Part shown: piece after piece, positions 1 to 64,000 of the stretch | Layout: each line of letters opens with the position of its first letter | Position numbering within the stretch: position 1 is the stretch's first letter | Program-made: the position numbers and the translations under genes | The notes under the pieces: generated by a model | The model's database searches: none | What the model was told of the DNA's origin: nothing | The model's input: the letters and a program-made list of their open reading frames with translations, nothing else | IMG/VR virus record: IMGVR_UViG_3300049825_000338 | Location: 20,600 to 84,599 of that record | Reading direction: 5' to 3' (one strand) | Origin: a virus | Taxonomy: Duplodnaviria > Heunggongvirae > Uroviricota > Caudoviricetes | DNA: 64,000 nucleotides

Positions 1-453
1 GCTGTCTCCACGGTGGTGCCCCAGCAATTTACCAATCCATCGGACCCTATCTTGCTCACTAGTGGTGTTCCTAGAACCCACAGCGGGCGACCGGCTGGTG
101 TGGCCTTCAGGCTAAGCATCATCTGGGCTAGCCTGTCCTGTTCCGGGCCAGTGAGACCTGCACCGATCTCCGTAGCGCCTCTCACCACGCGAGCGACGGT
201 ATCACTCCATGTTTCTACCTTCCCATCCTCAGACGTGCGTGCGTAGTGCGTGTGGTGGATGAACTGGCCCAGCGGACCCCATGGAGTAGATGAGTTTGAC
301 ATAGTAGATTTTTGTACGAACCTTCTTTAAAGACGACGAAAGGACGTCTCGGACTGAGCCGAAACGCCCTTCTGGGGTAGTAGCCTATTCTACCGCAGGA
401 CACCGAATAATGTGACTGCAATTCTAGGAAACCCTTGTAGGATAAGGGTTAAA

Positions 454-666
454 TTATTCTAGACGACTAAGAGCTTCGTCAGCCGTGATATTCCCCAACG
501 GACTTCCGACTGTATCAAGCTCTTGCTGCCACTCTTCGTCAGACATTGTTACACGTGCCATAAGAGCGTCAAACTCGTCATAGTCTTCGTTGTCGTCAGT
601 CAGTGGACTTGGTACCATCTCACTCACAATCCTACCGCCTTCATTGTCTCTAGAGCGCCAAACCAC
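454..666 (-). CDS. hypothetical acidic protein; last gene of the leftward operon
   Basis: ORF overlaps upstream lipoprotein gene by 43 nt; followed by 7-bp perfect stem hairpin (aaccctt/aagggtt ~425-445). Confidence 0.35.
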   Translation of the reverse strand: MVWRSRDNEGGRIVSEMVPSPLTDDNEDYDEFDALMARVTMSDEEWQQELDTVGSPLGNITADEALSRLE

Positions 667-2999
667 TTGCCTGTTCTATCAGCATCGCTTGAAAGTCCTC
701 CACCGTAGTGTACCCAGATTAACGCTTGAAACTCGTGAATCTTCATACGAGAAAACTGGTCCGGATGTTGTGTCTTAAGCGTGTTCAAAGCGTTACGCGT
801 AATCTTTGTTGTGTCACGGAACATTCCATCGCCAGGAGCAATGTGGTCCTTAACTGATCCAGCGCCTCGTTGAAAGATGTCTTGAGCGGTGGCGGCTTTC
901 TTTGTTCCTTTGGAATCTAGAGTCAGTTCTTTCATCGAGCCTCGTGACCCTTTATTGTGAAGTGGCGAATTTCCAGCCATAACTCGATAATGCCAGGTCT
1001 GCCCGCTGAAAAAAGTACGCCCTGCCCTACGAAAATAAGCCGTACCGTTATCAAGATTAGGACACCACACGAGTCCGTCATAAAGTTCTTCCGTGACGGT
1101 AAGAGCATCAACATGAATTGGCCGTGGCTTCAGAATTGACACATGGATATCTCCGCTAGGTGACACGTACCGTTTGGTGTTGAATCCAGCAATTCCGGCT
1201 ATGGCGTCAATATTGTCGGCCGCTAAGGAATCTTTACCTGTCCAGACGCGATTATTGTTTTTTCTTGTTCGACCGTCACCTAGAATCGCTGTGTCCAGAA
1301 ATCCATCGGCCTCATCAGCCGTCATAGAAGCAATAATTTCTTCCTTGAGTATACGTCCTTGAACCGTCTTATGTGCGTACGAACCTTCAGTAAACGAATC
1401 TCGAATTGCCAGAGCAGCAGGCCCCCCAACGGTCATTGTAGCCACACAACGATCATCACGATACCCGTACGGCCCTTCTTTAATCACAAATTCATCCGTC
1501 ACAGCACCAATATCAGCAAGCATTGTGACGTACTTGTCGGCGTTCACAGTGACAGACTGTGAACGTGTGATCTTGTTGGGGGAATTCTTAGGGATTGATC
1601 CATCAGAATGAATCCAGCCTAGCAATCGCGCCATTTTGACTCCGCCAACAATGCCAACATTACGGCCAATCGGGGCGGCTGTGTGGATTACGCCACTTGG
1701 TGGCAAAGAGTGTGATGGAGTGCGGTCACGTCGAGATATTGGTCCTGGCATGCGACTAGATGAAGTTATCCAGTTGTGATTTTTGGTGCAAACAACGTCA
1801 AACCTTGGTGACTTTTCGGAATAGCGCTTGCCTGAAATACGAACTACGTTGCCTGGCTCAGCTTGTCCAACATACACGTAGTTTATTGCCTGCCATTCTC
1901 CAACTTTCGTTTTCATGTTATAAGTCAAAGCCATATCACCTGGAATAACCTCAAAATATTTCAGCCAACCGCGCTGTGTAAGTAGTTCTGTTTCGGTGTC
2001 AAAGCAGTCGTTGGTGCTTGAGTAGTCCTTGTTCGGATTGGAGATATTAGAGAAAAATGACGAGTACTTCGGTCCCGATATTGATTGTCGTGATGTCACT
2101 TCGCCACGAAGAACGGCTACAGCCTGCTTTACTTGAAGCGTTCCCTTAGATGTGAACCACGGAAACGGAGGAGCAACTTTGTACTGCTCTGATGCTGACT
2201 TAGTGCCTGCTACAGTTCGGTCATGCCACTCGTTAAACGATCCGTGAGCGCGTAGGGCGTTAATGCTGTAGGCCGCTTCTACGAGAGTGGCTGAGTCAAG
2301 GTCTTTTGTAGAGACCGACCCCTCTTTAAGCTTCCCTCCGCACAGACCGACTTTACCAACTGCCTTGACTGACTTGCCGCAGCGCCACTGCATAAACTCT
2401 AGGTGCTTGGCTTCAATCTTTAGGTCAACCGGGTTCTTCACAATCTCGGCTAATGCTCGCGCTGTTTCGATGTTGCCGTTCTTGACACCAGACCACAAAC
2501 GTCCAGCAGAAAGTGTAGTCGCAGCTGCAACAACCTGATCCATTGGAATGCCGGTATCCGCCGAAATTGCCTTACAATCTTGGTTGGCTATTGAGTACCA
2601 CTTAGAATTGAGGGTGCCTTGAGTGGCCACTGCCAGGTCCACAGCACCAGACTTAGGATTGATTCCCATGGCAAGTTGTCCAGCCACAACAAGATTCGCC
2701 TCATATGCCGCCTTGGAAGGGCCGATGTCGTTCCAGAGGGTCGATAGCTTTGTTTCGGCTCCCTCACTAAATTTCGTAAAGTCACCCGATTCGGTAAGAC
2801 CTTCTACGCTCATTGTGCCGTCTTCGTAGAGTTTTTTCTGAGACGTATCGGACAGTCCCGTGAACAGGAGCTTTAAATCGTCACTACTTGTGAGCGCCAC
2901 ACCTGATCCGTCGCTGCTTCCTCCCGTACCTCCCGACGTAGGAGGTCTACAGGCCGCTGAATGGCAAGCAAAGACTAGTGACTGACGTGCGGACAACAT
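624..2999 (-). CDS. lipoprotein with intein-like Hint domain and LAGLIDADG endonuclease motifs
   Basis: N-term lipobox LVFAC; internal Cys-start splicing block CFDTE..., TxxH block (TKNH), two LAGLIDADG-like motifs (LLGWIHSDGS, FLDTAILGDG), C-terminal block ending FFSGQ|T. Confidence 0.65.
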   Translation of the reverse strand: MLSARQSLVFACHSAACRPPTSGGTGGSSDGSGVALTSSDDLKLLFTGLSDTSQKKLYEDGTMSVEGLTESGDFTKFSEGAETKLSTLWNDIGPSKAAYEANLVVAGQLAMGINPKSGAVDLAVATQGTLNSKWYSIANQDCKAISADTGIPMDQVVAAATTLSAGRLWSGVKNGNIETARALAEIVKNPVDLKIEAKHLEFMQWRCGKSVKAVGKVGLCGGKLKEGSVSTKDLDSATLVEAAYSINALRAHGSFNEWHDRTVAGTKSASEQYKVAPPFPWFTSKGTLQVKQAVAVLRGEVTSRQSISGPKYSSFFSNISNPNKDYSSTNDCFDTETELLTQRGWLKYFEVIPGDMALTYNMKTKVGEWQAINYVYVGQAEPGNVVRISGKRYSEKSPRFDVVCTKNHNWITSSSRMPGPISRRDRTPSHSLPPSGVIHTAAPIGRNVGIVGGVKMARLLGWIHSDGSIPKNSPNKITRSQSVTVNADKYVTMLADIGAVTDEFVIKEGPYGYRDDRCVATMTVGGPAALAIRDSFTEGSYAHKTVQGRILKEEIIASMTADEADGFLDTAILGDGRTRKNNNRVWTGKDSLAADNIDAIAGIAGFNTKRYVSPSGDIHVSILKPRPIHVDALTVTEELYDGLVWCPNLDNGTAYFRRAGRTFFSGQTWHYRVMAGNSPLHNKGSRGSMKELTLDSKGTKKAATAQDIFQRGAGSVKDHIAPGDGMFRDTTKITRNALNTLKTQHPDQFSRMKIHEFQALIWVHYGGGLSSDADRTGKWFGALETMKAVGL

Positions 3000-3004
3000 T
3001 TCTA

Positions 3005-3604
3005 CTAGAGTAGCATGTCAGCAACTACGTAGGCGAGATCGGCCATTTCGACGTCGTTATGAACAACATTGTCAACGTCAATATTGGCAACTTCCAGTTC
3101 GCTGGCATGCCCATTAAGTGGCCCTGTCCCTGGTCGATCCACTCTCCAGAGAATACCACCAGCATAGCGAACGGCCTCACCCTCGTTTGGGAACCGCAAG
3201 TCAGCAATCACGGCCTTGGGAACCTTTATGGCCGCTTCGATTGTTCGCGTGACCCAGATTTTGTCTCCCAAAAGGTTTCTGCCTACATCAGTGCCCATAC
3301 GCTGCCATAGCTCGCGACATTCCTTGCCATAACCGACATGTCCTTTGGCAACCTCAACAGCCTCATCCATAGAATCTGCCATGAGCGAATTGAGAAAGTC
3401 CTGGTAGCGAACTCCAGAAGCTAGCAGGGGGTTAAGTACCCAAACACACTCTTTAACTAGGCCAGCGAATTTGAATTTAGTGAACCCGTGATCGTTAACA
3501 AGAATAGCCGCTACGGTATCCTTACCAGACCTACCGTAGCCCGTCAGACCAACGAGCACCGGCGCTCCATCTCGTGCTCGATGAGCAAGCGAATTGTTGA
3601 CCAT
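3005..3604 (-). CDS. deoxynucleoside monophosphate kinase (T4 gp1-like)
   Basis: GLTGYGRSGKDT P-loop; blockwise similarity to T4 gp1 (AGLVKE, LWQRMGTD, RVDRPG). Confidence 0.75.
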   Translation of the reverse strand: MVNNSLAHRARDGAPVLVGLTGYGRSGKDTVAAILVNDHGFTKFKFAGLVKECVWVLNPLLASGVRYQDFLNSLMADSMDEAVEVAKGHVGYGKECRELWQRMGTDVGRNLLGDKIWVTRTIEAAIKVPKAVIADLRFPNEGEAVRYAGGILWRVDRPGTGPLNGHASELEVANIDVDNVVHNDVEMADLAYVVADMLL

Positions 3605-4131
3605 GACGCAACTCGCTGCACATTAGGATGATCCGCAGCATCTCGATTCCACGTCTGATCAAACAAAATCACATTCGGGCACCCCGTGTCAGCAAGACTT
3701 ACGCAATTCTCTTTTTTGTCGTCAATAGCGAAGTCGAAACGGTGACCACCATCTTTGTGTTGCCCGAGGTCTGCTAGTTCTAGTTCATAGTCAAATTTGA
3801 AGTGAGCCGCCAGCCACGCCTCCGTGGCGGTCCGCACTTCCGGACGTCTTGCGGTGAGGAAGGTAACTTCAGCGCCTTTCTCGGCAAGAATGGTGAGATT
3901 CCTCACCGCACCAGATATGGGTTTACCAGCACTAAAGAATCGCGGGGTTCTGAGCCATTCCTCATACAATGTATAGCTGACATCCCAATCTTTCATGAAC
4001 GACCACTGCGTGGGCCAAGGCTTGTTGTATTCCTTGGTCAGCAACCCGATGAAGTCGTATACAACTCCATCACAATCAACTGCTAGCTTCACGTTTTTCC
4101 TCTCGTTTTTCACATTCGATACCGATACCAA
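3544..4131 (-). CDS. HAD-family 5'(3')-deoxyribonucleotidase-like phosphatase
   Basis: LAVDCDGVVYDF (DxDG HAD motif I), later motifs LTAR, FAIDDK. Confidence 0.6.
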   Translation of the reverse strand: MVSVSNVKNERKNVKLAVDCDGVVYDFIGLLTKEYNKPWPTQWSFMKDWDVSYTLYEEWLRTPRFFSAGKPISGAVRNLTILAEKGAEVTFLTARRPEVRTATEAWLAAHFKFDYELELADLGQHKDGGHRFDFAIDDKKENCVSLADTGCPNVILFDQTWNRDAADHPNVQRVASWSTIRLLIEHEMERRCSLV

Positions 4132-4489
4132 GTGCTTGTCGTTCAGGGTCTTTCAAGACCCTCCCGCACTTGTAGCAACACTTCGCTGCCCGTAGCTCGG
4201 TTTCCAGCTTACCGGCTAACGAGAGGTAGTAGTCAGAATCTTCCGGGTACATCTCTGCTGCCCGCTGCATTTTGTGGATACGTCGCGCCTTGCGAACGTT
4301 GTGCTCCTTCTTTCCCTTAGAGACGGCCTGCGCAGACGGGTCCGATTCCGTGTTCGATTGAGTACTCATCGGTGAGCGTCCTTCCGCAACAAATGCATTT
4401 GCCGTACAGTTTACCGTACGCTCCCGCTTCCTCCTTGGTAAGTTTCTTGGCAGCGCCGAGCTTTCTGACAGCACCCTGAGCAAACTCAA
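4076..4489 (-). CDS. small Zn-ribbon motif protein (CxxCGRxLxDxxxxxxGIGxxC); true start probably internal, near 4270
   Basis: C-terminal CYKCGRVLKDPERQALGIGIEC; 173-nt overlap with upstream gene disappears if started at the internal Met (MQRAAE). Confidence 0.4.
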   Translation of the reverse strand: MSLLRVLSESSALPRNLPRRKRERTVNCTANAFVAEGRSPMSTQSNTESDPSAQAVSKGKKEHNVRKARRIHKMQRAAEMYPEDSDYYLSLAGKLETELRAAKCCYKCGRVLKDPERQALGIGIECEKREEKREASS

Positions 4490-4793
4490 ACGTTCCTGTC
4501 TCGCTCAGCTTCTTGGCGTACAAGTGCCCTGAACCGTGCTTAGCCTGCTGGACCTTAAAGACTTCATCATCGAGGATATAGAACCCTTCAGTAACCTCCG
4601 TACGAGGAACAATTACCGGCTTGGCTGTTGTATGAAGCCGCTTAAGAGTCATCAAGAAGGTGTCGATGGCCCTAGAAGCATCTTCACGCGAAAGATCAGC
4701 AAGATCAAGCATGAACTCTGGCTCGAACTTTTGCATTTTCTGAACCAGGTCTTGAAGAAAGCTAATCTGCTTTGGCGTTGCAAAAGAGGTCAT
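4317..4793 (-). CDS. hypothetical protein with C-terminal Zn-ribbon motif (paralog of downstream gene)
   Basis: C-terminal CICCGRTLTDEYSIEHGIGPVC. Confidence 0.5.
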   Translation of the reverse strand: MTSFATPKQISFLQDLVQKMQKFEPEFMLDLADLSREDASRAIDTFLMTLKRLHTTAKPVIVPRTEVTEGFYILDDEVFKVQQAKHGSGHLYAKKLSETGTFEFAQGAVRKLGAAKKLTKEEAGAYGKLYGKCICCGRTLTDEYSIEHGIGPVCAGRL

Positions 4794-4824
4794 GAGGTCA
4801 TTATGCCCTATCTAGTCCCTCTTG

Positions 4825-5175
4825 TCAAGCAGAACTTGCTGCATCTTGGTAAAGATTTGCAATAGACAGACCCATCATAGCAATGTCGTGGTCCTCTTGA
4901 CCACCTGCGTCAAACAATATGGATGTTGCCAGCAGCGCCCCACCAAGTGCCTCGACGGTCAAGAGTCCTTGAGCAAGAAAGGCGTCTCTGACAGTGGCTC
5001 GGTATTGGTCGGCAATCGCTGTGAATTGGGGACTAGTCGTGTATCTGTCGGTCTCTAATGGCTCGGTTAATTCGCTTTCGGCAGGCGTACTTGGCTTGCT
5101 CTTTCTTCCGATCCACGAAAGTAGTTGCACGGTTGCGAATACCGTTGCGCATGTCTTCCAAAAGTTCTTTATCAC
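4825..5175 (-). CDS. hypothetical protein (competes with overlapping basic ORF 5033-5227)
   Basis: ORF only. Confidence 0.3.
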   Translation of the reverse strand: MIKNFWKTCATVFATVQLLSWIGRKSKPSTPAESELTEPLETDRYTTSPQFTAIADQYRATVRDAFLAQGLLTVEALGGALLATSILFDAGGQEDHDIAMMGLSIANLYQDAASSA

Positions 5176-5196
5176 GAAACCTCCTCGGCTTTCTGT

Positions 5197-5967
5197 TCAT
5201 CTTCGCTGACCTGTTACTGTTGTCCATGCACTGCTAACAGTTCGTTCAGCCTCATATGAGTCCATCCCTGCTTGAATAGCAGCCTTCACAGCCTCTCTAA
5301 GCCTATCAGAGCTAAGAACACCCGAAGCGATTAGCTCTGACAAAAAACAGGATTGCTTAAAGAGCGTGATATTGCGCGACCCTTCGGCCATCGCAGCCAA
5401 CGTACCAATAATGCCGTCAGCCAATTCAGCGACAATTGTTGACTCCGAACCAGAGAAAGTGCTCACGGTCACAGCACGTCTTGGCTTGTCCGAGTACCCA
5501 GGAATGCCTACATCGGGCAGACGAGCGATAGGTGCGTCTCTCACGATCTGGTACGTGCCCGCTGACGTGACCGAGCCAGGACCAACAACAAGGCCTCCCT
5601 CAGCTCTTACGTCGATACCAGGTTTCCACCCTACGCAAGACTGTCTCTGAACGACGTCACGAAAGTACAGGTGCCATCCTCCGCCTTCGCGTGGAGATTT
5701 AACGGTCAGTGTTTCTGGCCACTCATTCCACTCAGGTTCGTTGTCGTCGAAGTCGACAACAACAAGGCCACCACTAGGTGCACCGGTGGCTACGCCGATG
5801 TTGTAGTTAGGATTCGAAAAGTATGCGAGGGCTATCTGCGGAATCGTCGTCGCTGCCTGCCTCCAGCCCTTCTGAACTGGCTTCTTCCCCTCCAGTGGGA
5901 ACAGGGCCAGGCCGAGAGAGGTGAGTTTCGTGATGAGAATAGACAGCGAGGGCGATGCCATGATCAA
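5197..5967 (-). CDS. bifunctional DNA primase/polymerase (PrimPol) N-terminal domain protein
   Basis: KKPVQKGW and NIGVATGAPSGGLVVVDFDD motifs typical of Prim-Pol domain. Confidence 0.7.
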   Translation of the reverse strand: MIMASPSLSILITKLTSLGLALFPLEGKKPVQKGWRQAATTIPQIALAYFSNPNYNIGVATGAPSGGLVVVDFDDNEPEWNEWPETLTVKSPREGGGWHLYFRDVVQRQSCVGWKPGIDVRAEGGLVVGPGSVTSAGTYQIVRDAPIARLPDVGIPGYSDKPRRAVTVSTFSGSESTIVAELADGIIGTLAAMAEGSRNITLFKQSCFLSELIASGVLSSDRLREAVKAAIQAGMDSYEAERTVSSAWTTVTGQRR

Positions 5968-6099
5968 GTCCTGACGATTGGATGATGTCGTAGATTATAG
6001 CGGCTGCCGTAAGGACAAACACATCACTAGGACGCGTGGATAAATGACGATTAAGCTCTCCGTAAGCCATAACAGCTGCTGCTGTTACGCCCGAAATTG

Positions 6100-6456
6100 C
6101 TAGGCCTGGCTCTTCAACAGGCGAGAATGAATCGTCGGACATGATACCTCCAGAAATGTTCGTAGTTCTGGATCGCAATCTTTGTAGTTATCTGTGTCCC
6201 AACCAGGAAGGCCCAGACACTGCTCGAAAACATGACCAGCAAGACGAGACGAAATGAGCGGAGGATCACCACTAGCAAGTGACTCTTCTAGTAGTACTAG
6301 GAACGTCTTTGCCTGGTTCTTCGCTAACGACATCTCACCGTCGTAAACGATACTGAAAAGTTGGTTGCTCACCCGATGACCCATCCTAGTTCCTTCAATC
6401 CTTCCACAACATCCTTTCTGTGACCAAAGCCACCGACCACCTGCACGTGGCCCCAA
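6100..6456 (-). CDS. hypothetical protein (probable start at internal Met ~6384)
   Basis: ORF between helicase and PrimPol; full-length version overlaps the helicase 3' end by 88 nt. Confidence 0.3.
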   Translation of the reverse strand: MGPRAGGRWLWSQKGCCGRIEGTRMGHRVSNQLFSIVYDGEMSLAKNQAKTFLVLLEESLASGDPPLISSRLAGHVFEQCLGLPGWDTDNYKDCDPELRTFLEVSCPTIHSRLLKSQA

Positions 6457-7964
6457 TCACCATCATACCGGTGTGAACGGCCTACGGACTGAATTACTTG
6501 TGAACGAGTCTCTTCCCTCCACAGGACTTGGTCGGCAGTCTTAGGTGCGTTCTGCGGGACACGGCTAATCACGACCGAGCGAAGAAGCTCTCCCGGCAGA
6601 TCAACACCCGTTCCAGCACCAGCCAGGCAACCAACAATCATGTGGTTCCGATGATTCGCCTTGAACGTCTGAATGGCCTTGATACGATCAACACCGCTGT
6701 AGTAGCGCAGAACTGCTCGCGAAGCCTCTAGGGGCAACTGAGCGACCACTGCGTCAAGATCGTCGCGGCTCACGAACAACCCCATCAGCGCACCTCCCTT
6801 AGCAAACTCGTCAGCAAGAACTGCTGCCACGTTTGCGGCCCATGCAGCGTGTGCCTGACGCTGTGCTTGTGTGCCCTTTGACCACGCCCATGCTGGGCCA
6901 GCGATTTCAGAAACACGACTTGCCGAGACATCGAGACCTTCGAGCTTGACAAGTGAAGCGTCAAGACCAAGCTCTTGCACGTTGCGCTCGCTCAGCGTTC
7001 CCGACATCGCTACGACTTTGCGGCCAATCATCACGTCCGTCAGGTCAGCTGGAATGGTCAGAACTGTGCGGCGACCATCAGTATCAAACTGTGGGCGGCC
7101 CTTGCCCTTCATCGCTCCCATGAAGCGACGTGCGTGCTTGGCCATCTTGTGCTCATCATCGCTAGCCCATTTGACTACCAGCGCCATCGTCTCGTCCGGA
7201 CCTTCAGCAGCGATCTCGGCCTCCGCCTCAGTCACGTTGCGGTAACGAGGACGAACTACCAGCTGCACACCAAGAATGCTCTTCAGCGGCTCAACATCAG
7301 CATGACCTTCGTCCAGCACAATGAGGGCGTCATCAACCATGTTCTTGGCCCACTCAACGTAGCCGCCCAGACCAAGACCAAGCATCGTGGCGTTGGTGAT
7401 CACGACATCCGAGGCGATAGCCGTGTCACGAGCCTGCCACAACGGGCAGGCGCTCGCACGGCGGATCGAACAGTCTTCGCACGGCGATGAGGTAGTGTCT
7501 TCATCTTCCTCGGTCTCGTCGTCTTCCGGATCGCTCACGAGCGCCGTCACAGAATGATTGATGTAGATGCGAGGCTCTAGGCCGCTGCCAATGAACGTGC
7601 CGTTCTCGATCACGAACGCCCGCTGAGCGTCGGTCAACCCAGCGAGGCTGGGCGAGGCCTTCGGGCACCAGTAGTGGCTCTTGCCAACTAGCGTTGCAAT
7701 GGTTGCATCCGTGGCGTTCGACCAGGCGTCGATCTCGCTGGCGTATTGGCTGATCAGACCGTTGGAGTGCATGGCGATTATGCCCTTGCCATGAGCAATA
7801 GCTGCGGCCACGGCGATAAGGCTTTTGCCTACGCCCGTTGGGGCCATCAGAGCAATGTGACCATCCGAACCGTCAATCTCCGCCGCCGCCGCCGCCTGGC
7901 CAGGACGCACTTCGCGCCCCTGGTCTTCGCAGATAGCGGTGAGGACTTCAAGAGTTGTGGACAT
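6369..7964 (-). CDS. DinG/XPD(Rad3)-like ATP-dependent DNA helicase with Fe-S cluster domain
   Basis: Walker A APTGVGKS, DEGH box, four-Cys cluster (YWC...CEDC...C), C-terminal helicase motifs; consensus leaderless promoter immediately upstream. Confidence 0.8.
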   Translation of the reverse strand: MSTTLEVLTAICEDQGREVRPGQAAAAAEIDGSDGHIALMAPTGVGKSLIAVAAAIAHGKGIIAMHSNGLISQYASEIDAWSNATDATIATLVGKSHYWCPKASPSLAGLTDAQRAFVIENGTFIGSGLEPRIYINHSVTALVSDPEDDETEEDEDTTSSPCEDCSIRRASACPLWQARDTAIASDVVITNATMLGLGLGGYVEWAKNMVDDALIVLDEGHADVEPLKSILGVQLVVRPRYRNVTEAEAEIAAEGPDETMALVVKWASDDEHKMAKHARRFMGAMKGKGRPQFDTDGRRTVLTIPADLTDVMIGRKVVAMSGTLSERNVQELGLDASLVKLEGLDVSASRVSEIAGPAWAWSKGTQAQRQAHAAWAANVAAVLADEFAKGGALMGLFVSRDDLDAVVAQLPLEASRAVLRYYSGVDRIKAIQTFKANHRNHMIVGCLAGAGTGVDLPGELLRSVVISRVPQNAPKTADQVLWREETRSQVIQSVGRSHRYDGDWGHVQVVGGFGHRKDVVEGLKELGWVIG

Positions 7965-7970
7965 AGAGAT

Positions 7971-7999
7971 ATTATGCGCCTTCTGAGTAGAAAAGTCAA
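7971..7999 (-). promoter_or_regulatory. sigma-70-type promoter for helicase gene (leaderless)
   Basis: minus strand: TTGACT (7994-7999), 17 nt spacer, CATAAT (7971-7976), then 6 nt, then ATG at 7964. Confidence 0.55.
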
Positions 8000-8044
8000 G
8001 AGGTTGACCAAAGAAATCACGCCAATATCCTCAAACCTCGGGCT

Positions 8045-8230
8045 GCTCAACTAGCGGGCACCTCTAGACGTTTGCAACCGCCTAGCGCCTGGCTACTCGT
8101 GCCGACTGACGTAATGATCCTTCCGCTGTGCTCGTCTGCACACCAGGGTCTGGCCCTACAGCAATGGATTCTAACTCATCCGGCGCAGGATCATTATGTG
8201 ATTGATGGATACTGGCGTGATCTCTCCAGT
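8045..8230 (-). ncRNA. candidate non-coding RNA (~180 nt) transcribed from consensus promoter, no ORF
   Basis: promoter at 8237-8265 points into an interval with no ATG/GTG-initiated ORF >20 codons in any minus frame; predicted long-range 10-bp pairing UAAUGAUCCU/AGGAUCAUUA and local hairpins. Confidence 0.3.
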
Positions 8231-8236
8231 AACTAC

Positions 8237-8265
8237 AGTCTACTCCACCTTGCTCGCTGCGTCAA
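8237..8265 (-). promoter_or_regulatory. sigma-70-type promoter with no downstream ORF
   Basis: minus: TCTTGACG (8260-8265), 17 nt, TAGACT (8237-8242); palindrome GTGACGTACGTCAC 9 bp upstream. Confidence 0.45.
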
Positions 8266-8276
8266 GAGATATCTAT

Positions 8277-8290
8277 GTGACGTACGTCAC
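8277..8290. promoter_or_regulatory. GTGACGTACGTCAC palindromic putative regulator-binding site
   Basis: perfect 14-bp palindrome; same motif recurs at 23866, 29901 and in degenerate form at 21256, always 9 bp upstream of a -35 box. Confidence 0.5.
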
Positions 8291-8553
8291 TTACCTGGCA
8301 TGTAGTGCTTGCCTTTCGCAAGCGTTTTCGCAAGGTTTTTCAGCACGCGAGGGTTATGAGCAGCGCGAGCTTTAAGTACGTTGAGTCGGCCACCCTTACG
8401 CACGCCTATCCGAGAGTTAGAAATAGCCGCAGCCTTCTCTTTAGAGTAACCCTTCGATCTGAGAATATCGTACAGGTACGGCCATTTCAAAGAAGGTGAA
8501 CGCCCGTAGGCATTCACCTTCTTTGCTAACTCAATGGCTGACCGCTCTGGCAT
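8287..8553 (-). CDS. hypothetical basic protein
   Basis: ORF only. Confidence 0.4.
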   Translation of the reverse strand: MPERSAIELAKKVNAYGRSPSLKWPYLYDILRSKGYSKEKAAAISNSRIGVRKGGRLNVLKARAAHNPRVLKNLAKTLAKGKHYMPGK

Positions 8554-8565
8554 GAGACCATCTTA

Positions 8566-9594
8566 TCAGAACGTGATGTACCGTTTGCGCTTTGGTTGCC
8601 CAAACCCAATCGCAAGAGCACCCAGACCAGCCAGCATTGATCCAATTCCGATCATCAACATCATTGAGCTGCCGTCTGATCCTGTCTTAGGAAGTACTGA
8701 TCCGGAGTGAGGGTTTGGTGTGGGAGCTGTAGGAGGAGGCACACCGACTGTCGACACTGGAGGCAGCCCTACATCAACTGTTGTACTTGGTGCGGTGGCT
8801 ACCGTTGTAGTTGGTGCTGGAGCTGTTGATGTTGGGGCCGGGAGCGTGGTTGACGGGGCTGGTGCGGTTGTCGTGGGGGCAGGTGGCTGCGTTGTTGTCG
8901 GAACAGTCGATGTGGGCGGAGTGTCACAGTTTGTGCGTACAACATAATCCATCTCTTGACCGTAGTACATCACGGTGACGGTGTGATCCCCGGAGTTACG
9001 TTCGAAAGTAAAGACTCGCGTCTCGGTGGTGTTGGCAAGAACAACGATGGTGTCATACGTGCTGTCCTTACCATCAATCTCGATCATGAACACGGCGGCT
9101 TCGCCATTTTTTCCATGAGGCACTTCTAGAACGTTTGTAAGCTTTACTACGGCCTTACCGCAAGAAACTTCAACAGAATAGTTGGGATTAGCTGGAACCA
9201 GACTGTCGTCAATTGTTGTAGTTGACTCGTAGTCGTCGTCGTCATCATCAACCGTGGTGTCGGTGCCGTCGTCAGTTGACGGAGGAGTTGACTCGTGACC
9301 GTCGTCGTTACCGTCTGGACTTGTGGTTTCTGACTCTTCATCATCGTTCTCGTCGTTCGATGTTGACGGATAGGTCGGAGGAATGCTGACCGTTACAGGC
9401 GGATAGGTGGCCTCGTCGTCATCGTTCTTGCAGTTATCTTCACCATCGTTCTTGCTAGCGTAGAGACTTTCGCACTTGTCTGACGACTTCGGTGATTCGT
9501 CATTGCCTCTAAAGTTAGCAACCATGGATGACCCGAAGGACAGGGCTGTTGTAGCGACTACTGAGCTAATTACACGTTTGATCATGATGACCAC
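8566..9594 (-). CDS. LPXTG cell-wall-anchored surface protein (sortase substrate)
   Basis: N-terminal signal peptide, acidic D/E-rich region, Thr/Pro-rich region, C-terminal LPKTG followed by a hydrophobic segment and KRKR tail. Confidence 0.7.
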   Translation of the reverse strand: MVIMIKRVISSVVATTALSFGSSMVANFRGNDESPKSSDKCESLYASKNDGEDNCKNDDDEATYPPVTVSIPPTYPSTSNDENDDEESETTSPDGNDDGHESTPPSTDDGTDTTVDDDDDDYESTTTIDDSLVPANPNYSVEVSCGKAVVKLTNVLEVPHGKNGEAAVFMIEIDGKDSTYDTIVVLANTTETRVFTFERNSGDHTVTVMYYGQEMDYVVRTNCDTPPTSTVPTTTQPPAPTTTAPAPSTTLPAPTSTAPAPTTTVATAPSTTVDVGLPPVSTVGVPPPTAPTPNPHSGSVLPKTGSDGSSMMLMIGIGSMLAGLGALAIGFGQPKRKRYITF

Positions 9595-9597
9595 TAT

Positions 9598-9625
9598 ACG
9601 CTAGATTCTCGCTGGACGCAAGCAA
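9598..9625 (-). promoter_or_regulatory. putative promoter of LPXTG gene
   Basis: minus: TTGCTT (9620-9625), 16 nt, TAGCGT (9598-9603); AGAAATTGTAAAG element just upstream, as at the 43.1 kb and 43.3 kb promoters. Confidence 0.35.
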
Positions 9626-9643
9626 CTTTACAATTTCTTGCCA

Positions 9644-10906
9644 TCAGGAAGACAACTCCATGTCCGGAACGTCGGCCTCAGCAGCCAGGCCCTCACCCAC
9701 GCGGAACGTCAAACCCTTGTGCTTCAAGGCATAGGTACGACCCTCTGGCGTCTCAACACGGGCAACCACGCCCTCGATAGGATGCGACTCGTCTAGAGGG
9801 TCCGGACCATCAAAATACACCTCAGCAATCTTAACTGTATAATGAGGATCAGCAGCTTCGTGAATGTGCCGAGCAATCTCTCTGACGTGAGGAACGCCGA
9901 GCTGCGCAGCACGATGCTTGACCTGCGGCCATGAAAGCTCTACAGAAACAGGAGCACCGAAAGCGTCTTCGGTTGTCTGTGTGACTCGGTAGATGTACAC
10001 ACCAATCGAGCCATCAATCTGGCCGTACTTGTAGGTAACACCATCGCCCCACTTCTTAAAGTCCTTCGTATCCTTGAAGTTGTGTCGACCCATGATCGGG
10101 CTGTCCTGAGCCGTGTAACCGACAATCTCGTAGTAGACGATCTCGCCCTTGTGAAGCTTGCCATCGAACAACGAAGCTGCTCGCTTGCGGAATGATTCGT
10201 CCAGGTAGTAGCCAGGGCCGTCAAACTGGTCAAGCACCGTATTACGCGTACCGGTCAAGTACATCCATTCAAACGACTCCGCTGACTTCGTCGGTCGTCG
10301 AAAAAGCTTCTCGATGAGTGTGCGCTTCTCTGTGCTCTCAACCTTGTCGAGCACGTGGCCTGTTCGGCCGCTGGTGCCGTGCATCTTGTGCGTGAAGTAC
10401 ACCATCGAGCCGTCAGGAATCTGATCGAAGTAGTAACCTAGCTGTTCGGTGTCAAAATGCTTCGCAAAGAACGGATTTGACCGTCGAAGCTTGTGATCAT
10501 TCGGACCACCAGCTGCCTTAGTCTTCGGTACATGCTTGAGGCACACTTCGTGACCATTCAATTCCGTGAATATGTCACCGGACTTCAGTGCTGACAGATC
10601 GTAGCCTGTGTAAGCGAGCGATGACAATGGTGCAATGTAGCCGTCAGATGACTCGCCACGAAACTTCTGTGGGCGAACGCGCAACGAGTCGGGGAAGTAC
10701 CCGCCGTCCTTGGACCGTAGCCTGTTCTCGGTTGCATACTCATCGGAGACTGCTAACTCCGAAGAGAAAAAGACGACAAGCTCACCGTCTGTCGTGTCCA
10801 GCCCGACAACAACCTGAAAGCCGCCCACCTGAGCGAGCTTCAGTCGGTCTGCATTTGGGTGCGGACGAATCGACGCCTGTGTAATGAATGCTCCGTGCGT
10901 TGTCAT
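9644..10906 (-). CDS. RNA ligase with N-terminal tRNA-binding (OB-fold) domain
   Basis: HPNADRLKLAQV (tRNA-binding domain signature), KMHGTSGR resembling ligase motif I (KxDG variant); adjacent phosphoesterase genes. Confidence 0.55.
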   Translation of the reverse strand: MTTHGAFITQASIRPHPNADRLKLAQVGGFQVVVGLDTTDGELVVFFSSELAVSDEYATENRLRSKDGGYFPDSLRVRPQKFRGESSDGYIAPLSSLAYTGYDLSALKSGDIFTELNGHEVCLKHVPKTKAAGGPNDHKLRRSNPFFAKHFDTEQLGYYFDQIPDGSMVYFTHKMHGTSGRTGHVLDKVESTEKRTLIEKLFRRPTKSAESFEWMYLTGTRNTVLDQFDGPGYYLDESFRKRAASLFDGKLHKGEIVYYEIVGYTAQDSPIMGRHNFKDTKDFKKWGDGVTYKYGQIDGSIGVYIYRVTQTTEDAFGAPVSVELSWPQVKHRAAQLGVPHVREIARHIHEAADPHYTVKIAEVYFDGPDPLDESHPIEGVVARVETPEGRTYALKHKGLTFRVGEGLAAEADVPDMELSS

Positions 10907-11565
10907 GATGCTCTCTTTCGTGCAATAGAAATTTCTTTGATCAATTCTTGCAAGCTTAACGGCCCTTCGATCCAGCTGTCAACTCCAACGTGAAATGAAT
11001 TCATATCGTCATGGGCGACTTGGCCGTGAGTGTGCCCGTGTACCAAAACGGTTCCGTCTCTGAAGTCCTCGCGCTTTGGGTACCACTTCGCGATGTCGTA
11101 ACCTCGGTCAGCGTCGTCGTGATCTGGAGTGCCAAACCATGGAAAGTGACTGAAAATGGTGCCCTCCAATTCAGGAGCGATAGTGACACCGGCCATAATT
11201 GTAGGGTGGATGGTGAACGTACCTTCGTACAACTCACGAGCACCTTTAGCTCGTTCGGGATTCTTGTGTTGTGCTGCTGGGTGAACGTTGTCGTGGTTGC
11301 CTGGAATCAAGTGCTTGATTCCGTTCAAGTTCTCAGCCATCCATGGAATCGACACAGACCGAGTACCCATAGCGGCATCGCCCACGATCCAGATGTGGTC
11401 GTCCTTACCGACAACTCTATTCCAGGCTGTTTGCAGCACGGCGTTATGTGTCTCGACAGTGCCATCAAACATAGCTCCCTGACGAAATTTCTCAGCCAGA
11501 TTGGTGTGAAAGAAGTGCGTATCACTCCAGAAAAACGTGTTCATAGGGTTACACTCTACCCGCAA
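10903..11565 (-). CDS. calcineurin-like metallophosphoesterase
   Basis: DTHF, GDAAMG, GNHD, GHTHG motifs. Confidence 0.7.
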   Translation of the reverse strand: MRVECNPMNTFFWSDTHFFHTNLAEKFRQGAMFDGTVETHNAVLQTAWNRVVGKDDHIWIVGDAAMGTRSVSIPWMAENLNGIKHLIPGNHDNVHPAAQHKNPERAKGARELYEGTFTIHPTIMAGVTIAPELEGTIFSHFPWFGTPDHDDADRGYDIAKWYPKREDFRDGTVLVHGHTHGQVAHDDMNSFHVGVDSWIEGPLSLQELIKEISIARKRAS

Positions 11566-11577
11566 AACCTAGATATG

Positions 11578-12357
11578 TCAAGTGCTGTACAGAAACTGAT
11601 TCAACGTAACAATCGTGTCGAGAACCGTGTCAAGAACTCTGGCAGAACTGTGAAGCGTAACGCCCTGGCTTGACTCAGCCAAGCCGGTGCAGTGAAAGCC
11701 GTCTACATTGTAATCTTCGTTCATATGCCAGTGACCATGGACAAGTCGTTCAGGTCTGATTTCGTTTAGGCACTGGCGAATGAGGTTCTGCCCTGCCCTG
11801 CTCCCCTTACGGTGCTGCTCGGGGATTCGACTCTGAAAGTCGTCATGACCGTACTTATGAAGTACCAGGCTTACCGGTGCTTCGTGAGTCAGTAGAATGT
11901 GCGCTCGCTTGCCACGAACAAACTCAAGCGAGCTAGGCGAAACAACCTCTTCATCAAAGTAGGAGTGCCCAAGAGAGCGCATGTCACGATCGATGGAATA
12001 GGCACCACCAATGGCGATTATGTCCGTCTCATTCCAGCGCCATGCGCCGTGACGAGGCACAAACTGTGTGCCTTCGACGTCCACAAACGGACCTTCTTCC
12101 AGAAGATAGCCCGAAAGAGACTTCCAATCTTCGTGATTACCCGGCAACCAGAAAAGTGCTACACCGGTTTTGGACTGCTCTTGCCTGGCTACGGAGAGAA
12201 AACGCTGACCAGCTTCGTTACGTGGCCAATATCCGAAATCGCCCATCTGAAAGATGGCATCAATGCCGCTGTCTTGCGCAACCTTGAATGCCGACAGCAG
12301 AGCATAGGTGTCACAGTGAGTGTCACCTAGAAGGAGTACGAAGCGAGGGTCGGTCAT
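11578..12357 (-). CDS. calcineurin-like metallophosphoesterase
   Basis: LLGDTHCD, MGDFGYWP, GNHEDW, LLTHEAP motifs. Confidence 0.7.
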   Translation of the reverse strand: MTDPRFVLLLGDTHCDTYALLSAFKVAQDSGIDAIFQMGDFGYWPRNEAGQRFLSVARQEQSKTGVALFWLPGNHEDWKSLSGYLLEEGPFVDVEGTQFVPRHGAWRWNETDIIAIGGAYSIDRDMRSLGHSYFDEEVVSPSSLEFVRGKRAHILLTHEAPVSLVLHKYGHDDFQSRIPEQHRKGSRAGQNLIRQCLNEIRPERLVHGHWHMNEDYNVDGFHCTGLAESSQGVTLHSSARVLDTVLDTIVTLNQFLYST

Positions 12358-12371
12358 CAGTCTAGTCTACT

Positions 12372-13016
12372 TTAAACGCTTTGGTTTGTCAACTCACTGA
12401 TGCGAACGGATAGTAGCCAGTCGTTAATGGTGCTGTAGTCAGGAAGTTCGTTTAGGCGGGATGCATAACTAGTCACCTGCTCAAAGAGACTCCGAACCGT
12501 CGAGATATCGGCATTGCGACAAAAGTCAATCTGTGCGTCTGTCAGTGCCGGGGTGATTGTTCCCCAGTAAAGAAGTGACTGTAGCTGTAGTGACAGACGA
12601 GCAGCATGGCGCAACAGCTTGGGATCGTCCTTACCGACGCGTGCGTAGCGGATCAGTTGATTGTTGATGTACCCCTTGTATGCTCTCACAGCTTCATTAC
12701 TCAAAAAACAGTGACGAAGCTCAACTAATTCAACTCCGGTCTTTGTCAGCGTCTCGTGAGACGGCAGCCACAGTACTTCATTGACCGTTGGATTACCTTT
12801 CAAAGCTAGAGCGCAAAATCGGCCTAACTCGTGATACGTTGTGTCAAACGGCTCGTGACTTTGAATACTCACGTTCTTGTCATACTCAATACCAAGAACT
12901 TTTCGCGTCGGCGCAAGCTGAACTTCTATATAATCATAATCGGAGTCGGGTGTCTCTAATCCGTAGGCACGTGAACCCACCAAAGCCTTAAGAATCGTGA
13001 TCATGGTGAAGCGCAA
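12372..13016 (-). CDS. nucleotidyltransferase-fold (Pol beta-like) protein
   Basis: LVGSRAYGLETPDSDYDY matches G[SG]x(9-13)DxD NTase motif. Confidence 0.5.
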   Translation of the reverse strand: MRFTMITILKALVGSRAYGLETPDSDYDYIEVQLAPTRKVLGIEYDKNVSIQSHEPFDTTYHELGRFCALALKGNPTVNEVLWLPSHETLTKTGVELVELRHCFLSNEAVRAYKGYINNQLIRYARVGKDDPKLLRHAARLSLQLQSLLYWGTITPALTDAQIDFCRNADISTVRSLFEQVTSYASRLNELPDYSTINDWLLSVRISELTNQSV

Positions 13017-13173
13017 TATACCGTGTCTGTTGCGTCGTTGTCACGCTGATCTACGCAAACGTAGCGACCTAGAAATGTGGCCAGTAGACGTGCAGACAAC
13101 ATAGCGTGCACTTCGATCATAGTCTTTAGTAGCAGGATCGGTCGACGCTTGCCCGTTGTCCACACATCATAAA

Positions 13174-13455
13174 TCACTTTACAAGAACCTTCTGCTTGTA
13201 CGTCTTCAAACCGTAATGCACTTGAAGAGCGTCTTCGACGGTTTCGGCCGTTCCTCGTTCAGAGCACGTAGCCATAATCTGCATCGAGATGTTTGCCGGG
13301 TCAAGACCGCTACCTGTCAACGTGTCCTGACGCTTACCAGCAACGGCAGCGCGATGAGACCAAAGACGCTTTTTCGGATGTTCCGTGACCCCGATGTAGG
13401 CTGGTTGACCGTTAATGATTCCGGAATGTACTGCGTACACATAAAATTGCTTCAC
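13174..13455 (-). CDS. GIY-YIG nuclease domain protein (catalytic domain only)
   Basis: FYVYAV...YIGVTEHPKKRLWSHR. Confidence 0.6.
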   Translation of the reverse strand: MKQFYVYAVHSGIINGQPAYIGVTEHPKKRLWSHRAAVAGKRQDTLTGSGLDPANISMQIMATCSERGTAETVEDALQVHYGLKTYKQKVLVK

Positions 13456-13757
13456 TTGTTTGCCAACTCTCTGATTGAAGGGTTTGCCCCAGATATTCCT
13501 AGGTGCTTATGAACGGCTTTTCTAAGCCTCCTGGTATAAAGTGTATGTCTGTCAAAGGGATGAGGATTATCCAGATAGGTCATGTATCCACAACGAACTT
13601 TTAAGTCACCAAGATCAAATTGCCAGAACCTGTTATCGTTGTCGCCATAAAGTCGTTTAAAGTTTGTTGCGCGACCGGCCTTAACTCCGCTAACTACAAC
13701 GGAATACCACCAAAGTCCTCGTGCTTTCGATTTCTCAATTCGGATACCTTCAGCCAC
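13452..13757 (-). CDS. hypothetical protein (ATGA-coupled to GIY-YIG gene)
   Basis: ORF; start/stop overlap. Confidence 0.4.
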   Translation of the reverse strand: MAEGIRIEKSKARGLWWYSVVVSGVKAGRATNFKRLYGDNDNRFWQFDLGDLKVRCGYMTYLDNPHPFDRHTLYTRRLRKAVHKHLGISGANPSIRELANK

Positions 13758-15213
13758 GGAGACGTTCTCTGATCTTGTCTAGCGTGTTGTCTTCGGCATA
13801 GTCCATCGAAATCAAACTGTCTACGAACGCTGGTCGAAGAAGATCGCGTGTAGACGACTCCTGCTCTTCTGGAGATAGGCCATCATTCAGAACGAGTTTG
13901 CCGTTCTCACGAGTCACCGTCAAGAATCCAGTTGCAGACTTCTTCAGGCCGTCATCAGTCACTGGGTCTTTGGCAAGAAAGTGAATCTTTCCGTTGATCT
14001 CGGCTGCTGTAGCCTTCATGGCCCACCCGAACGTATCGCGAGTTACGTACTGGTATGTGTAGCTGCCAATACCGAGCACAACTTCTGGAGCGTAGCCAGC
14101 GGACTGAAGTCGAGCAAGAATTTCTTGCGCTCGATCAAACGTAATGGCGTCTCCATAAATCACGCCAACCTTAGGATTGAGCACTCTGTAACCTTGAGTG
14201 TTCGTTGTGCTTCCAAATACTTTGTCAAGAAGACGGACAACGCCTTTCGATTCATCAGAATCAGCAGGTGCGTCAGGATCACCGCAAATGATCTTTACCG
14301 GGTCGCCACTGTCAGGACGGATCACGAGCTTGCCGTCACGAGCCTCAATTTCTTCCTTAAGGTCAGGAAGAATGTTGTTGATCACGTTCCACAAGTCCCA
14401 AGTGTCAGAAACAACCGAGACAATCCCAGAAGGGTACAGGTGCAAAAGTCGATTGAATGTCTCTCGCTCGTCCATTTTTGATCCAGCGCACATCACTGAG
14501 TGCTCGGTAGCAGCCACTGAGCCACCGATGAGTCCTTGACCGTCGTAGTAGTGCTCAAGCAGCTTGATTGCTGGGATGGTGTCCGTGCCCGTAAAGCTGA
14601 GAAGGTGGCCAGCGCCTGAGATAGCGGCGCTTTCTGGACTGGACATGCCGCGGAAACTGAAGTCATGACCTTGCCACTGCACGAACTCTGGTGCTACACC
14701 GGTAGCGGCTGCGCTACGGTCAAACAACTTTCGGTATCTGTCCGCAGTCGTAGCTGACGTCGATGGCAGCCACAGGACGCTGGACAGCAGCGTCTCGATA
14801 TAGTTGGTCAGCCAGAAGAACTCTGGGTCAGTATTTTCGACCGTAAGAACGGGAACCCTCATCGGCACTCTCGTGCCCTCGTCCAAAGCCATGATGGCAA
14901 TCGGAAGACGTTGCAACTTATGCAGTGCTTCGATGTGGTCGACGCCGATATTGTTGGGTCCGAGGTAGCTATCCAAGAACTCGCGATACTCCGCAACCGC
15001 TACGTCACAGGGGGTATCGAACCATTCATTGAACTCGTCAACAAGATACTTCTGCATGAAATAGCGAAGACCAAAGAACACAATCTCGTCAACACCCTCA
15101 ATGCGTGATCCTCGCGGCGTCAGGTTAGAGTAGACAAACGTCGTTCCTTCTGGATACTGACGACGGTGGTCTACCTTGTAGCCGTCAGTTAGCAAGATTG
15201 CTGGTGTGTTCAC
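13750..15213 (-). CDS. nadV: nicotinamide phosphoribosyltransferase (NAMPT)
   Basis: LLTDGYKVDH, VENTDPEFFWLTNYIETLL, GHDFSFRG, VVSDTWDLWN match NAMPT family blocks. Confidence 0.85.
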   Translation of the reverse strand: MNTPAILLTDGYKVDHRRQYPEGTTFVYSNLTPRGSRIEGVDEIVFFGLRYFMQKYLVDEFNEWFDTPCDVAVAEYREFLDSYLGPNNIGVDHIEALHKLQRLPIAIMALDEGTRVPMRVPVLTVENTDPEFFWLTNYIETLLSSVLWLPSTSATTADRYRKLFDRSAAATGVAPEFVQWQGHDFSFRGMSSPESAAISGAGHLLSFTGTDTIPAIKLLEHYYDGQGLIGGSVAATEHSVMCAGSKMDERETFNRLLHLYPSGIVSVVSDTWDLWNVINNILPDLKEEIEARDGKLVIRPDSGDPVKIICGDPDAPADSDESKGVVRLLDKVFGSTTNTQGYRVLNPKVGVIYGDAITFDRAQEILARLQSAGYAPEVVLGIGSYTYQYVTRDTFGWAMKATAAEINGKIHFLAKDPVTDDGLKKSATGFLTVTRENGKLVLNDGLSPEEQESSTRDLLRPAFVDSLISMDYAEDNTLDKIRERLRG

Positions 15214-16129
15214 GGTGGAACCTTTCGATTAGATTAGCAATTGAATACGTGCGAGTTACGTTCACGTTTGGATGAGCATACGAGTCTGTCGTAAGAATAT
15301 GTGTGTACCGTTTCAGTAGTTCTGATGTGCCTTTCGAAAAGATACCATGAGATACCCACAGCGACAATGGCACTCTACCGCCAACTATGTCAGCAAGACC
15401 ATGAAATGTTGCACCACCATCACAGATATCGTCAACAACAAGCCCGTTAGTGACGCCTTCCGGAATAGCGAGAGACTCGTACCCAGTGATACTGCCGGTG
15501 TCGAAGTTTCGTTTCTTTATTCCGTAGCTCACTTTCTTAATCCCTAGGAATTCTGCAAACGCTTCGGCGCGACCTACTGCCCCATGATCTGGAGTAATGA
15601 CCCAATCAAACTTTGGCATCCATACTTCAGCCTTTGCCAGAACTTCGTGAGCGCTGTAGACAACAACGTTTTTGTTCCAGTTATGAAGCCAATTCAGTGA
15701 ATGAGGATCAAACACGCCGACATAATCGCAAGCGTCCATGAAGTAATCCATGATGATGGAAGCCGTATCGGGCGTTCCATTTTGTTGACGATCCTGACGT
15801 CCTCCGTAGATATACGGAATGAATGCAGAGACGTAGGCACCAGCACCAACCAAAGCATCTACCAGCAGCATCGACCGAAACATACATGATGTCGAACTAT
15901 GGTCAACAACCAACGTCATTTCAAGTCCAGCAAACTTCGGTGGATCAGTCAACTGCACCTGCTGTGCTCCATCAGGAAAAACAAACTCGGCGTACCACGA
16001 CTGATCTGTCTGATACAGGATCATAGCACTGAACGATTTAGGTAAAGTAGACCAGCGCACAGCAACACTCCAAGGATCAGCACTACCGCTCCCATGGCCA
16101 ACGCCCGCTGCTAGCGAGTCCGACAACAC
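15185..16129 (-). CDS. prs: ribose-phosphate pyrophosphokinase (PRPP synthetase); likely start at MILYQT (~16024)
   Basis: IPYIYGGRQDRQ (Prs hallmark) and VVDDICDGGATF PRPP-binding loop. Confidence 0.8.
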   Translation of the reverse strand: MLSDSLAAGVGHGSGSADPWSVAVRWSTLPKSFSAMILYQTDQSWYAEFVFPDGAQQVQLTDPPKFAGLEMTLVVDHSSTSCMFRSMLLVDALVGAGAYVSAFIPYIYGGRQDRQQNGTPDTASIIMDYFMDACDYVGVFDPHSLNWLHNWNKNVVVYSAHEVLAKAEVWMPKFDWVITPDHGAVGRAEAFAEFLGIKKVSYGIKKRNFDTGSITGYESLAIPEGVTNGLVVDDICDGGATFHGLADIVGGRVPLSLWVSHGIFSKGTSELLKRYTHILTTDSYAHPNVNVTRTYSIANLIERFHREHTSNLAN

Positions 16130-17612
16130 TAGGAATCAGATCAAGAATCTGATCCGAAAATCCGCCGACAACAAAGCGGTTATGTGAGCCATGCTGGGCA
16201 TGGGCAACTGCGTATCCGGCGACATTCCATGTGACTACAGGAACGTTAACGATGCTGGTATCTCTAACCGACGTCTGCTCATCTGTCAAGATGATAACCA
16301 GATCGTACCTGCCTCGTCGGAATGCTTCTGACGTGCAGTGCCACGTGTCAGTGCCGCCGTTAGGACGGAACCATCCAGAATTCACGACACCTAGAACAGA
16401 CTGTGTGTCGAGATGAGCGTTCTTCTGTTCACGAAGAAGGCGAGTATCGTAGCTCACGATATCGGCTGACTTAGCTCGTCTAGCAAGTGTAACTGCAAAT
16501 AGTCCTGCAACCTGCGATCTCGTAGGAGACGTTCCCCGGCTGTCGTTTCCGACGCGTGTGCCCATAGAGCCAGAGCAGTCAACCATAATAAGAACGTTCT
16601 TGTTGATTAACGGAAGGTTCTTCACCGACTCTTCTAACGCATCGTTCAACGGCTGCTTGAAGCGATCGCTCTTTGTGTTCATGTACGCAGACAAGAAGCG
16701 ATACGGAAGCTGCTTGGACTTAGCTACTTCTTCAGCGTTTGCGATTCGGGCTGCCGCCTTAGCAAGTTCTTTAACGGGAACGTGAGCGTCTTCTAGGTTG
16801 CGCAGGTTGCGCAGAAGCGCCATGTAGCCTAGCTCTGGAACTAGTGCAGACCATGCAGACGCATCCAGGCCTCCAGGCAGCCATGAACCAAGACGTTCCC
16901 ATGAGAAGCCAGCCGACACGGCCTCGTCTAGCCGTGCACGTCGCTCAGCTGCTGGAATGCTCTGAAGATTCAGAACTTGAGAAATTCGTCCTAGCTCTTC
17001 GGGAGTACTTACGGCATTACGTCGTCGATCAAGCGCAAACTTGAACAGCGCAGACTGCTTCTCTGTTGACGGTATAGGGTGCACAATCTCGATGACGTCA
17101 CCGAACCGCCAGCCCTTATTAGAGCCGTCGTAGCGAAGCAACGCGTTCTCTGTGTACAGGCGTTTCACAGCATCACCAATGCCGCGCTTTAGCGCCATTG
17201 GCATCTGGCGACCGTACTGGCTGAACCAGTAACCGAGCATTTCTCCCGGCTCGTCAGCGCGCTGAAGAACGGAGTTAACAACCGAACGAGCGTTCGGTCC
17301 CTTCATCCGAGCGTACTCTGCTGCAATGACAAGCGAGGCCGAACGAATGTTTGCCTCATTGCGGAGCCACTTCACGAACGGAGCAATCCATGACGGATCA
17401 CACCTACTCACCAATGTCGCAAGACGATCAAGCTGGTCAGCGCCGCTTTCGTAGAACTGATCCTTGAGGAGTCCGGATACGGCCGTCAGAAACAACTCTG
17501 TTTGAGCAGTGTTCTCGAATCCTAGTCCGCCTTCAAACGTCTGTACTCGGTTGGTTGTTGATGCCAGTAGTGCTGGCCGCGCCTTGGCTGGTGTGTTACT
17601 GAATCGTGCCAT
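16083..17612 (-). CDS. rsr: Ro60-like TROVE domain protein with C-terminal vWA domain
   Basis: alpha-helical TROVE-like N-terminal ~340 aa (QFYESG...IAAEYARM), then vWA MIDAS motif VLIMVDCSGSMG and downstream T/D motifs. Confidence 0.6.
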   Translation of the reverse strand: MARFSNTPAKARPALLASTTNRVQTFEGGLGFENTAQTELFLTAVSGLLKDQFYESGADQLDRLATLVSRCDPSWIAPFVKWLRNEANIRSASLVIAAEYARMKGPNARSVVNSVLQRADEPGEMLGYWFSQYGRQMPMALKRGIGDAVKRLYTENALLRYDGSNKGWRFGDVIEIVHPIPSTEKQSALFKFALDRRRNAVSTPEELGRISQVLNLQSIPAAERRARLDEAVSAGFSWERLGSWLPGGLDASAWSALVPELGYMALLRNLRNLEDAHVPVKELAKAAARIANAEEVAKSKQLPYRFLSAYMNTKSDRFKQPLNDALEESVKNLPLINKNVLIMVDCSGSMGTRVGNDSRGTSPTRSQVAGLFAVTLARRAKSADIVSYDTRLLREQKNAHLDTQSVLGVVNSGWFRPNGGTDTWHCTSEAFRRGRYDLVIILTDEQTSVRDTSIVNVPVVTWNVAGYAVAHAQHGSHNRFVVGGFSDQILDLIPSVVGLASSGRWPWER

Positions 17613-18457
17613 TAGTAATCGTCGTCCTCATCTTCCCGATCTTCGTACTCGCTGTCATCGTAACCCCAACCGTCATCGTCGTCTTCTTCAGACCACACAG
17701 CTGGCCAGATGTAGACCTCTGCGACTTCTTGCTTGATCTCACCTACAACCTCGTAGCGCCACGTGCGGCCCTTGCTGTAGTTGTAATCGTCCGGAATGGA
17801 TACGACATCGGCGGGATTGATCTTCACAACCATCACGCGTGCCCCGCCAAAGCTCTTCAGGTAGTTCTTAGAGCAGAAGTGCAGACCAGTTGAGCAGTGG
17901 TTGCGTCGATTGTCATCCACCTCTCCCCGATTCATCTGAACCGTCTGGCCGATGCTGTTGTCGATCGTTCCGGTGTAGCAGTCGGTGTAGTCATCATGGA
18001 CCTTCTTGAAGGCCAAGAAGTGCCCGTCAGGAGTGATCGGAAGACCAGCAACCTCCAGGAAGTCGTACAACTCGTCACGAGCCGCTACGAACGGGTTGCG
18101 GTACAGATTGGTTATGAACTTGACCCACGCCGCAACGTCCAGACCTTCGTTGATGATTTGGAGTACTCGGTCGGTGAGCGTTGTGTGGACTGGCTCGCCG
18201 TCGTAGTAAACACCGCTGGTGGTTACCGTCAGTTCACCCTCAGGCAAGAGGATCATCGTGTCAGGCAGGCTGCTAAAGGCATCAGCGATGCTCTTGGCTG
18301 GACTGGCCAGCCCGACTAGGTATTCGATGTCCGGGTTCGGGTTACGCAGCGCTTCTAGAGCGTTCTCGAACGCCATCGTACCGGTTTCGATCGAGTGGCT
18401 GTTAAAGTCGTTGTCAAAGAACGTGAGAGTGTTCGATGTGAGGAGATAGTTGATCAT
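17612..18457 (-). CDS. hypothetical protein with poly-acidic C-terminal tail
   Basis: ORF; TAATG stop/start overlap with rsr-like gene; tail EEDDDDGWGYDDSEYEDREDEDDDY. Confidence 0.5.
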   Translation of the reverse strand: MINYLLTSNTLTFFDNDFNSHSIETGTMAFENALEALRNPNPDIEYLVGLASPAKSIADAFSSLPDTMILLPEGELTVTTSGVYYDGEPVHTTLTDRVLQIINEGLDVAAWVKFITNLYRNPFVAARDELYDFLEVAGLPITPDGHFLAFKKVHDDYTDCYTGTIDNSIGQTVQMNRGEVDDNRRNHCSTGLHFCSKNYLKSFGGARVMVVKINPADVVSIPDDYNYSKGRTWRYEVVGEIKQEVAEVYIWPAVWSEEDDDDGWGYDDSEYEDREDEDDDY

Positions 18458-18489
18458 TTGAAAGTTCCTTCCCTTTGTTAATAGATAGC

Positions 18490-20472
18490 TTACTGGCTGA
18501 CTTGGTTTGTGACAACTTGATTGAGAGAATTTTTCCAGGCGATGTACGCAGCCACCTCGTCATCGTGACCGTTGCTGAACAGAAGCGGATAAGTGTTATG
18601 GATGGTGGACAGTACTTCCTTGGACATCGTGTCCACGTCCCAGTAATTCACCATAAATCCTGCGAATCGGTCATCATCTTCACCAAGATCGCTGAAGATT
18701 GGGTGATCCATCACTGTTTCCAGTAGCGCCGGATACCGGTCAAGCTGTGCAACAACCTGCGACCTTGCCCTATGACGAAGAACCACGTCCTTGTATTTCT
18801 CTGACGTAGCGCTGAGCGCCTCACTCCAGTGACGACTTTCTGGTAGACCCAGCTTCCTCACCTCGGCTGGTGTGTAGTGCTTGACCTCTAGAGTTGGGTG
18901 GTCGATACTAAGAACGTTCCACTCCGAACCTGACGGGCTGTCCTGGTGACGTTTGCTGCGACTCTGGTTGGCCCAAAAAAGGTCAGGGTTACTCAAATCA
19001 AACGTCGGTTTAGGACGCTTAGGTGTCGTGGATGCCTGACGAACCTCCTTTGGCTTCTTGGGTAGGTCGTCAAAGTTGATGATATTCTCATCCGGAATAC
19101 GCGCCTCGGTCTTAATCTTGTCCATATCACTATGCGAGCCAACCAGCAAAAAATCATCTCTATGGCGAGAAGATGGATAGTTGAACGTGAGAGTGGTGCG
19201 TACTCCCTTACTTCCTGTTGGAATGACAATGAACTTGTGCCGCAGACGTCGTTCGATATAGACTCTGTGATCACAAGGTACGGAGTAGGTCGGGAACACC
19301 GGACCCTTGGTAAATCGACTAGCGTAGGTAGGATCATGGTCAAGCGCCACATCAATACTATCGATCAAAGGGGCACCACGGTAATTGAACGTGTTACGGG
19401 CCAGACCAAAGTTCTGTACTGTGTCGTACCAGTAGAACGATGCGTCTACGACTGAGCTACAGGCGTCCAATTTGTCTTGAATGTGGCTGATCACCGAAGC
19501 ACGAGCGTCAGTGATGGCATCCCGAACCGCTACGATGCTCTGCTCATCGTATGAGAAGTCTTCACGAGAGGCCGTCACGTCGATCGACCCAATCGGAACA
19601 TCAATGACCACAGCAATTCTGTGCACTCGCAAAGAGTTTTGAAGAACCGAACTCTTTGAAATTGGGTAGATCACGCAACCTTGACGAATGTACGTGCCCT
19701 CATCCAACTCAGACGTTGCCAGCAATATCCGAACGTTGTCGACGTGCAGAATCTCTTCCGGCTCTGCAAAGTTCATGCCTTCGACAGCTGGCACAGGAAA
19801 GAACCCGTTAAGAAAGCGTCGTGCTGCTCGTGCAAACTCGTGATAGTCGCCGTGCTTGATTGAAAGCTTCACCTCGACACCTTGTGGCTCCGAGCAGTCC
19901 TCTTCACCCGCAAGCGTCAGCGCCGGAACGCCGCTGTTTTCGATGAACGCCAAGTAACTGCGTACTCGCGTTCCGTCGTAGCAACGAATCGCAAACTGAT
20001 CGGTGTAGGAGAAAGGCGACTTAGAGCCGAGACCGAGCATACCTACCTGGTCGTTGGTGCTTTCCTTTGACGAGCCAAACAACGTTGTGTACAGCGTGGT
20101 CACGGTCTCGTGATCCATGCCGGTGCCGAAGTCGCGAACACCGAACACAGGATTTAGTGCTGTAGGAACTGTAACCTCGAACGGCACGTCAGCCTTGCCT
20201 GCGGCTACGTGCGAGTCGAATGCGTTAGAGCACAATTCTCGCACGATTGCGCCAGGCTTGTCAGAGTAAAGCTTGTCCACGAGTGTGCGGAAGGCCTTAC
20301 CGTTCGCTTCAATCGTGAATGACTTCACGGTTCCGGTCATGTTCGACTCAAGAACGGTGGTGTCTGCGTTGCGGGGGATCATGATGTGACCTCTTCTGTC
20401 AGGTTGAACTGAGCGTAGTAGGGTGATGTGTCGTGAACTTTTCCTTCGGGACCGAAGACGCCATAGCACCAT
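18490..20472 (-). CDS. GHKL-family ATPase (HSP90/MORC-like); probable start at 20382 (ATGA overlap with upstream gene)
   Basis: N-box RELCSNAFDS, G1 box VRDFGTGM, G2 box GMLGLGSKS. Confidence 0.6.
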   Translation of the reverse strand: MVLWRLRSRRKSSRHITLLRSVQPDRRGHIMIPRNADTTVLESNMTGTVKSFTIEANGKAFRTLVDKLYSDKPGAIVRELCSNAFDSHVAAGKADVPFEVTVPTALNPVFGVRDFGTGMDHETVTTLYTTLFGSSKESTNDQVGMLGLGSKSPFSYTDQFAIRCYDGTRVRSYLAFIENSGVPALTLAGEEDCSEPQGVEVKLSIKHGDYHEFARAARRFLNGFFPVPAVEGMNFAEPEEILHVDNVRILLATSELDEGTYIRQGCVIYPISKSSVLQNSLRVHRIAVVIDVPIGSIDVTASREDFSYDEQSIVAVRDAITDARASVISHIQDKLDACSSVVDASFYWYDTVQNFGLARNTFNYRGAPLIDSIDVALDHDPTYASRFTKGPVFPTYSVPCDHRVYIERRLRHKFIVIPTGSKGVRTTLTFNYPSSRHRDDFLLVGSHSDMDKIKTEARIPDENIINFDDLPKKPKEVRQASTTPKRPKPTFDLSNPDLFWANQSRSKRHQDSPSGSEWNVLSIDHPTLEVKHYTPAEVRKLGLPESRHWSEALSATSEKYKDVVLRHRARSQVVAQLDRYPALLETVMDHPIFSDLGEDDDRFAGFMVNYWDVDTMSKEVLSTIHNTYPLLFSNGHDDEVAAYIAWKNSLNQVVTNQVSQ

Positions 20473-20609
20473 CCCGTCCGGCGAGCGAGCGCCTGCGCTT
20501 CGATGATTGCCTCATCCTTGGAGTCGATCGTGCGGGCATTGAATGTGCGATAAAAGCCGTCACCGCCGTTGTCATCGGTGTAGGTGACAATCTTGATTGT
20601 GTAACTCAT
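20379..20609 (-). CDS. hypothetical small protein, first gene of the GHKL/rsr/NAD-salvage operon
   Basis: consensus leaderless promoter 20616-20644. Confidence 0.5.
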   Translation of the reverse strand: MSYTIKIVTYTDDNGGDGFYRTFNARTIDSKDEAIIEAQALARRTGWCYGVFGPEGKVHDTSPYYAQFNLTEEVTS

Positions 20610-20615
20610 AAGCTA

Positions 20616-20644
20616 AGCTTACTCTTCCTCGTTCAAGATGTCAA
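20616..20644 (-). promoter_or_regulatory. sigma-70-type leaderless promoter
   Basis: minus: TTGACA (20639-20644), 17 nt, TAAGCT (20616-20621), 6 nt, ATG 20609. Confidence 0.55.
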
Positions 20645-20671
20645 GGACTTCTTTGCGCTCAGCAAACATGG

Positions 20672-21208
20672 TCATGATGACGCCATCGTTGCGTGAGCGG
20701 TGCGCCAGGAAGTGATGCGTCGATGGTTGAAAGTCGGAACCATGCTGGCCTTGTGCTTCTTCCAGCCTGTAAACGTGTAGCTCTTGTGCTCGTAGCCTTC
20801 AACCTGAAGATCGGTGCCAATCAGGCTGTCATCCAGGTCTTTCACCTTCAGCGGCCACTTTGAGCGATAGTCCTCAACTTGCTTGCGCCACTCAACGGCG
20901 TACTGGCTACGGCCCTCGATCGACGGGCGCAGATTCCAGATGGAGTCGGGCACATCAAGTTCACCCGGACCCATGACCTCGTCCACAACCTTGACGCTGT
21001 TCCAGGTCTCACCGTACTGCTTGTATGAATGCACGAGACACACGGCGAGGCCTGTGTTCTCTTTGTGCTCGCCGTACTTGAAGATGACCCAGCAGGTCTT
21101 GTAGCCGTTCGACGATGCGCCCCACGAGCGCTTGATGATGTTTTCAGCGCCACCAAACTCTGAATTGATCAGGTCTGAGGCGTTTTGTGGTGATGCGGTC
21201 CAACCCAT
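20672..21208 (-). CDS. hypothetical protein
   Basis: ORF with consensus leaderless promoter. Confidence 0.5.
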   Translation of the reverse strand: MGWTASPQNASDLINSEFGGAENIIKRSWGASSNGYKTCWVIFKYGEHKENTGLAVCLVHSYKQYGETWNSVKVVDEVMGPGELDVPDSIWNLRPSIEGRSQYAVEWRKQVEDYRSKWPLKVKDLDDSLIGTDLQVEGYEHKSYTFTGWKKHKASMVPTFNHRRITSWRTAHATMASS

Positions 21209-21214
21209 GAGTTA

Positions 21215-21243
21215 AGTATGCGCCTTTGTTAGAGGAAAGTCAA
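21215..21243 (-). promoter_or_regulatory. sigma-70-type leaderless promoter with upstream palindrome-like site
   Basis: minus: TTGACT (21238-21243), 17 nt, CATACT (21215-21220), 6 nt, ATG 21208; TGACCTACGTCAC at 21256-21268. Confidence 0.55.
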
Positions 21244-21295
21244 GAAGTTTGTGTATGACCTACGTCACACCTCGTGCTTACAACATTTGAACATA

Positions 21296-21730
21296 TCAGT
21301 CATGAAAAATCGCTCCCGTTGTCCGAGACAGGTAATCACCCGTCAAAACAAACTTCTCGTACATATCCATGATTGCCCGCTCCGGGACAACTCGCTCACG
21401 TGCGGTGTTGCGAGCCAGGCACAGAGCAAGGGGCGTATCGAAGACGTGATAGGACACTCTTGCTTCCCGTGCAAGCGCCAAGTTACGCAGGTCGGAGCGA
21501 ACCTTAGGTGACAGGTTCGTGTCCGCACTGACGACCGTAGACCCGTTAGAGATGGCGTCGGCAATTCGTTGGTTACGAATCGCAACAACCTTTTTCTCAT
21601 CACGAGGCCAAACGGCGTCAATCTCTTCGCGTATATCGTCCCGTGTGACGGTCAAATATCCAGTCGTCTCCGCCCACGTTGACTTGCCGCTCGCTGGCAG
21701 TCCGATCGTAATTATCAGATGTCCCGGCAT
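21296..21730 (-). CDS. polynucleotide 5'-kinase (T4 Pnk kinase-domain-like)
   Basis: IITIGLPASGKSTW P-loop, RDD, VVSADTNLSP, HVFDTP, blockwise like T4 PNK N-terminal kinase domain. Confidence 0.7.
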   Translation of the reverse strand: MPGHLIITIGLPASGKSTWAETTGYLTVTRDDIREEIDAVWPRDEKKVVAIRNQRIADAISNGSTVVSADTNLSPKVRSDLRNLALAREARVSYHVFDTPLALCLARNTARERVVPERAIMDMYEKFVLTGDYLSRTTGAIFHD

Positions 21731-21986
21731 CTGCGGTCTCCTCTGCGTCTTGTATCGCTAGCTGAAGTGTTTTGGCAAGCGATGTTGTTGTTGAAATTGG
21801 ATCGTGATCTATCAAAGATAGATCGTCATTCGTTGTGAAATCTGAAAGAAACGCCAAATTAATCAATGGCGGGGTAAGGCGAGTCAGGATGGCCACAAGC
21901 ATCGAAGCTTCTTCAATCGTCATTGTAACCGATACGTTGTAGCCGTCAATAACTACATGCGTTCGATGCTCGGTTTTGTGCTGCAT
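21618..21986 (-). CDS. hypothetical protein
   Basis: ORF only; overlaps the kinase gene by 113 nt, so the reading or start may be wrong. Confidence 0.3.
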   Translation of the reverse strand: MQHKTEHRTHVVIDGYNVSVTMTIEEASMLVAILTRLTPPLINLAFLSDFTTNDDLSLIDHDPISTTTSLAKTLQLAIQDAEETADAGTSDNYDRTASERQVNVGGDDWIFDRHTGRYTRRD

Positions 21987-22140
21987 CAGCGACCATCCAA
22001 GCCAACAAATGGCTGGTTTGTCTCGTCATCGGTAAAGAAGCCGATCGTGTGAAGAAGTCCTTCGGCACCAAGGTAAACCTCAGCTACTCCATAGCCCTCA
22101 TCTTGAATTGCCTGCAACTTGAAGATCAACTCGTTCACTG

Positions 22141-22623
22141 TCATGGCTTGCCTTTCTTTGGTCTACCAAGGTGAATACCTTTGGCTTTTGCTGCGGCCAT
22201 ACCGGCCTTCGTGCGTTCTACGATGATCTCTCGCTCAAACTCTGCAACAGCCGAGAGAATTCCCGCTACTAGCTTACCGACCGGTGTGCCCAAATCAACC
22301 TGAAGATCAAGAACGCTGAGAGACCAGCCGTTGCCCTGGAACTCTTCCAGAAGAGTGGCAAAGTCCTTGACTGAGCGCGACAACCGATCAAGCTTGGCAA
22401 CCACAACCCCGTCTGCCTCTCCACGGCGAAGCATAGACAGCGCCCTCTGTAGCTCAGGGCGAGCCTCAGCACTTTTGCCCGAGGCGGCTTCGGTAATGTG
22501 ACCAACGATGTCGTGCTCATTCAACTGACTCCAGAGTCCAATCTTATGCCACTGTGCGTCGAGACCGTGGCCATCCTCGGCTTGGTCGAACGTTGAGACT
22601 CGCGTGTAAGCAATATAGCGCAC
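22141..22623 (-). CDS. serine recombinase (resolvase/invertase) catalytic domain, lacks HTH domain
   Basis: YIAYTRVSTFDQ with catalytic Ser, ends at GRPKKGKP where HTH normally begins. Confidence 0.6.
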   Translation of the reverse strand: MRYIAYTRVSTFDQAEDGHGLDAQWHKIGLWSQLNEHDIVGHITEAASGKSAEARPELQRALSMLRRGEADGVVVAKLDRLSRSVKDFATLLEEFQGNGWSLSVLDLQVDLGTPVGKLVAGILSAVAEFEREIIVERTKAGMAAAKAKGIHLGRPKKGKP

Positions 22624-22774
22624 TAAACGATGTCCTCGTTGCCGATTAGGACGTAGCCGTCTTCGATCACGATGTACTCAACGGGAAAGTCCCTGTAGAA
22701 GTTACCCATAAAGACCTCGACGTTACCTATTGCGTACTTGATCTGCCATAATGCCTGGATTGCGTCATCAATGG

Positions 22775-23053
22775 TCATGGACGCACGCCCATCACTTCAG
22801 CTGCGGACAACAACTCCCAACGGATAGCGTCAAACGAGACCACCACGGTATTGGTCTTGCCGCGAGCCTCGTTGGCTGCTGTATTGCACGCAGGAAACGA
22901 CTGGCCCCACTCGCTGTAGTCCACAAAGAACTCGGCAGTTGCGCCGCAGCGAGCATTCTCGTGCAGGCCTCCGTGATTCAGGACGCACTTTGCCTGCCCT
23001 GTGATGGCTGTGATCAGGAGAGCGGTCTTGTTGAGCGACTCGTTGTTGTTCAT
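22775..23053 (-). CDS. hypothetical protein
   Basis: consensus leaderless promoter 23060-23088. Confidence 0.5.
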   Translation of the reverse strand: MNNNESLNKTALLITAITGQAKCVLNHGGLHENARCGATAEFFVDYSEWGQSFPACNTAANEARGKTNTVVVSFDAIRWELLSAAEVMGVRP

Positions 23054-23059
23054 GAGGTA

Positions 23060-23088
23060 AGCTTACTCCAGTTGTGTGAGAGTGTCAA
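23060..23088 (-). promoter_or_regulatory. sigma-70-type leaderless promoter
   Basis: minus: TTGACA (23083-23088), 17 nt, TAAGCT (23060-23065), 6 nt, ATG. Confidence 0.55.
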
Positions 23089-23456
23089 GAAGAATCTTTG
23101 ATCCAATTACCAAACAGTTCCATTTCTTCGTCATTACGCAACACACCTAGCTTGCGAAGACGGAAAAATTGTTCGTGTGAAAGAAACGAGGCAGCCGTCT
23201 CAAACGTTTGGCCGTCATAATCTGGGTAATATCCTCCAACGGTGCATGACAGGTCTTGATTGCAGTTGTAGTCGAACTCATCGTTGACGAAGGCCTCAAT
23301 CAGTGGTCGCATGGCCGTAAAGTCGCAGGAGCGCACCATATCGTGCGCTTCATGCAGCCCAAGATTCGTTACCTCCCGTAGGTACTTGATTGCCAGAACG
23401 CGTTGGCCGTGAATTGTCTCCTCAATGATCGCCAGCAAATGCTCAGCGGCAGTCAT
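23085..23456 (-). CDS. protein with ribosomal L7/L12 C-terminal-like segment
   Basis: LAIKYLREVTNLGLHEAHDMVRS resembles L7/L12 CTD ([22 protein letters not shown]). Confidence 0.4.
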   Translation of the reverse strand: MTAAEHLLAIIEETIHGQRVLAIKYLREVTNLGLHEAHDMVRSCDFTAMRPLIEAFVNDEFDYNCNQDLSCTVGGYYPDYDGQTFETAASFLSHEQFFRLRKLGVLRNDEEMELFGNWIKDSS

Positions 23457-23677
23457 CAGTCAGCGTCCAAAGCCGTGAGAAACTGAACCTCGGCCATCGT
23501 CAGATGGCGCTGTGCAGCTTCTAAATGCTCAGCGTTGCCGGTGCTCTGGAACCTCCACACGGATGTCATGGCAGAAACGGCGCTGCGCTCAGCGTCAGGA
23601 TTACCAACCCTCAAGGAAGCGAGACGGTAGGTGCGTGCGTCACGCTCAAGCTTTGCTGCGGTCTGTGTAATGTTCAT
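23456..23677 (-). CDS. hypothetical protein
   Basis: consensus leaderless promoter 23684-23712. Confidence 0.5.
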   Translation of the reverse strand: MNITQTAAKLERDARTYRLASLRVGNPDAERSAVSAMTSVWRFQSTGNAEHLEAAQRHLTMAEVQFLTALDAD

Positions 23678-23680
23678 GGC

Positions 23681-23818
23681 CTAAGTATGCGCCTTCTCTG
23701 AGAGGATGTCAAGAGATTTCTTTGACATCTGGATGCGAGCAGTCACAGCGTCTGTAGACGGATGGCTCCAAACATCAAGTTGGGCGGTTCTTGGGGGAAG
23801 AGTAGGGACGTAACTCAT
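23681..23818 (-). CDS. possible 45-aa micro-ORF (not in ORF track)
   Basis: ATG 7 nt after the TATGAT of promoter 23826-23854. Confidence 0.3.
   Translation of the reverse strand: MSYVPTLPPRTAQLDVWSHPSTDAVTARIQMSKKSLDILSEKAHT
23684..23712 (-). promoter_or_regulatory. sigma-70-type leaderless promoter inside an inverted repeat
   Basis: minus: TTGACA (23707-23712), 17 nt, CATACT (23684-23689); -35 lies in the inverted repeat ATGTCAAGAGA / TCTTTGACAT. Confidence 0.55.
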
Positions 23819-23825
23819 AAAGACA

Positions 23826-23854
23826 ATCATAAGCTTTGTGCAAGCAACTGTCAA
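23826..23854 (-). promoter_or_regulatory. sigma-70-type promoter with upstream palindrome
   Basis: minus: TCTTGACA (23849-23854), 17 nt, TATGAT (23826-23831); GTGACGTTCGTCAC at 23866-23879. Confidence 0.5.
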
Positions 23855-23875
23855 GAGGCGAGTATGTGACGTTCG

Positions 23876-24148
23876 TCACGTTGTCTTGTCGTTGTGCCAT
23901 TCGGTGAAACGGTCGTACTTTACTTCCGAACGAGACGTGACCACATCCTGGCTCATGTCATGAGTATCCATCACAAACGAAATGGCTGCCAACACGTCAG
24001 CAGATTCCTCCTCAAGACGCTGCTTGAGAAGTTTCGGATTGTCATCCGGATGATCGCCCAGACCGTAAGCAAGCACCTTGCCGACCACCTGAAGAAGCTC
24101 TCCGCACTCTTCAACCAGCTTAGCCATGCCGTTGTTGCTCATCGTCAT
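23876..24148 (-). CDS. mazG: MazG-like nucleotide pyrophosphohydrolase
   Basis: VEECGELLQ and RLEEESADVL (EExxD/E) motifs in a 90-aa all-alpha protein. Confidence 0.6.
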   Translation of the reverse strand: MTMSNNGMAKLVEECGELLQVVGKVLAYGLGDHPDDNPKLLKQRLEEESADVLAAISFVMDTHDMSQDVVTSRSEVKYDRFTEWHNDKTT

Positions 24149-24420
24149 ATCGCTGGACTCTCATTCAGGCTGTTCTTGAACATTCGATACAGATCGTAAA
24201 TCTCTTTGCAAGACGGACACACAGGCATGCCTTCGGCATTCTTAGACGGAACCCACGTGTAGCCACACAGCGCCTCTATCGGGAATCCGGAGATGCGCGC
24301 CTCTAGCACGAGACCAGCGGCCGATTGTCCTGGTTTAGTGCGAACGATGTGAGCGCACTTAGCTGGATCGGCCGTCGTTGTTTCTTCAACAGTTGGTGCT
24401 TCAAGAAGTGCTGTACTCAC
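24145..24420 (-). CDS. hypothetical Cys-containing protein (possible Zn ribbon)
   Basis: CGYTW...CPSC. Confidence 0.4.
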   Translation of the reverse strand: MSTALLEAPTVEETTTADPAKCAHIVRTKPGQSAAGLVLEARISGFPIEALCGYTWVPSKNAEGMPVCPSCKEIYDLYRMFKNSLNESPAI

Positions 24421-24562
24421 TGGTCCTCGGTCATAGTAGTGCGTCTCGCCCTGTCCACTTTGATCAACGTAGAGAGGATATCGGCTGCATCTTCGAGCGG
24501 TTCACTCCACTTCCACGAGAACTTCCTGGCCTCTTTGGCCGCTCTCCAAAGAAGTTCTGTGC

Positions 24563-24898
24563 TCATAAGACAAGATTTCCGGTTTCTGTAAGTTCGTAGG
24601 TGCCTGGTAGTGTTCCCCAGTAGTCAAAGTCATCAGATAGACGTTTCGTCCACGCTTTGGTGTACTCACATCGAAGCAAAGCGTCAGGGCCAGCAAGGCG
24701 TTCGCAAATCGGGTGTTGAATGACCCACCCGTCTCTGTCGATATCAATCATATGATGCCTGTCACGAAGTACGACTAATAAGTGGTCTGCGTCGGTAATT
24801 ACGTCTTCCTGGTCGTGTCCTGTTGCAATGAGAATCTGCTGAAGACGGCTAAAAGCGTCAACAAGATAACTAAACGACTGTGGCTCCGGACTCGTCAT
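24563..24898 (-). CDS. hypothetical protein
   Basis: ORF, start overlaps the phosphatase stop. Confidence 0.4.
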   Translation of the reverse strand: MTSPEPQSFSYLVDAFSRLQQILIATGHDQEDVITDADHLLVVLRDRHHMIDIDRDGWVIQHPICERLAGPDALLRCEYTKAWTKRLSDDFDYWGTLPGTYELTETGNLVL

Positions 24899-25572
24899 TA
24901 GACCATCACCGTTGTGAACGTGTAATTATCCGGTGCGCCCTTGCTCTCACAAAGATCAGCTAACCGAGCGTTGACGGCTTGCGGAGTGCGTTCGCTGTCA
25001 CGAATAACCTCCTCAATCTCCGTGTCGGTTGAATAGTTGAAGAGACCGTCAGTCGCCAAGATAAGCAATTCGCCGTCATGAAGTTCTAGGCCTCCATGAT
25101 GACCTACCTCCATAAGATAGCCGAGGCATGACGTCAAAATGCCGTTATGATCTTCGTGATCCTGTGTCAGCCGCATCAGAACATCATGATCGGTGTAGAT
25201 ATAGATGCGCGAGTCTCCCGCCCACGCAACGTCAAGAACATTAGTCTCGCTGAGACGAGCAATGACCATAGTCGTGCCAGGAAACCCAGTCAGGCGTCCG
25301 TGAGGGTTCAGCTTCTCAACCTCTGCATTCGCCTGCTGCACAACAAACTCCAAATCAGCTTGGGCGTCATTCGTCATTATCATCCACGTAGATGCTGCTG
25401 CATCTTGGCTGGCGACGTCCCCCTGCGGGTGACCGCCTAGACCATCAAACACCGCCCACCAGCGAGCACCGCTACAGTGTGAATCCTCTTGCGCCTGACG
25501 TCGTTGGCCAATGGCGGTTGTTGTGTGGTAAATCACAACATGAAGTCTACGACGGACGACCGATTCCGACAA
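24898..25572 (-). CDS. PP2C-family Ser/Thr protein phosphatase
   Basis: WAVFDGLGGH, DGLFN, C-terminal DN motif typical of PPM/SpoIIE phosphatases. Confidence 0.7.
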   Translation of the reverse strand: MSESVVRRRLHVVIYHTTTAIGQRRQAQEDSHCSGARWWAVFDGLGGHPQGDVASQDAAASTWMIMTNDAQADLEFVVQQANAEVEKLNPHGRLTGFPGTTMVIARLSETNVLDVAWAGDSRIYIYTDHDVLMRLTQDHEDHNGILTSCLGYLMEVGHHGGLELHDGELLILATDGLFNYSTDTEIEEVIRDSERTPQAVNARLADLCESKGAPDNYTFTTVMV

Positions 25573-26005
25573 CTTTTTCCCAACGAACTTTGGAAATTTT
25601 TACAACAGAACCGCTATTTGGGGCATGCACCATTTGATCATTACCTATGTAGAGCGCTACGTGATGATTGAATAGGAGCAGGTCACCCGGACGAGCATCC
25701 GATTTGGCAACGTGCTTTACGGCGTTATACTGTCTTCGAGATTGGTGTGGTAATGACACTCCCGCTTCGCCCCATGCGTACTTGGTGAGACCTGAGCAGT
25801 CGAACGCCTTCCCGGGAGACTCAGCGGCGAAGCGGTAATGCACACCGAGCTGGCTGAGTGCTGCCTGAACAGCAATATCAGCTTTAGAAGTGCTGCGAAT
25901 CTCAGACGACTCACTCTTTACCAATAGGTCATTTGGATCATTTGGAAGCTGGCAAGCCGACAGAGAAACGAGCGCGACAAGGCCGATAAGGGATTGTTTG
26001 AGCAT
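25547..26005 (-). CDS. NlpC/P60 family cell-wall peptidase lipoprotein
   Basis: lipobox LSAC; FDCSGLTKYAW (catalytic Cys), HHVALYIG (His). Confidence 0.75.
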   Translation of the reverse strand: MLKQSLIGLVALVSLSACQLPNDPNDLLVKSESSEIRSTSKADIAVQAALSQLGVHYRFAAESPGKAFDCSGLTKYAWGEAGVSLPHQSRRQYNAVKHVAKSDARPGDLLLFNHHVALYIGNDQMVHAPNSGSVVKISKVRWEKVVGIGRPS

Positions 26006-26084
26006 TCACTACTCTACCACACTTCTGTAACAATTGTAACATTCAGAGGAGAAGACTTACTTCGGCTATACTTAAAGGAGTCAA

Positions 26085-26336
26085 ATGAATAAGATTGCTC
26101 CCTCTAAACCTTCAATTGTTGTGCTGTCGCTAGGCGTGGTGGCTACGCTACTTTACACGAAAGCGTTATCACCTGAAGTAACTACACCAATGCTTACAAT
26201 GATTATTGGGTATGCCGTGGGTAAAGATGAGAATCCTCCGGTAGCAGCACCAAAAATTCCTAAGACGGAAGCAACTATAGCTTCCTCGGAATCATCTAGA
26301 CCAGTTGCTCCAATAGGTAAGGGTAACAGTCAGTAA
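26085..26336 (+). CDS. small membrane protein (holin-like candidate), plus strand
   Basis: strong SD AAAGGAG 8 nt upstream, hydrophobic segment, divergent from peptidase gene. Confidence 0.45.
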   Translation: MNKIAPSKPSIVVLSLGVVATLLYTKALSPEVTTPMLTMIIGYAVGKDENPPVAAPKIPKTEATIASSESSRPVAPIGKGNSQ

Positions 26337-26590
26337 AATCTGATCACGTTGTCGTCATCACCGACGTTAACGACCTCTGTAATTCCTTCGATGCGCGATA
26401 TCAAAATTCGTTCTATACCCTCTTTCAGGGTAACAGCACTGAGTGAACATCCTACGCAGGCACCAAGCAACTCTACCGTTACAACTCCAGTATCCTCGTC
26501 CACTGACACAAGCGTCATATCTCCGCCGTCCATCTGAAGGGCGGGGCGGATGACTTCGATGGTCTCTTCAACTCGTTCGGTGAGTGTCAT
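26330..26590 (-). CDS. NifU-like (Nfu) Fe-S cluster domain protein
   Basis: IRPALQMDGGDMTLVSVD...GACVGCSLS...TLK pattern of NifU C-terminal domain. Confidence 0.6.
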   Translation of the reverse strand: MTLTERVEETIEVIRPALQMDGGDMTLVSVDEDTGVVTVELLGACVGCSLSAVTLKEGIERILISRIEGITEVVNVGDDDNVIRFY

Positions 26591-26600
26591 ACTTCCAATA

Positions 26601-27107
26601 CTAGATGGAACAGATCATCAACTGTGGCCCGCCAAGAATCGAATCTTCGGCAAGCTGAAGCGTCTGAATAACCTCACTCCATTCCAGGCCACCAATCCCT
26701 GCGCCAATGCGTGGGATGTAGAGGAAGTCGATGCCGAACCCAAACCGCTTGTTGATCGAGTCTAGGCTGGACAAGGCGTTGATCGTTGCATCTCTAATCG
26801 CCTGCTGCTCTGCAAAGGGACCAGGCTCCACCTGAGTGATCATATTGAACACCAACGGAGACTCTGGAGTAACGCCTGCCGGATTGCCGTCATGCCATTG
26901 CACAACTTGACCGAGATTGACGGCTCCATTGCGGCACTGGTCGGCGTAGTATTCGTAGCATGTCGGGTATAGCTGACGAACCTGGCGAGCAAACCCCGCC
27001 CCCATCATTCCGCGAGCGTTGCAGCCATGCGCAAACGCACGCGGCCTGAAGTCAAACAAATTCCCAAATACCTCAATCAAGAGGATTCTCCGTTCCCATG
27101 TAGTCAA
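26601..27107 (-). CDS. macro domain (ADP-ribose binding/processing) protein
   Basis: HGCNARGMMGAGFARQV resembles the macro-domain N..GGGV loop. Confidence 0.6.
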   Translation of the reverse strand: MTTWERRILLIEVFGNLFDFRPRAFAHGCNARGMMGAGFARQVRQLYPTCYEYYADQCRNGAVNLGQVVQWHDGNPAGVTPESPLVFNMITQVEPGPFAEQQAIRDATINALSSLDSINKRFGFGIDFLYIPRIGAGIGGLEWSEVIQTLQLAEDSILGGPQLMICSI

Positions 27108-27771
27108 CCATCTTGCGCATCTTTGTGATAGCGCCGTCGTATTTACGACGAACCATCTCTCCGGTTATCTGCATCTGTGCTCCGATGTCTTTGAAGATCA
27201 TACCGGACGAACGCATACTGACAACCAGACGCTCTTCAGGAGTAAGATGCTTGAGCAATGGTGAAAGCGTGGACTTGAAAGATGTGTCGCTAGAAATAGA
27301 ATCACTTTCGTCGTCGACAGAGCCAAATATAGTGTAAGGCATCCTCTCCAACGATCGACTAGAACGAAGTGACGCAAGAGTTCTGATAGCCTCTGACGGG
27401 TTATCGTCGTACTTCATTTCGTGATTGACTCTAGCGTTCAACTCGTCGCCCAGAATGATGTTGGCCGTTTTACGAATAGCCTCCTGAATCTCGTTGCGAA
27501 CCCAGATCGAAGCATACGTCGAGAACTTGATTCCACGAGACGGATCAAAACCCTCAATAGCTCTAATCAGACCAATAACCGCAGCCTGCTCCATATCCTC
27601 ACCGTGTTTGCTGTACAGAGCGTGCTTACGCGCCCAGCTGATTGCTAGCTTATGGTTGTGCAGCACAAGCGTGTCACGAATCGATCGATCGCGTGTGGTG
27701 TAAAACTCCTTGAGCAGACGCTCCTGATCTGCAAGCGCCAAAACATCTCGTGCCTTTACCATGATCGCCAT
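27073..27771 (-). CDS. RNA polymerase sigma factor (sigma-70 family, SigB/F-like)
   Basis: region 2 (FSTYASIWVRNEI), region 4 HTH (LTPEERLVVSMRSSG...IGAQMQITGEMVRRKYDGAITKMRK). Confidence 0.75.
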   Translation of the reverse strand: MAIMVKARDVLALADQERLLKEFYTTRDRSIRDTLVLHNHKLAISWARKHALYSKHGEDMEQAAVIGLIRAIEGFDPSRGIKFSTYASIWVRNEIQEAIRKTANIILGDELNARVNHEMKYDDNPSEAIRTLASLRSSRSLERMPYTIFGSVDDESDSISSDTSFKSTLSPLLKHLTPEERLVVSMRSSGMIFKDIGAQMQITGEMVRRKYDGAITKMRKMVDYMGTENPLD

Positions 27772-28214
27772 CCTTCTTTAACTGGTTGAGTAACTGCGAA
27801 TGTGCTGTCTAAACCTTGCGATGTGTAGCTGTCGGACAACAGAACCGCATTATGGATTCCAAAGTATGCCTCGACAATATCAATGTGCCAACCTCTGAAA
27901 CTCTTGCCATGCGATTCTTTGCCCCCACCATTCAAGATGTGGGCTAGCTCGTGCGTGACTACATACATGTGCGCCCCGTCAGCGTAGGCGATTTCATCAA
28001 TGCCATGAAAGGCAATACCTTCACCGGACGTCCCCCAAACCGTCTGACGAACGGTCACCTGTACGTCACCTTTCATCTTCCACCACATCCCTGACGTGAT
28101 CTCTTTCGTCAATTCCAGTAGGCGGTCGTGAGGGAGCCACTCGAAAAGAATTGACTCGTCTCTAAATGCCTCTGACTCGGCGTGGTAAACAAGGAATTGA
28201 TCGGGATCATTCAT
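27756..28214 (-). CDS. putative HExxH zinc metallopeptidase-like protein
   Basis: YVVTHELAHIL. Confidence 0.4.
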   Translation of the reverse strand: MNDPDQFLVYHAESEAFRDESILFEWLPHDRLLELTKEITSGMWWKMKGDVQVTVRQTVWGTSGEGIAFHGIDEIAYADGAHMYVVTHELAHILNGGGKESHGKSFRGWHIDIVEAYFGIHNAVLLSDSYTSQGLDSTFAVTQPVKEGWRSW

Positions 28215-28440
28215 TAGGAACGATTCCTGGGCACGTAAACCATGTGATCATCTGCGTTCGTGTGACCGTACTACCACTCATTTCGATAGTCGTTCGATGC
28301 TTTTCATACCATAGATGAGGCTCATGATCTTCAGCAGTCTCGATAGGAAAGCGATTCAATGCGTCATTCGATTGTGAGCAGTGAAGAGACCTCATTTCTC
28401 TAACTAGTGGTGTGTTTTTATTTTTTGCAGTCCAGTTCAC
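28207..28440 (-). CDS. hypothetical protein
   Basis: ORF only. Confidence 0.35.
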   Translation of the reverse strand: MNWTAKNKNTPLVREMRSLHCSQSNDALNRFPIETAEDHEPHLWYEKHRTTIEMSGSTVTRTQMITWFTCPGIVPNE

Positions 28441-29141
28441 GCTGTCAGTTCCTTCTTATTGGCGAGAGGAGCGCGAGATGTGTTGGCGTTTGTGCCGTCT
28501 TCGTATCCTGCATTAAACCCAGCCATAGAAGAAAGACGAATACGTGAAGCTGTCGTGAAATTTCGTTTCCGATAAGCGGCATCAACCTGCTTAGAGCGCT
28601 CCACAAAGACTAAAGCGGTAGAGATAGACTGTTCTGGCGTGGTCTCCTGTTCAGCGATGCGAGACGCCTCCTGAAATCGAGTTGCAATTGCTCTCGCAAA
28701 CCCTATTAGATAGGATTGACGAAACGCACGGGCATGCACGTTTGGACTTGTTTTATATGACGCCTGAGTCAGCGCCTCATTCATCAGCATCTTGCCGAGA
28801 GAGATCGAGCGCTCAGCGTCAGATTTGAATCCGAAGATCGAAACGTCCTTACCTTCTGGTTTGGTGTACCACCAGACACGGCACGAGTAGGCTGAGGCAA
28901 CTGAAGACAGAATTTGAAGTAGTGGACGAGCATACCCACCTGCCACCATACCAAACTTGTAATCAGCTAGGGGGTCTTTACGCTCAATATCAAGCTGAGC
29001 CATAACAACACGATGGCGTGCCATAAGCGCTAGCGCTTTTGCTTCAAAGGTCTCGCGCTCAACGTCGGATGTGTGACTGTGATTGGCAAGCCTCCACAGT
29101 TTTTCGATCTTGGAGACAATGATATCAAGTTCATCGCTCAT
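28437..29141 (-). CDS. hypothetical phage protein (DUF2786-like N-terminus)
   Basis: KIEKLWRLANHSHTSDVERETFEAKALALMARH. Confidence 0.4.
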   Translation of the reverse strand: MSDELDIIVSKIEKLWRLANHSHTSDVERETFEAKALALMARHRVVMAQLDIERKDPLADYKFGMVAGGYARPLLQILSSVASAYSCRVWWYTKPEGKDVSIFGFKSDAERSISLGKMLMNEALTQASYKTSPNVHARAFRQSYLIGFARAIATRFQEASRIAEQETTPEQSISTALVFVERSKQVDAAYRKRNFTTASRIRLSSMAGFNAGYEDGTNANTSRAPLANKKELTA

Positions 29142-29142
29142 C

Positions 29143-29571
29143 TTACCGCACCCAGTAAACGTAGCGGCCGAGACGAATCGCTGTGTAGTTATCCTTAAAC
29201 AGCTGATCAGCCGCCTCGGCCCAGTCGATAGTTGAGAACGGCCAAACGCTGAAGTCGGTATCGTGAATTTCTTCAGCCATGTCGCGGGCGTAGATAGCTG
29301 TATACCGGTCGTTGATCAGTGTTGCACCGTACTCCCAGTCGTCGCTGTACTGCGCCGCTTCCTCAGCGAATGCTTGCAGTTCGCTCAAGGACTGAACGCT
29401 GTCTTGATCAGCCTCGTCACTATCGAGCCATTCACTGTAGCTCATCGGAACAATGTACGACTTAGTAAGGCGAGTATCGTAATCAACATACTCACTACGA
29501 AAATCGGCCTCAAGTGAGTCGATCTCTTCGATGATTTCTCTGCTGTCGATGGTGTCTTGGTTCCAGTTCAT
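29143..29571 (-). CDS. hypothetical acidic protein
   Basis: consensus leaderless promoter 29578-29606. Confidence 0.5.
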   Translation of the reverse strand: MNWNQDTIDSREIIEEIDSLEADFRSEYVDYDTRLTKSYIVPMSYSEWLDSDEADQDSVQSLSELQAFAEEAAQYSDDWEYGATLINDRYTAIYARDMAEEIHDTDFSVWPFSTIDWAEAADQLFKDNYTAIRLGRYVYWVR

Positions 29572-29577
29572 GATGTA

Positions 29578-29606
29578 AGCGTAGTCCTTTGCGTCGAGAA
29601 TGTCAA
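29578..29606 (-). promoter_or_regulatory. sigma-70-type leaderless promoter
   Basis: minus: TCTTGACA (29601-29606), 17 nt, TACGCT (29578-29583), 6 nt, ATG 29571. Confidence 0.5.
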
Positions 29607-29859
29607 GAGGTAATTCTGAAGAGTTTCAGAAACACGTCGCCCAACTACTCCGTTCGCTTTACCCTCCTCCTATCGTGGCCACTCCAGGGATGCTCTCAAG
29701 CTTGCGTTTCGATGGTGGCACTGCGTCTATCGCTGTAATCAGCCTCCCCTCCACCACCTTCATGAGCCTTGCAGCCGTAGGGCGTTTCATCGGGTGCCTT
29801 TCACGTTACCTAGCAGGTCGGCGTGCTTCTGAAACTCTTCAGTTGTTCTTACAGACATC

Positions 29860-29942
29860 ACTGTAGTCCTACTGACCAACAAAGTCAAGCAGAACATGAC
29901 GTGACGTGCGTCACTTGACAAGTGACATAAAGAGAGTAAGAT
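29860..29942. promoter_or_regulatory. divergent promoter pair flanking a central GTGACGTGCGTCAC palindrome
   Basis: plus: TTGACA (29915-29920), 16 nt, TAAGAT (29937-29942), 6 nt, ATG 29949. Minus: TTGACT (29883-29888), 17 nt, TACAGT (29860-29865). Palindrome 29901-29914 between them. Confidence 0.5.
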
Positions 29943-29948
29943 GATCTC

Positions 29949-30224
29949 ATGAAAGACCTCTCCTACAAGCAAATCTCCGACACCTGCGCATGGTTTGCGG
30001 CGAACGCCACCAATACCAGCGCCATGTCATGCGTACGAGACGCCTTCAACTGCCTTCGCAGCATCGACCACGGACACTACTTCCCGTTCTACCAGGACGT
30101 AGCCGAGGGTCTGCCGCAGTCATGGACGCAATCCGCTGCCGCATGGCTGGTCAAGGCCGCACAGCACGAGTTTGGCTTCAACGTTCCCGAAGCTCTGAAC
30201 TATCTCAGGCCGGTGACACCGTAA
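29949..30224 (+). CDS. hypothetical protein, lone plus-strand gene driven by divergent leaderless promoter
   Basis: promoter as above. Confidence 0.5.
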   Translation: MKDLSYKQISDTCAWFAANATNTSAMSCVRDAFNCLRSIDHGHYFPFYQDVAEGLPQSWTQSAAAWLVKAAQHEFGFNVPEALNYLRPVTP

Positions 30225-30630
30225 TCCCAACCTGCTTCATACGCGGCGTTGTTGTTGTCCACCTAGCCTGATCCTCGTTGGCCTCAGCTAACGAGGCATA
30301 CGTGTACTCAAGAACCCGAACTACACGAACACGATCTTTAGTGGAAGGCGAAGACGGCGCAAAGTAGGAGCGTCTCCACTCAGCTACCTTGAACTCTTTT
30401 TCGGCTGCTGTTACATGCTCATGCCAGGCTAGATGTGGAGTGACTCTGATTATCATGTCATGTTCGCCTAACGTGCGGTCGCGAAACCGTCCGTAAACAA
30501 CGTCCTGATATGAATACGTCTTAGTTGTGACACCGTAGGCGTTCAGCCACTCGCTGTTGTCGTCAATCCACCGCAAGGCATCACGATGCGCTCCGCCAAC
30601 AACGTGGTAAACAATCGGCTTGTTGTTCAC
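30205..30630 (-). CDS. hypothetical protein
   Basis: ORF only. Confidence 0.4.
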   Translation of the reverse strand: MNNKPIVYHVVGGAHRDALRWIDDNSEWLNAYGVTTKTYSYQDVVYGRFRDRTLGEHDMIIRVTPHLAWHEHVTAAEKEFKVAEWRRSYFAPSSPSTKDRVRVVRVLEYTYASLAEANEDQARWTTTTPRMKQVGITVSPA

Positions 30631-31128
30631 TTAGAACCTTATCTTGTGTAGATAACTCATTGTAGGGCCGCGCTCAGTGAGCTTACCGCCTTGACTTGCT
30701 ACAGCAATCTCATCATTGAACGGGACAAAGAGTGTAGTCTCAAGAGCAGCAGCGACCGTCAGAGGCGACAGTGCCACGTCAGGCTCGTCTAGGACATAGA
30801 CCTCCGGGGCATTGTGCGCACGAACAACGTATTTTACAGCGTTAGCAAGCGCCAAACCGCAAGGACGCACAACTAGCCGAGCTTTTGAACGCTCCGTTAT
30901 TTGCTTCGGTGATCTAATGACTCCAGCGTCCACGATGATGATGTCCTCTTCTCCATCTGTGGATGCACCGTTAGGAAGCTCTCCCAAGATTCTTACAAGA
31001 TCACCAGACCCCGTAAGGTCGTCAATGCGGACAGCCTTACCCTCTCCCGTTGCCTGGATGACGTGCATAGCCGCTAACGTTGACGTGCCCTGACCACCCT
31101 TAGCCGAAAAATATACGTATTCAATCAT
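30631..31128 (-). CDS. ParA/MinD-like P-loop protein with degenerate Walker A
   Basis: FSAKGGQGTSTLA (lacks the signature Lys), DIIIVDAG Walker B-like. Confidence 0.3.
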   Translation of the reverse strand: MIEYVYFSAKGGQGTSTLAAMHVIQATGEGKAVRIDDLTGSGDLVRILGELPNGASTDGEEDIIIVDAGVIRSPKQITERSKARLVVRPCGLALANAVKYVVRAHNAPEVYVLDEPDVALSPLTVAAALETTLFVPFNDEIAVASQGGKLTERGPTMSYLHKIRF

Positions 31129-31514
31129 TGAAACTCCTCTAGGTAGTATGTCATGTCTTGACCGTCCTTAAACACAACAACGTTCATGTTCGCACCCATC
31201 TGTCTCACTATGTGAGATGAGACCTTCCGAAGAGCATCAGAATTCAGCCACGAAGTTGAATACCAGATCGTAGCATCATCCGGCGTAGGTTCGGTGCCGT
31301 CTACAAAGAACGTCACCGAACCATCTGAACCAATAGCTACTGCTCTGTTTGTGTACTGGTTTGGCTGTTCCTCAAGCTTCTGAAGATCAAGAACGGTGTC
31401 GGTGTCGTGGCTCCAGATCAGTCGTTGCGTGCCGTAACCTCGCATAGTCGCTACTACAGCTGAATCAATCAGATCGGTAGGTGACTGAAGCCACCTCGGC
31501 TTTTTGAACCTCAT
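31125..31514 (-). CDS. hypothetical protein
   Basis: ORF only. Confidence 0.4.
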   Translation of the reverse strand: MRFKKPRWLQSPTDLIDSAVVATMRGYGTQRLIWSHDTDTVLDLQKLEEQPNQYTNRAVAIGSDGSVTFFVDGTEPTPDDATIWYSTSWLNSDALRKVSSHIVRQMGANMNVVVFKDGQDMTYYLEEFQ

Positions 31515-32464
31515 TTCGGAACTTGGCTCACAAGAACCTGAGAGCCAGCCGGAATGTAGACTGTATTAGCCTTCTCAAGTGCTTCAATCTGCTTCAGCGT
31601 CAGCAACTCCGGTGTAAGGCTTGCTGTGATGATGGCGTTAGAATCTGCTTCGCCCTGAGCGGCGATGACCTTAGCCTTGGCATCCGTCTCAGCCACCTTA
31701 CGACGCGTCTCGGCCTCCGTTACCTGGGTCTTCTGTGTGATCTCCGCCTGTAAAGCCTGTTCACGAGCCTTCGCACGGTCGCTGATCGCTGAAGCGAGCA
31801 CAGGGTCTGGCGCAACATTACGCACGTTCACCGTATCAAGACGAAGACCGTACTTCAGCAGTCGCTTAGCAAGATCGGCTTCGATTTCAGTGCGAATAGC
31901 TTCACGCTGCGAGGTGTAGCCTTCCTCAGCGGTGAACTTGGCAAACACAACACGAACGGCCTCACGAGCTTCCGGACGAACCAGGCGTTCACGAATTCCG
32001 GTCTCACTGCCAACAAGACGGAACAGAGCCGAAGCGGACTTCTCTTCAATGAAATAACGAATCGTGATGTCGACGCGCATCTGATAGCCGTCCGACCCAC
32101 GAACCTCTATAGCGTCCTTTTTGGCTCTGTCGCCTTCGTCCAGAACATCCAGCATCGAAGATTCCTGAACGCGAGTTGAAAACGTGTTGATCGACGTCCA
32201 CGGTGCAGTCAGATGGAACCCAGCGCCCTTAGCCTGACCGATCGACCCGAACGTAGTAGGGATACCGACCGTGTTCGACGGAACGATACGAACCGTCGAA
32301 AATCCAAGTAGTAGGACCGCCAAGATGGCTAGAGGAATAGCTGCAAGCGTGGCAATCTTTTTCTTCTCTGTTCCTCCATACGTCTTGCCTGTCAGGACTC
32401 GTGAAACGCCAAAGAATGAAAGCGCTGCGATAAGAAAGATGACTCCTAAAACAAATCTAATCAT
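31511..32464 (-). CDS. SPFH/Band-7 (stomatin/prohibitin-like) membrane protein
   Basis: N-terminal TM helices, VRIVPSNTVGIPTTFG...PW start of SPFH fold, long coiled-coil C-terminus. Confidence 0.65.
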   Translation of the reverse strand: MIRFVLGVIFLIAALSFFGVSRVLTGKTYGGTEKKKIATLAAIPLAILAVLLLGFSTVRIVPSNTVGIPTTFGSIGQAKGAGFHLTAPWTSINTFSTRVQESSMLDVLDEGDRAKKDAIEVRGSDGYQMRVDITIRYFIEEKSASALFRLVGSETGIRERLVRPEAREAVRVVFAKFTAEEGYTSQREAIRTEIEADLAKRLLKYGLRLDTVNVRNVAPDPVLASAISDRAKAREQALQAEITQKTQVTEAETRRKVAETDAKAKVIAAQGEADSNAIITASLTPELLTLKQIEALEKANTVYIPAGSQVLVSQVPK

Positions 32465-32478
32465 GGTAATGTGACTCC

Positions 32479-32973
32479 TCAGTCGTGTTCAAACTCGGAA
32501 ATATGGACAATTAGCTCGGCTCCAGGAGCATCGCGCGTGATAACGACAGACGCATGGTCTCCAAAAGCAGACCGAAAAGCATTCTCAAGTGGATGTCGGC
32601 TGATGGCATCCCGCAACTCTCTGGCTCTGATATTAGGAGGAGCGTATCCCTTCAGGTAGTCGACGGAGAAGTACAAGACGTCGTCGGTGGAGTCGTCGTT
32701 GTATCGCAGGTCAAGCTCGTTGTCATACCCTGCAAAAATGGCCATCTCGGCATAGTCATCTTCTTTGGCTTCACCCTTAGGAACGAACGACCAGATATCG
32801 TTAACACTAAATTCACACGGGTCACCGTCGTTAAAGTACGGTGTGTACTGCTTCCATCCGATAATGTTGGTGTTGAGGATATTCATCACCTCAACCAGAA
32901 CCTCATTCAAGGCCTCCTGAGAGAGCGCCTTGATCTGCTCCTGAAGAGCTTCAATCTTTGATAGTGCGGACAC
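32479..32973 (-). CDS. hypothetical protein
   Basis: ORF only. Confidence 0.4.
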   Translation of the reverse strand: MSALSKIEALQEQIKALSQEALNEVLVEVMNILNTNIIGWKQYTPYFNDGDPCEFSVNDIWSFVPKGEAKEDDYAEMAIFAGYDNELDLRYNDDSTDDVLYFSVDYLKGYAPPNIRARELRDAISRHPLENAFRSAFGDHASVVITRDAPGAELIVHISEFEHD

Positions 32974-33316
32974 TGTGTTTTCCTTTCTGTGGTGACAGTC
33001 TTTCGGCGTATTCCAAAGGAATCATCTCGCAAATCTCGGACACGGAAGGAATCCTGCCCAGGTCTTCAAGAATATGGTCCTCCAGAACTTGACGAACATC
33101 AACCACTTTACCGGCGCTGTTCGTAAATGTGCGTCCAAAAACCTGAATGGCAATAAACGGACCCATGCTGTTGTGCAGAAGAGCGCGATGACGCATGTCA
33201 GCATGACCGGCCTTGGTCTGATCTAGAAACTCGTGAATCTCCAGATATTCTTCCCAAGTGCCTCCGTACTTTCGGGCACTACGATGGGCGTGATGCGTGG
33301 GCTTACTCATCACCAA
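32951..33316 (-). CDS. hypothetical protein
   Basis: ORF only. Confidence 0.4.
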   Translation of the reverse strand: MVMSKPTHHAHRSARKYGGTWEEYLEIHEFLDQTKAGHADMRHRALLHNSMGPFIAIQVFGRTFTNSAGKVVDVRQVLEDHILEDLGRIPSVSEICEMIPLEYAERLSPQKGKHSVRTIKD

Positions 33317-34008
33317 CCGCTATTCGTTGCAGGGAGGTATACCTGAGACTGACGTCTGATCTTCGGACCACCCGAACGAGGGCCAGGATTGAACGTCAGA
33401 CGTGCAAACCAGCGCCAGCCAGTTGATTCGGCCGGTACAGCACGATGAAACGAATGCTGATCAAACGCAACGATTCGACCAGACTCAACACGGAATGTTT
33501 CGCTATCATCTTCAGACTCAATGGCCTGATTCCAGTAACGATAAATTGGAGCGTCGGTGGGCACCGGCCACGGTACAGAAACATTCTCACCTCGGCACAC
33601 AAACTCAGTCAGCGAACCTGTAGGCGCATCAAGAGCGTCAACCACAACGGCGTACATTTCTCGTTCAGGATTAGGAAGATTGATTCCAGATGTGTAGTCG
33701 GGCTGTCCGTCAAATCCTCGGTCAACATCATCATGATGCCACCCAGGAATTGCCGGGTACCAGCCGCGCATCAGCATATGCGAACGAGTATCTAGCGACC
33801 ACGGTGCTGTTCGCAATAACTCATCTAGCCGCTTGTTTGCTGTCAGTTCAGCAATAAATTTGCGCGCCAACGAATACGGCTTAATGTCGTCCTTTGATGT
33901 AAAATTGAAGAACATCGTCTCGTCTTCAATCTGCCTTGCCGTTGCATGCAACCTACCATCAAATGGTAAATAGTTGGTATACTGCCGAAACTTCATGGCA
34001 TCACACAC
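33310..34008 (-). CDS. possible 2OG-Fe(II) oxygenase-like protein
   Basis: WHHDDVD (HxD) ... HSFHRAV ... RWFARLTF (R) spacing; weak. Confidence 0.25.
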   Translation of the reverse strand: MCDAMKFRQYTNYLPFDGRLHATARQIEDETMFFNFTSKDDIKPYSLARKFIAELTANKRLDELLRTAPWSLDTRSHMLMRGWYPAIPGWHHDDVDRGFDGQPDYTSGINLPNPEREMYAVVVDALDAPTGSLTEFVCRGENVSVPWPVPTDAPIYRYWNQAIESEDDSETFRVESGRIVAFDQHSFHRAVPAESTGWRWFARLTFNPGPRSGGPKIRRQSQVYLPATNSGW

Positions 34009-34208
34009 GTGATAGCGCCAGGCGAGTGAACCGGAGTACCGCCGCGACTGATACAGTCCTTCTCCTTAATCTTGCCACACATAGCAAAGCTGAGCACGGC
34101 AACAATAAAGAGAATAATCCACGTAAACCAGCCAGGGCCGGTTTTTTCCTTAGGTGGCTTCTTGAATCCGTAAACAAGCTCGTTTTTCTTGTCTCGTCGC
34201 TTACTCAT
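33993..34208 (-). CDS. small membrane protein
   Basis: single TM segment. Confidence 0.35.
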   Translation of the reverse strand: MSKRRDKKNELVYGFKKPPKEKTGPGWFTWIILFIVAVLSFAMCGKIKEKDCISRGGTPVHSPGAITCVMP

Positions 34209-34789
34209 TATGACCTCCTAAATGACAGCTTAACCGTGTCGAACAGAATTTGCAAGTCCAACTTTAAAGACCAGTTGTCAACATAGAACAGGTCCAGTTC
34301 CTCATACAGCTCAAACGATGGATCATGATGGCCATGAACCTGCCACAAGCCTGTGATACCTGGCAGAACTTGCTCACGTCGGCGCAGATCAGGCGAAAAC
34401 TGAACAACCTCAGAAGGCACGGCGGGCCGCGGGCCAACAAGACTCATCTGACCAGCCAGAACATTGATCAGCTGTGGAAGCTCATCAATATTGAGCCGAC
34501 GTATGAGTCTGCCGATCGGAGTCACTCGTGGATCATTCTCGATCTTGAACAGTGGGCCATGACGCTCATTTAACTCCATCAACTCAGCAAGATGAGCCTC
34601 GGCGTCAGGAACCATCGACCTAATCTTAATCATCGAGAACAACGAACCGTGAAGACCTACGCGCCTTTGAAAGAAAAACGGATCGTGCCAATCAGAAACC
34701 CACACCAGAACGAGAACTACCAGCATCAACGGACTGAGACTTATGAGAAGAAAGGAAGAAAGAATGATGTCTAGCGCCCGCTTACGCAT
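34208..34789 (-). CDS. polyprenyl-phosphate sugar phosphotransferase (bacterial sugar transferase, PglC/WbaP C-terminal-domain type)
   Basis: N-terminal TM helix, KFRSM-like KIRSM, DPRVTPIGRLIRRLNIDELPQLINVLAGQMSLVGPRP. Confidence 0.7.
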   Translation of the reverse strand: MRKRALDIILSSFLLISLSPLMLVVLVLVWVSDWHDPFFFQRRVGLHGSLFSMIKIRSMVPDAEAHLAELMELNERHGPLFKIENDPRVTPIGRLIRRLNIDELPQLINVLAGQMSLVGPRPAVPSEVVQFSPDLRRREQVLPGITGLWQVHGHHDPSFELYEELDLFYVDNWSLKLDLQILFDTVKLSFRRS

Positions 34790-35171
34790 TTATCACCGCT
34801 ACCGGCTTGTTAACCTTCCGAGCATAATTGACCGTTGACCACGTACCGCCAGTCTTCCGACTCTTGCTAGGTGTAGCAATCATAAAGTCTGAAGCATCCA
34901 CGATGTCCTTATTGCGATCCAAATACGGCCTCTCAACCTCAAGAACGTCGGCCTCACAGAACGCACGAAGCTTCGGGTCGGACGGAGGATGCCCTACCGT
35001 AAAGTACCCAAGTTGCTTAGCGAGCTTATGAGCGTATGCGTCAGCGCCCACACAGTCACCGTGATGGAATCGAGCACCGCTGACAAACAGTGCCTCAAGA
35101 AAAAAGCCTAGCTGAATAGCTTGAGCCTCTGTTACACCTTCGCGTGATCCAGTAAATCCTACGTTAATCAC
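34782..35171 (-). CDS. SLOG/LOG-like Rossmann-fold protein (YpsA/DprA-like)
   Basis: GFTGSREG ... HHGDCVGADAYAHKLAK. Confidence 0.4.
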   Translation of the reverse strand: MINVGFTGSREGVTEAQAIQLGFFLEALFVSGARFHHGDCVGADAYAHKLAKQLGYFTVGHPPSDPKLRAFCEADVLEVERPYLDRNKDIVDASDFMIATPSKSRKTGGTWSTVNYARKVNKPVAVINA

Positions 35172-35187
35172 AACTTACAGCCTACTT

Positions 35188-35370
35188 TCACAGCTTGCAT
35201 CCTAAAAAGTCAACGACCTTGCCATAAGCGTCCTGAGTGAAGATGGGAGTACCGAAGTCCTCTTCAATGCAGACCCGAATCTGTTCCTCGTCAGTGTAAT
35301 CAGGTCTGTCGTCGTCACCGCACGCTACTGCGGAGAAACTCAGTACCAGAGCAAGGAAAAAACCCTTCAT
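35188..35370 (-). CDS. small lipoprotein
   Basis: lipobox SAVAC. Confidence 0.4.
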   Translation of the reverse strand: MKGFFLALVLSFSAVACGDDDRPDYTDEEQIRVCIEEDFGTPIFTQDAYGKVVDFLGCKL

Positions 35371-35717
35371 TTCACTTCCTCAAGATTCTTAATGTTTGGA
35401 TAAGTAGACGTGCAACCGAACCGCCACCCATACGATGTGATCCTATAAACTCGGCCTTCACGGATGCGTCCGTAAATGTCAGACGAGTCGAATCGTCCAA
35501 TCACCAACGAGTCCGTCAGCTTGAACGTCCCGGCTTCAGTAAACACGAGGTACTGGCACTTAACCTGCCCAGTTGAATCCGAATCACAGACTCGTTCTTT
35601 ACTGATTACCTCGGTCGTAACCGTCTCCTCCTTGAAGTAGCTCGGCGCTACAAAAAGCGCAACCACTACGACAACGGCAATAAGGGCTGGAACGACTCCG
35701 ATACGCGATCCTCTCAT
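35367..35717 (-). CDS. membrane-anchored hypothetical protein
   Basis: N-terminal TM. Confidence 0.4.
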   Translation of the reverse strand: MRGSRIGVVPALIAVVVVVALFVAPSYFKEETVTTEVISKERVCDSDSTGQVKCQYLVFTEAGTFKLTDSLVIGRFDSSDIYGRIREGRVYRITSYGWRFGCTSTYPNIKNLEEVK

Positions 35718-36109
35718 GGCAAGAGCCGATAATTGCTGACAAGTCTTTCAAGAGAAGCAACGCCTACCGAACTAAACCCCAGTTCCTCACCTTGGTCCGA
35801 CGTGTTCCAGTTATATGGAGAATCGTGCACGACCTGAAGCTCATCGAGAAAACTTCTACTTACATTCGTAACGACCTGACCGTACATTATAAGCTTTCCA
35901 ATCACAGAATCATCCGCCTCATCGAACGACTTAGCAGCGTCATCGTCATCAATCAGAATACCGATGGCGCACTTTCTGCCGTCGTGACCGCGATAAGCAC
36001 ATCGCGACTTGTCAGGTGACATAGAACGTCCGGTCATGGCCGCAAGATGCGCCGAGACCTTATCGAACGCCTCTTGTTCTGTCCGCACGTTTAGTGTGAC
36101 TGGTTCCAT
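35714..36109 (-). CDS. hypothetical protein
   Basis: ORF only. Confidence 0.4.
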   Translation of the reverse strand: MEPVTLNVRTEQEAFDKVSAHLAAMTGRSMSPDKSRCAYRGHDGRKCAIGILIDDDDAAKSFDEADDSVIGKLIMYGQVVTNVSRSFLDELQVVHDSPYNWNTSDQGEELGFSSVGVASLERLVSNYRLLP

Positions 36110-36381
36110 TCCTTAATCTCCTCTTCAGTAGCAATGTACATGGTCTGACGACCTTTGCCGTTGTCGGGACTGACAAACATTCGGGCGAACCTGCTTGCAA
36201 AGCTTGCTTTCAGCGCCTCGCCCTTAGCTCGCTGCTCGTCAGTAAGTGCAGCAAATGCCTCCTGCGCCCTAACCTTTGCCCAACGAGCCGCCGCCATGGA
36301 TGTAGCAACAACATCCTTAGACTCTCGCGCCTTCTCAAGCGCAAGAATCGCAAGAGCTTCGTCGTTGCTGATCAAGGTCAT
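36091..36381 (-). CDS. hypothetical protein
   Basis: ORF only. Confidence 0.35.
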   Translation of the reverse strand: MTLISNDEALAILALEKARESKDVVATSMAAARWAKVRAQEAFAALTDEQRAKGEALKASFASRFARMFVSPDNGKGRQTMYIATEEEIKEWNQSH

Positions 36382-36599
36382 GGCTATATCCTACTTGCTC
36401 AGTCAAGGAATGTCAACAACTAACTTCTACAACTCTGTGAAGTACTCGATAGAGACTAGTTTGTTGTCCACAATCTCAAGTATTGGATCAAACTCTTCTT
36501 GACCACAAAAGATGAGCGGCTCGGCCGTCCCCAGAATGTCTGAACCCTCCCACAGAGCCGACATGATCTCTTCAGTTGTGACCTCAATCGTGCGCTTTC

Positions 36600-36905
36600 T
36601 CATGTCACGTATTCCAAGACCGAAACGGTAACAGTTAGGTACTCATTTGACCAGCCTTCACGGGGGCTGTTATTAGGATTAGCATGTCCCGAAACCATAA
36701 TCCTGGCAGTTTTCCAGTTATGGCCGAGTGCATCAGTCATAAATCCGGCAGCAATCGCAGCATCTTCAACAGCATTGATCGACTCGAAAGACGTTCCATG
36801 CTCTGCCTGACTGCTTAGTGAGCTTCTATGAAATTCGCGGCGGATGGAATCCGAAAGATCAGGCACATCCTCGTATGTTACGGTTAGGTTGAATGAGTAA
36901 CTCAT
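36600..36905 (-). CDS. hypothetical protein
   Basis: ORF only. Confidence 0.35.
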   Translation of the reverse strand: MSYSFNLTVTYEDVPDLSDSIRREFHRSSLSSQAEHGTSFESINAVEDAAIAAGFMTDALGHNWKTARIMVSGHANPNNSPREGWSNEYLTVTVSVLEYVT

Positions 36906-36908
36906 GAC

Positions 36909-37202
36909 TCAACACTCTAAGGTGACAGGATCGACATTGCAACTTAGCATTTCAGATAACTGCTCAATCGTGACCTCAAACTCCCCAACCAGCTCGACCG
37001 GCTGAATGATCGGAGGAAGCGGCCTGCTTGTGGTAGTAGATTCCGAAACAACTATGGACGTTGTCGGTGTGGGCAGTGGTCTAGACGGCGGTCCAAGAAG
37101 CGGTAACGTCGGCTTGTCAGCACCGCTAGAGATAGAACAGGACGCCACCAACAATGCAGCCGCTGTTAGAGCGTAGAGCCTTGAAGCACGGCGGTTGCCC
37201 AC
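36909..37202 (-). CDS. lipoprotein, Pro/Thr-rich
   Basis: lipobox LVASC. Confidence 0.45.
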   Translation of the reverse strand: MGNRRASRLYALTAAALLVASCSISSGADKPTLPLLGPPSRPLPTPTTSIVVSESTTTSRPLPPIIQPVELVGEFEVTIEQLSEMLSCNVDPVTLEC

Positions 37203-38041
37203 GACGTTGCTGTTCCGTTCTTGGTCACTAACGAATACGTACCGAAATTTGGATCATAATTAGGAACCGTGCTATACGGATTGACGCCACCAAAGATCAA
37301 GAAACTGTCACAGCCGTAATTACGTAGTGATCGCATATCGGACTTGATCTTTGTGGCCGACGTGACCCATGAGTGATTCAAGGCATTGACAGCACACATC
37401 AGATGATTCACTCTAAGATTGAAGTGGTCGGCCAGCCATAGCGCTGAATTGATATTGTATTCGTCAAAACTCAAGTGATAGACGTGCTCAGGCATAGACG
37501 CAAGCGCTGGGTCGATGGCCCACGGCAGATGATTACTGAATGGACCAACGCCCAACTGAGGAACCACGTAGGCCATCATGACCTGCCAGCGATGAACCAG
37601 GACTGACCACTCCGGACCATTCGGATCAAACTCGTCGCCCATATCAAACGCTCGCACCCAGGCAATGTGTGGACGCCAGAACTCAATCGCTGCGTTACGC
37701 GTTGCCGGATCGTCTGACCAGATACGGGCATCGTAAACAATCGTCTTCATTCCAGCGTTGGCGTTGATTACCGTCAAATACAAGTACCCAGTAGGGTCAA
37801 TGTATCGCTGCCCTGGAAACGCTGGCGAATACGTCGACCAGTTTGGGGGCATGCATGGGCCGAACGTTGCATCAATACCGCCTGACGCCGCTAATGCGTT
37901 TGCCTTTCGCTGGGCGTACGGATCAGCGGGATGTACTCCACAAAACGCCCACGTCTCGGCAGGCGGTCTGACCGCTGATACCGAGACAGTAGGTGACCAT
38001 ACGGACAATGCGATAAGTAGTAGTGCAAGAAGTTTCTTCAT
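37166..38041 (-). CDS. secreted protein of unknown function (adjacent to lysin)
   Basis: signal peptide MKKLLALLLIALSVWSPTVSVSA. Confidence 0.5.
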   Translation of the reverse strand: MKKLLALLLIALSVWSPTVSVSAVRPPAETWAFCGVHPADPYAQRKANALAASGGIDATFGPCMPPNWSTYSPAFPGQRYIDPTGYLYLTVINANAGMKTIVYDARIWSDDPATRNAAIEFWRPHIAWVRAFDMGDEFDPNGPEWSVLVHRWQVMMAYVVPQLGVGPFSNHLPWAIDPALASMPEHVYHLSFDEYNINSALWLADHFNLRVNHLMCAVNALNHSWVTSATKIKSDMRSLRNYGCDSFLIFGGVNPYSTVPNYDPNFGTYSLVTKNGTATSWATAVLQGSTL

Positions 38042-38059
38042 AACGAAGAATACTACCGG

Positions 38060-38857
38060 CTACGGCCAGAGTTTAGCCCAAGTCTTTGGGCCAACCACGC
38101 CATCGATCGTCAAACCACCGATAGCGGTCTGCCACGCCTTGACTGCTATCTCTACAGTCTGGTCAAGGTACCCCTCAGTGCCAATTTCGGCACCGTCACG
38201 GATCAACCCGGCGCGCAGCCAGCGAACAGCGTCATACTCTCCAGGAGAACCGGACCCTGATCCAAGGCGAAGCGTGTACGTCTTAGCTGCCGCAATCCCA
38301 GCCGCCAAATCTGGAAGAGGCTCTGGAACTGGTTCGGGGGTAGGAGGATTCTCAAAGTCAAGAACTGCCTGAGGAAGATCATCTCCAGCAACATAGCGCC
38401 AGTGCCAGCTTTCAGACTGAGCCTCGGCCGAAAAACCAAACGTAGCCGCAACCGCAATAAGCCACGTCACAAACCCTAGATAATCGGGCATGTTCGTAGC
38501 AAAGTCAATAGCTAGACCCAGACCGTGATTGCTTGTGCCCGGAACAGCTGCCATGGCGGTACGCGGCTTCTGCCAATACGTGCGTCCGTTCCAAACTTTC
38601 TTTGGACGACCTGGCAACGGAACTCGCGTGTATCGAGACTGAAACAATGCAACTTGCTGGTCATATGTCCGATATGTTCCTGTAGCAGACACTTGAAACC
38701 CGCTAGTGGCAATCAGCGCCTCAAGCGCACGAGCCGCTAGGTGATGCATCTTGAACGGATGAATGCTGAGATAACTCATCAACCCGTCAGAAAGACGGCC
38801 GTTAGGCGCTCCAACTAGGTCAGAAGGAGGGGTAAGAGGAAGAACCGGTAAAGCCAT
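38060..38857 (-). CDS. endolysin: M15 (VanY-like) peptidase with C-terminal peptidoglycan-binding domain
   Basis: YRTYDQQ, VPGTSNHGLGLAIDF (LAS metallopeptidase), C-terminal DGVVGPKTWAKL PG_binding_1 motif. Confidence 0.75.
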   Translation of the reverse strand: MALPVLPLTPPSDLVGAPNGRLSDGLMSYLSIHPFKMHHLAARALEALIATSGFQVSATGTYRTYDQQVALFQSRYTRVPLPGRPKKVWNGRTYWQKPRTAMAAVPGTSNHGLGLAIDFATNMPDYLGFVTWLIAVAATFGFSAEAQSESWHWRYVAGDDLPQAVLDFENPPTPEPVPEPLPDLAAGIAAAKTYTLRLGSGSGSPGEYDAVRWLRAGLIRDGAEIGTEGYLDQTVEIAVKAWQTAIGGLTIDGVVGPKTWAKLWP

Positions 38858-39056
38858 GTGACCCAGTGTAGTTCACAGGTTTACCGGCCCTTGACCCTCC
38901 TCACAGTCACCTTACGCTTACCGATGGCGTGTCTCGACTCAACCGAATGAAGCGGGCACGTTGGATCATCCATTGCCGGAATGTCTCCGTCGTCAAAGCG
39001 CTCACACAGGCAGTCACCATGAACTGCACACCATACGGCCGTTAGACCGGAACAGT

Positions 39057-39263
39057 TCACCTCTTACGGCCCTCAAAGATGTTGATGACATGACCAACCA
39101 GAAACGCCAGGACAATCAGCCCCCAGAAACCGAGAAACAGCCTCCAAAAGATGGCCCATGCCAGCACAATCATAGCGATACCAAATCCTGTCGTCAGCGC
39201 TACAGCAGTTCCAACTACGAGAACCAGTAACCCGGTGATAATCTTCTCAGCTGGAGTCTTCAT
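39057..39263 (-). CDS. holin candidate (2-3 TM, basic C-terminus)
   Basis: 68 aa, hydrophobic helices, ends EGRKR; just upstream of lysin block. Confidence 0.5.
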   Translation of the reverse strand: MKTPAEKIITGLLVLVVGTAVALTTGFGIAMIVLAWAIFWRLFLGFWGLIVLAFLVGHVINIFEGRKR

Positions 39264-39547
39264 GAAGGATCGTTCACAAATTCCAGCATCGCAACCTCAT
39301 AGGCGTCCAGCGCTTCTTTGAGACGGTTGCCTCGGGCAACCAGATACTCCAGACGATTAACTTGGTTGTACGCCATAGCAAGAGCTACGAGCAGGTAGTC
39401 CTTGCTAGCGTCCGCTGCCAGCGTCTCAACCAAGTCCGATGCTCGGTCATCTGCCTCAAGATACGGCACAGCCACCCGCTCCGCAAACTCTCGCCAATTC
39501 GTGTAGTGCTTTTGACGTTCTTCGAGATTCACTGCGCCTTCTCCCAC
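39260..39547 (-). CDS. hypothetical protein
   Basis: ORF only. Confidence 0.4.
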   Translation of the reverse strand: MGEGAVNLEERQKHYTNWREFAERVAVPYLEADDRASDLVETLAADASKDYLLVALAMAYNQVNRLEYLVARGNRLKEALDAYEVAMLEFVNDPS

Positions 39548-39759
39548 ATCTTCAGCATGTCCTGCTCAGTAGACGGCAGCTGACTCTGAAACGGAAGCTC
39601 GTTGCTCCACGCCATCGCCACACCAAACAAGCTGAGTAGGCCCGCCGTAAGGTCGCTGTGATGACCCACTGTCAGCACTTTGCCGGTGGTCGTGTCGATA
39701 GCCACAGACCAGTCGCCAGACCAGAAGATGATTCCTACGTTTGCGGGATTGATAGTCAC
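39529..39759 (-). CDS. hypothetical protein
   Basis: ORF only. Confidence 0.35.
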   Translation of the reverse strand: MTINPANVGIIFWSGDWSVAIDTTTGKVLTVGHHSDLTAGLLSLFGVAMAWSNELPFQSQLPSTEQDMLKMWEKAQ

Positions 39760-39919
39760 TTGTGCTCCTTTATGTTAGATACTGCTTCTGCCATGCTGCT
39801 GAACGACTTGATGAATCGCTCGCCGCTATTGACGGGGTTGAAATAGACCCTACACGTGTCGTCAGACATGATGTCAATACGGTGATCACCGACAACCACG
39901 AGACTCATTCTCTCCCTCT

Positions 39920-40114
39920 TCATGACGGGTTAAGGACCATCGGGAAGTGCATGTCGAGAGTCTGCTGACGACGCAGCATCTCTTCCTGAGCCAGTACTGT
40001 GAAGACATGCCACGCCTGCTTGCGCTCACTGTCACGAGCAGCCTCGGCCTCAAACTCGAAACGTGCCTCGGCAAGCTCGGTGAGCAGAAGGTCAAGAGTA
40101 AGTGTGCGGTTCAT
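39920..40114 (-). CDS. hypothetical protein
   Basis: consensus leaderless promoter 40121-40149. Confidence 0.5.
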   Translation of the reverse strand: MNRTLTLDLLLTELAEARFEFEAEAARDSERKQAWHVFTVLAQEEMLRRQQTLDMHFPMVLNPS

Positions 40115-40120
40115 GAGGTA

Positions 40121-40149
40121 ATCTTACTCCTTGTTGGCTCAGATGTCAA
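40121..40149 (-). promoter_or_regulatory. sigma-70-type leaderless promoter
   Basis: minus: TTGACA (40144-40149), 17 nt, TAAGAT (40121-40126), 6 nt, ATG 40114; CAAAGAAA element upstream. Confidence 0.55.
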
Positions 40150-40828
40150 GGCGTTTCTTTGAAACTTCTACAGCAGACGAGGACACGTCAATACCTACGA
40201 ACCTCCGCCCATGCTTCAGCGCAGCAGCGCCAGTAGAGCCGGACCCACAAAACGGATCAAGCACCAAGTCACCTGGTAGTGTGTGTGCCAGCACAAACGG
40301 CTCGATAATTTCAATCGGTTTCTGATTAGGGTACCCGACCCTATCAGGATGTGTGTTCGACATCGTGAAATCCCACACTGAGCCAGAAGGCTTATCCTCT
40401 GAATACCCAGGCTTAGGCGCAAGACGCTTGGCTCTCGGTACGGCGCTACCGTCAAACAATCCGGACTCTTCGGTTTTTGTGAACGTCAACAGATTGTTGT
40501 GGCGCACCGGCCACCATGACGTGCGCGGCCGACCCAGCCCAAACTCCCAGATTATTTCGCCCCGGTACGTCCACCAACAATCCTGCATGAATGATGTAAG
40601 GTCAGTAGCCAAACGATAATCACAGCATACAACGATTGTGCCATTCTCGTTCATTGCTGGAAGACACGCCTTAAGTACGTTCAGCACGTATGACGTGTCA
40701 AACGGATCATAGAATTCGTTGTCGCCCTGCTTCTGTACCTTGCCAGTGCCGTACGGCGGATCGGTCCACAACAGTCTGACGTCTGACAAGTCCTTAACTG
40801 CTTCCAGAGCGTCACCCAAAATAATCAT
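40139..40828 (-). CDS. DNA methyltransferase (beta-class N6-adenine/N4-cytosine; DPPY type)
   Basis: WTDPPY (motif IV) near N-terminus, LDPFCGSGSTG (motif I) near C-terminus. Confidence 0.8.
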   Translation of the reverse strand: MIILGDALEAVKDLSDVRLLWTDPPYGTGKVQKQGDNEFYDPFDTSYVLNVLKACLPAMNENGTIVVCCDYRLATDLTSFMQDCWWTYRGEIIWEFGLGRPRTSWWPVRHNNLLTFTKTEESGLFDGSAVPRAKRLAPKPGYSEDKPSGSVWDFTMSNTHPDRVGYPNQKPIEIIEPFVLAHTLPGDLVLDPFCGSGSTGAAALKHGRRFVGIDVSSSAVEVSKKRLDI

Positions 40829-40901
40829 GAGTCGCCTCGTAGAAGTGTGAGAAGCTCTTCCTCTTGCTGATATTGCGCATCCCGTGCTGCCCTGCGCTTG
40901 C

Positions 40902-41069
40902 TCACCTGGTCATGCCACTTGTGGATGCGTATCTGCGCCTCGCGAATGGCTGCTGGAGGGCGATTAAGCTCCGCTCCCGCCTGAGACCAGAAAGCACCTG
41001 ACCCATGTGACGAACGAGACCAGCTAAATCAGCTACAGCCTGCTCAAGAGCCTCAAAGTCTTCAGTCAT
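40902..41069 (-). CDS. hypothetical 55-aa protein (trimmed from 96-aa ORF)
   Basis: leaderless promoter 41077-41105 placed 7 nt upstream of internal ATG. Confidence 0.4.
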   Translation of the reverse strand: MTEDFEALEQAVADLAGLVRHMGQVLSGLRRERSLIALQQPFARRRYASTSGMTR

Positions 41070-41271
41070 GGTGACCACTCTACAGACTTCAGCGGTAAAG
41101 TGCAACATGCAAATCGACAGATACGCCGAATGCGACGGATGCGGATGTCGCATATACAGCAGCGACGCTGGCGCTATTCTCCAACTAATCAAAGACGCTG
41201 GCTGGTCGTGGAGCAGATGTCCGGATTGCTACGAACTCGCTTGCGGTAGAATACAGCATGAGAAACCCTAG
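41068..41271 (+). CDS. Cys-rich small protein
   Basis: CDGCGC...CPDC...C. Confidence 0.35.
   Translation: MVTTLQTSAVKCNMQIDRYAECDGCGCRIYSSDAGAILQLIKDAGWSWSRCPDCYELACGRIQHEKP
41077..41105 (-). promoter_or_regulatory. sigma-70-type leaderless promoter
   Basis: minus: TTGCAC (41100-41105), 17 nt, TAGAGT (41077-41082), 7 nt, ATG 41069. Confidence 0.45.
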
Positions 41272-41491
41272 TAACTTCGAAGTCGGTTTTCTGGCTCTAA
41301 CGAGTTTCATGTTTGTCGCTGCCATTGTTGGCGGTGTCTCATGGGCCATAGGCGTTCGTCCGTGGGCGGCACTGGTTGGAGTACTAATTGGGTGTGCACT
41401 TCTTGGGCTTTGCTGGCCTCTTGGGTGGCTGCTCAAGCGATGTGGTAGCAAGATCGGTACCCGAACCACTACTCAGACGGGGCCAAAATGA
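41258..41491 (+). CDS. small membrane protein
   Basis: two hydrophobic helices. Confidence 0.35.
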   Translation: MRNPSNFEVGFLALTSFMFVAAIVGGVSWAIGVRPWAALVGVLIGCALLGLCWPLGWLLKRCGSKIGTRTTTQTGPK

Positions 41492-41694
41492 TTGGTAACA
41501 CAGAGTCTGGCATGTTCATACAGTGCACATGTGGCAAACGATCCGAAGCTTCGGACGGCGTGAAGCTACTTGAGGTAGCTAAATCTGAACGATGGGCGCT
41601 CATCAGGCACTCAGACAGCTACGAACTAACCACCGAATGTCTGGATTGCTGGACAGATGGACTAATTGAGAGCGTGTCCGAAAATGCGGACTAA
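41488..41694 (+). CDS. Cys-rich small protein
   Basis: CTCG...CLDC. Confidence 0.35.
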   Translation: MIGNTESGMFIQCTCGKRSEASDGVKLLEVAKSERWALIRHSDSYELTTECLDCWTDGLIESVSENAD

Positions 41695-41929
41695 GTGGGG
41701 ATGGCAGGCACTACTGCCGTGGGGAGATCACCACTTCAAAGAAGGTGTCTACTCGGCAGCAAGAGCCGTGCGATTCCGTAGTCCTAAGCACGGATGGTTC
41801 GCAACCGGCATAAACGTGCCAGAAGCTGGACGCATACACTGGGGGCCGTTTGGCAAAGTGCGGGCAGTGATTGACTGTGTTCGGCTTGTGCGGAAAGCTA
41901 ACCGTGATCGCCCGTCTTGGGTTAATTGA
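41666..41929 (+). CDS. hypothetical protein
   Basis: ORF only. Confidence 0.3.
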   Translation: MRACPKMRTKWGWQALLPWGDHHFKEGVYSAARAVRFRSPKHGWFATGINVPEAGRIHWGPFGKVRAVIDCVRLVRKANRDRPSWVN

Positions 41930-41930
41930 C

Positions 41931-42422
41931 TCAGAGTACGGGTTGAACAGACTCCAGAAAACCGACGTAAACGATCGATCGGCCACGAGTCCACGAGCAC
42001 TGCAACACGATGCGCCGAGCCGCTGGATCAAGGCCATAGATAAGTTCAGCGGGCGGGTCTTGAGACGTCACGGTTCTGGTGGCAATACGATACGTGAACA
42101 CCTGGTCATAGGAATTGATGTTCACCGTTTGCCCAGCACGGAGACGTGGGAGCTTACGGAACGGAGCACCGTGACTCGAACGATGACCGGCCAGCCAGAC
42201 AGTACCGACCTCGCCAGGAGCCACAGCCGGTGACCAGCCGTCAAACAAGGTGACGCTACCAGCATCAATTGATTCCTGGTCACCTACGTAGATGTCAGCG
42301 CCGAATCGAAGCGACGGAATCTCCAAGTACCAGTCGGTGGTATTTGAAGAAGCGGAAGCCGGAATGCTTGTAGCTATCGGTAACAGGATTACAGCCAGAA
42401 AGACACACAAAGCTTTCATCAC
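41931..42422 (-). CDS. sortase-family transpeptidase
   Basis: signal peptide; VWLAGHRSS (His), RIVLQCSW (Cys), TRGRSIVYVG (Arg) in SrtA-like order. Confidence 0.6.
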   Translation of the reverse strand: MMKALCVFLAVILLPIATSIPASASSNTTDWYLEIPSLRFGADIYVGDQESIDAGSVTLFDGWSPAVAPGEVGTVWLAGHRSSHGAPFRKLPRLRAGQTVNINSYDQVFTYRIATRTVTSQDPPAELIYGLDPAARRIVLQCSWTRGRSIVYVGFLESVQPVL

Positions 42423-42573
42423 TCAGTTTCTCCGTATTCAACCTTGCCGCCGAACACGGCGAGGGCGTAGTTGACCTGTTCCCAGATAGACGCAGAATGC
42501 GGGGTGTTGATCAACTCGCGTAGCTCGTCTTCAGTCAGGAAGATTGGAAACGTGACGTCTTCTTCATTGAGGT

Positions 42574-42783
42574 TCATAGCATGTCTTCTTTCAGTAGGGT
42601 GTCTAACAGGATAACAACTTGGCGTGCACTAGCCGTCTTGACGGTTGCTGAGCATTCTTGACAGCCAATAAAGAACACGACACTGACGTCGTGCAGATCA
42701 GAAAGACCGCCAGCAGGAATAGAGGTGCCTAGGGTGTAATCCCAAGACAGATCGTCAGAGCCGCAATCAGGGCATGTGATCAT
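42574..42783 (-). CDS. Zn-ribbon small protein
   Basis: CPDC ... CQEC. Confidence 0.4.
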   Translation of the reverse strand: MITCPDCGSDDLSWDYTLGTSIPAGGLSDLHDVSVVFFIGCQECSATVKTASARQVVILLDTLLKEDML

Positions 42784-42937
42784 GACAGACCTAACGCCTT
42801 GCGCAGTCGCTCAAGCTGATCGCCATCCATTGACTTGGCAAGCTCGATCAGCATCTCACCCGTCAACGTCACCTCCGGACATGGAAAGATGTGTGGTGAT
42901 ACGTCAAGGTCTACATGCGCATAGGACTTGGGCATGC

Positions 42938-43114
42938 TCATGACATACCCGACCGGACAAAGAAGCGGTCACGGTCGAAGTGAGAGTCAGCGCACAAAAG
43001 AGCGGACGCCACGTACTCAACCGCCCGGTCAAACGATGGTGCGTGTGAATCCTCTCCATCCTCACGGGCGAACCAGAAACCGTCAGCAATGGCGTCGTAG
43101 GTGTCTTGTGTCAT
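42938..43114 (-). CDS. hypothetical 58-aa protein (track ORF trimmed to ATG 43114)
   Basis: leaderless promoter 43122-43150; the track start is a TTG that is the first half of the -35 hexamer. Confidence 0.4.
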   Translation of the reverse strand: MTQDTYDAIADGFWFAREDGEDSHAPSFDRAVEYVASALLCADSHFDRDRFFVRSGMS

Positions 43115-43121
43115 GAACAAC

Positions 43122-43150
43122 ATCTTACCAGACTCAGCCAGCCGTGTCAA
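43122..43150 (-). promoter_or_regulatory. sigma-70-type leaderless promoter
   Basis: minus: TTGACA (43145-43150), 17 nt, TAAGAT (43122-43127), 7 nt, ATG; AGAAATTGTATAAA element upstream. Confidence 0.55.
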
Positions 43151-43175
43151 GTGGTTTATACAATTTCTTCGGAAT

Positions 43176-43325
43176 TCAGGGTCGGCTCACGAACGGCCCG
43201 TACGCCTGTACCAACTCAAAGAAGCCGCTCTTCAGAAGAGAATCTCTTGTTCTGAGAGCCTTTACCTGCTCCTTTGTCAAAATCTCTGCTTCAACAGTCT
43301 CAGCTTTGAGAATCTCTGTGGTCAT
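43176..43325 (-). CDS. 49-aa micro-ORF not in track
   Basis: promoter 43332-43360 (TTGACA, 17 nt, TATACT, 6 nt, ATG); ORF MTTEILKAETVEAEILTKEQVKALRTRDSLLKSGFFELVQAYGPFVSRP. Confidence 0.4.
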   Translation of the reverse strand: MTTEILKAETVEAEILTKEQVKALRTRDSLLKSGFFELVQAYGPFVSRP

Positions 43326-43331
43326 GCCTCC

Positions 43332-43360
43332 AGTATACCACCACCTACTGAAGTTGTCAA
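43332..43360 (-). promoter_or_regulatory. sigma-70-type leaderless promoter
   Basis: as above; AGAAATTGTACAAA element upstream. Confidence 0.55.
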
Positions 43361-43731
43361 GTCAAGATTTGTACAATTTCTCTCGTTTGGCCTGGTAGAT
43401 GAGGTGGGCACCGCCATACCAGGGAGGGGGCCAAAAACCGAAACCTGCTGAAACAACTACCCCCCTTGCTCATGTGTATAATCTGAACAGGTTCAATTTT
43501 TGCATCATTAGTCATCTCAACGCGCTGTTGATCTGCTGCGCTGCTCCGCCCCTGGTAGGGCATAGCGCCAGGTCACATGAGGCGAGAGGCCTAAAGGGTT
43601 CCCTTTCTCACATACTGAGATTACCACTCAATGTGAACAGAACACTTGTTCTATTATAGAACGCTGCGTCAGCCTCGTACACTGTACGACTAGGTGCGTT
43701 GCGCTATCAGGTGCAACCAGTTAGTTGCACA

Positions 43732-44052
43732 TCACGTTCTAGGAAAGATCACCGCTGTGTCGAGTAGATTCAGCATTACCCTGATCACTGACTCAAGCGT
43801 TCTGTCCTTCTCGCGTCCTGCCAACCACAGTAGTACAGTCAGGGCATCACGTATCTCAGTGTGATCCTCTGCATTCTTCAGTTGTGCCAGTACTTCTGCA
43901 ATGTCAGTGTCACGAGTGCTCGTGATGACGGGGGCTGTAGAAACCCACACAGAACCAGCATGTCGGTCAGGTGGTGGATTGCGGTACTCGTAAGTGATTG
44001 GTGGAGAAGGTGTTATGGCTGCCGTTGCTGCTGTATTGCTCATACTTCTCAC
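43732..44052 (-). CDS. hypothetical protein
   Basis: ORF only. Confidence 0.4.
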   Translation of the reverse strand: MRSMSNTAATAAITPSPPITYEYRNPPPDRHAGSVWVSTAPVITSTRDTDIAEVLAQLKNAEDHTEIRDALTVLLWLAGREKDRTLESVIRVMLNLLDTAVIFPRT

Positions 44053-44070
44053 TTTACTTCACACTGAACG

Positions 44071-45345
44071 TTAGGGAAGCGTGAAGTAAGAAACTACACA
44101 GAATCCTGGATGACAGCGGCTAGCAAACAGTTGCCAGTTTGCGGCTGTTATAACAGGTATAGGCGTGGTGTTGGCGTTCAATACTCCAGTAGCCACAAAG
44201 AACGGTGACGTAGACGGTGCTATAGTGAAGCCGTTTGTAAATTGCTGAACAGCGCCTATACCTAGTGGTGCTCCGTGCCTGCCTGAAATAGCTCCATCTT
44301 CACTAAGTGATTCTGTAATAGAGCGTAGTGCCCCGCCTGTAAGAACAGCTGGGTCACCAACTAACGCACCAATCTTGCCAGAAGCACCACCAATAAACCC
44401 TCCACCGCCACCTGGAGATTTAAGTTCCATAGTTCTTGCAAGTGGAACATTAATAAACGTCTGCATACGTCCACCACTTCCTCCATTAGTGGCAGTACCG
44501 TTTATGGGAGGATTGAATGTTGTGTTTCCTGTGAAAGCGCTAGTTGAAACAACAACGGGCGGAAATCCGTATGCGGGAGGAGAGCTTTGTGAAGAAAAGA
44601 AATGACGATTTAACGAGTAAGACGAAAGGGAATCAAATTTAGAAGGGTTTGCTAAGTTTGAATTGAAGAGAAAGTTCTCCGATAATACCGAAAAATTTCT
44701 GTTCCATGTAGGACTTGCTGAAAGCCCACCCTGCCCTCCAGCTATAAGAATGACTTGTCCGTTCAACCGAAGAACGCTACGACCAAAGCCGCCAGTTGAT
44801 AAGACGTCTCGTGAAACTGCGCCAAACCCGGCTACAGTCCAAGCCGATACACTCCCATCACCACCGTTTCCAAGACCATCACCACCTCGCCCGCCAAGTG
44901 GGCCACCATATGCTCCGTTTGCCCATCTAGCAGGTTCACCTAGGGCAACTTCCAACACATCACCATCAAAGACGTTGACCAGCGCTCTCACCGAACCGTG
45001 ATTTTCATTCGTGACAACCGTATCAGATCGCGTGCTTCGGTAAGCCCCTGTAAGATAAACACCGATAGTTGGCACACCAAGTCGCGTAGCTAGCGACGGA
45101 ACAGGTATTTGCTGCCACTGCACTGGGCCTGAAAAAGTTGCAGCACGGTGGCTAGTTACTGGAACAACAGTCGTAGGAGGAGCTGCGGGAGTCATTGCCA
45201 TACCGGCACTCATTCCGCCCGAACCTGGAGTTAAAATAGGTCCGGGGGAGGGAGGAATTGGTACTCCTGTAAAACTGAAAGAGTTTACTGCCGGAGTTGT
45301 GATTACCTTGTCTAGATCAGGCCAGCGACCCGAAAAGATCGCCAT
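44071..45345 (-). CDS. glycine-rich protein (minor-tail/fibre-like)
   Basis: multiple GGxGG runs (GGRGGDGLGNGGDG, SPGGGGGFIGGASG) as in actinophage glycine-rich minor tail proteins. Confidence 0.45.
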   Translation of the reverse strand: MAIFSGRWPDLDKVITTPAVNSFSFTGVPIPPSPGPILTPGSGGMSAGMAMTPAAPPTTVVPVTSHRAATFSGPVQWQQIPVPSLATRLGVPTIGVYLTGAYRSTRSDTVVTNENHGSVRALVNVFDGDVLEVALGEPARWANGAYGGPLGGRGGDGLGNGGDGSVSAWTVAGFGAVSRDVLSTGGFGRSVLRLNGQVILIAGGQGGLSASPTWNRNFSVLSENFLFNSNLANPSKFDSLSSYSLNRHFFSSQSSPPAYGFPPVVVSTSAFTGNTTFNPPINGTATNGGSGGRMQTFINVPLARTMELKSPGGGGGFIGGASGKIGALVGDPAVLTGGALRSITESLSEDGAISGRHGAPLGIGAVQQFTNGFTIAPSTSPFFVATGVLNANTTPIPVITAANWQLFASRCHPGFCVVSYFTLP

Positions 45346-45450
45346 TACAGTTGTTCGTCGTTGAGATCATCTTCAAAGACAGCAAGAAGAGCCTCTTCAA
45401 CAAAGGCGTCTTTCTCTTCGTCAGTCATATCATCCCAGTTGTCGGGTACC

Positions 45451-46620
45451 TTAAACACTTCTGTCTCCTCCGGTTCCTCCGGTGCTGATTAGCTCGCCTG
45501 TATGGAGAGCAAAGATTGCGATCTGATCTTCGGTTTTGGCGAATAAAACAGCGTCGGCGCGTTTGTTCGTCGGGAATACAGCCGTCACATTCACTTCTAG
45601 TTTACCGTCATCTGGGTTGTGCCAGCCACCTACCCCGACTGTGGCACCTTCAATCTTTATCGCCATTGCTGCGTCGATTCGCTCTCTAACCGCTTTCACC
45701 ATCGCTGGTTTCGGCCGGGGACCGTCGAACGAGTCGGCAGCAAGAAAGAGTCGATCTGACCCGCCAAGCGCCACGGCAAATCCTTCCGTGATCGGCTCTA
45801 GGCTAGGGACAGCGAGCGTGAAACCTGAATCCGGCTGTGCCAGTGGGTCAGTTGCCCGACTTTCTGGAGACCGCGCAAACCGACCCGCTGAATCGTGGTT
45901 CTTGTTGTAGAACGCTTCACTTTCAACTTCGTCATCACTAATTGAACCAACAACAGCCTTCTTTCGTGGGCGACTCGATGCAGCAAATAGAGGAACGTTC
46001 AGTAGTTCATCATACGTAACTTCACCGCCAGCTATCGGATTTCCTTTGGCTAAAGCGTCTCTAGTTGCGTCAGTCCAATGTCCAACACTACTTCCTGACT
46101 GAAAGTACGCTCCAAGCTTTGAATAAAACGGCTTAGCTGTGCCGATAGCGCTATAAACAGCAAGATCAAAGTCAAGTGCAGCAGCAGTCTTAGCTACTTC
46201 CGTAAGAGCCTGCGTACCATGACCTTGCCTCTTATCCAACATTCTCATGTCTGTGATAGCGACTTGTTTGCTGGTTCTGCTTATCTGAAATTGCACCCCG
46301 CCACGAACTTGTCCTTCGGCGTTACGCACAACAACGACAGAATTACCCATCCAACTTTGAAAGATGTGGCGAAGAGGGTTCAGTTCCTCTATTCCTTGAG
46401 CATCTAGTTCCTTGAGAATCGCCTTTCTCTCACGCTGAATATCGCCACGAATAACCGAAATAGTGCCGCCACTGGAAGCAAACCGGCCTTTCTCGTCGTG
46501 ATTCTTGTTGTAAAATTCTTGTCCGTCTAAGCCAACAAGTTCAGTGAAAGATTCGTGCAAAATCTGAACATCATTTCTAGACCACCACGAAAGAGGCTGT
46601 TCGATTCCTAGAACGCTCAT
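45451..46620 (-). CDS. multidomain polyvalent-type protein: GNAT acetyltransferase domain plus unknown domain, two FYNKNHDxxGRF linker motifs
   Basis: QEFYNKNHDEKGRFAS and EAFYNKNHDSAGRFAR; GNAT-like RQGHGTQAL. Confidence 0.55.
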   Translation of the reverse strand: MSVLGIEQPLSWWSRNDVQILHESFTELVGLDGQEFYNKNHDEKGRFASSGGTISVIRGDIQRERKAILKELDAQGIEELNPLRHIFQSWMGNSVVVVRNAEGQVRGGVQFQISRTSKQVAITDMRMLDKRQGHGTQALTEVAKTAAALDFDLAVYSAIGTAKPFYSKLGAYFQSGSSVGHWTDATRDALAKGNPIAGGEVTYDELLNVPLFAASSRPRKKAVVGSISDDEVESEAFYNKNHDSAGRFARSPESRATDPLAQPDSGFTLAVPSLEPITEGFAVALGGSDRLFLAADSFDGPRPKPAMVKAVRERIDAAMAIKIEGATVGVGGWHNPDDGKLEVNVTAVFPTNKRADAVLFAKTEDQIAIFALHTGELISTGGTGGDRSV

Positions 46621-46802
46621 TGATAAATGCCCTTAGCAGCAAACTCGTCAAGACGTCGGTCTACCGCAAAGTCTCCGAGAATCAGACGTGCGTCCTCAAG
46701 CGAGGCAACAGTTATCGACTCGCCACTAGTCCACAAACGACGCGCTTCCTCTGCCGATAGCGCTGAGGATTCGTCAATCGTCATTGTAGGTAGTAAGTTC
46801 AC
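46617..46802 (-). CDS. hypothetical small protein
   Basis: ATGA-coupled ORF. Confidence 0.35.
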   Translation of the reverse strand: MNLLPTMTIDESSALSAEEARRLWTSGESITVASLEDARLILGDFAVDRRLDEFAAKGIYQ

Positions 46803-48658
46803 TCTGATTCCTTTACGAGCACTGCCTTCAACATCTTACCAGTGATCTTCGCTGCAACAGCACGGTGGTGTCCAGAGAGAATTACTCTGCGTCCATCTGC
46901 CTTCTCATAAACGACCGGGTATGTGTTACCTGCCTGATGAGCGTCAGCAAACGTCTTACCAGTACGTTCGTATTGACCTGTTGTGTAGTGCTGCACTCCC
47001 GACTTAGTGACCCACGGCTGCGTGGCGTGTAGGTTGTCGGTCGGAATGTCAACTAGCCGAGGAGTCTTGACGGCTGCTTCGACCTTCGCACGATCGAACA
47101 GAGGTTCTGTTTTCTTACGTCCAATCGACGGAAATGGTACGGGTACCTTGTCGTGGTGAGCAAATAGCTTCTCAACTCCGGGGTGATCCTTAGCAGGAGA
47201 CTTAATTACTCGGTGAATGGCCTGAGTCATTGTCTCGGCGTTATCTGCGGGCTTCGTGAACCTTGTCTTGACTACTCGGCTAGCCTCTGGAAAGTAGTTA
47301 CGCCCAGACGTGAACTTGCCTTCGGCATCGTGATTTTTGTTGTAGAAGTCATCTGCATCAAGAATCACAAATGAATCAATTGTTTCTTGAATGAGTGATG
47401 CAGTCACCTGAATACCAGCAAAGACAAGAGAATCGGGCATCAGTGCAATTTTCTGAACAGGAAAACGTCCAGTCTCATGAACTACAGCGTTCTGCGCTTC
47501 TGTCTCAGTTGCCAGCGCTCTGATAGCGCCACGACTCTTGAACATCTCGGAGTGAGAAACGTAAGCCGCACGTTCTCCATGACGATCAAACCCTCGGCCG
47601 GTGGCAGCGTGACCGAACACATCATGAACGGCGCGAAACATGTCATTTTCCTGATCGGTAAAGAACGTGTGACTTCCCGTCACTGCCGTCTTCATCACCT
47701 TGATCGTGCCCGCTTCAACGTCGGCAGTCATCATCTTGGCTGTTCGGTATGGGTCGTATGAAACAAACTCGACCTTGATTCCCTTAGACGTCATAAAATC
47801 AAACTGCTGTTTCACTTCACCAGCAAGTGCTCGATACGATGGGTGCGCCGATGGATCATCAACAGGCATAGCTTCATACGCCTTAGCCATCTTTGAGCGT
47901 AGCTCGGCGGGAGCCATTATTTCATCCCAAGCACCTTCAGATCGTTCGGTGCTCTGCGTGTACGCATCCCGAATTTGACGCGCTCGTGCTGATCCAGTCA
48001 CATCTTCGATTACTTCTGGATTGGCTACGTTTACGTCAGAGGCAGTGAACCGACCCTTTGCGTCATGATTCTTATTGAAGAATTCATCAGAACCTTGATC
48101 GAGCGACCAACGCCCATTTGACGTGTGGTAGATGTGGTACTGAGCAAATAGATTGTCATCAGCCACCACAAACTCATTTGTCTGAACTACAGATAGGGTC
48201 ACTTTCTCGGCACCCTGACGACTCGTTAGCGTATTCACGATACCTTGAAACATAGGCTTCTTCATGTAGTCACCTTCACGTCGATACGATTTGTCGCTGA
48301 TCTGGATTAACCGATCAAACCTCAGATACGACTCACGACCTGTCTTATCCCACTTGCCTTCACCGATGCTCACTCGGCCAGGTCCAGACTTCGACGTTAG
48401 TTGAAGTGCAACTAGATTCTTGCCGTCAGCGGTACGGCCGATAATCAGCACAGGACGATCCTTGCTTTGCGAAGCGTCTTCTTGAAACGGAACGCGTGCC
48501 CACACCACTTCGCCTGGATCAGCGTGACCGTCTGGATATCGTGGGCGGTAGGCAATCTTGATATTAGAGAACGACACATCAGGAAGAGCTGTCGATCCTG
48601 ATGTAGTAGTGAACCGACCTACGTTGTCGTGAGCCTTGTTGTAGAATTCGTCATCCAT
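46799..48658 (-). CDS. multidomain polyvalent-type protein: MazF/PemK-like, unknown and ParB-like nuclease domains separated by three FYNKNHDxxG[RK]F motifs
   Basis: DEFYNKAHDNVGRF, DEFFNKNHDAKGRF, DDFYNKNHDAEGKF. PGEVVWARVPF...RPVLIIG (PemK-like). YPVVYEKADGRRVILSGHHRAVAAKITG (ParB GxxR/HHR box). Confidence 0.6.
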   Translation of the reverse strand: MDDEFYNKAHDNVGRFTTTSGSTALPDVSFSNIKIAYRPRYPDGHADPGEVVWARVPFQEDASQSKDRPVLIIGRTADGKNLVALQLTSKSGPGRVSIGEGKWDKTGRESYLRFDRLIQISDKSYRREGDYMKKPMFQGIVNTLTSRQGAEKVTLSVVQTNEFVVADDNLFAQYHIYHTSNGRWSLDQGSDEFFNKNHDAKGRFTASDVNVANPEVIEDVTGSARARQIRDAYTQSTERSEGAWDEIMAPAELRSKMAKAYEAMPVDDPSAHPSYRALAGEVKQQFDFMTSKGIKVEFVSYDPYRTAKMMTADVEAGTIKVMKTAVTGSHTFFTDQENDMFRAVHDVFGHAATGRGFDRHGERAAYVSHSEMFKSRGAIRALATETEAQNAVVHETGRFPVQKIALMPDSLVFAGIQVTASLIQETIDSFVILDADDFYNKNHDAEGKFTSGRNYFPEASRVVKTRFTKPADNAETMTQAIHRVIKSPAKDHPGVEKLFAHHDKVPVPFPSIGRKKTEPLFDRAKVEAAVKTPRLVDIPTDNLHATQPWVTKSGVQHYTTGQYERTGKTFADAHQAGNTYPVVYEKADGRRVILSGHHRAVAAKITGKMLKAVLVKESE

Positions 48659-49100
48659 TCTTGGAGTGTCCTGTCTGCGTTATGATTACATTCTCGGTTG
48701 TCATTCCGATAACATCGAGCTTTTCATGGACTGATTGAATCAAGACATTAAGCATTTCAACCTGTAGTTCCGTTCTGGACATTTTGTCAGATAATGATGA
48801 TCCACCATTAGGAAACACCTGCTTACGAATATCTTCGGTCTCTTCTTTAATAACCGTTCTGAATTTGTTTTCGATTCCTGTATTAATTGGCTTAATAAAT
48901 AATCTTGAAAAACTTCTCATTACCCACTGAGTTGGTTTAAATGCCCAAAGAGCTGTGATTGCTCCAGCAATAACAGCAGCAGCCAAAAGAATAGTTCTGA
49001 TCTGGTCCCATGTAGAGATGGCGACAATCACTTGAGAAACTTCTTTACTCGTTTGAATGCCCGTCGAGCGATTGGATGATTCGGATCGACACCTTCCCAC
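48651..49100 (-). CDS. membrane protein
   Basis: one TM segment. Confidence 0.4.
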   Translation of the reverse strand: MGRCRSESSNRSTGIQTSKEVSQVIVAISTWDQIRTILLAAAVIAGAITALWAFKPTQWVMRSFSRLFIKPINTGIENKFRTVIKEETEDIRKQVFPNGGSSLSDKMSRTELQVEMLNVLIQSVHEKLDVIGMTTENVIITQTGHSKNG

Positions 49101-49345
49101 GGTGAAGTACCATCACCATGAATGAAAAATCCTGTAGACACCAAAAATTCTGGGTCCGGATAATACATAGTCATGTGGTACCCACGAGGGTTTAGAAGCT
49201 CAGCGTTCACCAACCAGTGAAGTCCGAGGTTGTTAAATTCAGCCCACGGCATGTAGCTTTCGACATTGCCTTCAAACATCGGGTGAATGACTTCCGGTAC
49301 ATAAAGATCAGAGATGATACACCGCCTCGTAGTCGGGTGTCTCAT
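49028..49345 (-). CDS. hypothetical protein (probable internal start)
   Basis: fills the 49101-49307 gap; overlaps both neighbours if full length. Confidence 0.3.
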   Translation of the reverse strand: MRHPTTRRCIISDLYVPEVIHPMFEGNVESYMPWAEFNNLGLHWLVNAELLNPRGYHMTMYYPDPEFLVSTGFFIHGDGTSPWEGVDPNHPIARRAFKRVKKFLK

Positions 49346-50111
49346 CGAATTGACCGGTCATAAGGTCTTTGCCAAACCACGAGTGTGACCGTCCTGCGTC
49401 TCGTTTGCCGATTGATGCAAAGTGAATCGGCTGCACGTCTGCACCGTCACGGACTGCCTGAAGAACTGCGTCTAGGTCGTTCTTTGTTCCTTGCGAAAGG
49501 TACTGACGATTCTCGCTACCATACTTTTCAAACACCTCAGCCACGTTAGTTCTATCAATGTTGTCCCTAAACCTAAACCCGGCCTTGGCCCAGGCGTACG
49601 GTCCAACAGCACCAGCACCTGTCGAAGAAGCATAGACTTCGATGTCGTTCACACCGGCTTCGTGATAGAACTTCAGTGCTTTAGCATTTATGGCGGTACC
49701 TATGCCTTTTCCTTGCATAGTTAAGTAGTTAATTGACAAATAATCGTGTGAAGCAATAAGCTTTCTTGTCTGTGAATCAACCATAATTCGTCGCTTAAAT
49801 TCACCTATTGGTGCCCCATCCTTATCACTGATTACTCCACTAACCGCAAAGCTGTGCCCAATACTTTCTCTAAACACTACTGCTTTAGCACTCCATTCGT
49901 TATTTGTCTGGGTAAAGGCTTCAGCAATTTGAATTTCAGTTAATTTATCAAACTGTCTGAATACGTTTCGTCCAGATGAAGAGGAGGAAGAAATAGGAGA
50001 AATAGGTACATCACTACCAGGAAGTGAGCCTCCGCTGCCCGTAGGGGGAGGAGCGCAGGTTGACGAATGACAGGCGAAACTAAGAGACTGAACTACGTGC
50101 AACATCAGCAA
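49308..50111 (-). CDS. lipoprotein with GNAT acetyltransferase domain
   Basis: lipobox SFAC with leader paralogous to gene 624-2999; MQGKGIGTAINAKALKFYHEAG GNAT motif. Confidence 0.55.
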   Translation of the reverse strand: MLMLHVVQSLSFACHSSTCAPPPTGSGGSLPGSDVPISPISSSSSSGRNVFRQFDKLTEIQIAEAFTQTNNEWSAKAVVFRESIGHSFAVSGVISDKDGAPIGEFKRRIMVDSQTRKLIASHDYLSINYLTMQGKGIGTAINAKALKFYHEAGVNDIEVYASSTGAGAVGPYAWAKAGFRFRDNIDRTNVAEVFEKYGSENRQYLSQGTKNDLDAVLQAVRDGADVQPIHFASIGKRDAGRSHSWFGKDLMTGQFDETPDYEAVYHL

Positions 50112-50610
50112 TCCGCGCTTCGACCGCAGCGAGTAGAGCTGCCATTTCAGAGGGACTTTCAGACGGAAGAATTATCTCCAGTTCAAGAGGAAACGAGACT
50201 GTCAACGGTTCAGCAAGAGGAACCGAGTAACGACCGAAGTCACCATCCGCCCATACTTCCATGCGGTCAAATTCAATGGAAGTCGGCATCGTACCAGTGT
50301 ACTCGTCTTCACCGTAACTCAGGGACAGGTGCGGCAGCCACTCAGGATGCTCCGATTCACAAAGATCGGCTACAGCCTGACGGTAAATGTCAGCCTGTTT
50401 CGGGTCAAGATAGACGACTTCAGCGGCCCATTTGCCCTCTCCAAGCTGCCCGGTTCCGACCACTGAGAGTGATCTTTTAGGAAGGGTTGGCGCAAGCGCT
50501 CCGACTCGTTGACACCACGAAGCGTAACTACTTTCTGTGGTATTTTCACTGTACGCTAAGGTCATGTGCCCTTCACCGATAGCGTTGGTCGGTACTAGTG
50601 CGATGATCAC
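50080..50610 (-). CDS. 2H phosphoesterase (LigT-like cyclic phosphodiesterase/2'-5' RNA ligase family)
   Basis: two H-x-[TS]-x motifs, HMTL and HLSL, ~88 aa apart in a 176-aa protein. Confidence 0.55.
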   Translation of the reverse strand: MIIALVPTNAIGEGHMTLAYSENTTESSYASWCQRVGALAPTLPKRSLSVVGTGQLGEGKWAAEVVYLDPKQADIYRQAVADLCESEHPEWLPHLSLSYGEDEYTGTMPTSIEFDRMEVWADGDFGRYSVPLAEPLTVSFPLELEIILPSESPSEMAALLAAVEARIADVARSSVS

Positions 50611-50889
50611 TGACTCGCAGCTTTCGCTTCGTCTGACGCCTCAACGTCGGCCCAAAGAGCAATGTCGGCAAACACCTGTTCCCAGTCTACGAGATCGGCG
50701 TCAAAGTCGCCAAAGTCCTGGTCATCCTCATCGGCAGCACCCATAAGGTCTGCCAGCACCTGGTCGTCAGAAATGTTCGTCATGACTCAAGTCTACCTTG
50801 CCGAGCGTGGATTCTGCACCACCGACCCGAATCGGGTCCAAAATCTCCGGCATACACCTCGGTACAGGCTGGGCACGTCGTTGTCTCGG

Positions 50890-51246
50890 TCATTCTTCCA
50901 AGTCTACCCACTGGCTTCGATCGTTCAACACCTGAGTTCTGATGTTTTTCGGATTCATGGCTTTCTCAACCAGCGACTCAACAGACGGCCGACCCGCAGC
51001 CAGTGCTACAGCCGTACGAAACCACGCTTTCCATTCAGGAGTCTCGCGTAGACGCTGGAACGCAGCAGTCTTGTTTCGGTGTTGCTCACGGCTGTCTGTC
51101 GCTTCGCCAACAGCACCAGAAGCTCGGTGAACAAGCCGAACACCGGTATGCGATTTGTTGCGATGCTGTCCACCGGCACCCGAACCACGAATATGCGTCT
51201 CGTCAAAGTCTTTCGCTGTGATCGTCAGAATCAGTTCTCGGCTCAT
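50890..51246 (-). CDS. GGQ-motif peptidyl-tRNA hydrolase domain protein (ArfB/release-factor-like)
   Basis: RGSGAGGQHRNKSHTGVRLVH matches the ArfB GGQ block; DSREQHRNKTAAFQRL follows. Confidence 0.75.
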   Translation of the reverse strand: MSRELILTITAKDFDETHIRGSGAGGQHRNKSHTGVRLVHRASGAVGEATDSREQHRNKTAAFQRLRETPEWKAWFRTAVALAAGRPSVESLVEKAMNPKNIRTQVLNDRSQWVDLEE

Positions 51247-51305
51247 GCGGTCTCATCATAGCACTTTCCAGGGTCGAAGCGCTTAGAATCGAAAATAGAG
51301 GCCTC

Positions 51306-51647
51306 TCAGGTGTCTGTAGCGGTGGTCTCAATCGAGTCCGTTTGGCGCTTCGCTCGGTTTCGCTCTAGACGCTCGATCATGATCTCGGCTTCACGGTCCA
51401 CGCTCAGATCAACGTGTACGTTCGTTGACCGTGTCTCTTTGATTTCACCGACGCCGACGAGAGCAAGAATCTTTACAGCGGCGGCAAGACGCACAGCCTC
51501 GCTGTCACCGAGTTCGCTCAACTCTACGAGCGTGCGCACGGCTTTGTCAGCGTGACCAGACAGTTTGGCTCGTAGATCGTTTCGTTTCAGTTCTAGAGCA
51601 AGGGCAGTATCTTCGTTGAGCGCTGGCAGGGCCATGATGCTGATCAT
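51306..51647 (-). CDS. hypothetical protein, first leftward gene (likely starts at second ATG 51635)
   Basis: TATGAT (51643-51648) 7 nt upstream of second ATG. Confidence 0.45.
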   Translation of the reverse strand: MISIMALPALNEDTALALELKRNDLRAKLSGHADKAVRTLVELSELGDSEAVRLAAAVKILALVGVGEIKETRSTNVHVDLSVDREAEIMIERLERNRAKRQTDSIETTATDT

Positions 51648-52037
51648 AGCACATCACTGACTTTCTGTGATTTATGCTGGTCACGACACGAATTTTTTCG
51701 TTTTACCACGACACGTCGACGTTTTCTGAAACCCGTAACTGATTTTGAAACTTTCAAAAACCTTAAGACCCTTAAGAAATAAGACATATATAGTACAGTT
51801 ACATAAGTTACATAAGTTACATAGATATATAAGCCTACATGACTACATAAAGGTCTAAAGCTCTCATGACGCTCTCGTGTACGTATAGCTTTATTTTCAA
51901 CTTGAAACCTCCTTTTTTGTAACTGGCAAAAAACGGCCGTCTAGCAGGTACGATGCATTTCTCAGTTACAAAAAGGCGTTGCAACTCTGCAAAATTACGG
52001 TGCTTTTCTGCCCCGACGGGGGGTAAAGTGACGTTGC
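51648..52037. promoter_or_regulatory. divergent AT-rich control/putative origin region with iterons
   Basis: three tandem 9-bp gttacataa/g repeats (51798-51824) plus two further TACAT copies to 51850; direct repeats cacgacacg (51682-51690, 51707-51715); palindrome acgtcgacgt (51713-51722); GC hairpin ccccgacgggg (52011-52021); strand switch. Confidence 0.5.
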
Positions 52038-53912
52038 ATGACAACCACATCCACGACGCAAACGCTCCCTTCGGCTGCCCATCTGGTCGCCGCCCTTCTC
52101 ACGGCTATGGCTGCCGACACACCCGACACGGACAAGGTGATGGACCTCGATCGGCAACTGGCTACGCTAGACGCTTCCGCAGACGCTCCGATCAGCCTAC
52201 CGCTGTTCCTTCACTGGAAAGAGTCCATGAAGGAGCTTTACTCCAAGGTACCTTCCATGGATGCGAACGGCAAGCCCACCGAGTCTCCGTCGCTGAAGCA
52301 GATTCAGACCGACATCGACAACGCCGAGCTTGTTCTTCGATCCGTAGTCTTCGACGTTTCCGCAGGTAGACGATCACTGCTCGCTCAACTCAGGGACTCT
52401 GGCACTCACGTAGAGTTTGCTGAGTCCATCATCACGGAACCGCAAACAGCGGCGCTTCTTGTCGCCGCCACGGGCGTCTCGTACCCGACCGATAAGGTCA
52501 AGCCCTTGCGCAACTACGTAAAGTCGTTCGTGCGCGAATGGCAGAAGAACGACCGCCCGATAGCTCAGGTTGGCGGCTACCGCGCTGTGTGGTCTGATCG
52601 GGGTGAGTTCCTACTGTCTCGCAAGCATCTACAGCACATGCCCTCCGAGCAGGCACGTGAAGACGCTCGTACGGCATTCAAGGAGATTCTGGAAGAGTTC
52701 ATCAAGCAGTGTGACCGAAAGGCTCCGACTGAGGATGGTGACAACACAGTCAACGCACTGAACGGACTTCTGGTACTCGGCGCAGCGTGGGCGTGCCCAT
52801 TCTTCGATCAACTCACTACGACCACTCTGCGTGGCGCTTTATGGCATATGTGGGGCAACTCGGGCAAAGGCAAGACCGTCTTTATCGACCTAATTCACTC
52901 ACTCTGGGCGGCGGATGTTCGGAGTACGTGGGACACCACGGTGGCTGGTCTCACGTCGGCGCTTGCCGAAAGTCACCTGATTCCGTACTGCATGGACGAG
53001 GGTGGGCGCATTGATGAAGACAAGCTCTCTGAGATGATCTTCTCAATCGGTGACGGCACCGAGCGTACGCGCAGCACGACATCGGGTAGGGCCAAGGAAA
53101 AGAAAAGTTGGCGAACGATGGTGTTCTCGTCGGGTGAGTCTCAGCTAGAGACAGCGTCTGGAGCAGACGGCGAGACACGCCGAATCATCAACATCCCTAT
53201 GCCGGTAGCCGATTTGCACACAAATTCGGTCATCATGGGCTACCTGGCCCGCAATCATCGGCTGTTTCCGGTTCCTACCGCCGATATGCGCACCCGCATG
53301 ATCTTGATGTACCGCAAGTTTCACACGATCCTGTCCGAGACGTACGCTAGCAGATCATCGTCTAAGGCTCGTGGCGTTACTGAGGCGCGTATTGCCATGG
53401 CGTCCATGGCCTGCGCTGGCGTCAACTTGATGTTTGAGTTTGCTGGCGTTCTGCCTCCTTCGATTGGAGCGCTTGTCGATCACGTCGGTGCTCATATCAG
53501 GGACGTGGCCGAAGAAACGGAATCTCGTCTTGAGACACGAGTGTGGGATATTTTCAGCGCTTTCTTGGACGCTCATAGTGCTCAATGGAACTTCGACGCC
53601 AGTTCCGATCCGCAAAGTCCTCACACCTGGTTCGGTGTGTTCCACGAACGGAACACGCCGTATAGATTCCGACGAAACATCAAAAATGACACACTATCTC
53701 TAGATAAGACGTCCTTTCAGTTATGGCTAGAGTCAACAGGCAACCAGAAGAATCTGTCCAACCTCGTCAAGAACTGGTCTCGCGATGGTCTCGTGACAGT
53801 CAGTCCAGGCCGCAGGTGGCACGCCGTAAAGCTCGACGGAGTGACGGTTGACTGCTTGACTGTGAATATAAGACGTTTAGGAGTCGGAACGTCTTCAGAC
53901 GGTACAGTGTGA
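52038..53912 (+). CDS. SF3 helicase / P4-type primase C-terminal domain protein
   Basis: P-loop GNSGKGKTVF within a D5/P4 primase-helicase-like context. Confidence 0.5.
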   Translation: MTTTSTTQTLPSAAHLVAALLTAMAADTPDTDKVMDLDRQLATLDASADAPISLPLFLHWKESMKELYSKVPSMDANGKPTESPSLKQIQTDIDNAELVLRSVVFDVSAGRRSLLAQLRDSGTHVEFAESIITEPQTAALLVAATGVSYPTDKVKPLRNYVKSFVREWQKNDRPIAQVGGYRAVWSDRGEFLLSRKHLQHMPSEQAREDARTAFKEILEEFIKQCDRKAPTEDGDNTVNALNGLLVLGAAWACPFFDQLTTTTLRGALWHMWGNSGKGKTVFIDLIHSLWAADVRSTWDTTVAGLTSALAESHLIPYCMDEGGRIDEDKLSEMIFSIGDGTERTRSTTSGRAKEKKSWRTMVFSSGESQLETASGADGETRRIINIPMPVADLHTNSVIMGYLARNHRLFPVPTADMRTRMILMYRKFHTILSETYASRSSSKARGVTEARIAMASMACAGVNLMFEFAGVLPPSIGALVDHVGAHIRDVAEETESRLETRVWDIFSAFLDAHSAQWNFDASSDPQSPHTWFGVFHERNTPYRFRRNIKNDTLSLDKTSFQLWLESTGNQKNLSNLVKNWSRDGLVTVSPGRRWHAVKLDGVTVDCLTVNIRRLGVGTSSDGTV

Positions 53913-53915
53913 ATT

Positions 53916-54158
53916 ATGAACTGCAAAGACTGCGCCTTCTGGAAATCGAACGACGATGAAACCGTTGGTGATTGCCGAGTTCACGCTCCAGTAGCCCATA
54001 TCCTTCCTGTCCTGGATGCGTTTGGTAACCCAGGTCTACGGACGGAGTCGATGTTTCCGCAGACTCGACCAGACATCTGGTGTGGAGAATACAAGAACCG
54101 AACCGACTACGCTGTTCAGGGATTAATTGAAAACTTATCAAAGGAATCAGTAAAGTGA
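53916..54158 (+). CDS. hypothetical Cys-containing protein
   Basis: ORF only. Confidence 0.4.
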   Translation: MNCKDCAFWKSNDDETVGDCRVHAPVAHILPVLDAFGNPGLRTESMFPQTRPDIWCGEYKNRTDYAVQGLIENLSKESVK

Positions 54159-54568
54159 ACGCAGAGCTACTTCTTAAAGTTGCCGATTTGATCGAACAGA
54201 CAGACCGCTTTGATCTCAACCATTTCTTCTGTAAGAAGACCGGAGAAGATGAGAACGGCGGTCTCTTGACGGATTGTGGTACTACTGGCTGTGTAGCTGG
54301 ATGGGTTAACGCCACTATAGGAGTGCCGTTTAATGACGACCTTGACTACGGCAACACCGAACGAGCCGCCGAAGCGCTTGGTATTGATGAAGACTTAGCA
54401 GATGACAGACTCTTTTACGCTTGCCGAGGGAGTATCTGGGCCGAAGTAATGGATGAATTTGGCTGGGAAGACGACGGAAACGGCCGAGTTGATGACTGGT
54501 CAGGAATTACATCATCACAAGCTGCCGAAGTGCTGCGTAGACTTGCAGACGGAAGACTGACGCTGTGA
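54155..54568 (+). CDS. hypothetical acidic protein
   Basis: coupled ORF. Confidence 0.4.
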   Translation: MNAELLLKVADLIEQTDRFDLNHFFCKKTGEDENGGLLTDCGTTGCVAGWVNATIGVPFNDDLDYGNTERAAEALGIDEDLADDRLFYACRGSIWAEVMDEFGWEDDGNGRVDDWSGITSSQAAEVLRRLADGRLTL

Positions 54569-54954
54569 GAGACCTACCACCAAACGCCATTATGCCAAAA
54601 GGTAAGGACCGTCCAATCTGGCTCCGCAAGTTGCGCGACAAGCGTTCTCGGATGATCAGAGGCGAGTGGCTGCTGGCTGGTACTTACGGAGGATCGACTG
54701 CTTACCAGATGGCGCTGAGAAACAACAGCTTTAGGCGGTTTCCAGAATGTGAGCTTGCCTACAAGCAGCTCTCAGGAGATGAGCAAGAGCTTTGGGTTCG
54801 CTATCGGCCGCTAGCTACTGACTTGGCTGCCCTTCTTCAAGCTCACGTTGATGGTCTTGAAGAGATTGTTGACCGTATAAAGGCAATTGTAGAGCCGCTA
54901 GCTGATGATGAAGATCAGCCGGAAACTATCAAGGCAATTATAGCAGCTCTATAG
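54565..54954 (+). CDS. hypothetical protein
   Basis: coupled ORF. Confidence 0.4.
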   Translation: MRDLPPNAIMPKGKDRPIWLRKLRDKRSRMIRGEWLLAGTYGGSTAYQMALRNNSFRRFPECELAYKQLSGDEQELWVRYRPLATDLAALLQAHVDGLEEIVDRIKAIVEPLADDEDQPETIKAIIAAL

Positions 54955-54966
54955 GTAGAGTCAACT

Positions 54967-55206
54967 ATGTTCACATTCGCCATACAATCAGTTAGTGGCC
55001 ACATTTCTTACTTTGACTCATCTCGGGTAGTTTCTTTTGTAGAAATAAAGGACGAACCCGACAAGGTGATAGTAGTTATGGATAACGGAACATCGGAACC
55101 GGTGTTTGTGGGCATTGAAGCTTCTCCAGCAGTCTTTTACAGAACTCTTCAAATGAGGTCTAGATTTCTCAACGATGTGCCTATTCTCAAGGAAGTGACA
55201 CTATGA
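54967..55206 (+). CDS. hypothetical protein
   Basis: ORF only. Confidence 0.4.
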   Translation: MFTFAIQSVSGHISYFDSSRVVSFVEIKDEPDKVIVVMDNGTSEPVFVGIEASPAVFYRTLQMRSRFLNDVPILKEVTL

Positions 55207-55916
55207 CACTTTTTCCAGTGTTAGACCTTTCTTCGGATAACTTCGTTCAAGAACCACTTCTGGACAATGCCATCAAGCAGGCCAGACTGCACCGCACTTT
55301 GGCCGAGTCTCGGTCGGCGTCGGCGGCATCCGATCAGATCAGAATTCTCGCTGACGAAGCGCTGCGAACTGAAAGACACATTGTTGCCGGTGATTCACAC
55401 AACAATACTCTCTGGATGTACGGCGACGTCAACATGGACAAGACGCGTATGATCATTGCCGATCTGAACGCACGACACCGTATTGATCCTACAGCCGATC
55501 TCACGCTTTATGTGTGCTCTGAAGGAGGCGACATTATTGCTGGCCTGGCACTGTACGACCAGCTGAAGGCGCTTCAGGCAGCGGGTCACCACCTGACCAC
55601 GATTGCTACCGGAATGTGCGCCAGCATGGGCGTACCGATCTGGTGTGCTGGTGATGTTCGGCTGATGGGCGACAACTGCACGTTTCTACTTCATCAACCA
55701 AGTCTCGGTTCCGAGGGAACCTTAGGTGAATTGTATGATACAGTGGAATTAGCTGAACAGCTTTACAGTCAAATTCTAGACATCCTTGCCAGCACTTCGG
55801 AGAAGTCGGCTCGATCTCTTAGAGCCTTGATTAAGCGTAAAGACCTCTGGCTCAGTGCTAAAGACATGGCCGAATATGGATTCGGTCAGCTATTATCGGA
55901 AGGATTACCCCTATGA
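55203..55916 (+). CDS. clpP: ClpP-family (S14) serine protease
   Basis: SEGGDIIAG, GMCASMG (Ser), LLHQPS (His) in ClpP order. Confidence 0.8.
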   Translation: MTLFPVLDLSSDNFVQEPLLDNAIKQARLHRTLAESRSASAASDQIRILADEALRTERHIVAGDSHNNTLWMYGDVNMDKTRMIIADLNARHRIDPTADLTLYVCSEGGDIIAGLALYDQLKALQAAGHHLTTIATGMCASMGVPIWCAGDVRLMGDNCTFLLHQPSLGSEGTLGELYDTVELAEQLYSQILDILASTSEKSARSLRALIKRKDLWLSAKDMAEYGFGQLLSEGLPL

Positions 55917-56545
55917 CAAAGACACACCACGTATTTATCATTGACACAAGCGGCTCGATGATCACCCACATTTCGGCAGCTCAAGAGTTTCTCGACTCTA
56001 GAATGATTGAGTTGCCAGAGGGAGATTCGATCACTATCGGCACGTTTTCGGACGACTACACATCACGGATTGAGTACACTCGCAAAGCTAACGTCAATGA
56101 GTTGGCCACGGCTCCGCTTCGTGCGGGCGGTATGACGGCTCTTCGTGACGCTGTAGGCATCGGCATTGACCGAGTTGGCCGAGTGCTTAGGCAGCTTGAC
56201 GATCGTCACCGGCCAGCTAAAGTTCTTTTTACAGTCTTCACTGACGGAGGAGAAAACTGTTCGCGTCGGTACAGCAGCCACCAATTGCGAGAAATGATTC
56301 ATCACCAAAAGGATAAGTACAGTTGGGACTTCATGTTTATCGGCCCTCGCGGCGACGCCGCCCCACTTGACTGGCTTGACCAGGAGGATGCGGCGTTCTA
56401 TGTTCCGTCGTGGTCAGCTACGACGGTACTTCGGTCGCTAAACACGACATATTCTAATGTGTACACAGGCGCTGATTTTTCGGCTAGTCGAAGCACGTTG
56501 TCAAACACTTTAGCGCAGGATCAGCCACAAGAGGTTGCGTTGTGA
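55913..56545 (+). CDS. von Willebrand factor A domain protein
   Basis: FIIDTSGSM MIDAS, GGMTALRDAVG, FTDGGEN. Confidence 0.65.
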   Translation: MTKTHHVFIIDTSGSMITHISAAQEFLDSRMIELPEGDSITIGTFSDDYTSRIEYTRKANVNELATAPLRAGGMTALRDAVGIGIDRVGRVLRQLDDRHRPAKVLFTVFTDGGENCSRRYSSHQLREMIHHQKDKYSWDFMFIGPRGDAAPLDWLDQEDAAFYVPSWSATTVLRSLNTTYSNVYTGADFSASRSTLSNTLAQDQPQEVAL

Positions 56546-56856
56546 AGTTTGTTCGAGTGCCTGCATTCGTAACGTTACCTGACGGTACTCATCTAGGAAG
56601 TTCGGGATCAACACCAGCTAAGGTCTTTTTGCATAGTGACGACACGCTTGAGGTGTACACGCAAGATGCTCAGTCTGCACCGATTGTCTTGTCGTTCTCG
56701 GCTAAGCTGTCCGAGGAGTACACAGGCGGGTTTAACGCAGCGGTAGCTATGTTCAAAACTGTTGACGGCATCGTTGACGTGAGAGTCGGGCCAGGATGTT
56801 CGTGCGGGTTTGCTATCAAGGCGTTTGCACCCGCTCCTCACGTTGAAGAGGAATAG
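56542..56856 (+). CDS. hypothetical protein
   Basis: ORF only. Confidence 0.4.
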   Translation: MKFVRVPAFVTLPDGTHLGSSGSTPAKVFLHSDDTLEVYTQDAQSAPIVLSFSAKLSEEYTGGFNAAVAMFKTVDGIVDVRVGPGCSCGFAIKAFAPAPHVEEE

Positions 56857-57034
56857 TGAACAGTTACGGAGAATACCAGGAAGCACAGATTGATGCCATG
56901 AATCGGTTGTTTGATGATCCTTCAAAACTTGTTCATCAGTTCACCATTTTAGCTACTCGTTGGACGACGCGCAAGTCTCGGCTTCGTCGTGCTCTGGATG
57001 AGATGTCTATCATGGCGGGATTTCCGTAAAAAAC

Positions 57035-57355
57035 GTGAAACAGACGTTCATCTTCCCGGACATGAAGGGTATGCCGAAGTGGCCTGAGATGTGTAAGCGG
57101 TCAAGCAAGCGGTCTAATGGGCTGCCGTGCGAGAAGCCCGCTATTCCGGGTGGCTACGTGTGTCGTTGGCACGGCGGTAACGTCGGCCGAATTCGCGAGG
57201 CTGCATGGTATCGGTATGTTACGTGGGTGGTAACTGGCTGTCCTGAGCACCGTTTTTACGATGTTGCCATGAAGGGTTTGACGCGTCACCTGCTCATGAA
57301 CACGAAGTTAACTGATGAGCAGATGCTTAAGCTCGCAGATTTAGTTCTCGGCTAG
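57035..57355 (+). CDS. hypothetical Cys/His-containing protein
   Basis: C...C....C.WHGG. Confidence 0.4.
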   Translation: MKQTFIFPDMKGMPKWPEMCKRSSKRSNGLPCEKPAIPGGYVCRWHGGNVGRIREAAWYRYVTWVVTGCPEHRFYDVAMKGLTRHLLMNTKLTDEQMLKLADLVLG

Positions 57356-57689
57356 TCACGAACACCGTAAGATGAAGGTCATGAAGGAAGTGTTATTGCT
57401 CATCGGGGCTGTGGCTGCTGGAGTGGTTATAGGAGTTTGGGGGTTCTGTATATGGATGATGACCAAGTTCAGGAACTGAGGCCGAGAGAACTAGATGATG
57501 AACAATTGATCGTTCGTCTTCTTTCGACCAGCGATCACGCTTCTTCACTGCTGACAAGTCTCGGCTTTGTTAGCGCCGCCATCAATTTGGAGGCTGCTGT
57601 TGCAGAGATAGTGATTCGTTACGATGATTTTATGAGCAAAAGAGGATGGCGTTGATGGACGTCTCAACCTATAAATCAGGGAACGAAAA

Positions 57690-58037
57690 ATGTTAGCGAC
57701 TAATCCGTGGAAACCGTTGAGGTGGGTGCAGGTAGGTGACCCCATTCCGGAAATTTACACCGATGACAGCACCAAGATTTGGCGTATTCTCACGCCAGTT
57801 CGCGGTCTTGAGAATGAGAAGGCCATACGAATGAACGCCCCTGGTAACCCGGACGAGTTCAATCCTTGCCTGATATCCAGCCCACCTATGGAACACGCCG
57901 ACGATCACGGAGGATATTCGTATTCGATCATTGCTAGCCAGACAGGCTGGCTCTGCTTTCAAGAAGTAACCGTACCCGATAAGGCCACCTTTGTCGGTGA
58001 CCTTCCTCTAAGACCAGGATTTTGGCCTAATTTATGA
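57690..58037 (+). CDS. hypothetical protein
   Basis: ORF only. Confidence 0.35.
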   Translation: MLATNPWKPLRWVQVGDPIPEIYTDDSTKIWRILTPVRGLENEKAIRMNAPGNPDEFNPCLISSPPMEHADDHGGYSYSIIASQTGWLCFQEVTVPDKATFVGDLPLRPGFWPNL

Positions 58038-58477
58038 GTACCGATTGGACAGTTCATCAGCGTATGGTGATGAAGTTCGCAAACTCTGCAAAACGCAAGT
58101 ATCACACACGACTAGGGTCTCAATCAGTTGAGGATATTTCTCAGTCGCTGTGGGCCATTGCGCTACCGAAGCTTGATAAGTATGACCCTACGTTGGCGGC
58201 TGAGTCGACGTTCATGTGGCGTGTCTTGTCAGGGGCCGTATCAAATCTGATACAGCGAAAGGAGTTCAACCTTGATCACTTGACAAGCCAGTTTGACCTT
58301 TCATCGGACCCTGTATTTGAGGACACGTACAGTACGTCTTACGGTGACGTTACAAGCGACCGAGTTGCAAAGATGATTATGGACGGCCACTCGGTAACGG
58401 CAACGCGCAAGTCTCTCAACTTGACTGTGAAGCAGATGGATGCAGCGTTCACGCAGATTAGAAAGAGCTACGAATGA
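58034..58477 (+). CDS. sigma-70 region-2-like domain protein
   Basis: VEDISQSLWAIALPKLDKYDP...FMWRVLSGAVSNLIQRK. Confidence 0.4.
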   Translation: MSTDWTVHQRMVMKFANSAKRKYHTRLGSQSVEDISQSLWAIALPKLDKYDPTLAAESTFMWRVLSGAVSNLIQRKEFNLDHLTSQFDLSSDPVFEDTYSTSYGDVTSDRVAKMIMDGHSVTATRKSLNLTVKQMDAAFTQIRKSYE

Positions 58478-58962
58478 TTCCGGTGCAGGCAAAGAACGGA
58501 GCGATCTTTAACTGGGAGGATGTTTCGGCATACCTGGTTGAAGACGACGTTGCGGTTGTCTATTTGAAGTCGGGAATGCGATTTGAGCTGACCGAAAAAG
58601 TTTCGGACGCTCAGGAAAAACTTACTCGGCTAGCTGACACCATCCAGTCACATATCGCTGGCGGTGTGCAAATAGTCTTTGGTGATCCGCCTGAAGCTCA
58701 ACACTCGATTCGTCCTGCTCGATGGACTGTTTCAGAGATGACAACACTCTTACGGGACGACGCTACAATTTATGCTTACGTAAGGGCATGGGATTCTCCT
58801 GATGACTTAGTGATCAATCTTTACGTTGAAGATTCGGTCTCGGAAGACGAGCGAGATTTGGTAAGGTCTATTGCAGAAGAGTTAACCGGTGGTCAAGTTA
58901 GAGTTCTGACATACGTACCGAGTCTGACTCGGCTGAGTTACTACGATTGGGAGTCATCATGA
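58474..58962 (+). CDS. hypothetical protein
   Basis: ORF only. Confidence 0.4.
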   Translation: MIPVQAKNGAIFNWEDVSAYLVEDDVAVVYLKSGMRFELTEKVSDAQEKLTRLADTIQSHIAGGVQIVFGDPPEAQHSIRPARWTVSEMTTLLRDDATIYAYVRAWDSPDDLVINLYVEDSVSEDERDLVRSIAEELTGGQVRVLTYVPSLTRLSYYDWESS

Positions 58963-59273
58963 ATCCGCCACACAAGCACGGAACACTGAAGCGAGCAAAA
59001 ACTTGCGGCTGCATGGCGTGTTCCTATTGCAAAGACGGTAGGGTGTTCGAAGGGCCAATGTCTTGGCCGCTCAAGCCGCTGTTGTGGGCGATGGGTAAAG
59101 GAAGTCTAAAAGAACTAAAGGAGCTTTGTGGCGAAGAAACCGTCAAGCGCTGGGAGCAAGAAGGCCTCACGGAAATCGACTCGGACGAAGTTGCGATCCG
59201 TATCGCTCGTAAACACCCCTTTGAAGTCTGGCGTGGATGGATACAAGCCGGTCTCGACCCTTTGGAATCCTGA
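58947..59273 (+). CDS. hypothetical Cys-containing protein (overlaps alternative ORF 59128-59481)
   Basis: ORF only. Confidence 0.35.
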   Translation: MGVIMNPPHKHGTLKRAKTCGCMACSYCKDGRVFEGPMSWPLKPLLWAMGKGSLKELKELCGEETVKRWEQEGLTEIDSDEVAIRIARKHPFEVWRGWIQAGLDPLES

Positions 59274-59751
59274 GCACGAGCACGTAGGTAAGTGGGTTCG
59301 GACGCCGAAAGCTAAGGGTAAGCAGTTCATCGTCATGGCCGTTCACAAAGAACGTGATGAAGTTTCGGTTTATGGCGGTGACAAGAACCAGAATGGACAT
59401 CAGTCTTTCAGAACGTTCTTCTTAAGCGACCTGGTGTTTCTACCGACGAAGAAGGTAGCGAGAAAGCTGGAGGACGCATGAGGAAAAATACAAATCCACC
59501 ATTTTTTGTGGTGCACACTTCTGATGGAGTACGGCACGAATTTATTACCCCTGTAGAATGGCAGGTACGTTCGGACGGTGTATTACGCGTAACACCGCGT
59601 GACGACAATAGCTATTTCTTCGTTGTGCGTAACGTGGTGTGGTGGGGATGATGAGTAGAAGCAGATCGAGTTGGCTGACTGAGTTTGTTGTGATGGTCAT
59701 CATTCAGCTATTGCTGATACTCGGCATAGCCTGGCTCATAGCTAATCATCT

Positions 59752-60030
59752 GTGGATAGGTGTTCCAGTTGCTGCCCTAACTGTCTGGGCGATTTTCAAG
59801 TACGAACAGATGCCGTAATGGAGGCATTAGTTGTGGCACTCACTGCGCTTCAAGTTGACGCCATCATGTCAGTTCACCGATTCGGTGAAGAGACGTTTGA
59901 TAACGAGGCCCTTGCCGACCTCTTTGGGGTTTACAGTGTCACTGACGTTATACTGGTTGATGATAGACGGGTTCAGGTTGTGTATGTCCCTGGCTTCAAG
60001 CCGTTTTCCCGTATTGCTCTAGTAGATTGA
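59752..60030 (+). CDS. hypothetical protein
   Basis: ORF only. Confidence 0.35.
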   Translation: MDRCSSCCPNCLGDFQVRTDAVMEALVVALTALQVDAIMSVHRFGEETFDNEALADLFGVYSVTDVILVDDRRVQVVYVPGFKPFSRIALVD

Positions 60031-60037
60031 AAAAAAC

Positions 60038-61804
60038 ATGTCAATTCTTGAGGCCGATCTTCACTTTCTGGATTCGGTAGATAAGGTTGCCGACTTCTTG
60101 ACGTGGCTTCACTCGGATCACGCCATGCTCGCTGTTGACACGGAAACAAACGCCAAGCACTGGGCGCGTGGTGGTAAAGTTCGACTTTTCCAGATTGCCG
60201 ACCATAAGCAGGGGTGGGCTATTCCGTTTGATGGACATAGAGCGTTGTGCAAGCACGCTCTCGATTGGTGGACTGGTCCGTTTATCTTCCACAACGCTAA
60301 GTTCGATGTCATCTTCTTGATGCACGAGCTAGGTTGGAAGCCTCAGTGGGCAAACATCCACGACTCGTTTCTGGCCTCTAAAGTGATCAACGAGTTCGGT
60401 CACCATGGTCTGAAGCCTCTCGGCACGTGGAAGGTTCATCCGGCTGCGGCTGCTGGTCAAGGAGCACTAGAGGCAGCGTTTGACAAATATGGATGGGACT
60501 GGGCTACCGTCCCACTTGACCTTCCTGCATATTCTATCTACGGAGCATTCGACACGGTACTTACTGTGTACCTGTTCGAAGAGCTGATGAAACAACTGAA
60601 CGCCGATGAGGGGTTCATGCGTGCCTATCTGATCGAGCAGGGCAGCATCGAAAGCGTCTGTAAAGTTGAGATGCACGGCATCACGGTAGACCCCGACTAC
60701 ATAGCGGCGAAGACCGGCGACTTACGGGTAGAAGCCGATGAGATCGCTAAGCAGGTACGCGAGCAGTACGGTGATGAGTGGTCTATTTCGTCCAACAACT
60801 CGATGTCGGCTCTGTTAGTTCGTGAAGGTGTGCCGCTGTACGAGCGTACGCCTACAGACAAGTTCAAGATGAACAAAGACGTTGTTGCCGAGTTCGAAAA
60901 CTTCCATCCGCTTGTCGGGATGATGTCCACGTTCCGGAAGAATAACAAGATCATCTCCACGTACTACGACGCACTGATGGAGCTACGAAATGCCGACAAT
61001 CAGGTGTTTGCTGAGTTTCGGCAGTGTGAGGCCGACACTCTGCGCATGTCTGTCGCCAATCCTCCCTTCCAGCAGATTCCGAGTCGGTCTGAGAAAGGTA
61101 AGATGGTTCGGCGTTCGATCGTAGCGCCACCAGGCCAGAAGCTGATTGCGGTTGACTTGGCACAGATCGAGTTCCGTATCTTTGCGCACCTTGCTAATGA
61201 CCCTGGCTTGATTCAGACGATCAGAGACGGCCTAGACATTCACTCGTTTGTGGCTGCTAAGGCGTTTCGCACCGAGGCACCGACAAGCAAGCAGCGTGCG
61301 GAAGCGAAGAGCGTAGTTTTCGGATCGCTCTATGGTGCAGGCGCACGTAAGATCGCTCACACGCTTGGCTACACTGAGGAAGACGGCCAGGTCGTGTACG
61401 ATTCTGTGCACAACGCCTTTCCTACAATGAAACGATTCTCTAAGGGTGTCGAGCAGGAAGCGAAGCGCCACAAGCGTAACGGCTTAGTCAGCGCTATCTC
61501 GATGTACGGTAATCGCCTGACGATCGGTGAAGACGACGCTTACAAGTTGACGAACTACATGATTCAGTCTCCAGCAGCTCTACTGTTCAAGGAATGCCTG
61601 CTGCGCGCCAGTGCCTGTGGTCTGTCTGACTTTTTTACTAACTTCGTGCATGATGAGTTGGTTGTGTCTGTTCCGGATGACCACGAAACCATCCGAGAGG
61701 TATCAGCTATTCTGCATGATTGCTTCTCTGATAGCGAACTTATGCGAGTGCCGGTAACATGTGAGGTGTCCGCACCTTCTGATGACTGGAGTCAATGTAA
61801 GTGA
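60038..61804 (+). CDS. polA: DNA polymerase I (family A) with 3'-5' exonuclease domain
   Basis: Exo I LAVDTETN; motif A VDLAQIEFRIFAHL; motif B RAEAKSVVFGSLYGAG; motif C FVHDELVV. Confidence 0.85.
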   Translation: MSILEADLHFLDSVDKVADFLTWLHSDHAMLAVDTETNAKHWARGGKVRLFQIADHKQGWAIPFDGHRALCKHALDWWTGPFIFHNAKFDVIFLMHELGWKPQWANIHDSFLASKVINEFGHHGLKPLGTWKVHPAAAAGQGALEAAFDKYGWDWATVPLDLPAYSIYGAFDTVLTVYLFEELMKQLNADEGFMRAYLIEQGSIESVCKVEMHGITVDPDYIAAKTGDLRVEADEIAKQVREQYGDEWSISSNNSMSALLVREGVPLYERTPTDKFKMNKDVVAEFENFHPLVGMMSTFRKNNKIISTYYDALMELRNADNQVFAEFRQCEADTLRMSVANPPFQQIPSRSEKGKMVRRSIVAPPGQKLIAVDLAQIEFRIFAHLANDPGLIQTIRDGLDIHSFVAAKAFRTEAPTSKQRAEAKSVVFGSLYGAGARKIAHTLGYTEEDGQVVYDSVHNAFPTMKRFSKGVEQEAKRHKRNGLVSAISMYGNRLTIGEDDAYKLTNYMIQSPAALLFKECLLRASACGLSDFFTNFVHDELVVSVPDDHETIREVSAILHDCFSDSELMRVPVTCEVSAPSDDWSQCK

Positions 61805-62262
61805 CCTATCCCTTCCCTACCGACCCGAAGCAGATGTGGACGGCAACGGATATAGCTGCGCTTGTCTGCACACGAATTTCTTCGGGCGACTGGCGCGCTA
61901 TAACAGCGGTCGCTGTTGTGCTAGCCGAGAGCCGAGGCAACCCGCTTGCGCTGGGCAAGTTCATTATAAGGCCCGGTCATCCGTCTCACCTTTCGCTGGA
62001 CGTCGGCATGTTTCAGCTGAACACGTACTATCAGATGTCTGTGGACCCATACCCATCCGTTCCGAGAATCACGTGGGCCGACGCAGTTGATCCTTTTAAA
62101 GCGTGGGAGCATGTGTGGAAGTTAATCAACGTCTGGCGTACCGGCTGGAGCTATAACTGGACAGGATGGACTGCGTTCAAGACCGACTATTATCGGCAGT
62201 TCATTACCGAGGCTTACTTAGGTATGGCCGCATACAGGAAGATTGAGACAGGAGCACCGTGA
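61801..62262 (+). CDS. possible lytic transglycosylase-like (SLT) domain protein
   Basis: LAESRGNP ... DVGMFQLNTYY resembles the ES...GLMQ...Y SLT motifs. Confidence 0.35.
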   Translation: MTYPFPTDPKQMWTATDIAALVCTRISSGDWRAITAVAVVLAESRGNPLALGKFIIRPGHPSHLSLDVGMFQLNTYYQMSVDPYPSVPRITWADAVDPFKAWEHVWKLINVWRTGWSYNWTGWTAFKTDYYRQFITEAYLGMAAYRKIETGAP

Positions 62263-62588
62263 ACGAAGAGGTAAAGCAGCAGTGGATAACTGCCTTAAGG
62301 TCTGGAAATTACCCCAAAGGACGAGGGAAGCTTAGAGGCGTTGACGGCACATTTTGTTGCATGGGCGTTCTGTGCGATCTGTACGACTCAACTAGGTGGC
62401 TAGTGATCGACGGATACAACGTCATGCACTACGAACGGCCTAATAATCACCCTTCTACACACATCGCACCTCCCGAAATTGAAAGGTGGGCCGGTTTGCA
62501 CACAATTAATCAAAGCGTTCTAGGCGTTCTCAATGATGCCAGTGACGACTTTGATTCCGTAATTGTCTGGATAGAAAGCAACCTATGA
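62259..62588 (+). CDS. hypothetical protein
   Basis: ORF only. Confidence 0.4.
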   Translation: MNEEVKQQWITALRSGNYPKGRGKLRGVDGTFCCMGVLCDLYDSTRWLVIDGYNVMHYERPNNHPSTHIAPPEIERWAGLHTINQSVLGVLNDASDDFDSVIVWIESNL

Positions 62589-62729
62589 CCTACGTAATGA
62601 ACAAGACGTATAACGGCAACGTGCAAGATATTTTGCTGCTGATTCAAGACGTTGATGCACGAAAGGCGTCAACGTTTGAGATCGTATGCAAAGATGGCAC
62701 AACCGTTTCAGTGACGTGGGATCGAACGA

Positions 62730-63179
62730 CTAGCCCTGCAACTGTGACGGTTTCAGGAGACCCTGAGTTAAGCAATACAATCCGAGATGACGTGCAGCGT
62801 CGTTCGCGTGACTTCCCTTCGTGGCCTTCCACCAACCGAGACGCTTTAAAGCAGGATCAGGAAGCAGTTTCTTTGCGGATACGGGAAGCTGCAATACAAG
62901 AGACAAACCGGATTTTTGGCAAAGATACTCAACTGCCCCGATAACTCTCATCGGCTCATACGCTGGTGCCTTCTTGGCAGTAGCCTGATTGATAGTGAAA
63001 CGCTCACAAATGACTACATCGACTGAAGGTTCTACAAGTGATTCTTCTAGGAGCGATTCGACAAACGAGACCGCTTCGAATACACCGGAGACTTCTCCGC
63101 TTTCTACGGTAGAGTTATCCCATATCGCCCATCCAGTGACTAGTCCTGGGTCTATAGCAAGCAGCTTCCCACTCATCAT
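62730..63179 (-). CDS. RuvC-like Holliday junction resolvase
   Basis: LLAIDPGLVTGWAIWD (Asp), VVICERF (Glu), HANDAARHLG (Asp/His). Confidence 0.65.
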   Translation of the reverse strand: MMSGKLLAIDPGLVTGWAIWDNSTVESGEVSGVFEAVSFVESLLEESLVEPSVDVVICERFTINQATAKKAPAYEPMRVIGAVEYLCQKSGLSLVLQLPVSAKKLLPDPALKRLGWWKATKGSHANDAARHLGLYCLTQGLLKPSQLQG

Positions 63180-63225
63180 GCAAAAGATCGTAGCCGACTA
63201 TAACCCTTCCACCGGAAGAATCGAG

Positions 63226-64000
63226 ATGGATTCGGGGTGGCTTGTGAGCAAAGACGCTCTGTCTCTTGCGGGTCTCCACTACAACGCCAAGTCTAAGCTT
63301 TGGACTACTCCATTCAACTGGGTCACCGCCCGTCGTATTCGGTCTCTCTTTGGTGAACGCCTGGAGGTCACCGAACGTCTTGCCGACAAGGCCTCTAAGG
63401 ATTACGCCGAGTGGATTTATCCGTCGTTACAGGCTCGTACAGACGCCTCTACAGACCCGAAGCTTCCTGCAACACTGTTTGAGTATCAGAAGCGAGGCGG
63501 ATCGTTTCTATTGGCCGCTAAGCGTGCTGTGTTAGCCGACGCCCCTCGCGTAGGTAAGTGTGGCTCCGTGATTGCTGCGGCTGAGTTGGGTGATCTGTAC
63601 CCGATGATCTGGATCGGCCCTAAGTCGACGCTTATTTCGGCCGAACGACAGTTCAAGGCTCACGTTCCTCATCGAACGACAAAGCAGCTTGACGGCACAC
63701 CGGCAAAGCGCCGTAAGGAGCTTGAGAAGCCGGTTGACGTTCTGTTCATGTCGTACGAGGTTGCTGTATCACATTCACGTCTAGCGTCATACGGCTCTGT
63801 CCGCATGAAGCGTTGTCCGGACTGCGGCGGGGTGGCTGGAGGCGATGACGAGATCACGGCAGCTAAGTGCCAGGCGCATAGCAAGGAACTAAACGCTATC
63901 CACTTCAGGCTCACCGTTGTAGACGAAGCTCACAACCTAGCTGATCCGAAGAGCATTAGAACGAGAGGATGCTGGGCAATAGCGGATCAGACAGAATACG
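63226..64000 (+). CDS. SNF2/Rad54-like SF2 helicase, N-terminal part (continues past window end)
   Basis: manual translation: LFEYQKRGGSFLLAA (motif I/Q region), VVDEAHNLADP (DEAH box); no stop in window. Confidence 0.6.
   Translation, partial: MDSGWLVSKDALSLAGLHYNAKSKLWTTPFNWVTARRIRSLFGERLEVTERLADKASKDYAEWIYPSLQARTDASTDPKLPATLFEYQKRGGSFLLAAKRAVLADAPRVGKCGSVIAAAELGDLYPMIWIGPKSTLISAERQFKAHVPHRTTKQLDGTPAKRRKELEKPVDVLFMSYEVAVSHSRLASYGSVRMKRCPDCGGVAGGDDEITAAKCQAHSKELNAIHFRLTVVDEAHNLADPKSIRTRGCWAIADQTEY

Follow-up and report, generated by a model that had tools for sequence, protein, structure and literature searches.

A short peptide that precedes five different modules in two adjacent phage proteins: a candidate head-cargo leader

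Two adjacent genes of a tailed phage, encoding proteins of 619 and 389 amino acids, raise the question of what role is played by a short peptide that recurs ahead of one unrelated protein module after another. A sequence-only reading of this locus had described a 13-residue motif occurring five times, three times in the 619-aa protein and twice in the 389-aa protein, with each copy at the boundary before a different module. A six-frame regex scan of the window (the whole 64-kb stretch of DNA analyzed) bears out this count; the pattern F-[FY]-N-K-[NA]-H-D-x-x-G-[RK]-F has exactly five matches, all on the minus strand and all confined to these two ORFs, and the loose core [HR]D..G[RK][FW] has a single extra match, inside a 27-codon frame. 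The residues F, N, K, H, D, G, and F are fixed across the five copies, referred to here as H-type leaders. The genes (from the ORF list, with homologue alignment for the 389-aa protein) and leaders (from the regex scan) are as follows.

46799..48658, minus strand: 619-aa polyvalent protein (leader + MazF/PemK; leader + L5-gp82-like; leader + predicted ParB/Srx fold)
46617..46802, minus strand: 61-aa ORF with a 4-nt overlap with each neighboring gene
45451..46620, minus strand: 389-aa protein (leader + GNAT-like; leader + conserved module with no assigned function)
48611..48646, minus strand: H-type leader copy 1, FYNKAHDNVGRF, aa 5-16 of the 619-aa ORF, at the N terminus
48047..48082, minus strand: H-type leader copy 2, FFNKNHDAKGRF, aa 193-204 of the 619-aa ORF
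47312..47347, minus strand: H-type leader copy 3, FYNKNHDAEGKF, aa 438-449 of the 619-aa ORF
46480..46515, minus strand: H-type leader copy 4, FYNKNHDEKGRF, aa 36-47 of the 389-aa ORF
45877..45912, minus strand: H-type leader copy 5, FYNKNHDSAGRF, aa 237-248 of the 389-aa ORF

Profile, PHROG, Foldseek, and homologue-alignment results together place a different module behind each of the five leaders, in agreement with the earlier view that these are polyvalent-type proteins composed of unrelated effector-like modules.

48284..48517, minus strand: MazF/PemK-like toxin domain, aa 48-125 of the 619-aa protein (Pfam PF02452, PHROG 1936)
48107..48160, minus strand: DDNLFAQYHIYHTSNGRW element, aa 167-184, an accessory element of the central-domain family
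47399..48001, minus strand: central domain with a RAVHDVFGH motif, aa ~220-420 (PHROG 3170/Phage_L5_gp82-like)
46802..47191, minus strand: predicted ParB/sulfiredoxin-fold domain with an SGHHRAVAA motif, aa ~490-619 (AlphaFold2 and Foldseek)
46021..46458, minus strand: GNAT acetyltransferase-like module, aa ~55-200 of the 389-aa protein (PHROG 3810, PDB 3gy9, homologue P0122)
45454..45855, minus strand: conserved C-terminal module with no assigned function, aa ~256-389 of the 389-aa protein

The 619-aa protein, which is encoded in identical form on a circular ~106-kb contig, matches PF02452 at an E value of 1.7e-6 (28.6 bits versus a curated cut-off of 23.1). Its central domain matches PHROG 3170 at 1e-47 over aa 255-410 and is modeled by AlphaFold2 with a pLDDT of >90 over aa ~220-420; one homologue, P0005, matches Phage_L5_gp82 (PF25735), and no solved structure close to this domain was found. 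Another homologue, gp205 of Rhodococcus phage E3, is annotated as a "structural protein," so that packaging is possible. The DDNLFAQYHIYHTSNGRW element lies before or after the central domain depending on the homologue, and an accessory element of this type accompanied the H-type leader in none of 341 leader copies, indicating no general linkage. The C-terminal domain has no Pfam or PDB match by sequence; its AlphaFold2 model (core pLDDT, 83 to 91) recovered Srx, ParB, Noc, KorB, SbnI, PadC, and similar proteins as its top 50 Foldseek PDB matches (best E value, 3e-3; probability up to 1.0; target-normalized TM-score, 0.5 to 0.6), and the domain is predicted to have a ParB/sulfiredoxin fold with putative nuclease activity.

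The first module of the 389-aa protein has no Pfam match of its own and only weak matches to PHROG 3810 (1.3e-3) and PDB 3gy9 (E value of 0.05 over aa 96-187), while aa 289-482 of homologue P0122, for which a PF00583 match is precomputed, align with it at 49% identity; the GNAT identification is weak but consistent. The C-terminal module is 45 to 57% identical in P0124-P0127 and P0005, proteins of other architectures in which it stands behind Cys-type leaders (see below). The 61-aa ORF is translationally coupled, follows the 619-aa gene, and has no family match in Pfam or PHROG; as a guess, it may encode an antitoxin or immunity protein.

The earlier proposal that the underlying DNA is also conserved did not hold up. 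Any two of the window copies share 25 to 27 of 36 nucleotides (69 to 75%) with a longest exact run of 5 to 12 nt, which is only what the codons impose, and 2 to 6 of the 8 to 10 codons for shared residues differ. Because synonymous sites differ between copies, the leader is conserved at the protein level. The DNA string quoted as recurring on the coding strand in fact belongs to the plus strand of the window, antisense to both genes. The claim that the peptide delimits modules fared better, in that each copy stands before another module and all three copies of the 619-aa protein lie between folded modules, in AlphaFold2 segments with a pLDDT of <50; AlphaFold2 yields no structure for the peptide.

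The peptide is not confined to this phage but widespread, with at least 120 viral and at least 120 genomic loci in bacteria and archaea, and the window form is a minority variant. The wide consensus is [IVL]-x-K-[FY]-N-x-[YN]-H-D-x-x-G-R-F-[TSA], in which the x after N varies (Pro, E, K, Q, H, R, or T); FYNKNHDxxGRF is a rare local N-K-N variant of this very common peptide. The motif is followed by a flexible tether of ~20 residues enriched in Gly, Ser, Thr, and Ala (57% G/S/T/A/P over these 20 residues versus 36% overall in 309 motif-bearing ORFs). Among the matches listed, the hosts include Alphaproteobacteria, Clostridia, Verrucomicrobia, and Chloroflexi as well as Methanobrevibacter and Nitrososphaera, and both viruses and proviruses are represented; since the hosts span many bacterial phyla and archaea, any partner of the peptide must belong to the virus.

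When 1.84 billion proteins were searched exhaustively with the profile, 147 matched at E values of ≤1e-3, most of them with 2 to 11 copies at a median spacing of 235 aa (interquartile range, 180 to 341), or one domain per interval. Domains in these proteins include ADPrib_exo_Tox, ART-PolyVal, LPD1, InPase, Zeta toxin, NUDIX, 2H, MuF, Portal_Mu, and PemK; Zeta toxin and ART domains occur in homologues as well, and P0128 (3371 aa) combines 9 regex motif copies (10 by profile stretches) with 8 ADPrib_exo_Tox stretches. Multicopy matches carry domains such as ART-PolyVal, LPD1, InPase, and Zeta toxin, several of which take their names from the polyvalent-protein study or figure in it, which agrees with the polyvalent theme noted earlier. 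No embedded protease common to the multicopy proteins was found.

The suggestion of a modular linker system survives in part. The peptide does sit between domains, but it is not merely a linker: 76 of 150 viral and 56 of 111 genomic copies in complete ORFs, among the matches listed, fall within the first 50 residues, and other copies directly follow portal, MuF, or prohead-protease domains. Many N-terminal copies head short, single-domain-sized ORFs, and loci L014, L015, and L081 contain arrays of adjacent small ORFs, each opening with a leader and having its own start codon; some such arrays lie beside portal or MuF genes. Paralogous leaders within one genome (as in L014 and in L015) share every amino acid, those preceding the motif included, and differ at synonymous sites. 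In the IMG/VR loci listed, the nearest upstream gene most often encodes a portal, a MuF-like head-morphogenesis protein, a head protease, or a terminase. Portal domains are present in 10 of 114 motif proteins, MuF in 9, and S78 or XkdF prohead proteases in 10; in the proteins examined, the motif lies 10 to 70 residues past the portal, S78-protease, or DUF2213 domain, and some portals end 17 to 34 residues past the motif. MuF homologues P0016-P0018 carry the motif after the MuF domain and again between subsequent modules. We found no Pfam or NCBIfam model, no PDB chain, and no paper in the literature searched that describes this peptide, in line with the sequence-only reading, which did not recognize the motif as a described domain, and a literature and database search returned no proteomic, structural, or genetic data on any leader-bearing protein. 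An apparently undescribed peptide marks phage-head-associated proteins in bacterial and archaeal viruses.

Homologues can have QPRDxxGRW, ACHxxxCxPPxxGxGGS (Cys-type), or HDQxxHGxW at these junctions in place of the H-type peptide, which is one of at least four types that replace one another there. Dissimilar types coexist in single proteins (P0002, P0008, P0035, and P0135) and in the genome studied here, where two further window ORFs have Cys-type leaders and at least three more such leaders occur just outside the window.

49308..50111, minus strand: 267-aa ORF, Cys-type leader + GNAT-like module (BLASTP 5e-19 to module 1 of P0122, which has the PF00583 match), in the same effector cluster as the 619-aa and 389-aa genes
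50013..50084, minus strand: Cys-type leader LSFACHSSTCAPPPTGSGGSLPGS near the N terminus of the 267-aa ORF
624..2999, minus strand: 791-aa ORF, Cys-type leader at aa ~8-32 (nt 2904-2978), weak DUF7178 match

The Logan gene call for the 791-aa ORF starts 33 codons later.

The window encodes rIIA/rIIB, DNA polymerase I, a primase, an endolysin, and a sigma factor and is therefore phage encoded. The 619-aa and 389-aa genes lie in the nonstructural arm of the ~106-kb genome, among sigma-factor, primase, tRNA-repair, NAD-salvage, and rII genes, with RF-1/ArfB-like, 2H phosphoesterase, and GNAT genes as neighbors, a divergent strand switch ~2.5 to 5.8 kb off, genes for a ClpP-like protease and a VWA protein 7 kb away, and the endolysin gene on the same strand block. 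No head or packaging genes were found within 10 kb on either side or among the window ORFs tested. A terminase gene lies ~4 kb past the left edge of the window on the same circular contig and therefore ~50 kb from the two genes, and the head genes are presumably in the 26.6 kb of the genome outside the sequence covered.

By analogy with the capsid-targeting sequence (CTS) of phage T4, we tentatively favor, at somewhat less than an even chance, a reading in which the peptide is a head-cargo leader that loads modules into the phage head and is probably cut. The unit would be a leader, a flexible tether, and one effector domain, occurring free (leader in the first ~50 residues), chained (up to 11 units), or attached after a portal, MuF, or prohead-protease domain. 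Within the assembling procapsid, the leader would be recognized by some internal part of the head that is conserved (maturation protease, scaffold, or the inner surface of the capsid), and the module would thereby be loaded; as the head matures, cuts at the leaders or next to them would then probably divide the chain, and the MazF-like, L5-gp82-like, ParB/Srx-like, and GNAT modules, together with the one of no assigned function, would reach the host along with the DNA, each as a separate effector. The analysis shows the repetition of the peptide, selection on it at the protein level, one domain per interval, the tether, its spread among hosts, its ties to head genes at other loci, and its exchange for other leader types; a recognition partner, cleavage, and any packaging of the 619-aa and 389-aa proteins are inferred. 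Their position in the nonstructural arm, with no head gene within 10 kb, speaks against head cargo, as do modules fused to portal or MuF, which should need no targeting tag, and four dissimilar, interchangeable, and coexisting leader types are awkward for a single receptor or protease. The conserved stretch of ~13 to 19 residues is long for a protease site.

Part of the same evidence could be explained if the peptide were only a processing site for a trans-acting prohead or other phage protease, with no targeting role and with N-terminal copies as gene-fission vestiges or short propeptides. One-domain spacing with up to 11 copies per protein, the flexible tether, and positions following protease, portal, and MuF domains, from which modules would have to be freed, would all fit, and Iyer et al. 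predicted proteolytic release of polyvalent modules (PMC5512222). We nevertheless consider this unlikely, because cutting achieves little where about half of the copies lie, within 50 residues of the N terminus, or where some portals end shortly past the motif, and because whole leaders, including pre-motif residues, are conserved among paralogues; the length of the conserved stretch for a protease site, dissimilar leader types within one chain and the lack of a common embedded protease also count against it. If the peptide were instead a never-cut docking tag on the inner capsid, scaffold, or portal, its junction position would result only from evolutionary fusion and splitting of tag-plus-domain units. 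Encapsulin cargo-loading peptides and the C-terminal tail of the HK97 prohead protease, short tethered peptides that direct cargo inside an HK97-fold shell, offer precedents. Free N-terminal and C-terminal copies exist, a tether after the motif is the usual layout of docking peptides, the entire leader is constrained within each genome, and modules that are separate genes here are fused in P0008. As with the HK97 tail, S78 prohead-protease domains have the motif C-terminal to them. Unlike the present peptide, however, which is N-terminal or internal in a tailed phage with a terminase and whose shell binding is putative, those precedents are C-terminal and single copy with another consensus, and encapsulin cargo has an adjacent shell gene. 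Eleven tags per chain would be excessive, portal or MuF fusions need none, several tag types share one genome, and uncut chains of great length would need to get through the tail, although the N4 virion RNA polymerase does so; a purely docking role is quite improbable.

The gene neighborhood, from the RF-1/ArfB-like, 2H phosphoesterase, and GNAT genes to the nearby strand switch and the ClpP-like and VWA genes, would suit intracellular takeover proteins that in this phage are not packaged, whose peptide would dock them onto another hub encoded by the phage or be no more than a passive cap between domains. We think this improbable, since elsewhere portal, MuF, and protease genes and domains closely accompany the peptide; in T4, too, the internal-protein and alt genes lie away from head genes, and the endolysin gene here shares the strand block. 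Very unlikely, in our estimate, is that the junction peptides self-cleave without a protease and so split the chain into separate effectors, the H-type N-x-x-H-D (invariant Asn, then His-Asp) breaking the chain, and the Cys-type Ala-Cys-His and the accessory element's His-[VITA]-[Ser/Cys] acting likewise, upon a trigger inside the capsid or after injection. Comparable cuts are made at the N-P-T-H autocleavage loop of FlhB/YscU and the Asn-Pro of reovirus mu1, and N-P-x-H does occur inside K-F-N-P-Y-H-D, but here the Pro position is variable and no surrounding fold is predicted. Finally, the junctions might serve DNA-level recombination for cassette shuffling, with no functional peptide. VENN in CdiA and PxxxxDPxGL in Rhs are pre-toxin boundary motifs behind which, similarly, a variable toxin module begins; genomes have clearly exchanged modules by shuffling at leader junctions, and leader-first ORF arrays resemble orphan toxin cassettes. 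The low nucleotide identity and short exact runs of the copies, their synonymous variation under fixed amino acids here and in L014 and L015, and the separate start codons of array ORFs leave DNA-level recombination unsupported; codon analysis largely refutes this reading, which is extremely unlikely.

The favored head-cargo reading has its closest parallel in T4, where the leader of the internal proteins is removed by the prohead protease gp21. These internal proteins are diverse defense proteins with only the capsid-targeting sequence in common, which sends them into the scaffolding core (PMC3012670). Like the CTS of IPI-III and Alt, the peptide is a short conserved leader on otherwise unrelated anti-host proteins whose genes need not adjoin head genes; five H-type leaders precede five modules in the window, and each of two further ORFs opens with a Cys-type leader. 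Unlike the CTS, which has no sequence resemblance to it, occurs as one N-terminal copy per protein, and belongs to one phage group, the peptide, whose leader function is putative, is also internal (up to 11 times, and after portal, MuF, and protease domains) and spans phyla and archaea. The two proteins likewise resemble the polyvalent proteins of Iyer et al. (2017, PMC5512222) in joining unrelated conflict-type domains (MazF/PemK above the Pfam cut-off, with GNAT-like and predicted ParB/Srx folds) in one phage polypeptide, and they fall within the range of 2 to 15 unrelated domains per polypeptide; they differ in being short, in lacking the embedded zincin peptidases proposed there to release modules, and in not adjoining packaging genes. 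The words "linker" and "conserved motif" do not occur in that paper, and its processing, peptidase, MuF, and portal passages mention no junction peptide. MuF polymorphic toxins (Jamet et al. 2017, PMC5576092; Zhang et al. 2012, PMC3482391) similarly place variable effectors on a tailed-phage head protein; the 619-aa and 389-aa proteins have no match to the MuF domain PF04233 at E values of ≤0.1, while P0016-P0018 do. In the position of a MuF toxin's immunity gene, immediately downstream, the 619-aa gene has the coupled 61-aa ORF with no family match. We found no mention of a motif, linker, junction, or cleavage in Jamet et al., nor is a demarcating motif named in the passages where Zhang et al. 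treat MuF.

If the head-cargo reading is correct, the set of packaged and injected proteins, now mostly "hypothetical," would be readable from sequence in bacterial and archaeal viruses alike. The same reading would account for the making and dismantling of giant polyvalent proteins, by fusing, splitting, and duplicating units of leader, tether, and domain, and would provide a short portable tag for directing foreign proteins into phage capsids, where the T4 CTS serves T4 only. Swaps of leader type at the same junction constitute a natural experiment, in which co-variation could reveal the recognition partner.

The motif F-[FY]-N-K-[NA]-H-D-x-x-G-[RK]-F, termed here the H-type leader, occurs exactly five times in a six-frame regular-expression scan of all 64 kb, and every copy lies in one of the two open reading frames (ORFs) to which the sequence-only reading had assigned the repeat:

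46799-48658, minus strand: 619-aa ORF (ORF list), with motif copies at aa 5-16, 193-204 and 438-449 (regex scan)
46617-46802, minus strand: 61-aa ORF between the two genes, overlapping the 619-aa stop codon and the 389-aa start codon by 4 nt each
45451-46620, minus strand: 389-aa ORF (ORF list), with motif copies at aa 36-47 and 237-248 (regex scan)

Each copy is preceded by acidic residues and followed by a Ser/Thr/Gly-rich stretch. Pairs of copies share 25 to 27 of 36 nucleotides (longest exact runs, 5 to 12 nt), and in any pair 2 to 6 of the 8 to 10 codons for shared residues differ; therefore, selection acts on the peptide. The DNA conservation that had been remarked on is a by-product of this peptide conservation, and the conserved string quoted as coding lies on the antisense strand. 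The codon evidence led us to reject a DNA repeat or recombination junction, the latter being largely excluded as a rival explanation; chance or plain internal duplication of one domain family was ruled out, as the modules are unrelated. No near-identical DNA was found in cultured phages, the protein had no match in IMG/VR, and a promoter and terminator scan gave signals no higher than shuffled expectation. The 61-aa ORF had no family match; its product could counteract the MazF-like module as an antitoxin or immunity protein.

The modules that follow the leaders were assigned with differing certainty. The MazF/PemK-like module proposed earlier is above the Pfam cut-off (aa 48-125 of the 619-aa protein). 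The central segment matches PHROG 3170 (1e-47), and in the AlphaFold2 model of the 619-aa protein only this segment (aa ∼220-420) exceeds a pLDDT of 90; a homologue of the domain matches Pfam Phage_L5_gp82, and no close solved structure was found. For the last ∼130 residues, modeled separately with a core pLDDT of 83 to 91, the structure matches were only sulfiredoxin, ParB, Noc, KorB, and SbnI, and the ParB/Srx fold is therefore confirmed at the level of the predicted structure. This fold agrees with the ParB-like call made from sequence alone, although PDB sequence and profile searches gave no match and sequence profiles fail to reach ParB/Srx. The GNAT assignment in the 389-aa protein is weak but consistent across sequence comparisons, and the C-terminal module of that protein is found again in other architectures. 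AlphaFold had been suggested as a means of revealing a discrete docking element, but in the 619-aa protein each of the three copies falls in a region with a pLDDT of <50.

Central-domain homologues occur in many architectures, together with Zeta toxin, PemK, MuF, ART, and GNAT domains. In cultured phages they include Rhodococcus phage E3 gp205 (4608-7184 of locus L262), annotated as a "structural protein," and Mycobacterium phage Ronan gp100 (3662-4963 of locus L001); the domain is also present in ∼200 Bixzunavirus genomes, within a protein annotated as hypothetical.

Judged by sequence, the window motif is a variant of a very common peptide. Many central-domain homologues carry 1 to 3 copies of the form K-F-N-P-[YN]-H-D-x-x-G-R-F. 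Searches with back-translated DNA patterns located the N-K-N variant seen in the window at 16 IMG/VR loci and 39 metagenome loci (the window contig not among the latter), and the N-P-[YN] form at at least 120 IMG/VR loci and at least 120 loci in species-representative genomes. Carriers among the species-representative matches listed span Alphaproteobacteria, Clostridia, Verrucomicrobia, Planctomycetes, Chloroflexi, Spirochaetes, Bacteroidetes, and Actinobacteria, as well as Methanobrevibacter, Methanotrichaceae, and Nitrososphaera, where the portal of provirus Pro-Nvie1 contains the peptide. A profile built from the five window copies alone and run exhaustively against 1.84 billion representatives, a profile search of the kind that had been proposed, recovered 147 proteins at an E value of ≤1e-3, most with 2 to 11 copies because single-copy proteins cannot reach this threshold. 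Successive copies in these proteins are spaced by a median of 235 aa (interquartile range, 180 to 341), and the matches represent polyvalent proteins of the classical type, bearing ADPrib_exo_Tox, ART-PolyVal, LPD1, InPase, Zeta toxin, and NUDIX domains, further domains being 2H, topoisomerase IB, MuF, and Portal_Mu. One of them, P0128 (3,371 aa), combines 9 regex copies (10 profile stretches) of the motif with 8 ADPrib_exo_Tox stretches. A word-indexed protein search with the motif as the only query gave no match, and tblastn with a 23-aa consensus gave 3 weak phage matches and no plasmid match, a search whose low sensitivity makes it uninformative. When a motif-bearing protease or MuF protein served as the tblastn query, the alignments covered the catalytic domains alone, so that no cultured phage carrying the motif was recognized.

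Among the matches listed, 76 of 150 viral and 56 of 111 genomic copies in complete ORFs fall within the first 50 residues, and the remainder are mostly internal. The description of the motif as a mark of module boundaries stands for the one-domain spacing, but about half of the copies in complete ORFs are N terminal. At several loci (L014, L015, and L081), runs of adjacent small ORFs each begin with a leader. Counting only genes of at least 200 aa, the one closest upstream most commonly encodes a portal, MuF-like head morphogenesis protein, head protease, or terminase (among the matches listed), and the motif proteins themselves contain portal (10/114), MuF (9/114), and S78 or XkdF prohead protease (10/114) domains; in the proteins examined, the motif lies 10 to 70 residues past the end of a portal, S78 protease, or DUF2213 domain. 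Residues G, S, T, A, and P make up 57% of the 20 positions after the motif versus 36% overall, while the preceding residues are ordinary. Paralogous leaders within one genome have the same amino acids even ahead of the motif and differ at synonymous sites.

Other peptides can take the place of the H-type leader. GNAT-module homologues have a different peptide at the position of window EFYNKNHDEKGRFASSGG: a Cys type in P0121 and P0123 ([VA][FA]AC[HY]xxxC[AR]PPxxGxGGS) and an Arg type in P0122 (FYxxxQPRDxxG[RQ]W). A fourth type, KHxxGxHDQxxHGxW, occurs on both sides of the central domain in ∼850-aa proteins. Its fuller form, KH[LRQ]xG[QE]HDQx[TS]HG[NS]WA, was seen in central-domain homologues among P0020 to P0100, others of which have an Arg-type [FY]NPxQPRDxxGRW. 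Leader types are mixed within single proteins (P0002, P0008, P0035, and P0135); the 938-aa chain of P0008 holds two GNAT-like modules, one PemK, and one ParB-like module, each behind an Arg- or Cys-type leader, and these modules are separate genes or parts of different proteins in the window genome. The window and the adjoining locus L141 carry further elements:

50013-50084, minus strand: Cys-type leader of a 267-aa ORF (49308-50111) (sequence pattern [VA]FAC[HY]xxxC[AR]PPxxGxGGS)
2904-2978, minus strand: Cys-type leader of a 791-aa ORF (624-2999) (same sequence pattern)
8826-8873, 9265-9315 and 10055-10105 of L141: Cys-type leader array on small ORFs of ∼105-145 aa (pattern FL[TS]xx[IV][IV]AFAC[HY]..C.PP..G.GGS)
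48107-48160, minus strand: accessory element DDNLFAQYHIYHTSNGRW, consensus DNL[YF]x(3-7)HH[VITA][SC]xGR

Behind its leader, the 267-aa ORF shows homology to a GNAT module. The L141 array places at least 3 more Cys-type leaders of this genome just past the left window edge, adjoining the WhiB and terminase genes. The accessory element goes with the central-domain family; it can precede or follow the domain, and in some proteins it forms the very C terminus. A general coupling of DNL[YF]..HH[VI]SxGR to the H-type leader was rejected (0 of 341 copies). The His-hydrophobic-Ser/Cys stretch of the element resembles autoproteolytic HFS/HLT sites. Self-cleavage of the junction peptides themselves seems very improbable.

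The window is the nonstructural arm of a circular ∼106-kb actinophage-like genome. Its two coordinate offsets relative to Logan contig SRR35533331_34691 (105,914 bp) differ by 105,914 bp less ∼30 bases, so the contig is either circular or terminally redundant, and it probably represents a complete genome of ∼105.9 kb. Genes in the window include a sigma factor, primases, DNA polymerase I, rIIA/rIIB, NAMPT, PRPP synthase, RNA ligase, endolysin, a ClpP-like protease, and a sortase-like gene, with WhiB close by on the contig. Directly upstream of the leader-bearing genes are two that, with them, look like an effector island, and other genes of the arm are also listed:

50890-51246, minus strand: RF-1/ArfB-like peptidyl-tRNA hydrolase domain protein
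50080-50610, minus strand: 2H (2'-5' RNA ligase family) phosphoesterase
44071-45345, minus strand: 424-aa Gly-rich protein encoded by the next gene downstream of the 389-aa one; no Pfam or PHROG match
41931-42422, minus strand: sortase family (PF04203; Pfam match on the Logan gene call, no PHROG match)
55203-56545, plus strand: ClpP-family protease (PHROG "head maturation protease," 3e-34), followed by a VWA-domain protein; both are surrounded by replication genes and are not part of a head module
9644-20472, minus strand: rIIA/rIIB; NAMPT and PRPP synthase (NAD salvage); RNA ligase, nucleotidyltransferase, and metallophosphoesterase, a tRNA-repair-like set

The 619-aa and 389-aa proteins belong to a known class, the polyvalent proteins. 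This class and effector fusions to MuF, portal, and capsid protease domains are already described in the sections covered of PMC5512222, PMC9503650, PMC5576092, and PMC3482391, and those sections were not found to mention the H-type or other junction peptides. The motif has no Pfam, NCBIfam, or PDB entry (PDB by sequence and profile search), and a literature string search found no relevant paper for any of the four peptide types, bearing out the impression that it is not a described domain. The leader family and the mutual replacement of its types appear to be undescribed.

The capsid-targeting sequence (CTS) of phage T4 internal proteins serves in both loading and processing, and the genes of those proteins are also scattered. 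We tentatively favor a CTS-like loading-and-processing leader as the role of the H-type peptide, because the CTS combines these two roles. T4 internal proteins are diverse defense proteins whose sole common feature is this leader (PMC3012670). A motif followed by a tether and often located near the N terminus is in line with a recognition peptide, and also with a pure docking tag, which we consider decidedly unlikely; copies set one domain apart, or placed behind protease, portal, and MuF domains, agree with release by cleavage, and also with a pure cleavage site, an alternative that we regard as unlikely. Observations that weigh against a CTS-like leader include the following: dissimilar leader types coexist, and the two window genes have a nonstructural location, with no head genes within 10 kb, in contrast to the peptide's usual head-gene context. 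An intracellular role of the proteins in the window phage strikes us as improbable.

On the CTS-like reading, a virus-encoded partner inside the head would recognize the leader, and the modules would probably be released by cleavage at or beside the leaders. A host range that extends to archaea speaks for a partner of viral origin, and the linkage of the peptide to portal, MuF, and protease genes would place this partner inside the head.

Follow-up and report, generated by a model that had tools for sequence, protein, structure and literature searches.

An apparently uncatalogued cysteine-containing peptide at the module boundaries of effector-type proteins in a lineage of uncultured phages

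Closest described systems

Short conserved peptides ahead of exchangeable modules are found in polymorphic toxins, as the pre-toxin motifs VENN of CdiA and DPxGL of Rhs proteins, and in MARTX toxins as inter-effector linkers. CdiA, Rhs and MARTX toxins are secreted by bacteria and have domains dedicated to secretion or autoprocessing. In phage T4 unrelated internal proteins begin with one 10-residue peptide, the capsid-targeting sequence (CTS), which the prohead protease cuts off; it is thought to let phages load varied cargo (PMC9026906). The polyvalent proteins of phages are predicted to be delivered by the virion (PMC5512222; Iyer, Burroughs, Anand, de Souza, Aravind 2017).

A peptide module of about 25-30 residues, here named motif A, is the shared leader of two proteins in the stretch of DNA analyzed (the window, 64,000 nt, positions 20,600 to 84,599 of IMG/VR record IMGVR_UViG_3300049825_000338, Caudoviricetes). 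Like the CTS of T4 IPI-III (PMC9026906), motif A is a short portable N-terminal peptide placed on unrelated proteins ahead of a functional domain. The two have no sequence similarity. A gp21 site (L/I-x-E) closes the 10-residue CTS; motif A has ~25 residues, an invariant Cys pair, a Pro-Pro and internal copies, up to seven. Comparison by eye showed no gp21-type L/I-x-E site in the motif A logo and a motif 2-3 times longer than the CTS. Packaging and cleavage are proven for the CTS and inferred for motif A.

Proteins carrying motif A resemble the polyvalent proteins (PMC5512222) in joining many unrelated effector domains in one phage polypeptide. The shared repertoire includes ADP-ribosyltransferases (among them Pfam ART-PolyVal), zincin peptidases, nucleases and nucleotidyltransferases. 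At least two unrelated effector domains, as in polyvalent proteins, were present in P0003 (seven modules), in P0028 (GNAT-like, MazF, GNAT-like and ParB-like modules) and in a 619-aa protein of the window; the GNAT-like and DUF7178 proteins of the window are single-module. The motif A set differs in having a conserved leader on every module and in encoding the same modules also as separate tagged genes. The words "cysteine" and "linker" are absent from the text of PMC5512222, and no description of a junction peptide was found there. Unlike the CdiA, Rhs and MARTX junctions, motif A is phage-encoded and often N-terminal on single-domain proteins, and it has no sequence in common with them.

The shared leader and its two proteins

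The leader-bearing genes and the gene upstream of one of them have the following features.
50080..50610, minus strand: 2H-phosphoesterase-like gene, directly upstream of the tagged GNAT gene (Pfam 2_5_RNA_ligase2)
50025..50105, minus strand: motif A leader of the GNAT-like protein, residues 1-27, MLHVVQSLSFACHSSTCAPPPTGSGGS (sequence, profile search, logo, pLDDT)
49308..50024, minus strand: Pro/Ser-rich linker and predicted GNAT-fold body (family alignment, PDB profile, AF2, Foldseek; QGKGIG acetyl-CoA-type motif)
2916..2999, minus strand: motif A leader of the DUF7178/intein-bearing protein, residues 1-28, MLSARQSLVFACHSAACRPPTSGGTGGS (sequence, profile search)
624..2915, minus strand: DUF7178-family body, interrupted by an intein-like insertion
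999..2006, minus strand: intein-like insertion, 336 aa, C332 to Q667, followed by T668 (intein-less homologue P0063; LAGLIDADG-like motifs by eye)

Both ORFs were confirmed on the minus strand at these coordinates. The proteins have in common M-L-x3-QSLxFACHSxxCxPPxxGxGGS over their first ~27 residues. The first-pass annotation had taken the first ~25 residues of both as paralogous, and this was borne out. Pairwise scoring of the N-termini of all window ORFs of at least 100 aa (6,105 pairs, mean 16.3, sd 3.9) gave the leader pair 92 and the runner-up 35. The leader was the sole segment matched by BLASTP between the full-length proteins (E = 4e-6), and a six-frame regex search of the window for C.S..C.PP returned the two leaders only. 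The GNAT-like gene had been placed correctly except for its start at 50111, a TTG chosen mechanically; in the public gene call it starts with the ATG at 50105 and encodes 265 aa. With this ATG the two leaders fall in one register with 17 invariant columns. The DNA likeness pointed out earlier is present (39/63 nt identical) but is no more than the peptide demands, as third codon positions match at 9/21.

The search of the rest of the genome that the first-pass annotation had called for yielded three further strict motif A copies and one degenerate copy, 1.6-3.1 kb past the left edge of the window. The genome thus has five strict copies and one degenerate copy, on unrelated proteins. Its tagged genes sit among nucleotide-metabolism and replication genes, outside any late operon.

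The evidence supports a GNAT fold, and a predicted acetyltransferase, for the body of 49308-50105. The AF2 model has a mean pLDDT of 81, and its top 33 Foldseek matches in the PDB at E < 1e-3 are all GNATs, with TM scores of 0.4-0.5 (relative to target). PDB profile matches were weak and almost all GNATs, aligned over the acetyl-CoA-motif region. The Q/R-x-x-G-x-G/A motif is present as MQGKGIGTA, with QGxGIG kept at that position in a 23-sequence family alignment. The GNAT label given earlier is therefore upheld by the family alignment, the profile matches and the fold, but not by Pfam, which gave no family for the window protein at E ≤ 0.01; Pfam GNAT models match eight other motif A proteins. 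Homologous GNAT-like modules number 43, in 33 motif A polyproteins. A word-index protein search with the whole protein returned a single distant homologue. The 2H-phosphoesterase-like gene runs, with its stop, 26 nt into the 5' end of the GNAT-like gene.

The other tagged protein had been labelled a Hint protein. An intein-like element is indicated by comparison with P0063, a homologue that lacks it and has the uninterrupted sequence DYSSTND|TWHYR; at precisely this junction the window protein carries 336 additional residues in frame. The nucleophile would be C332, the terminal residue Q667 and the +1 residue T668, with Gln where His-Asn is usual. The label lacks a Pfam match, as the protein at 624-2999 gave no Pfam Hint or intein match at E ≤ 0.01 and no PDB sequence match at E ≤ 1. 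Part of the predicted fold of the DUF7178 body resembles HhH-GPD glycosylases and queuosine-salvage enzymes. Of the 52 matches listed for a search with this protein, 46 carry motif A, and four of these 46 have little besides the motif in common with it. A segment of 25-50 aa precedes the tag in most DUF7178 homologues, so the tag there is not strictly terminal. The public gene call of 624-2999 begins 33 codons too far downstream; the correction of this gene start, which restores the codons lost by the gene caller, holds whatever the mechanism of the tag.

Distribution and conservation of motifs A and B

Searched with a profile of the two leaders, a set of 1.84 billion representatives gave 269 protein clusters at E ≤ 1e-3. 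C-x4-C-x-P-P was present in all 149 of the matches listed, which hold 280 copies of motif A, the window's own excluded. The consensus is [ILV][EV][FLA]-A-C-[HYR]-[SD]-x-x-C-[AR]-P-P-x-x-G-x-G-G-S followed by a Gly/Ser linker. Its parts are a short hydrophobic segment, the core A-C-[H/Y/R]-x3-C-[A/R]-P-P-x-x-G-x-G-G-S and a Gly/Ser/Pro linker. Among the 280 copies C0, C+5, P+7 and P+8 are invariant, and G+11 and G+14 have one exception each. The Ala-Cys is nearly invariant. Position +1 is His in 59% of copies and Tyr or Arg in 30%. Many variants have extra His or Cys just upstream (HFHEGETFAC, CTEHGEFAC, CEHGSLTAAC). Conservation spans about 20 residues and reaches 16 residues beyond the first Cys. 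Motif A was disordered in two independent AF2 models, covering residues 1-29 of the GNAT-like protein (pLDDT <50) and 1-44 of the DUF7178 protein.

Of 150 proteins, 102 have the first Cys at residues 5-19, and in single-module proteins motif A is about 10-12 residues from the N-terminus. Polyproteins (up to 2,249 aa) also have it internally, with at most seven copies each, spaced 70-580 aa apart and mostly 250-290 aa, which is domain-sized. Internal copies account for 161 of 282 (57%) and N-terminal copies for 121. The N-terminus is formed by motif A or by a second peptide, motif B, in at least 133 of the 149 listed proteins. The modules behind motif A include DUF3626, MazF, GNAT, DRAT/PARP/ART-PolyVal, Zeta, nucleotidyltransferase, topoisomerase IB, RelA/SpoT and DUF7178. 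Motif A thus marks module boundaries ahead of effector-type enzyme modules, in split genes or polyproteins. The earlier suggestion of a reusable module on different enzymatic heads proved right and far more general, extending to hundreds of proteins of many unrelated families.

Motif A is an apparently uncatalogued Cys-containing peptide. No Pfam or NCBIfam model covers it, tblastn against deposited phages and plasmids gave no match, and no description of motif A strings or of such a junction peptide was found in the literature. A word-index protein search with a 42-aa motif A alignment gave 162 candidates and three matches, and a loose degenerate pattern over genome contigs gave at least 120 loci; no true motif A was among these listed loci. 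The phages that use motif A belong to an uncultured lineage whose genomes measure about 90-115 kb and whose hosts are probably Actinobacteria.

Two other resemblances were rejected. PPTSG/PPPTG recalls the LPxTG of sortase substrates, and a sortase-like gene lies at 41931-42422, but position 4 varies across the family (T/V/S/A), and a signal peptide is present on the sortase-like protein but on none of the tagged ones. QSLVF/QSLSF recalls a beta-clamp-binding motif, but the Gln is specific to the two copies in this genome and is not conserved in the family.

Motif B reads EFYNPxQPRDxxGRW, NKNHDxxGRF or NPxHDxxGRF, and in the window [ED]EF[YF]NKxHDxxG[RK]F. It marks two further proteins of an effector island.
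46799..48658, minus strand: 619-aa polyvalent protein with MazF-like, middle and ParB-like modules (Pfam PemK; motif B scan)
48611-48646, 48047-48082 and 47312-47347, minus strand: motif B copies, one before each module of the 619-aa protein (motif B scan)
45451..46620, minus strand: 389-aa protein of the same island, with two motif B copies at 46480-46515 and 45877-45912

No Pfam family was found for the 389-aa protein. The modules of the 619-aa protein are homologous to modules of the motif A polyproteins P0047, P0028 and P0038. Fission or fusion occurs exactly at the tag. In P0023 a 2H module (residues 5-125) homologous to the window gene is fused to a motif A junction (140-169), as against the separate 2H and tag-GNAT genes of the window, and the modules of the 619-aa protein compare in the same way with P0047 and P0028. 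Whatever the mechanism of the tag, the 45.4-50.6 kb region of the window is an unfused or split form of a polyvalent effector protein.

Motif B resembles motif A in being N-terminal or inter-module, in being followed by a Gly/Ser linker and in occurring in the same polyproteins. It is unrelated in sequence, has no Cys pair and is found in head-maturation protease/scaffold and portal proteins of deposited phages. Both motifs precede the same GNAT-like module, 13 polyproteins contain a mixture of the two, and a B-like peptide stands in the DUF7178 homologue P0181 at the place where its relatives carry motif A; motif A is therefore positionally interchangeable with motif B. Matches of motif B in head proteins were short tblastn matches, individually weak (E 0.003-8). 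They comprised two copies in the prohead protease/scaffold fusion of MW202897, one at the C-terminus of a portal (FR725450) and 15 in Mycobacterium phages, all 15 inside genes for "capsid/head maturation protease". Damien gp10, encoded directly upstream of the major capsid gene, begins MSFNPRQPRDRFGRW. Motif B is far more widely distributed than motif A, occurring in Mycobacterium phages, an uncultured myovirus and an archaeal provirus. No description of it was found in the literature.

Possible roles of motif A

We tentatively propose that motif A is a tag bound by another protein, which would send effector modules to procapsid loading, to cleavage by the maturation protease, or to both. Serving as an address label or propeptide, the unstructured peptide would bring each module to a part of the head-assembly machinery, be it the maturation protease, the scaffold or the portal. 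There the modules would enter the procapsid, be cut free or both, and the next infection would deliver them together with the DNA. Binding might depend on a metal or on redox state through the invariant Cys pair, which usually comes with a His. The link to capsid assembly is drawn because motif A is interchangeable with motif B and motif B is present in head-maturation proteins. The motifs may differ in mechanism, as motif B has no Cys pair and a simple protease site needs none. No head protein with motif A was found. TerL relatives in IMG/VR had neither motif, and a metagenome scan with the TerL-adjoining protein gave only relatives of 28-36% identity, also with neither. The position of the tagged genes outside a late operon counts against a capsid tag, as does the segment ahead of the tag in most DUF7178 homologues. 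It is possible, though somewhat doubtful, that motif A is a new portable Cys/His cargo tag that loads dozens of toxin-like enzymes into virions, with recognition perhaps dependent on metal or redox state. With the same uncertainty, that reading would have these enzymes injected into the next host, either singly or in polyproteins cleaved at the tag.

Motif A could be only a processing linker with no virion role, cut by a protease of the phage or its host or cleaving itself at Ala|Cys by an N-to-S acyl shift; polyprotein modules would then be released inside the infected cell. Its presence at every polyprotein module junction with domain-sized spacing agrees with such a linker, as do the near-invariance of Ala-Cys, the zincin/HExxH modules and a SprT-like metalloprotease gene in the same proteins or genomes, and the metallopeptidase processing proposed for polyvalent proteins (PMC5512222). 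This is unlikely, however, as single-module proteins keep the whole motif ~10 residues from the N-terminus, with nothing there to release, and ~20 conserved residues with two invariant Cys, two Pro and three Gly go far beyond typical protease sites. Nor does a structured domain that could strain a scissile bond surround the Cys in the models. Motif A could also form a metal or redox clasp, in which C-H-x3-C binds Zn, Cu or Fe or forms a disulfide. A clasp would link tagged modules among themselves or with a partner, or would hold toxic modules inactive until conditions change. Two invariant Cys in a flexible C-x4-C segment, the frequent His at +1 (59%) and the further upstream His or Cys of many variants would suit it. 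Motif B takes the same positions without a Cys pair, 30% of copies have Tyr or Arg for the His, and no metal-binding family matches motif A, so that a clasp is a rather poor candidate. PP, PPP and PPG are EF-P-dependent stalling sequences, and the layout of the junction peptides recalls viral 2A peptides, so C-x-P-P-(P) might stall or re-program the ribosome at module boundaries. This is very improbable; it leaves the conserved A-C-H-S-x-x-C upstream and G-x-G-G-S downstream unexplained, and an N-terminal copy would stall every single-module protein with no obvious gain.

Conserved DNA that promotes recombination would account for modules that are clearly shuffled, fused and split at the motif A boundary. 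Where the amino acid is identical, however, the codon is the same in only 32% of cases and third positions agree in 33%. The scrambling holds even inside one genome or one polyprotein, where copies switch between TCN and AGY for Ser and between CGN and AGR for Arg. Synonymous sites are saturated and there is no identical stretch for homologous recombination, which makes a DNA-level cassette boundary extremely improbable; because the codons are scrambled, selection acts on the peptide and not on the DNA. The first-pass annotation had favored an export or lipidation signal, with a lipid-anchored GNAT outside the cytoplasm. Motif A does resemble a lipobox (PS51257) in its small residues before an invariant Cys near the N-terminus: x-F/A-A-C recalls the lipobox end, and among the 121 N-terminal copies 13 fit the PS51257 pattern taken by itself. 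The full rule, which also asks for K/R in the first seven residues, no charge in the six positions before the box and the Cys at residues 15-35, is failed by both window proteins, whose Cys is at residue 12, and is passed by three of 121 N-terminal copies. The motif has no n-region and no h-region (at least seven hydrophobic residues between a basic n-region and the lipobox). The longest hydrophobic run before the Cys is 2 in the GNAT-like protein, 4 in the DUF7178 protein and at most 5 in 120 of 121 N-terminal copies. Glu occupies -3 in 117 of 282 copies. Most copies are internal (161/282), while a true signal stands only at the N-terminus of a precursor, and conservation continues 16 residues past the Cys, unlike a lipobox. 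The cargo (MazF, Zeta, GNAT, ADP-ribosyltransferase, RelA/SpoT and an HhH-GPD-like fold) is of cytoplasmic types acting on cytoplasmic targets. A lipoprotein leader, and with it the anchored GNAT, is thus practically untenable. The likeness of the leaders, for which generic lipobox features had been named as the deflating explanation, is specific but unrelated to a lipoprotein signal. An N-terminal x-A-C near the start codon is insufficient for a lipoprotein call.

If motif A is an address or processing label, A-C-x4-C-x-P-P-x-x-G would identify the effector set of an uncultured phage group. It would point to more than 250 protein clusters, mostly unannotated, as candidate enzymes of host takeover or anti-defence, and would give a testable handle on how polyvalent proteins are sorted and cut. 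The 25-30-residue tag could then be used to load foreign proteins into actinophage particles. If the cargo-tag reading is true, motif A would be a sequence-unrelated counterpart of the T4 CTS, and the tag alone would identify the delivered effector set.

The leader shared by the two window proteins

Two proteins of the window open with the same cysteine-containing leader of about 25-30 residues, here called motif A. Both ORFs are on the minus strand, at the positions reported in the first-pass annotation. The GNAT-like ORF starts at TTG 50111 as a mechanical ORF and at ATG 50105 in the public gene call (P0001, 265 aa). With ATG 50105 as the start the N-termini of both proteins are in register.

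Proteins with motif A in the window
624-2999, minus strand, DUF7178-family protein, leader MLSARQSLVFACHSAACRPPTSGGTGGS
49308-50105, minus strand, GNAT-like protein, leader MLHVVQSLSFACHSSTCAPPPTGSGGS

The aligned leaders have 17 invariant columns. The pair scored 92, compared to 35 for the runner-up and a mean of 16.3 (sd 3.9) over 6105 pairs of N-termini from window ORFs. The leader segment was the sole alignment in full-protein BLASTP of the two proteins (E = 4e-6), and C.S..C.PP occurred only in the two leaders in a six-frame scan of the window. The match is far above chance, confirming the earlier observation that the first residues are common to both proteins. In AF2 models of both proteins the leader was the only low-confidence part (residues 1-29 of the GNAT-like and 1-44 of the DUF7178 protein, pLDDT below 50) and is predicted not to be packed on its domain.

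The DNA had also been described as similar. This holds (39/63 nt identical), but nothing goes beyond what the peptide demands (third positions 9/21). Codons were analyzed in 24 motif A copies at eight loci, drawn from six contigs or genomes. Positions identical in amino acid had the same codon in 32% of cases, with third-position identity of 33%, and the five copies from this genome gave the same values. Ser TCN/AGY and Arg CGN/AGR switches were present among the seven copies of one polyprotein (L013). Because codons differ at identical residues, selection is on the peptide. No identical DNA remains at motif A to drive recombination, and a DNA cassette is highly improbable.

The annotation had read the leader as an export or lipidation signal, and this did not hold. 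A Cys is present at residue 12, with a hydrophobic run of at most 2-4 residues ahead of it. PROSITE PS51257 was failed by both window proteins and passed by 3/121 N-terminal family copies. Internal copies made up 161/282, Glu was at -3 in 117/282, and conservation peaked after the Cys. A lipoprotein signal has a negligible probability.

The GNAT-like protein had no Pfam match. Homologues of its body occur as 43 modules in 33 motif-bearing proteins, and the family alignment has a QGxGIG motif. The profile of this alignment matched almost only GNATs in the PDB, weakly (best E = 1.2e-3). The AF2 model (mean pLDDT 81) gave 33/33 GNATs among Foldseek matches at E < 1e-3, including the TacT toxin. 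These results support the original GNAT label.

2H-phosphoesterase-like gene
50080-50610, minus strand, directly precedes the tagged GNAT gene with a 26-nt overlap (50080-50105)

In the protein P0023 the 2H module runs on into a motif A junction, and the 2H and GNAT modules form one polypeptide. The tagged GNAT frame is open for 21 codons upstream of its ATG (minus strand). The arrangement in the window suggests that the two genes split recently, or are joined by a frameshift, precisely at the tag boundary.

The 624-2999 protein had been called a Hint protein. It does contain an intein-like insertion, delimited by comparison with the intein-less homologue P0063, but no curated Pfam Hint/intein model and no PDB sequence matched it.

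Insertion in the DUF7178 protein
999-2006, minus strand, 336 residues (C332..Q667, then T668)

LAGLIDADG-like motifs are present in the insertion, whose last two residues are Gly-Gln instead of His-Asn; it is perhaps a divergent intein.

Distribution and cargo of motif A

The window comes from a phage-like metagenome contig of ~106 kb. A search for further copies in this genome found three more genes opening with motif A and one degenerate copy just beyond the left edge of the window, between a class II ribonucleotide reductase (RNR) gene and whiB and terL. The degenerate leader (…ESFRAGCNQAGCIPPNGGS…; 9664-10020 of the contig, ~2.5 kb left of the window) lies amid the three small genes with an intact tag (106-145 aa), which suggests that the tag has decayed in one paralogue.

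Back-translated patterns located true in-frame copies on nine IMG/VR contigs, with up to seven per contig. An HMM from the two window leaders matched 269 clusters at E <= 1e-3, of which 43 reached E <= 1e-10, among 1.84 billion cluster representatives. The top matches were polyproteins of 600-2249 aa with up to seven copies each. All 149 matches listed, the window's own excluded, had C-x4-C-x-P-P (280 copies altogether). The logo was [ILV][EV][FLA]-A-C-[HYR]-[SD]-[AK]-[AS]-C-[AR]-P-P-[PT]-[VSA]-G-x-[GT]-G-[SG]-S, followed by a G/S/P-rich stretch.

Motif A subtypes
Subtype 1: ...EFACHSAACRPPTSGGTGGS
Subtype 2: ...LVAAC[HYR][DS]KxCAPPPVGxGGS

Among matches listed, the first Cys was at residues 5-19 in 102/150 proteins. 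Copies within one polypeptide were 70-580 residues apart, mostly 250-290, which equals one domain. The joined domains were DUF3626, MazF/PemK, GNAT, DRAT/PARP/ART-PolyVal, Zeta toxin, poly(A)/CCA nucleotidyltransferase, topoisomerase IB, RelA/SpoT and DUF7178. This cargo is a repertoire of phage polyvalent and toxin-like effectors, and the idea of a reusable module on different enzymatic heads is borne out. Motif A was present in 46 of the 52 DUF7178 matches listed, and four of this set share little except the motif. The gene order at locus L176 was dNMP kinase, tagged DUF7178, small gene, TerL and RNR; its DUF7178-TerL-RNR part recurs at two other loci (L150, L009). This genome departs from that order: TerL is inverted, and RNR and the tagged genes separate it from DUF7178.

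Pfam and NCBIfam have no model for motif A. In tblastn the motif had no match among deposited phages (50,697 records) or plasmids (72,556); motif B (below) queries of equal shortness did give matches. Ten motif A clusters examined (16 members) came from metagenomes only, and the motif seems confined to uncultured phages. Their hosts are probably Actinobacteria, based on WhiB, DUF and mycobacteriophage-type domains and a GC content of 51-67%.

Motif B and the effector island

A second, sequence-unrelated junction peptide (motif B) is of the EFYNPxQPRDxxGRW / NKNHDxxGRF type. One GNAT-like module was preceded by motif A in some polyproteins and by motif B (EEFYSPSQPRDKEGQWT) in others. Motif B was present at other junctions of 13/149 motif A proteins among listed matches, and P0063 begins with B, then A. 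In P0181, a DUF7178 homologue, a B-like peptide occupies the site where 46 other matches listed have A. At least 133 of the 149 listed proteins begin with A or B, and several of the remainder have B variants outside the regex. The two motifs are interchangeable in position.

Window positions 45.4-50.6 kb are an effector island, which takes in the 2H and tagged GNAT genes. Five motif B copies (consensus [ED]EF[YF]NKxHDxxG[RK]F) were present in two neighbouring genes.

Motif B genes of the effector island
46799-48658, minus strand, 619-aa protein of three modules (MazF-like, middle module, ParB-like)
48611-48646, 48047-48082 and 47312-47347, minus strand, motif B at its module junctions
46480-46515 and 45877-45912, minus strand, motif B in the adjacent 45451-46620 gene

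All three modules of the 619-aa protein are homologous to modules of motif A polyproteins.

Short motif B queries in tblastn matched an uncultured myovirus, in which a protein fusing prohead protease and scaffold has two copies after its protease domain, and the C-terminal tail of the portal of Nitrososphaera provirus Pro-Nvie1. An actinophage-type variant as query matched 15 records, 15/15 of them Mycobacterium phages and 15/15 under 'capsid/head maturation protease'. Damien gp10 opens MSFNPRQPRDRFGRW, and its gene is directly upstream of the major capsid protein gene. Each of these matches was weak (E 0.003-8), yet all were in the same kind of gene. The forms in these deposited-phage genes were NPxHDxxGRF and NPxQPRDxxGRW. 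No Pfam family was reported for motif B carrier proteins in these scans and no description of the motif was found.

Other window genes were recorded. A minus-strand set (16083-17612, 13750-15213, 9644-10906, 50890-51246) comprises Ro60/TROVE and vWA, NAMPT-like phosphoribosyltransferase, RNA ligase and a small RF-1 (peptidyl-tRNA hydrolase) domain protein. With the 2H gene it suggests tRNA/RNA repair and NAD salvage against host defence. A ClpP-family protease gene (55203-55916, plus strand) overlaps a vWA-domain gene (55913-56545, plus strand) by 4 nt; the pair lies among replication genes (DUF927 primase, DNA polymerase A) rather than in a head module. The public gene call assigns Pfam Sortase to a sortase-like protein of 162-163 aa (41931-42422, minus strand), which starts with a signal or anchor segment and has LAGHR and VLQCS motifs. 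Phage-encoded sortases are unusual, and nothing connected this one with the tag.

Possible roles of the tag

Motif A is very probably a modular tag of effectors rather than a signal peptide. It is a disordered peptide under protein-level selection that precedes interchangeable effector modules and takes up the same position as a peptide found in head-assembly proteins. N-terminal tags shared by cargo proteins are a known kind, as are polyvalent effectors. Motif A itself, and its presence at each module boundary, appear undescribed in the databases and literature searched. String searches found no description, and the 2017 paper that defined polyvalent proteins has neither 'cysteine' nor 'linker' and no junction peptide description was found in it (PMC5512222).

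Use as a processing linker only would suit a peptide repeated about once per domain and is possible, though on the unlikely side. The invariant Cys pair could form a metal or redox clasp, which is rather unlikely for a peptide exchanged in position with motif B. A nascent-chain element is very improbable.

A propeptide or address tag is the likeliest of these readings, though a tentative one. Motif A would be recognised by another protein, and would bring modules to the procapsid via the maturation protease, scaffold or portal and/or mark the place where they are cut. Against this, no head protein bearing motif A was among the proteins found, the tagged genes are located among nucleotide-metabolism genes, and a plain protease site leaves the invariant Cys pair unexplained. 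The proposed role resembles that of the capsid-targeting sequence of phage T4, 10 residues long, which unrelated internal proteins share at the N-terminus and gp21 removes (PMC9026906). As an address tag, motif A would also agree with the virion delivery predicted for polyvalent proteins (PMC5512222).

What the first reader, a model, noticed from the sequence alone, without database searches (positions are those of the whole stretch)
51648..52037. Strand-switch region with iterons: putative origin or master control locus
A 390-bp AT-rich gap sits where leftward and rightward transcription diverge. It contains three perfect tandem 9-mers (gttacataa) plus further TACATAA copies, a 9-bp direct repeat (cacgacacg) spaced two helical turns apart, a 10-bp palindrome (acgtcgacgt), A-tracts, and a tight GC hairpin just before the rightward primase-helicase gene. 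Iterons beside a primase/helicase gene are classic for phage/plasmid theta or RCR origins. The direct repeats could instead be operator sites for the first leftward gene at 51306-51647.
Basis: seen in the sequence. Interest (0 to 1): 0.55.

Follow-up and report, generated by a model that had tools for sequence, protein, structure and literature searches.

The report
Candidate phage origin beside initiator-helicase gene
The only strand-switch gap of this uncultured phage holds the least stable, most repeat-rich non-coding DNA in the window, directly upstream of a gene for a helicase of the kind that opens its own replication origin; that makes it a reasonable but unproven candidate origin of an already known type.

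Summary
51648-52037 is the only strand switch, the largest gap and the lowest-GC stretch of the window. It carries three perfect tandem AGTTACATA units, CACGACACG twice, several palindromes and a GC hairpin. This repeat load was never reached in 2000 dinucleotide shuffles.

New evidence:
- The rightward gene is not a demonstrable primase. It is a DUF927 helicase whose model matches SCCmec Cch and SaPIbov1 Rep over its full length, including a C-terminal winged helix. A Prim-Pol gene lies 46 kb away.
- Characterised relatives bind short iterons beside their own gene. SaPI origins have 6-12 penta- or hexanucleotides in both orientations around an AT-rich centre. Cch2 binds three iterons in a 23-bp block.
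- Here AGTTAC occurs six times in both orientations.
- The array sits on the least stable duplex of the 64 kb.

Best reading, about 0.45: an iteron plus AT-rich unwinding origin for this helicase, framed by two weak divergent promoters.

Caveats:
- No relatives exist, so conservation cannot be tested.
- GC skew is confounded with transcription.
- The gap lies upstream of the gene, not downstream as in SaPI and SCCmec.
- The same 27-mer occurs sporadically in unrelated bacteria.

"Master control locus" is not supported: the leftward arm has about 11 consensus promoters of its own.

The parts
51306..51647 (-). First leftward gene (113 aa, or 109 aa if it starts at the ATG at 51635). It is an orphan, predicted to be mostly helical. 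Role unknown.
   Evidence: ORF, translation. No Pfam, PHROG, NCBIfam or PDB hit. The only database hit is itself. The single-sequence AlphaFold2 model has pLDDT 59.
51643..51671 (-). Candidate leftward promoter: ATCACA, 17-nt spacer, then TGcTATGAT (an extended -10). The -10 overlaps the annotated ATG at 51647 and lies 7 nt before the ATG at 51635, so the transcript may be leaderless.
   Evidence: Promoter scan and own scan. The same GTGCTATGAT lies 8 nt before the ATG of the next gene at 51246. TAnnnT lies 5-9 nt before 14 of 66 gene starts, against a 4.9% background (P = 3e-6).
51682..51722 (+). CACGACACG twice (51682-90 and 51707-15, 25-bp spacing), the second copy running into the 10-bp palindrome ACGTCGACGT (51713-22). 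Centres lie about -51 and -76 from the putative leftward start. Candidate regulator or accessory-protein sites.
   Evidence: (the only exact copies in the window).
51735..51740 (-). Inverted copy of the AGTTAC core (CAGTTAC on the - strand, 51735-51741) at the left edge of the AT-rich core.
51743..51796 (.). AT-rich spacer of about 25% GC. Contains the perfect palindrome TTTTGAAACTTTCAAAA (51743-59) and CTTAAGA twice (51762, 51771; a third TAAGA at 51780) at 9-bp spacing.
   Evidence: The GC figure was counted by hand.
51797..51823 (+). Three perfect tandem 9-mers AGTTACATA. These are the proposed iterons and the centre of the proposed DNA-unwinding element.
   Evidence: score 54, best in the window. 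The least stable duplex at 40-, 60- and 100-bp scales (51791-51830, 51772-51831, 51752-51851; z = 4.4 to 5.3) is centred here.
51835..51850 (+). Two degenerate further units: CTACATG and CTACATAA.
   Evidence: Tandem Repeats Finder period-18 row.
51911..51976 (.). Inverted repeat CCTTTTTTGTAACTGG / TCAGTTACAAAAAGG. It carries the fifth and sixth AGTTAC cores (51919 on -, 51964 on +). The loop contains the palindrome ACGGCCGT (51933-40).
   Evidence: (repeat I1: 17-nt arms, 88% complementary, 27 nt apart). DNA fold of the stem (z = -2.1).
52011..52029 (+). GC hairpin CCCCGACGGGG (52011-21) followed by the -10-like TAAAGT (52024-29), 8 nt before the ATG at 52038. Candidate promoter without a -35 element, giving a leaderless helicase mRNA. 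It is not a terminator, since no T run follows.
   Evidence: (no terminators found).
52038..53912 (+). Rep/Cch-type (DUF927, MCM-like AAA+) initiator-helicase of 624 aa with a C-terminal winged helix. No primase domain.
   Evidence: Pfam DUF927 at 5.5e-12. NCBIfam SCCmec Cch1 at 4e-11, below its cutoff. PDB sequence hits 8tch (3e-7) and 5dgk (1e-4). AlphaFold2 model pLDDT 83.4, with C-terminal strand-helix-helix-strand-strand at residues 552-610. Foldseek: 5dgk E = 5e-18 and 8tch E = 1e-15, each over about 600 columns. A profile of the 55-member family alignment hits both at about 1e-86 over nearly full length. Residues 11-40 are confidently modelled, which supports the start at 52038 rather than JGI's 52107.

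Best explanation
The gap is most likely the phage's replication origin, or one of them. It would be of the self-loading initiator-helicase type known from SaPI and SCCmec elements, set between two weak divergent promoters.

Proposed mechanism:
1. The 624-aa Rep/Cch-like helicase is made from the gene that starts at 52038.
2. Its C-terminal winged helix recognises the short AGTTAC(A) cores. Three lie in a tandem array with a 9-bp period (51797-51823). Three more lie singly in both orientations (51735-, 51919-, 51964+).
3. The protein oligomerises, probably as hexamers.
4. It melts the exceptionally unstable AT-rich DNA on which the array sits (about 51745-51850) and loads itself.
5. The separately encoded Prim-Pol (5197-5967) primes, and the PolA-type polymerase (60038-61804) extends. 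Replication then runs outward, co-directional with transcription of both arms.

The CACGACACG pair, the palindromes and the GC hairpin would be accessory or regulatory sites. They could, for example, couple the leftward promoter and helicase expression to initiation.

Shown here: the sequence features and their statistics, the helicase family and fold, and the duplex-stability minimum.

Inferred: that the helicase binds these repeats, that melting happens here, and that replication starts here.
For: - Family and fold of the neighbouring gene: Rep/Cch class with a C-terminal winged helix.
- Precedent in that class: SaPI Reps bind 6-12 penta- or hexanucleotide iterons placed in opposite orientations around an AT-rich centre next to rep, and melt it without ATP (PMC9371898). 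Cch2 binds a 23-bp block with three 5-nt iterons plus nearby inverted repeats, through its C-terminal domain (PMC7581432). Three 5-nt iterons in 23 bp implies a period of about 9 bp; that is my inference.
- Matching layout here: three tandem units at a 9-bp period, plus three more AGTTAC cores in both orientations. That is 6 of 29 window copies in 0.6% of the sequence (Poisson 1e-8). CAGTTAC accounts for 4 of 9 window copies.
- Repeat load beyond chance: 0 of 2000 shuffles reach it.
- The array coincides with the least stable duplex of the 64 kb at three scales (z = 4.4 to 5.3) and with the lowest GC.
- The gap is the only non-coding DNA adjacent to the helicase gene. The next gene starts 3 nt after its stop.
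- The cumulative G-C minimum is at 52.6 kb, with symmetric arm skews of -0.052 and +0.052.
- The motifs are confined to this gap, so they are not a genome-wide promoter motif.
- Other AT-rich spots (48.7-49.0 kb, 49.7-50.0 kb) lack comparable repeats.
Against: - There is no direct evidence of binding or initiation.
- Conservation cannot be tested. The helicase and the 113-aa protein have no relatives above about 35% identity in 1.8-5.8 billion proteins. The nearest phage relatives lack this helicase near their polymerase gene.
- In SaPI and SCCmec the origin lies 3' of the helicase gene. Here it lies 5'.
- GC skew is fully confounded with transcription direction. The two counter-oriented genes give contradictory answers.
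- AT-rich, repeat-bearing DNA between divergent genes is also what a promoter/operator region looks like. The array itself contains -10-like hexamers (TAAGTT, TAACTT) and a weak promoter match, AAGACA-N17-TAAGTT.
- Three perfect copies could be a recent slippage product.
- The identical 27-mer occurs in 9 metagenome and 5 genome contigs from scattered taxa, mostly next to ordinary chromosomal genes. The unit sequence is therefore not diagnostic of an origin.
- 42 kb of the 106-kb contig were not available to me and could hold another candidate.
Confidence: 0.45

Rival explanations
1. A purely transcriptional control region. The gap holds the divergent promoters for the first leftward gene and for the helicase/replication arm. 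The repeats (the AGTTACATA array, CACGACACG twice, the TTTTG...CAAAA palindromes) would be binding sites for phage or host regulators that time the switch from early (leftward) to middle (rightward) expression. Replication would start elsewhere.
For: - Promoter-like elements sit at both edges: TGcTATGAT at 51651-43, and TAAAGT at 52024-29, 8 nt before the ATG.
- Weak promoter matches lie inside the AT-rich core: TTAAGA-N16-TACAGT and AAGACA-N17-TAAGTT.
- The rightward arm has no perfect TTGACA -35 promoter, and the phage encodes its own sigma factor (27073-27771) plus a sigma-like protein (58034-58477). A dedicated switch at the head of that arm is therefore plausible.
- The CACGACACG copies lie at about -51 and -76 from the leftward start, which are typical activator positions.
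- In the unrelated phage-like contig L011 the same triple 9-mer lies in the 115-bp gap just upstream of a DnaB-like helicase gene, overlapping where its promoter would be.
Against: - No regulator is identifiable. The adjacent 113-aa protein has no DNA-binding signature.
- Tandem 9-bp direct repeats 160-200 bp from either candidate promoter are not a usual operator layout.
- The motifs do not recur at other promoters or intergenic regions.
- The leftward arm does not depend on this region, because it has about 11 consensus promoters of its own.
- Three or four distinct repeat families on a duplex-stability minimum, next to an initiator-helicase, is more than a simple operator needs.
Confidence: 0.3
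2. A largely non-functional AT-rich spacer. Two promoters sit at its edges, and the tandem 9-mers and other short repeats are neutral products of replication slippage in AT-rich DNA.
For: - The three units are perfectly identical, as expected for recent slippage.
- The same (AGTTACATA)n array arises sporadically in unrelated bacteria (Clostridium, Porphyromonadaceae, Paraglaciecola MAGs). It lies beside arginine decarboxylase, MMPL, cyclase and dehydrogenase genes, with no common context.
- No conservation data exist.
Against: - Phage genomes are tightly packed. This is by far the largest gap in 64 kb.
- Slippage does not explain the inverted AGTTAC copies, the 14-17-nt inverted repeat that carries them, the CACGACACG pair or the palindromes.
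- Total repeat load exceeds every one of 2000 composition-matched shuffles.
- Enrichment of AGTTAC holds even if the tandem array is counted once: four independent sites against 0.14 expected.
Confidence: 0.15
3. Another kind of cis site built from repeats, such as a partition (centromere-like) site, a packaging site, or the junction of the genome ends.
For: Short tandem direct repeats bound by small proteins are typical of plasmid centromeres (general knowledge). The adjacent 113-aa helical protein is uncharacterised.
Against: - No ParA/ParB-like, terminase or integrase gene was seen among the ORFs scanned near the gap.
- The gene content looks virulent: rIIA/rIIB, NAMPT, RNA ligase, own polymerase and sigma factor.
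- Packaging sites normally sit by terminase genes.
Confidence: 0.05

Closest known systems
SaPI replication origins with Rep initiator-helicases (SaPIbov1 Rep, PDB 8TCH; SaPI1 Rep1; SaPI5 PriRep5)
   Same: - The helicase belongs to the same structural class: DUF927 / MCM-like AAA+ core with a C-terminal winged helix. The fold matches over its full length.
- The origin logic is the same: several very short repeats in both orientations around an AT-rich, easily melted centre, in the non-coding DNA adjacent to the helicase gene (PMC9371898).
- The primase is encoded separately, as in SaPI1 and SaPIbov1.
   Different: - Sequence identity is only about 13% overall. Only the ATPase core is alignable by sequence from the single protein.
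- The candidate origin lies 5' of the gene, not immediately 3'.
- The units are 9-bp tandem repeats with a 6-7-bp core and themselves form the AT-rich segment. In SaPIs two iteron sets flank a separate AT-rich block.
- The element is a virulent-looking phage of at least 106 kb, not a 15-kb satellite.
- The primase is a Prim-Pol 46 kb away, not an adjacent pri gene.
SCCmec Cch / Cch2 helicases and the putative SCCmec origin
   Same: - Cch (5DGK) is the best structural match (E = 5e-18, about 605 aligned columns).
- For Cch2, the binding site is a 23-bp block of three 5-nt direct repeats with neighbouring inverted repeats, bound by the C-terminal domain (PMC7581432). Three tandem short iterons at roughly a 9-bp period plus inverted repeats is what is seen here.
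   Different: - Cch2, the protein with the mapped site, belongs to a different helicase family from Cch/DUF927.
- Its site is downstream of its gene.
- NCBIfam Cch1 scores 42 bits against a cutoff of 700, so the phage protein is not an equivalog.
Phage P4 alpha protein with ori/crr, and phage DUF927 primase-helicase fusions
   Same: A single phage protein combines origin recognition and helicase activity, and short octamer-type iterons occur in both orientations (P4: my own knowledge, not checked here). Structural neighbours in the BFVD viral library are DUF927 proteins of uncultured phages.
   Different: Those proteins are 900-1000 aa fusions with an N-terminal primase. This one is 624 aa without a primase domain.
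Promoter-plus-AT-rich origins of T7 and T4 (my own knowledge, not checked here)
   Same: An AT-rich unwinding region sits next to promoters at the head of the replication gene block. Transcription could help open the DNA.
   Different: Those origins do not use an iteron-binding initiator. No phage RNA polymerase gene was seen here.
Iteron plasmid and lambda-type theta origins
   Same: Direct repeats plus an AT-rich region next to the initiator gene.
   Different: Those iterons are 17-22 bp in helical phase, bound by Rep or O proteins that recruit the host DnaB, often with DnaA boxes. Here the units are 9 bp, no DnaA box lies within 2 mismatches, and the initiator is itself the helicase.

Membership tests
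Origin of a Rep/Cch-type self-loading initiator-helicase (SaPI/SCCmec type) | The adjacent gene encodes a DUF927 / MCM-like AAA+ helicase with a C-terminal winged-helix DNA-binding domain. | tested here: met
   Pfam DUF927. PDB 8tch and 5dgk by sequence and by fold over about 600 columns. Family profile hits both at about 1e-86. The model shows a strand-helix-helix-strand-strand element at residues 552-610.
Origin of a Rep/Cch-type self-loading initiator-helicase (SaPI/SCCmec type) | Multiple short (5-6 nt) iterons, with copies in opposite orientation on either side of an AT-rich region. | tested here: met
   Six exact AGTTAC cores: 51735(-), 51797/51806/51815(+), 51919(-), 51964(+). P is about 1e-8. 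The 25%-GC spacer 51743-96 lies between the first inverted copy and the array. Which repeat, if any, is the true iteron is unknown.
Origin of a Rep/Cch-type self-loading initiator-helicase (SaPI/SCCmec type) | An easily melted AT-rich segment inside the origin. | tested here: met
   The least stable duplex of the 64 kb at 40, 60 and 100 bp is 51752-51851 (z about 5), at 27% GC. Actual melting was not testable.
Origin of a Rep/Cch-type self-loading initiator-helicase (SaPI/SCCmec type) | The origin lies immediately downstream (3') of the helicase gene. | tested here: not met
   The next gene starts 3 nt after the helicase stop codon. The repeat region lies upstream of the gene.
Origin of a Rep/Cch-type self-loading initiator-helicase (SaPI/SCCmec type) | The helicase binds the iterons specifically and replication initiates there. 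| not testable with these tools
   Needs gel-shift or footprinting assays and marker-frequency or plasmid replication assays.
Classic iteron theta origin (plasmid Rep / lambda O type) | Iterons of 17-22 bp in helical phase, DnaA boxes or host-helicase recruitment, and a Rep_3 or O-type initiator. | tested here: not met
   Units are 9 bp with a 9-bp period. No DnaA box within 2 mismatches. The initiator candidate is itself a helicase.
Rolling-circle double-strand origin | An HUH-type Rep nuclease gene and a nick site in a hairpin loop. | tested here: inconclusive
   No HUH Rep was found among the 50 ORFs scanned with profile libraries. Not every ORF was scanned, and 42 kb of the contig were unseen.
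Divergent promoter/operator switch (lambda OR-like) | An adjacent repressor gene with a DNA-binding domain, and dyad-symmetric operators overlapping divergent promoters. | tested here: inconclusive
   Weak divergent promoter candidates exist. The 113-aa protein has no detectable DNA-binding domain and a low-confidence model. The repeats do not overlap the edge promoters.

The most novel reading that the evidence does not exclude
A large (at least 106 kb), virulent-looking, probably actinobacterial phage may start its own replication with a SaPI/SCCmec-type self-loading MCM-like helicase. That helicase would recognise a 9-bp tandem iteron array which is itself the unwinding element, placed upstream of its own gene at the single point where the two transcription arms diverge, with a Prim-Pol supplied from elsewhere in the genome. 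This would carry the satellite/island initiation mechanism over to the primary replication of a big lytic phage. It would also offer a fully orphan helicase / winged-helix / iteron set for study.
Probability: 0.35. Interest if true: 0.5.

Novelty: new member of a known kind. Interest (0 to 1): 0.35.

Why it matters
Replication origins of uncultured phages are almost never mapped. If this reading is right, the locus gives a concrete and compact test system: a 390-bp fragment plus one 624-aa protein. It would test how Rep/Cch-type helicases recognise and open DNA outside staphylococcal islands. It would also show that this initiator class serves large lytic phages. In practice it would mark the replication start for interpreting coverage profiles of this phage lineage in metagenomes. 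If the reading is wrong, the region is still the entry point of the rightward replication gene arm and a likely regulatory site. Either way it is an ordinary kind of feature, not a new principle.

Tried and rejected
**Comparative genomics (no usable relatives)**
- No DNA or protein match in the 50,697-record phage collection.
- No IMG/VR relatives of the helicase, the 113-aa protein or the polymerase, nor of the nearest helicase homologues P0003 and P0005.
- The metagenome scan with the helicase found nothing.
- The family alignment was too diverse to use for a locus search.
- The source contig could not be retrieved.
- Polymerase relatives were fetched (L001-L006). They share rIIA, rIIB, Prim-Pol and polymerase with the window but have no DUF927 helicase or similar gap. 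CAGTTACA is absent from them.

**RNA and coding readings**
- No Rfam hit.
- The rightward 5' region does not fold better than shuffles (z = -0.5).
- ORFs inside the gap are short and implausible.
- No terminators were found.

**Genome-wide promoter motif reading:** rejected, because the motifs occur only in the gap.

**DnaA-dependent origin:** rejected.

**GC skew as evidence for an origin:** examined and set aside as confounded.

**A conserved binding site shared across elements**
- The exact 27-mer was found in 9 metagenome and 5 genome contigs.
- The flanks are unrelated and mostly ordinary chromosomal genes, so this was not adopted.

**Fold search of the 113-aa model:** not run, because pLDDT 59 would give meaningless matches.

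Full report
**What the window is.** The 64 kb come from a 106,011-bp JGI metagenome contig. It looks like a large virulent phage:
- rIIA (18490-20472) and an rIIB-like gene (17612-18457);
- NAMPT, RNA ligase and a Ro60/TROVE-like protein;
- a PolA-type polymerase (60038-61804) and a ClpP-like protease;
- a VanY/PG-binding lysin, an N6/N4 methylase and a PP2C phosphatase;
- a full sigma factor (27073-27771) and a Prim-Pol (5197-5967).

It has no match in the phage collection at DNA or protein level, and IMG/VR holds no close relatives. The nearest polymerase relatives are 31-45% identical. One of them carries WhiB and Lsr2 genes. Together with the promoter grammar described below, this points to an actinobacterial host. 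That is an inference.

**The observation.** The gap 51648-52037 is real and stands out.
- It is the only strand switch: genes run leftward up to 51647 and rightward from 52038. It is also the largest intergenic gap.
- It contains the lowest-GC 300 bp of the window (36%; 27% at 51750-51849, against 51.3% overall).
  - The three 9-mers are perfect in the register AGTTACATA (51797-51823), not GTTACATAA.
  - The CACGACACG copies are 25 bp apart, about 2.4 helical turns.
  - No primase domain was found in the 'primase-helicase'.
  - The 6-nt core AGTTAC occurs six times in both orientations: 51735-, 51797+, 51806+, 51815+, 51919-, 51964+. That is 6 of 29 window copies against 0.14 expected.
  - The last two copies sit in a 14-17-nt inverted repeat, CAGTTACAAAAAGG.
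  - There is a perfect 17-bp palindrome at 51743-59.
  - CTTAAGA repeats at a 9-bp period.
- The count of repeated 7-, 8- and 9-mers was reached by none of 2000 dinucleotide shuffles. Only a coding acidic repeat at 9.1-9.6 kb matches this density.

**Promoter grammar, and what it says about 'master control'.**
- Aligning gene starts shows that 14 of 66 have TAnnnT 5-9 nt upstream of the start codon (background 4.9%, P = 3e-6). A further 26 have a Shine-Dalgarno-like motif.
- About 11 starts in the leftward arm carry a perfect TTGACA, a 16-17-nt spacer and TAnnnT, followed within 5-9 nt by ATG. These are leaderless mRNAs from consensus host-type promoters spread along the whole arm.
- The gap has only weak matches:
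  - ATCACA-N17-TGcTATGAT at its left edge. This overlaps the annotated ATG at 51647 and would give a leaderless start at 51635.
  - TAAAGT without a -35 element, 8 nt before the helicase ATG.
  - Two poor matches inside the AT-rich core.
- The leftward arm therefore does not depend on this region, and 'master control locus' is not supported.
- The rightward arm lacks perfect -35 promoters and may use the phage sigma factor. A regulatory role at the head of that arm stays open.

**The neighbouring gene.**
- By sequence, only the ATPase core of the 624-aa protein (about residues 244-390) has homologues. There are 1949 hits in 1.84 billion representatives, all under 40% identity. Pfam calls the core DUF927.
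- The best solved relatives are SaPIbov1 Rep (8TCH) and SCCmec Cch (5DGK).
- An AlphaFold2 model built on a 55-sequence alignment has pLDDT 83.4 and ends in a strand-helix-helix-strand-strand winged-helix-like unit.
- Foldseek places Cch (E = 5e-18) and SaPIbov1 Rep (E = 1e-15) first, each aligned over about 600 columns. Poxvirus D5/E5 and MCM follow.
- A profile of the 55-member family alignment hits both at about 1e-86 over nearly the whole length, including the C-terminal domain.
- No primase domain is present. In BFVD (predicted structures of viral proteins), related phage proteins are 900-1000-aa fusions, whereas this phage has a separate Prim-Pol.
- The confident N-terminal helices (residues 11-40) favour the start at 52038 over JGI's 52107.

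**Why this matters for the gap.** In this protein class the helicase is also the initiator.
- SaPI Reps use the C-terminal winged helix to bind 6-12 penta- or hexanucleotide iterons. These are arranged in opposite orientations around an AT-rich centre next to the rep gene, and Rep melts that centre without ATP (PMC9371898).
- SCCmec Cch2 binds, through its C-terminal domain, a 23-bp direct-repeat block with three 5-nt iterons flanked by inverted repeats (PMC7581432). That geometry implies a period of about 9 bp, which is my inference.
- The gap shows the same grammar. Three tandem units sit at a 9-bp period, further cores occur in both orientations, and inverted repeats are present. The array sits exactly on the least stable duplex of the 64 kb at 40-, 60- and 100-bp scales (z = 4.4 to 5.3).
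- It is the only non-coding DNA next to the helicase gene.
- Other AT-rich spots lack such repeats, and no DnaA box is present.

**Limits.**
- Nothing here shows binding or initiation.
- Conservation, the most useful computational test, is unavailable. Both flanking proteins are orphans, and the nearest phage relatives use other replication modules.
- The cumulative G-C minimum at 52.6 kb and the symmetric arm skews fit an origin, but they coincide with the transcription switch. The two counter-oriented genes disagree.
- The position upstream of the gene differs from SaPI and SCCmec.
- The AT-rich array inevitably contains -10-like hexamers.
- The exact 27-mer turns up in 9 metagenome and 5 species-genome contigs of scattered taxonomy. 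Most lie beside ordinary chromosomal genes, so the unit is not diagnostic and perfect triplets can arise by slippage.
- One of those contigs, L011, is phage-like. It has the same triplet in the 115-bp gap just upstream of a DnaB-like helicase gene. This is a curiosity that fits either a promoter/operator or an origin reading. I could not run a background control.

**Verdict.**
- Observation: confirmed.
- Interpretation: partly supported.

| Reading | Confidence |
|---|---|
| SaPI/SCCmec-style iteron plus unwinding-element origin served by the adjacent Rep/Cch-like helicase, between two weak divergent promoters | about 0.45 |
| Transcriptional control region only | about 0.30 |
| Mostly neutral AT-rich spacer | about 0.15 |
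| Other cis site | about 0.05 |

This is a new member of a known kind. Interest is moderate to low (0.35). Its value is that it offers a compact, testable origin/initiator pair in an orphan lineage of large phages.

Noticed in passing
window, leftward arm; for example -35 hexamers at 11581, 12392, 20644, 23088, 23854, 29606, 29915(+), 36416, 40149, 43150, 43360: About 11 perfect TTGACA-N16/17-TAnnnT promoters are each followed within 5-9 nt by an ATG, which implies leaderless mRNAs. Overall, 14 of 66 gene starts have TAnnnT 5-9 nt upstream (P = 3e-6) and 26 of 66 have a Shine-Dalgarno-like motif. This mixed grammar is typical of Actinobacteria or Deinococcus.
   Followed up: partly
window 27073-27771 (-) and 58034-58477 (+): The phage encodes a sigma factor (Sigma70 regions 2 and 4, E = 2e-15) in the early leftward arm. 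A second, weak sigma region-2-like protein lies in the rightward arm and is conserved in relative L001. The rightward arm has no perfect TTGACA -35 promoter, so it may be transcribed with the phage sigma.
   Followed up: partly
window 5197-5967 (-): A Prim-Pol (archaeo-eukaryotic-type primase-polymerase, E = 3.5e-29) is encoded 46 kb from the helicase gene. Primase and initiator-helicase are therefore unlinked in this genome. In relative L001 the Prim-Pol lies 3 kb upstream of the polymerase.
   Followed up: partly
L007-L020 (metagenome and genome contigs): The exact 27-mer (AGTTACATA)x3, often within longer or degenerate arrays, occurs in 9 metagenome and 5 genome contigs of unrelated taxa and 32-65% GC. 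Most lie next to ordinary chromosomal genes. In GC-rich L010 and L015 the arrays are degenerate (GTTACATNA-like units), and in L015 they are flanked by an inverted copy. No background control could be run.
   Followed up: partly
L011 822-936: In an unrelated phage-like contig the same triple 9-mer lies in the 115-bp AT-rich gap between an HNH endonuclease gene and a DnaB-like helicase gene. It ends 18 nt before the helicase start codon.
   Followed up: partly
window 52038 vs 52107: JGI calls the helicase 23 codons shorter (601 aa). The AlphaFold2 model has confident helices at residues 13-25 and 31-43, which favours the longer form starting at 52038.
   Followed up: partly
window 50890-51246 (-), 50080-50610 (-), 46799-48658 (-): The first genes of the leftward arm include an RF-1-domain protein (ArfB / peptidyl-tRNA hydrolase-like), a weak 2'-5' RNA ligase-superfamily protein, and a 619-aa protein with an N-terminal MazF/PemK-like domain. 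This is a cluster aimed at translation and RNA.
   Followed up: no
window 9100-9600, inside gene 8566-9594 (-): This is the second most repeat-dense stretch of the window. It consists of imperfect 24-30-nt direct repeats rich in GTC/ATC triplets (GAC/GAT on the coding strand), which implies an acidic low-complexity protein segment.
   Followed up: partly
window 53895-53915 and 52011-52029: Both the helicase gene and the next gene (ATG at 53916) are preceded by the same arrangement. A short GC hairpin (CCCCgacGGGG, CGTCTtcAGACG) comes first, then G(G), then a TAnAGT -10-like hexamer 7-8 nt before the ATG. Function unknown.
   Followed up: no
L001 (Logan SRR29078249 contig, 81 kb) and L002: L001 is the nearest relative found (polymerase 45% identical). 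It keeps rIIA, rIIB, Prim-Pol, Ro60-like, sigma-like and polymerase genes in one co-directional block, whereas the window splits them between two divergent arms. A more distant relative, L002, carries WhiB and Lsr2 genes, which suggests actinobacterial hosts for the group.
   Followed up: partly
window 29949-30224 (+): A rightward gene sits inside the leftward arm with its own perfect promoter (TTGACA-N16-TAAGAT, 6 nt, then ATG). Its + strand GC skew (-0.16) follows the arm rather than its own coding direction. The counter-oriented gene at 62730-63179 does the opposite.
   Followed up: partly
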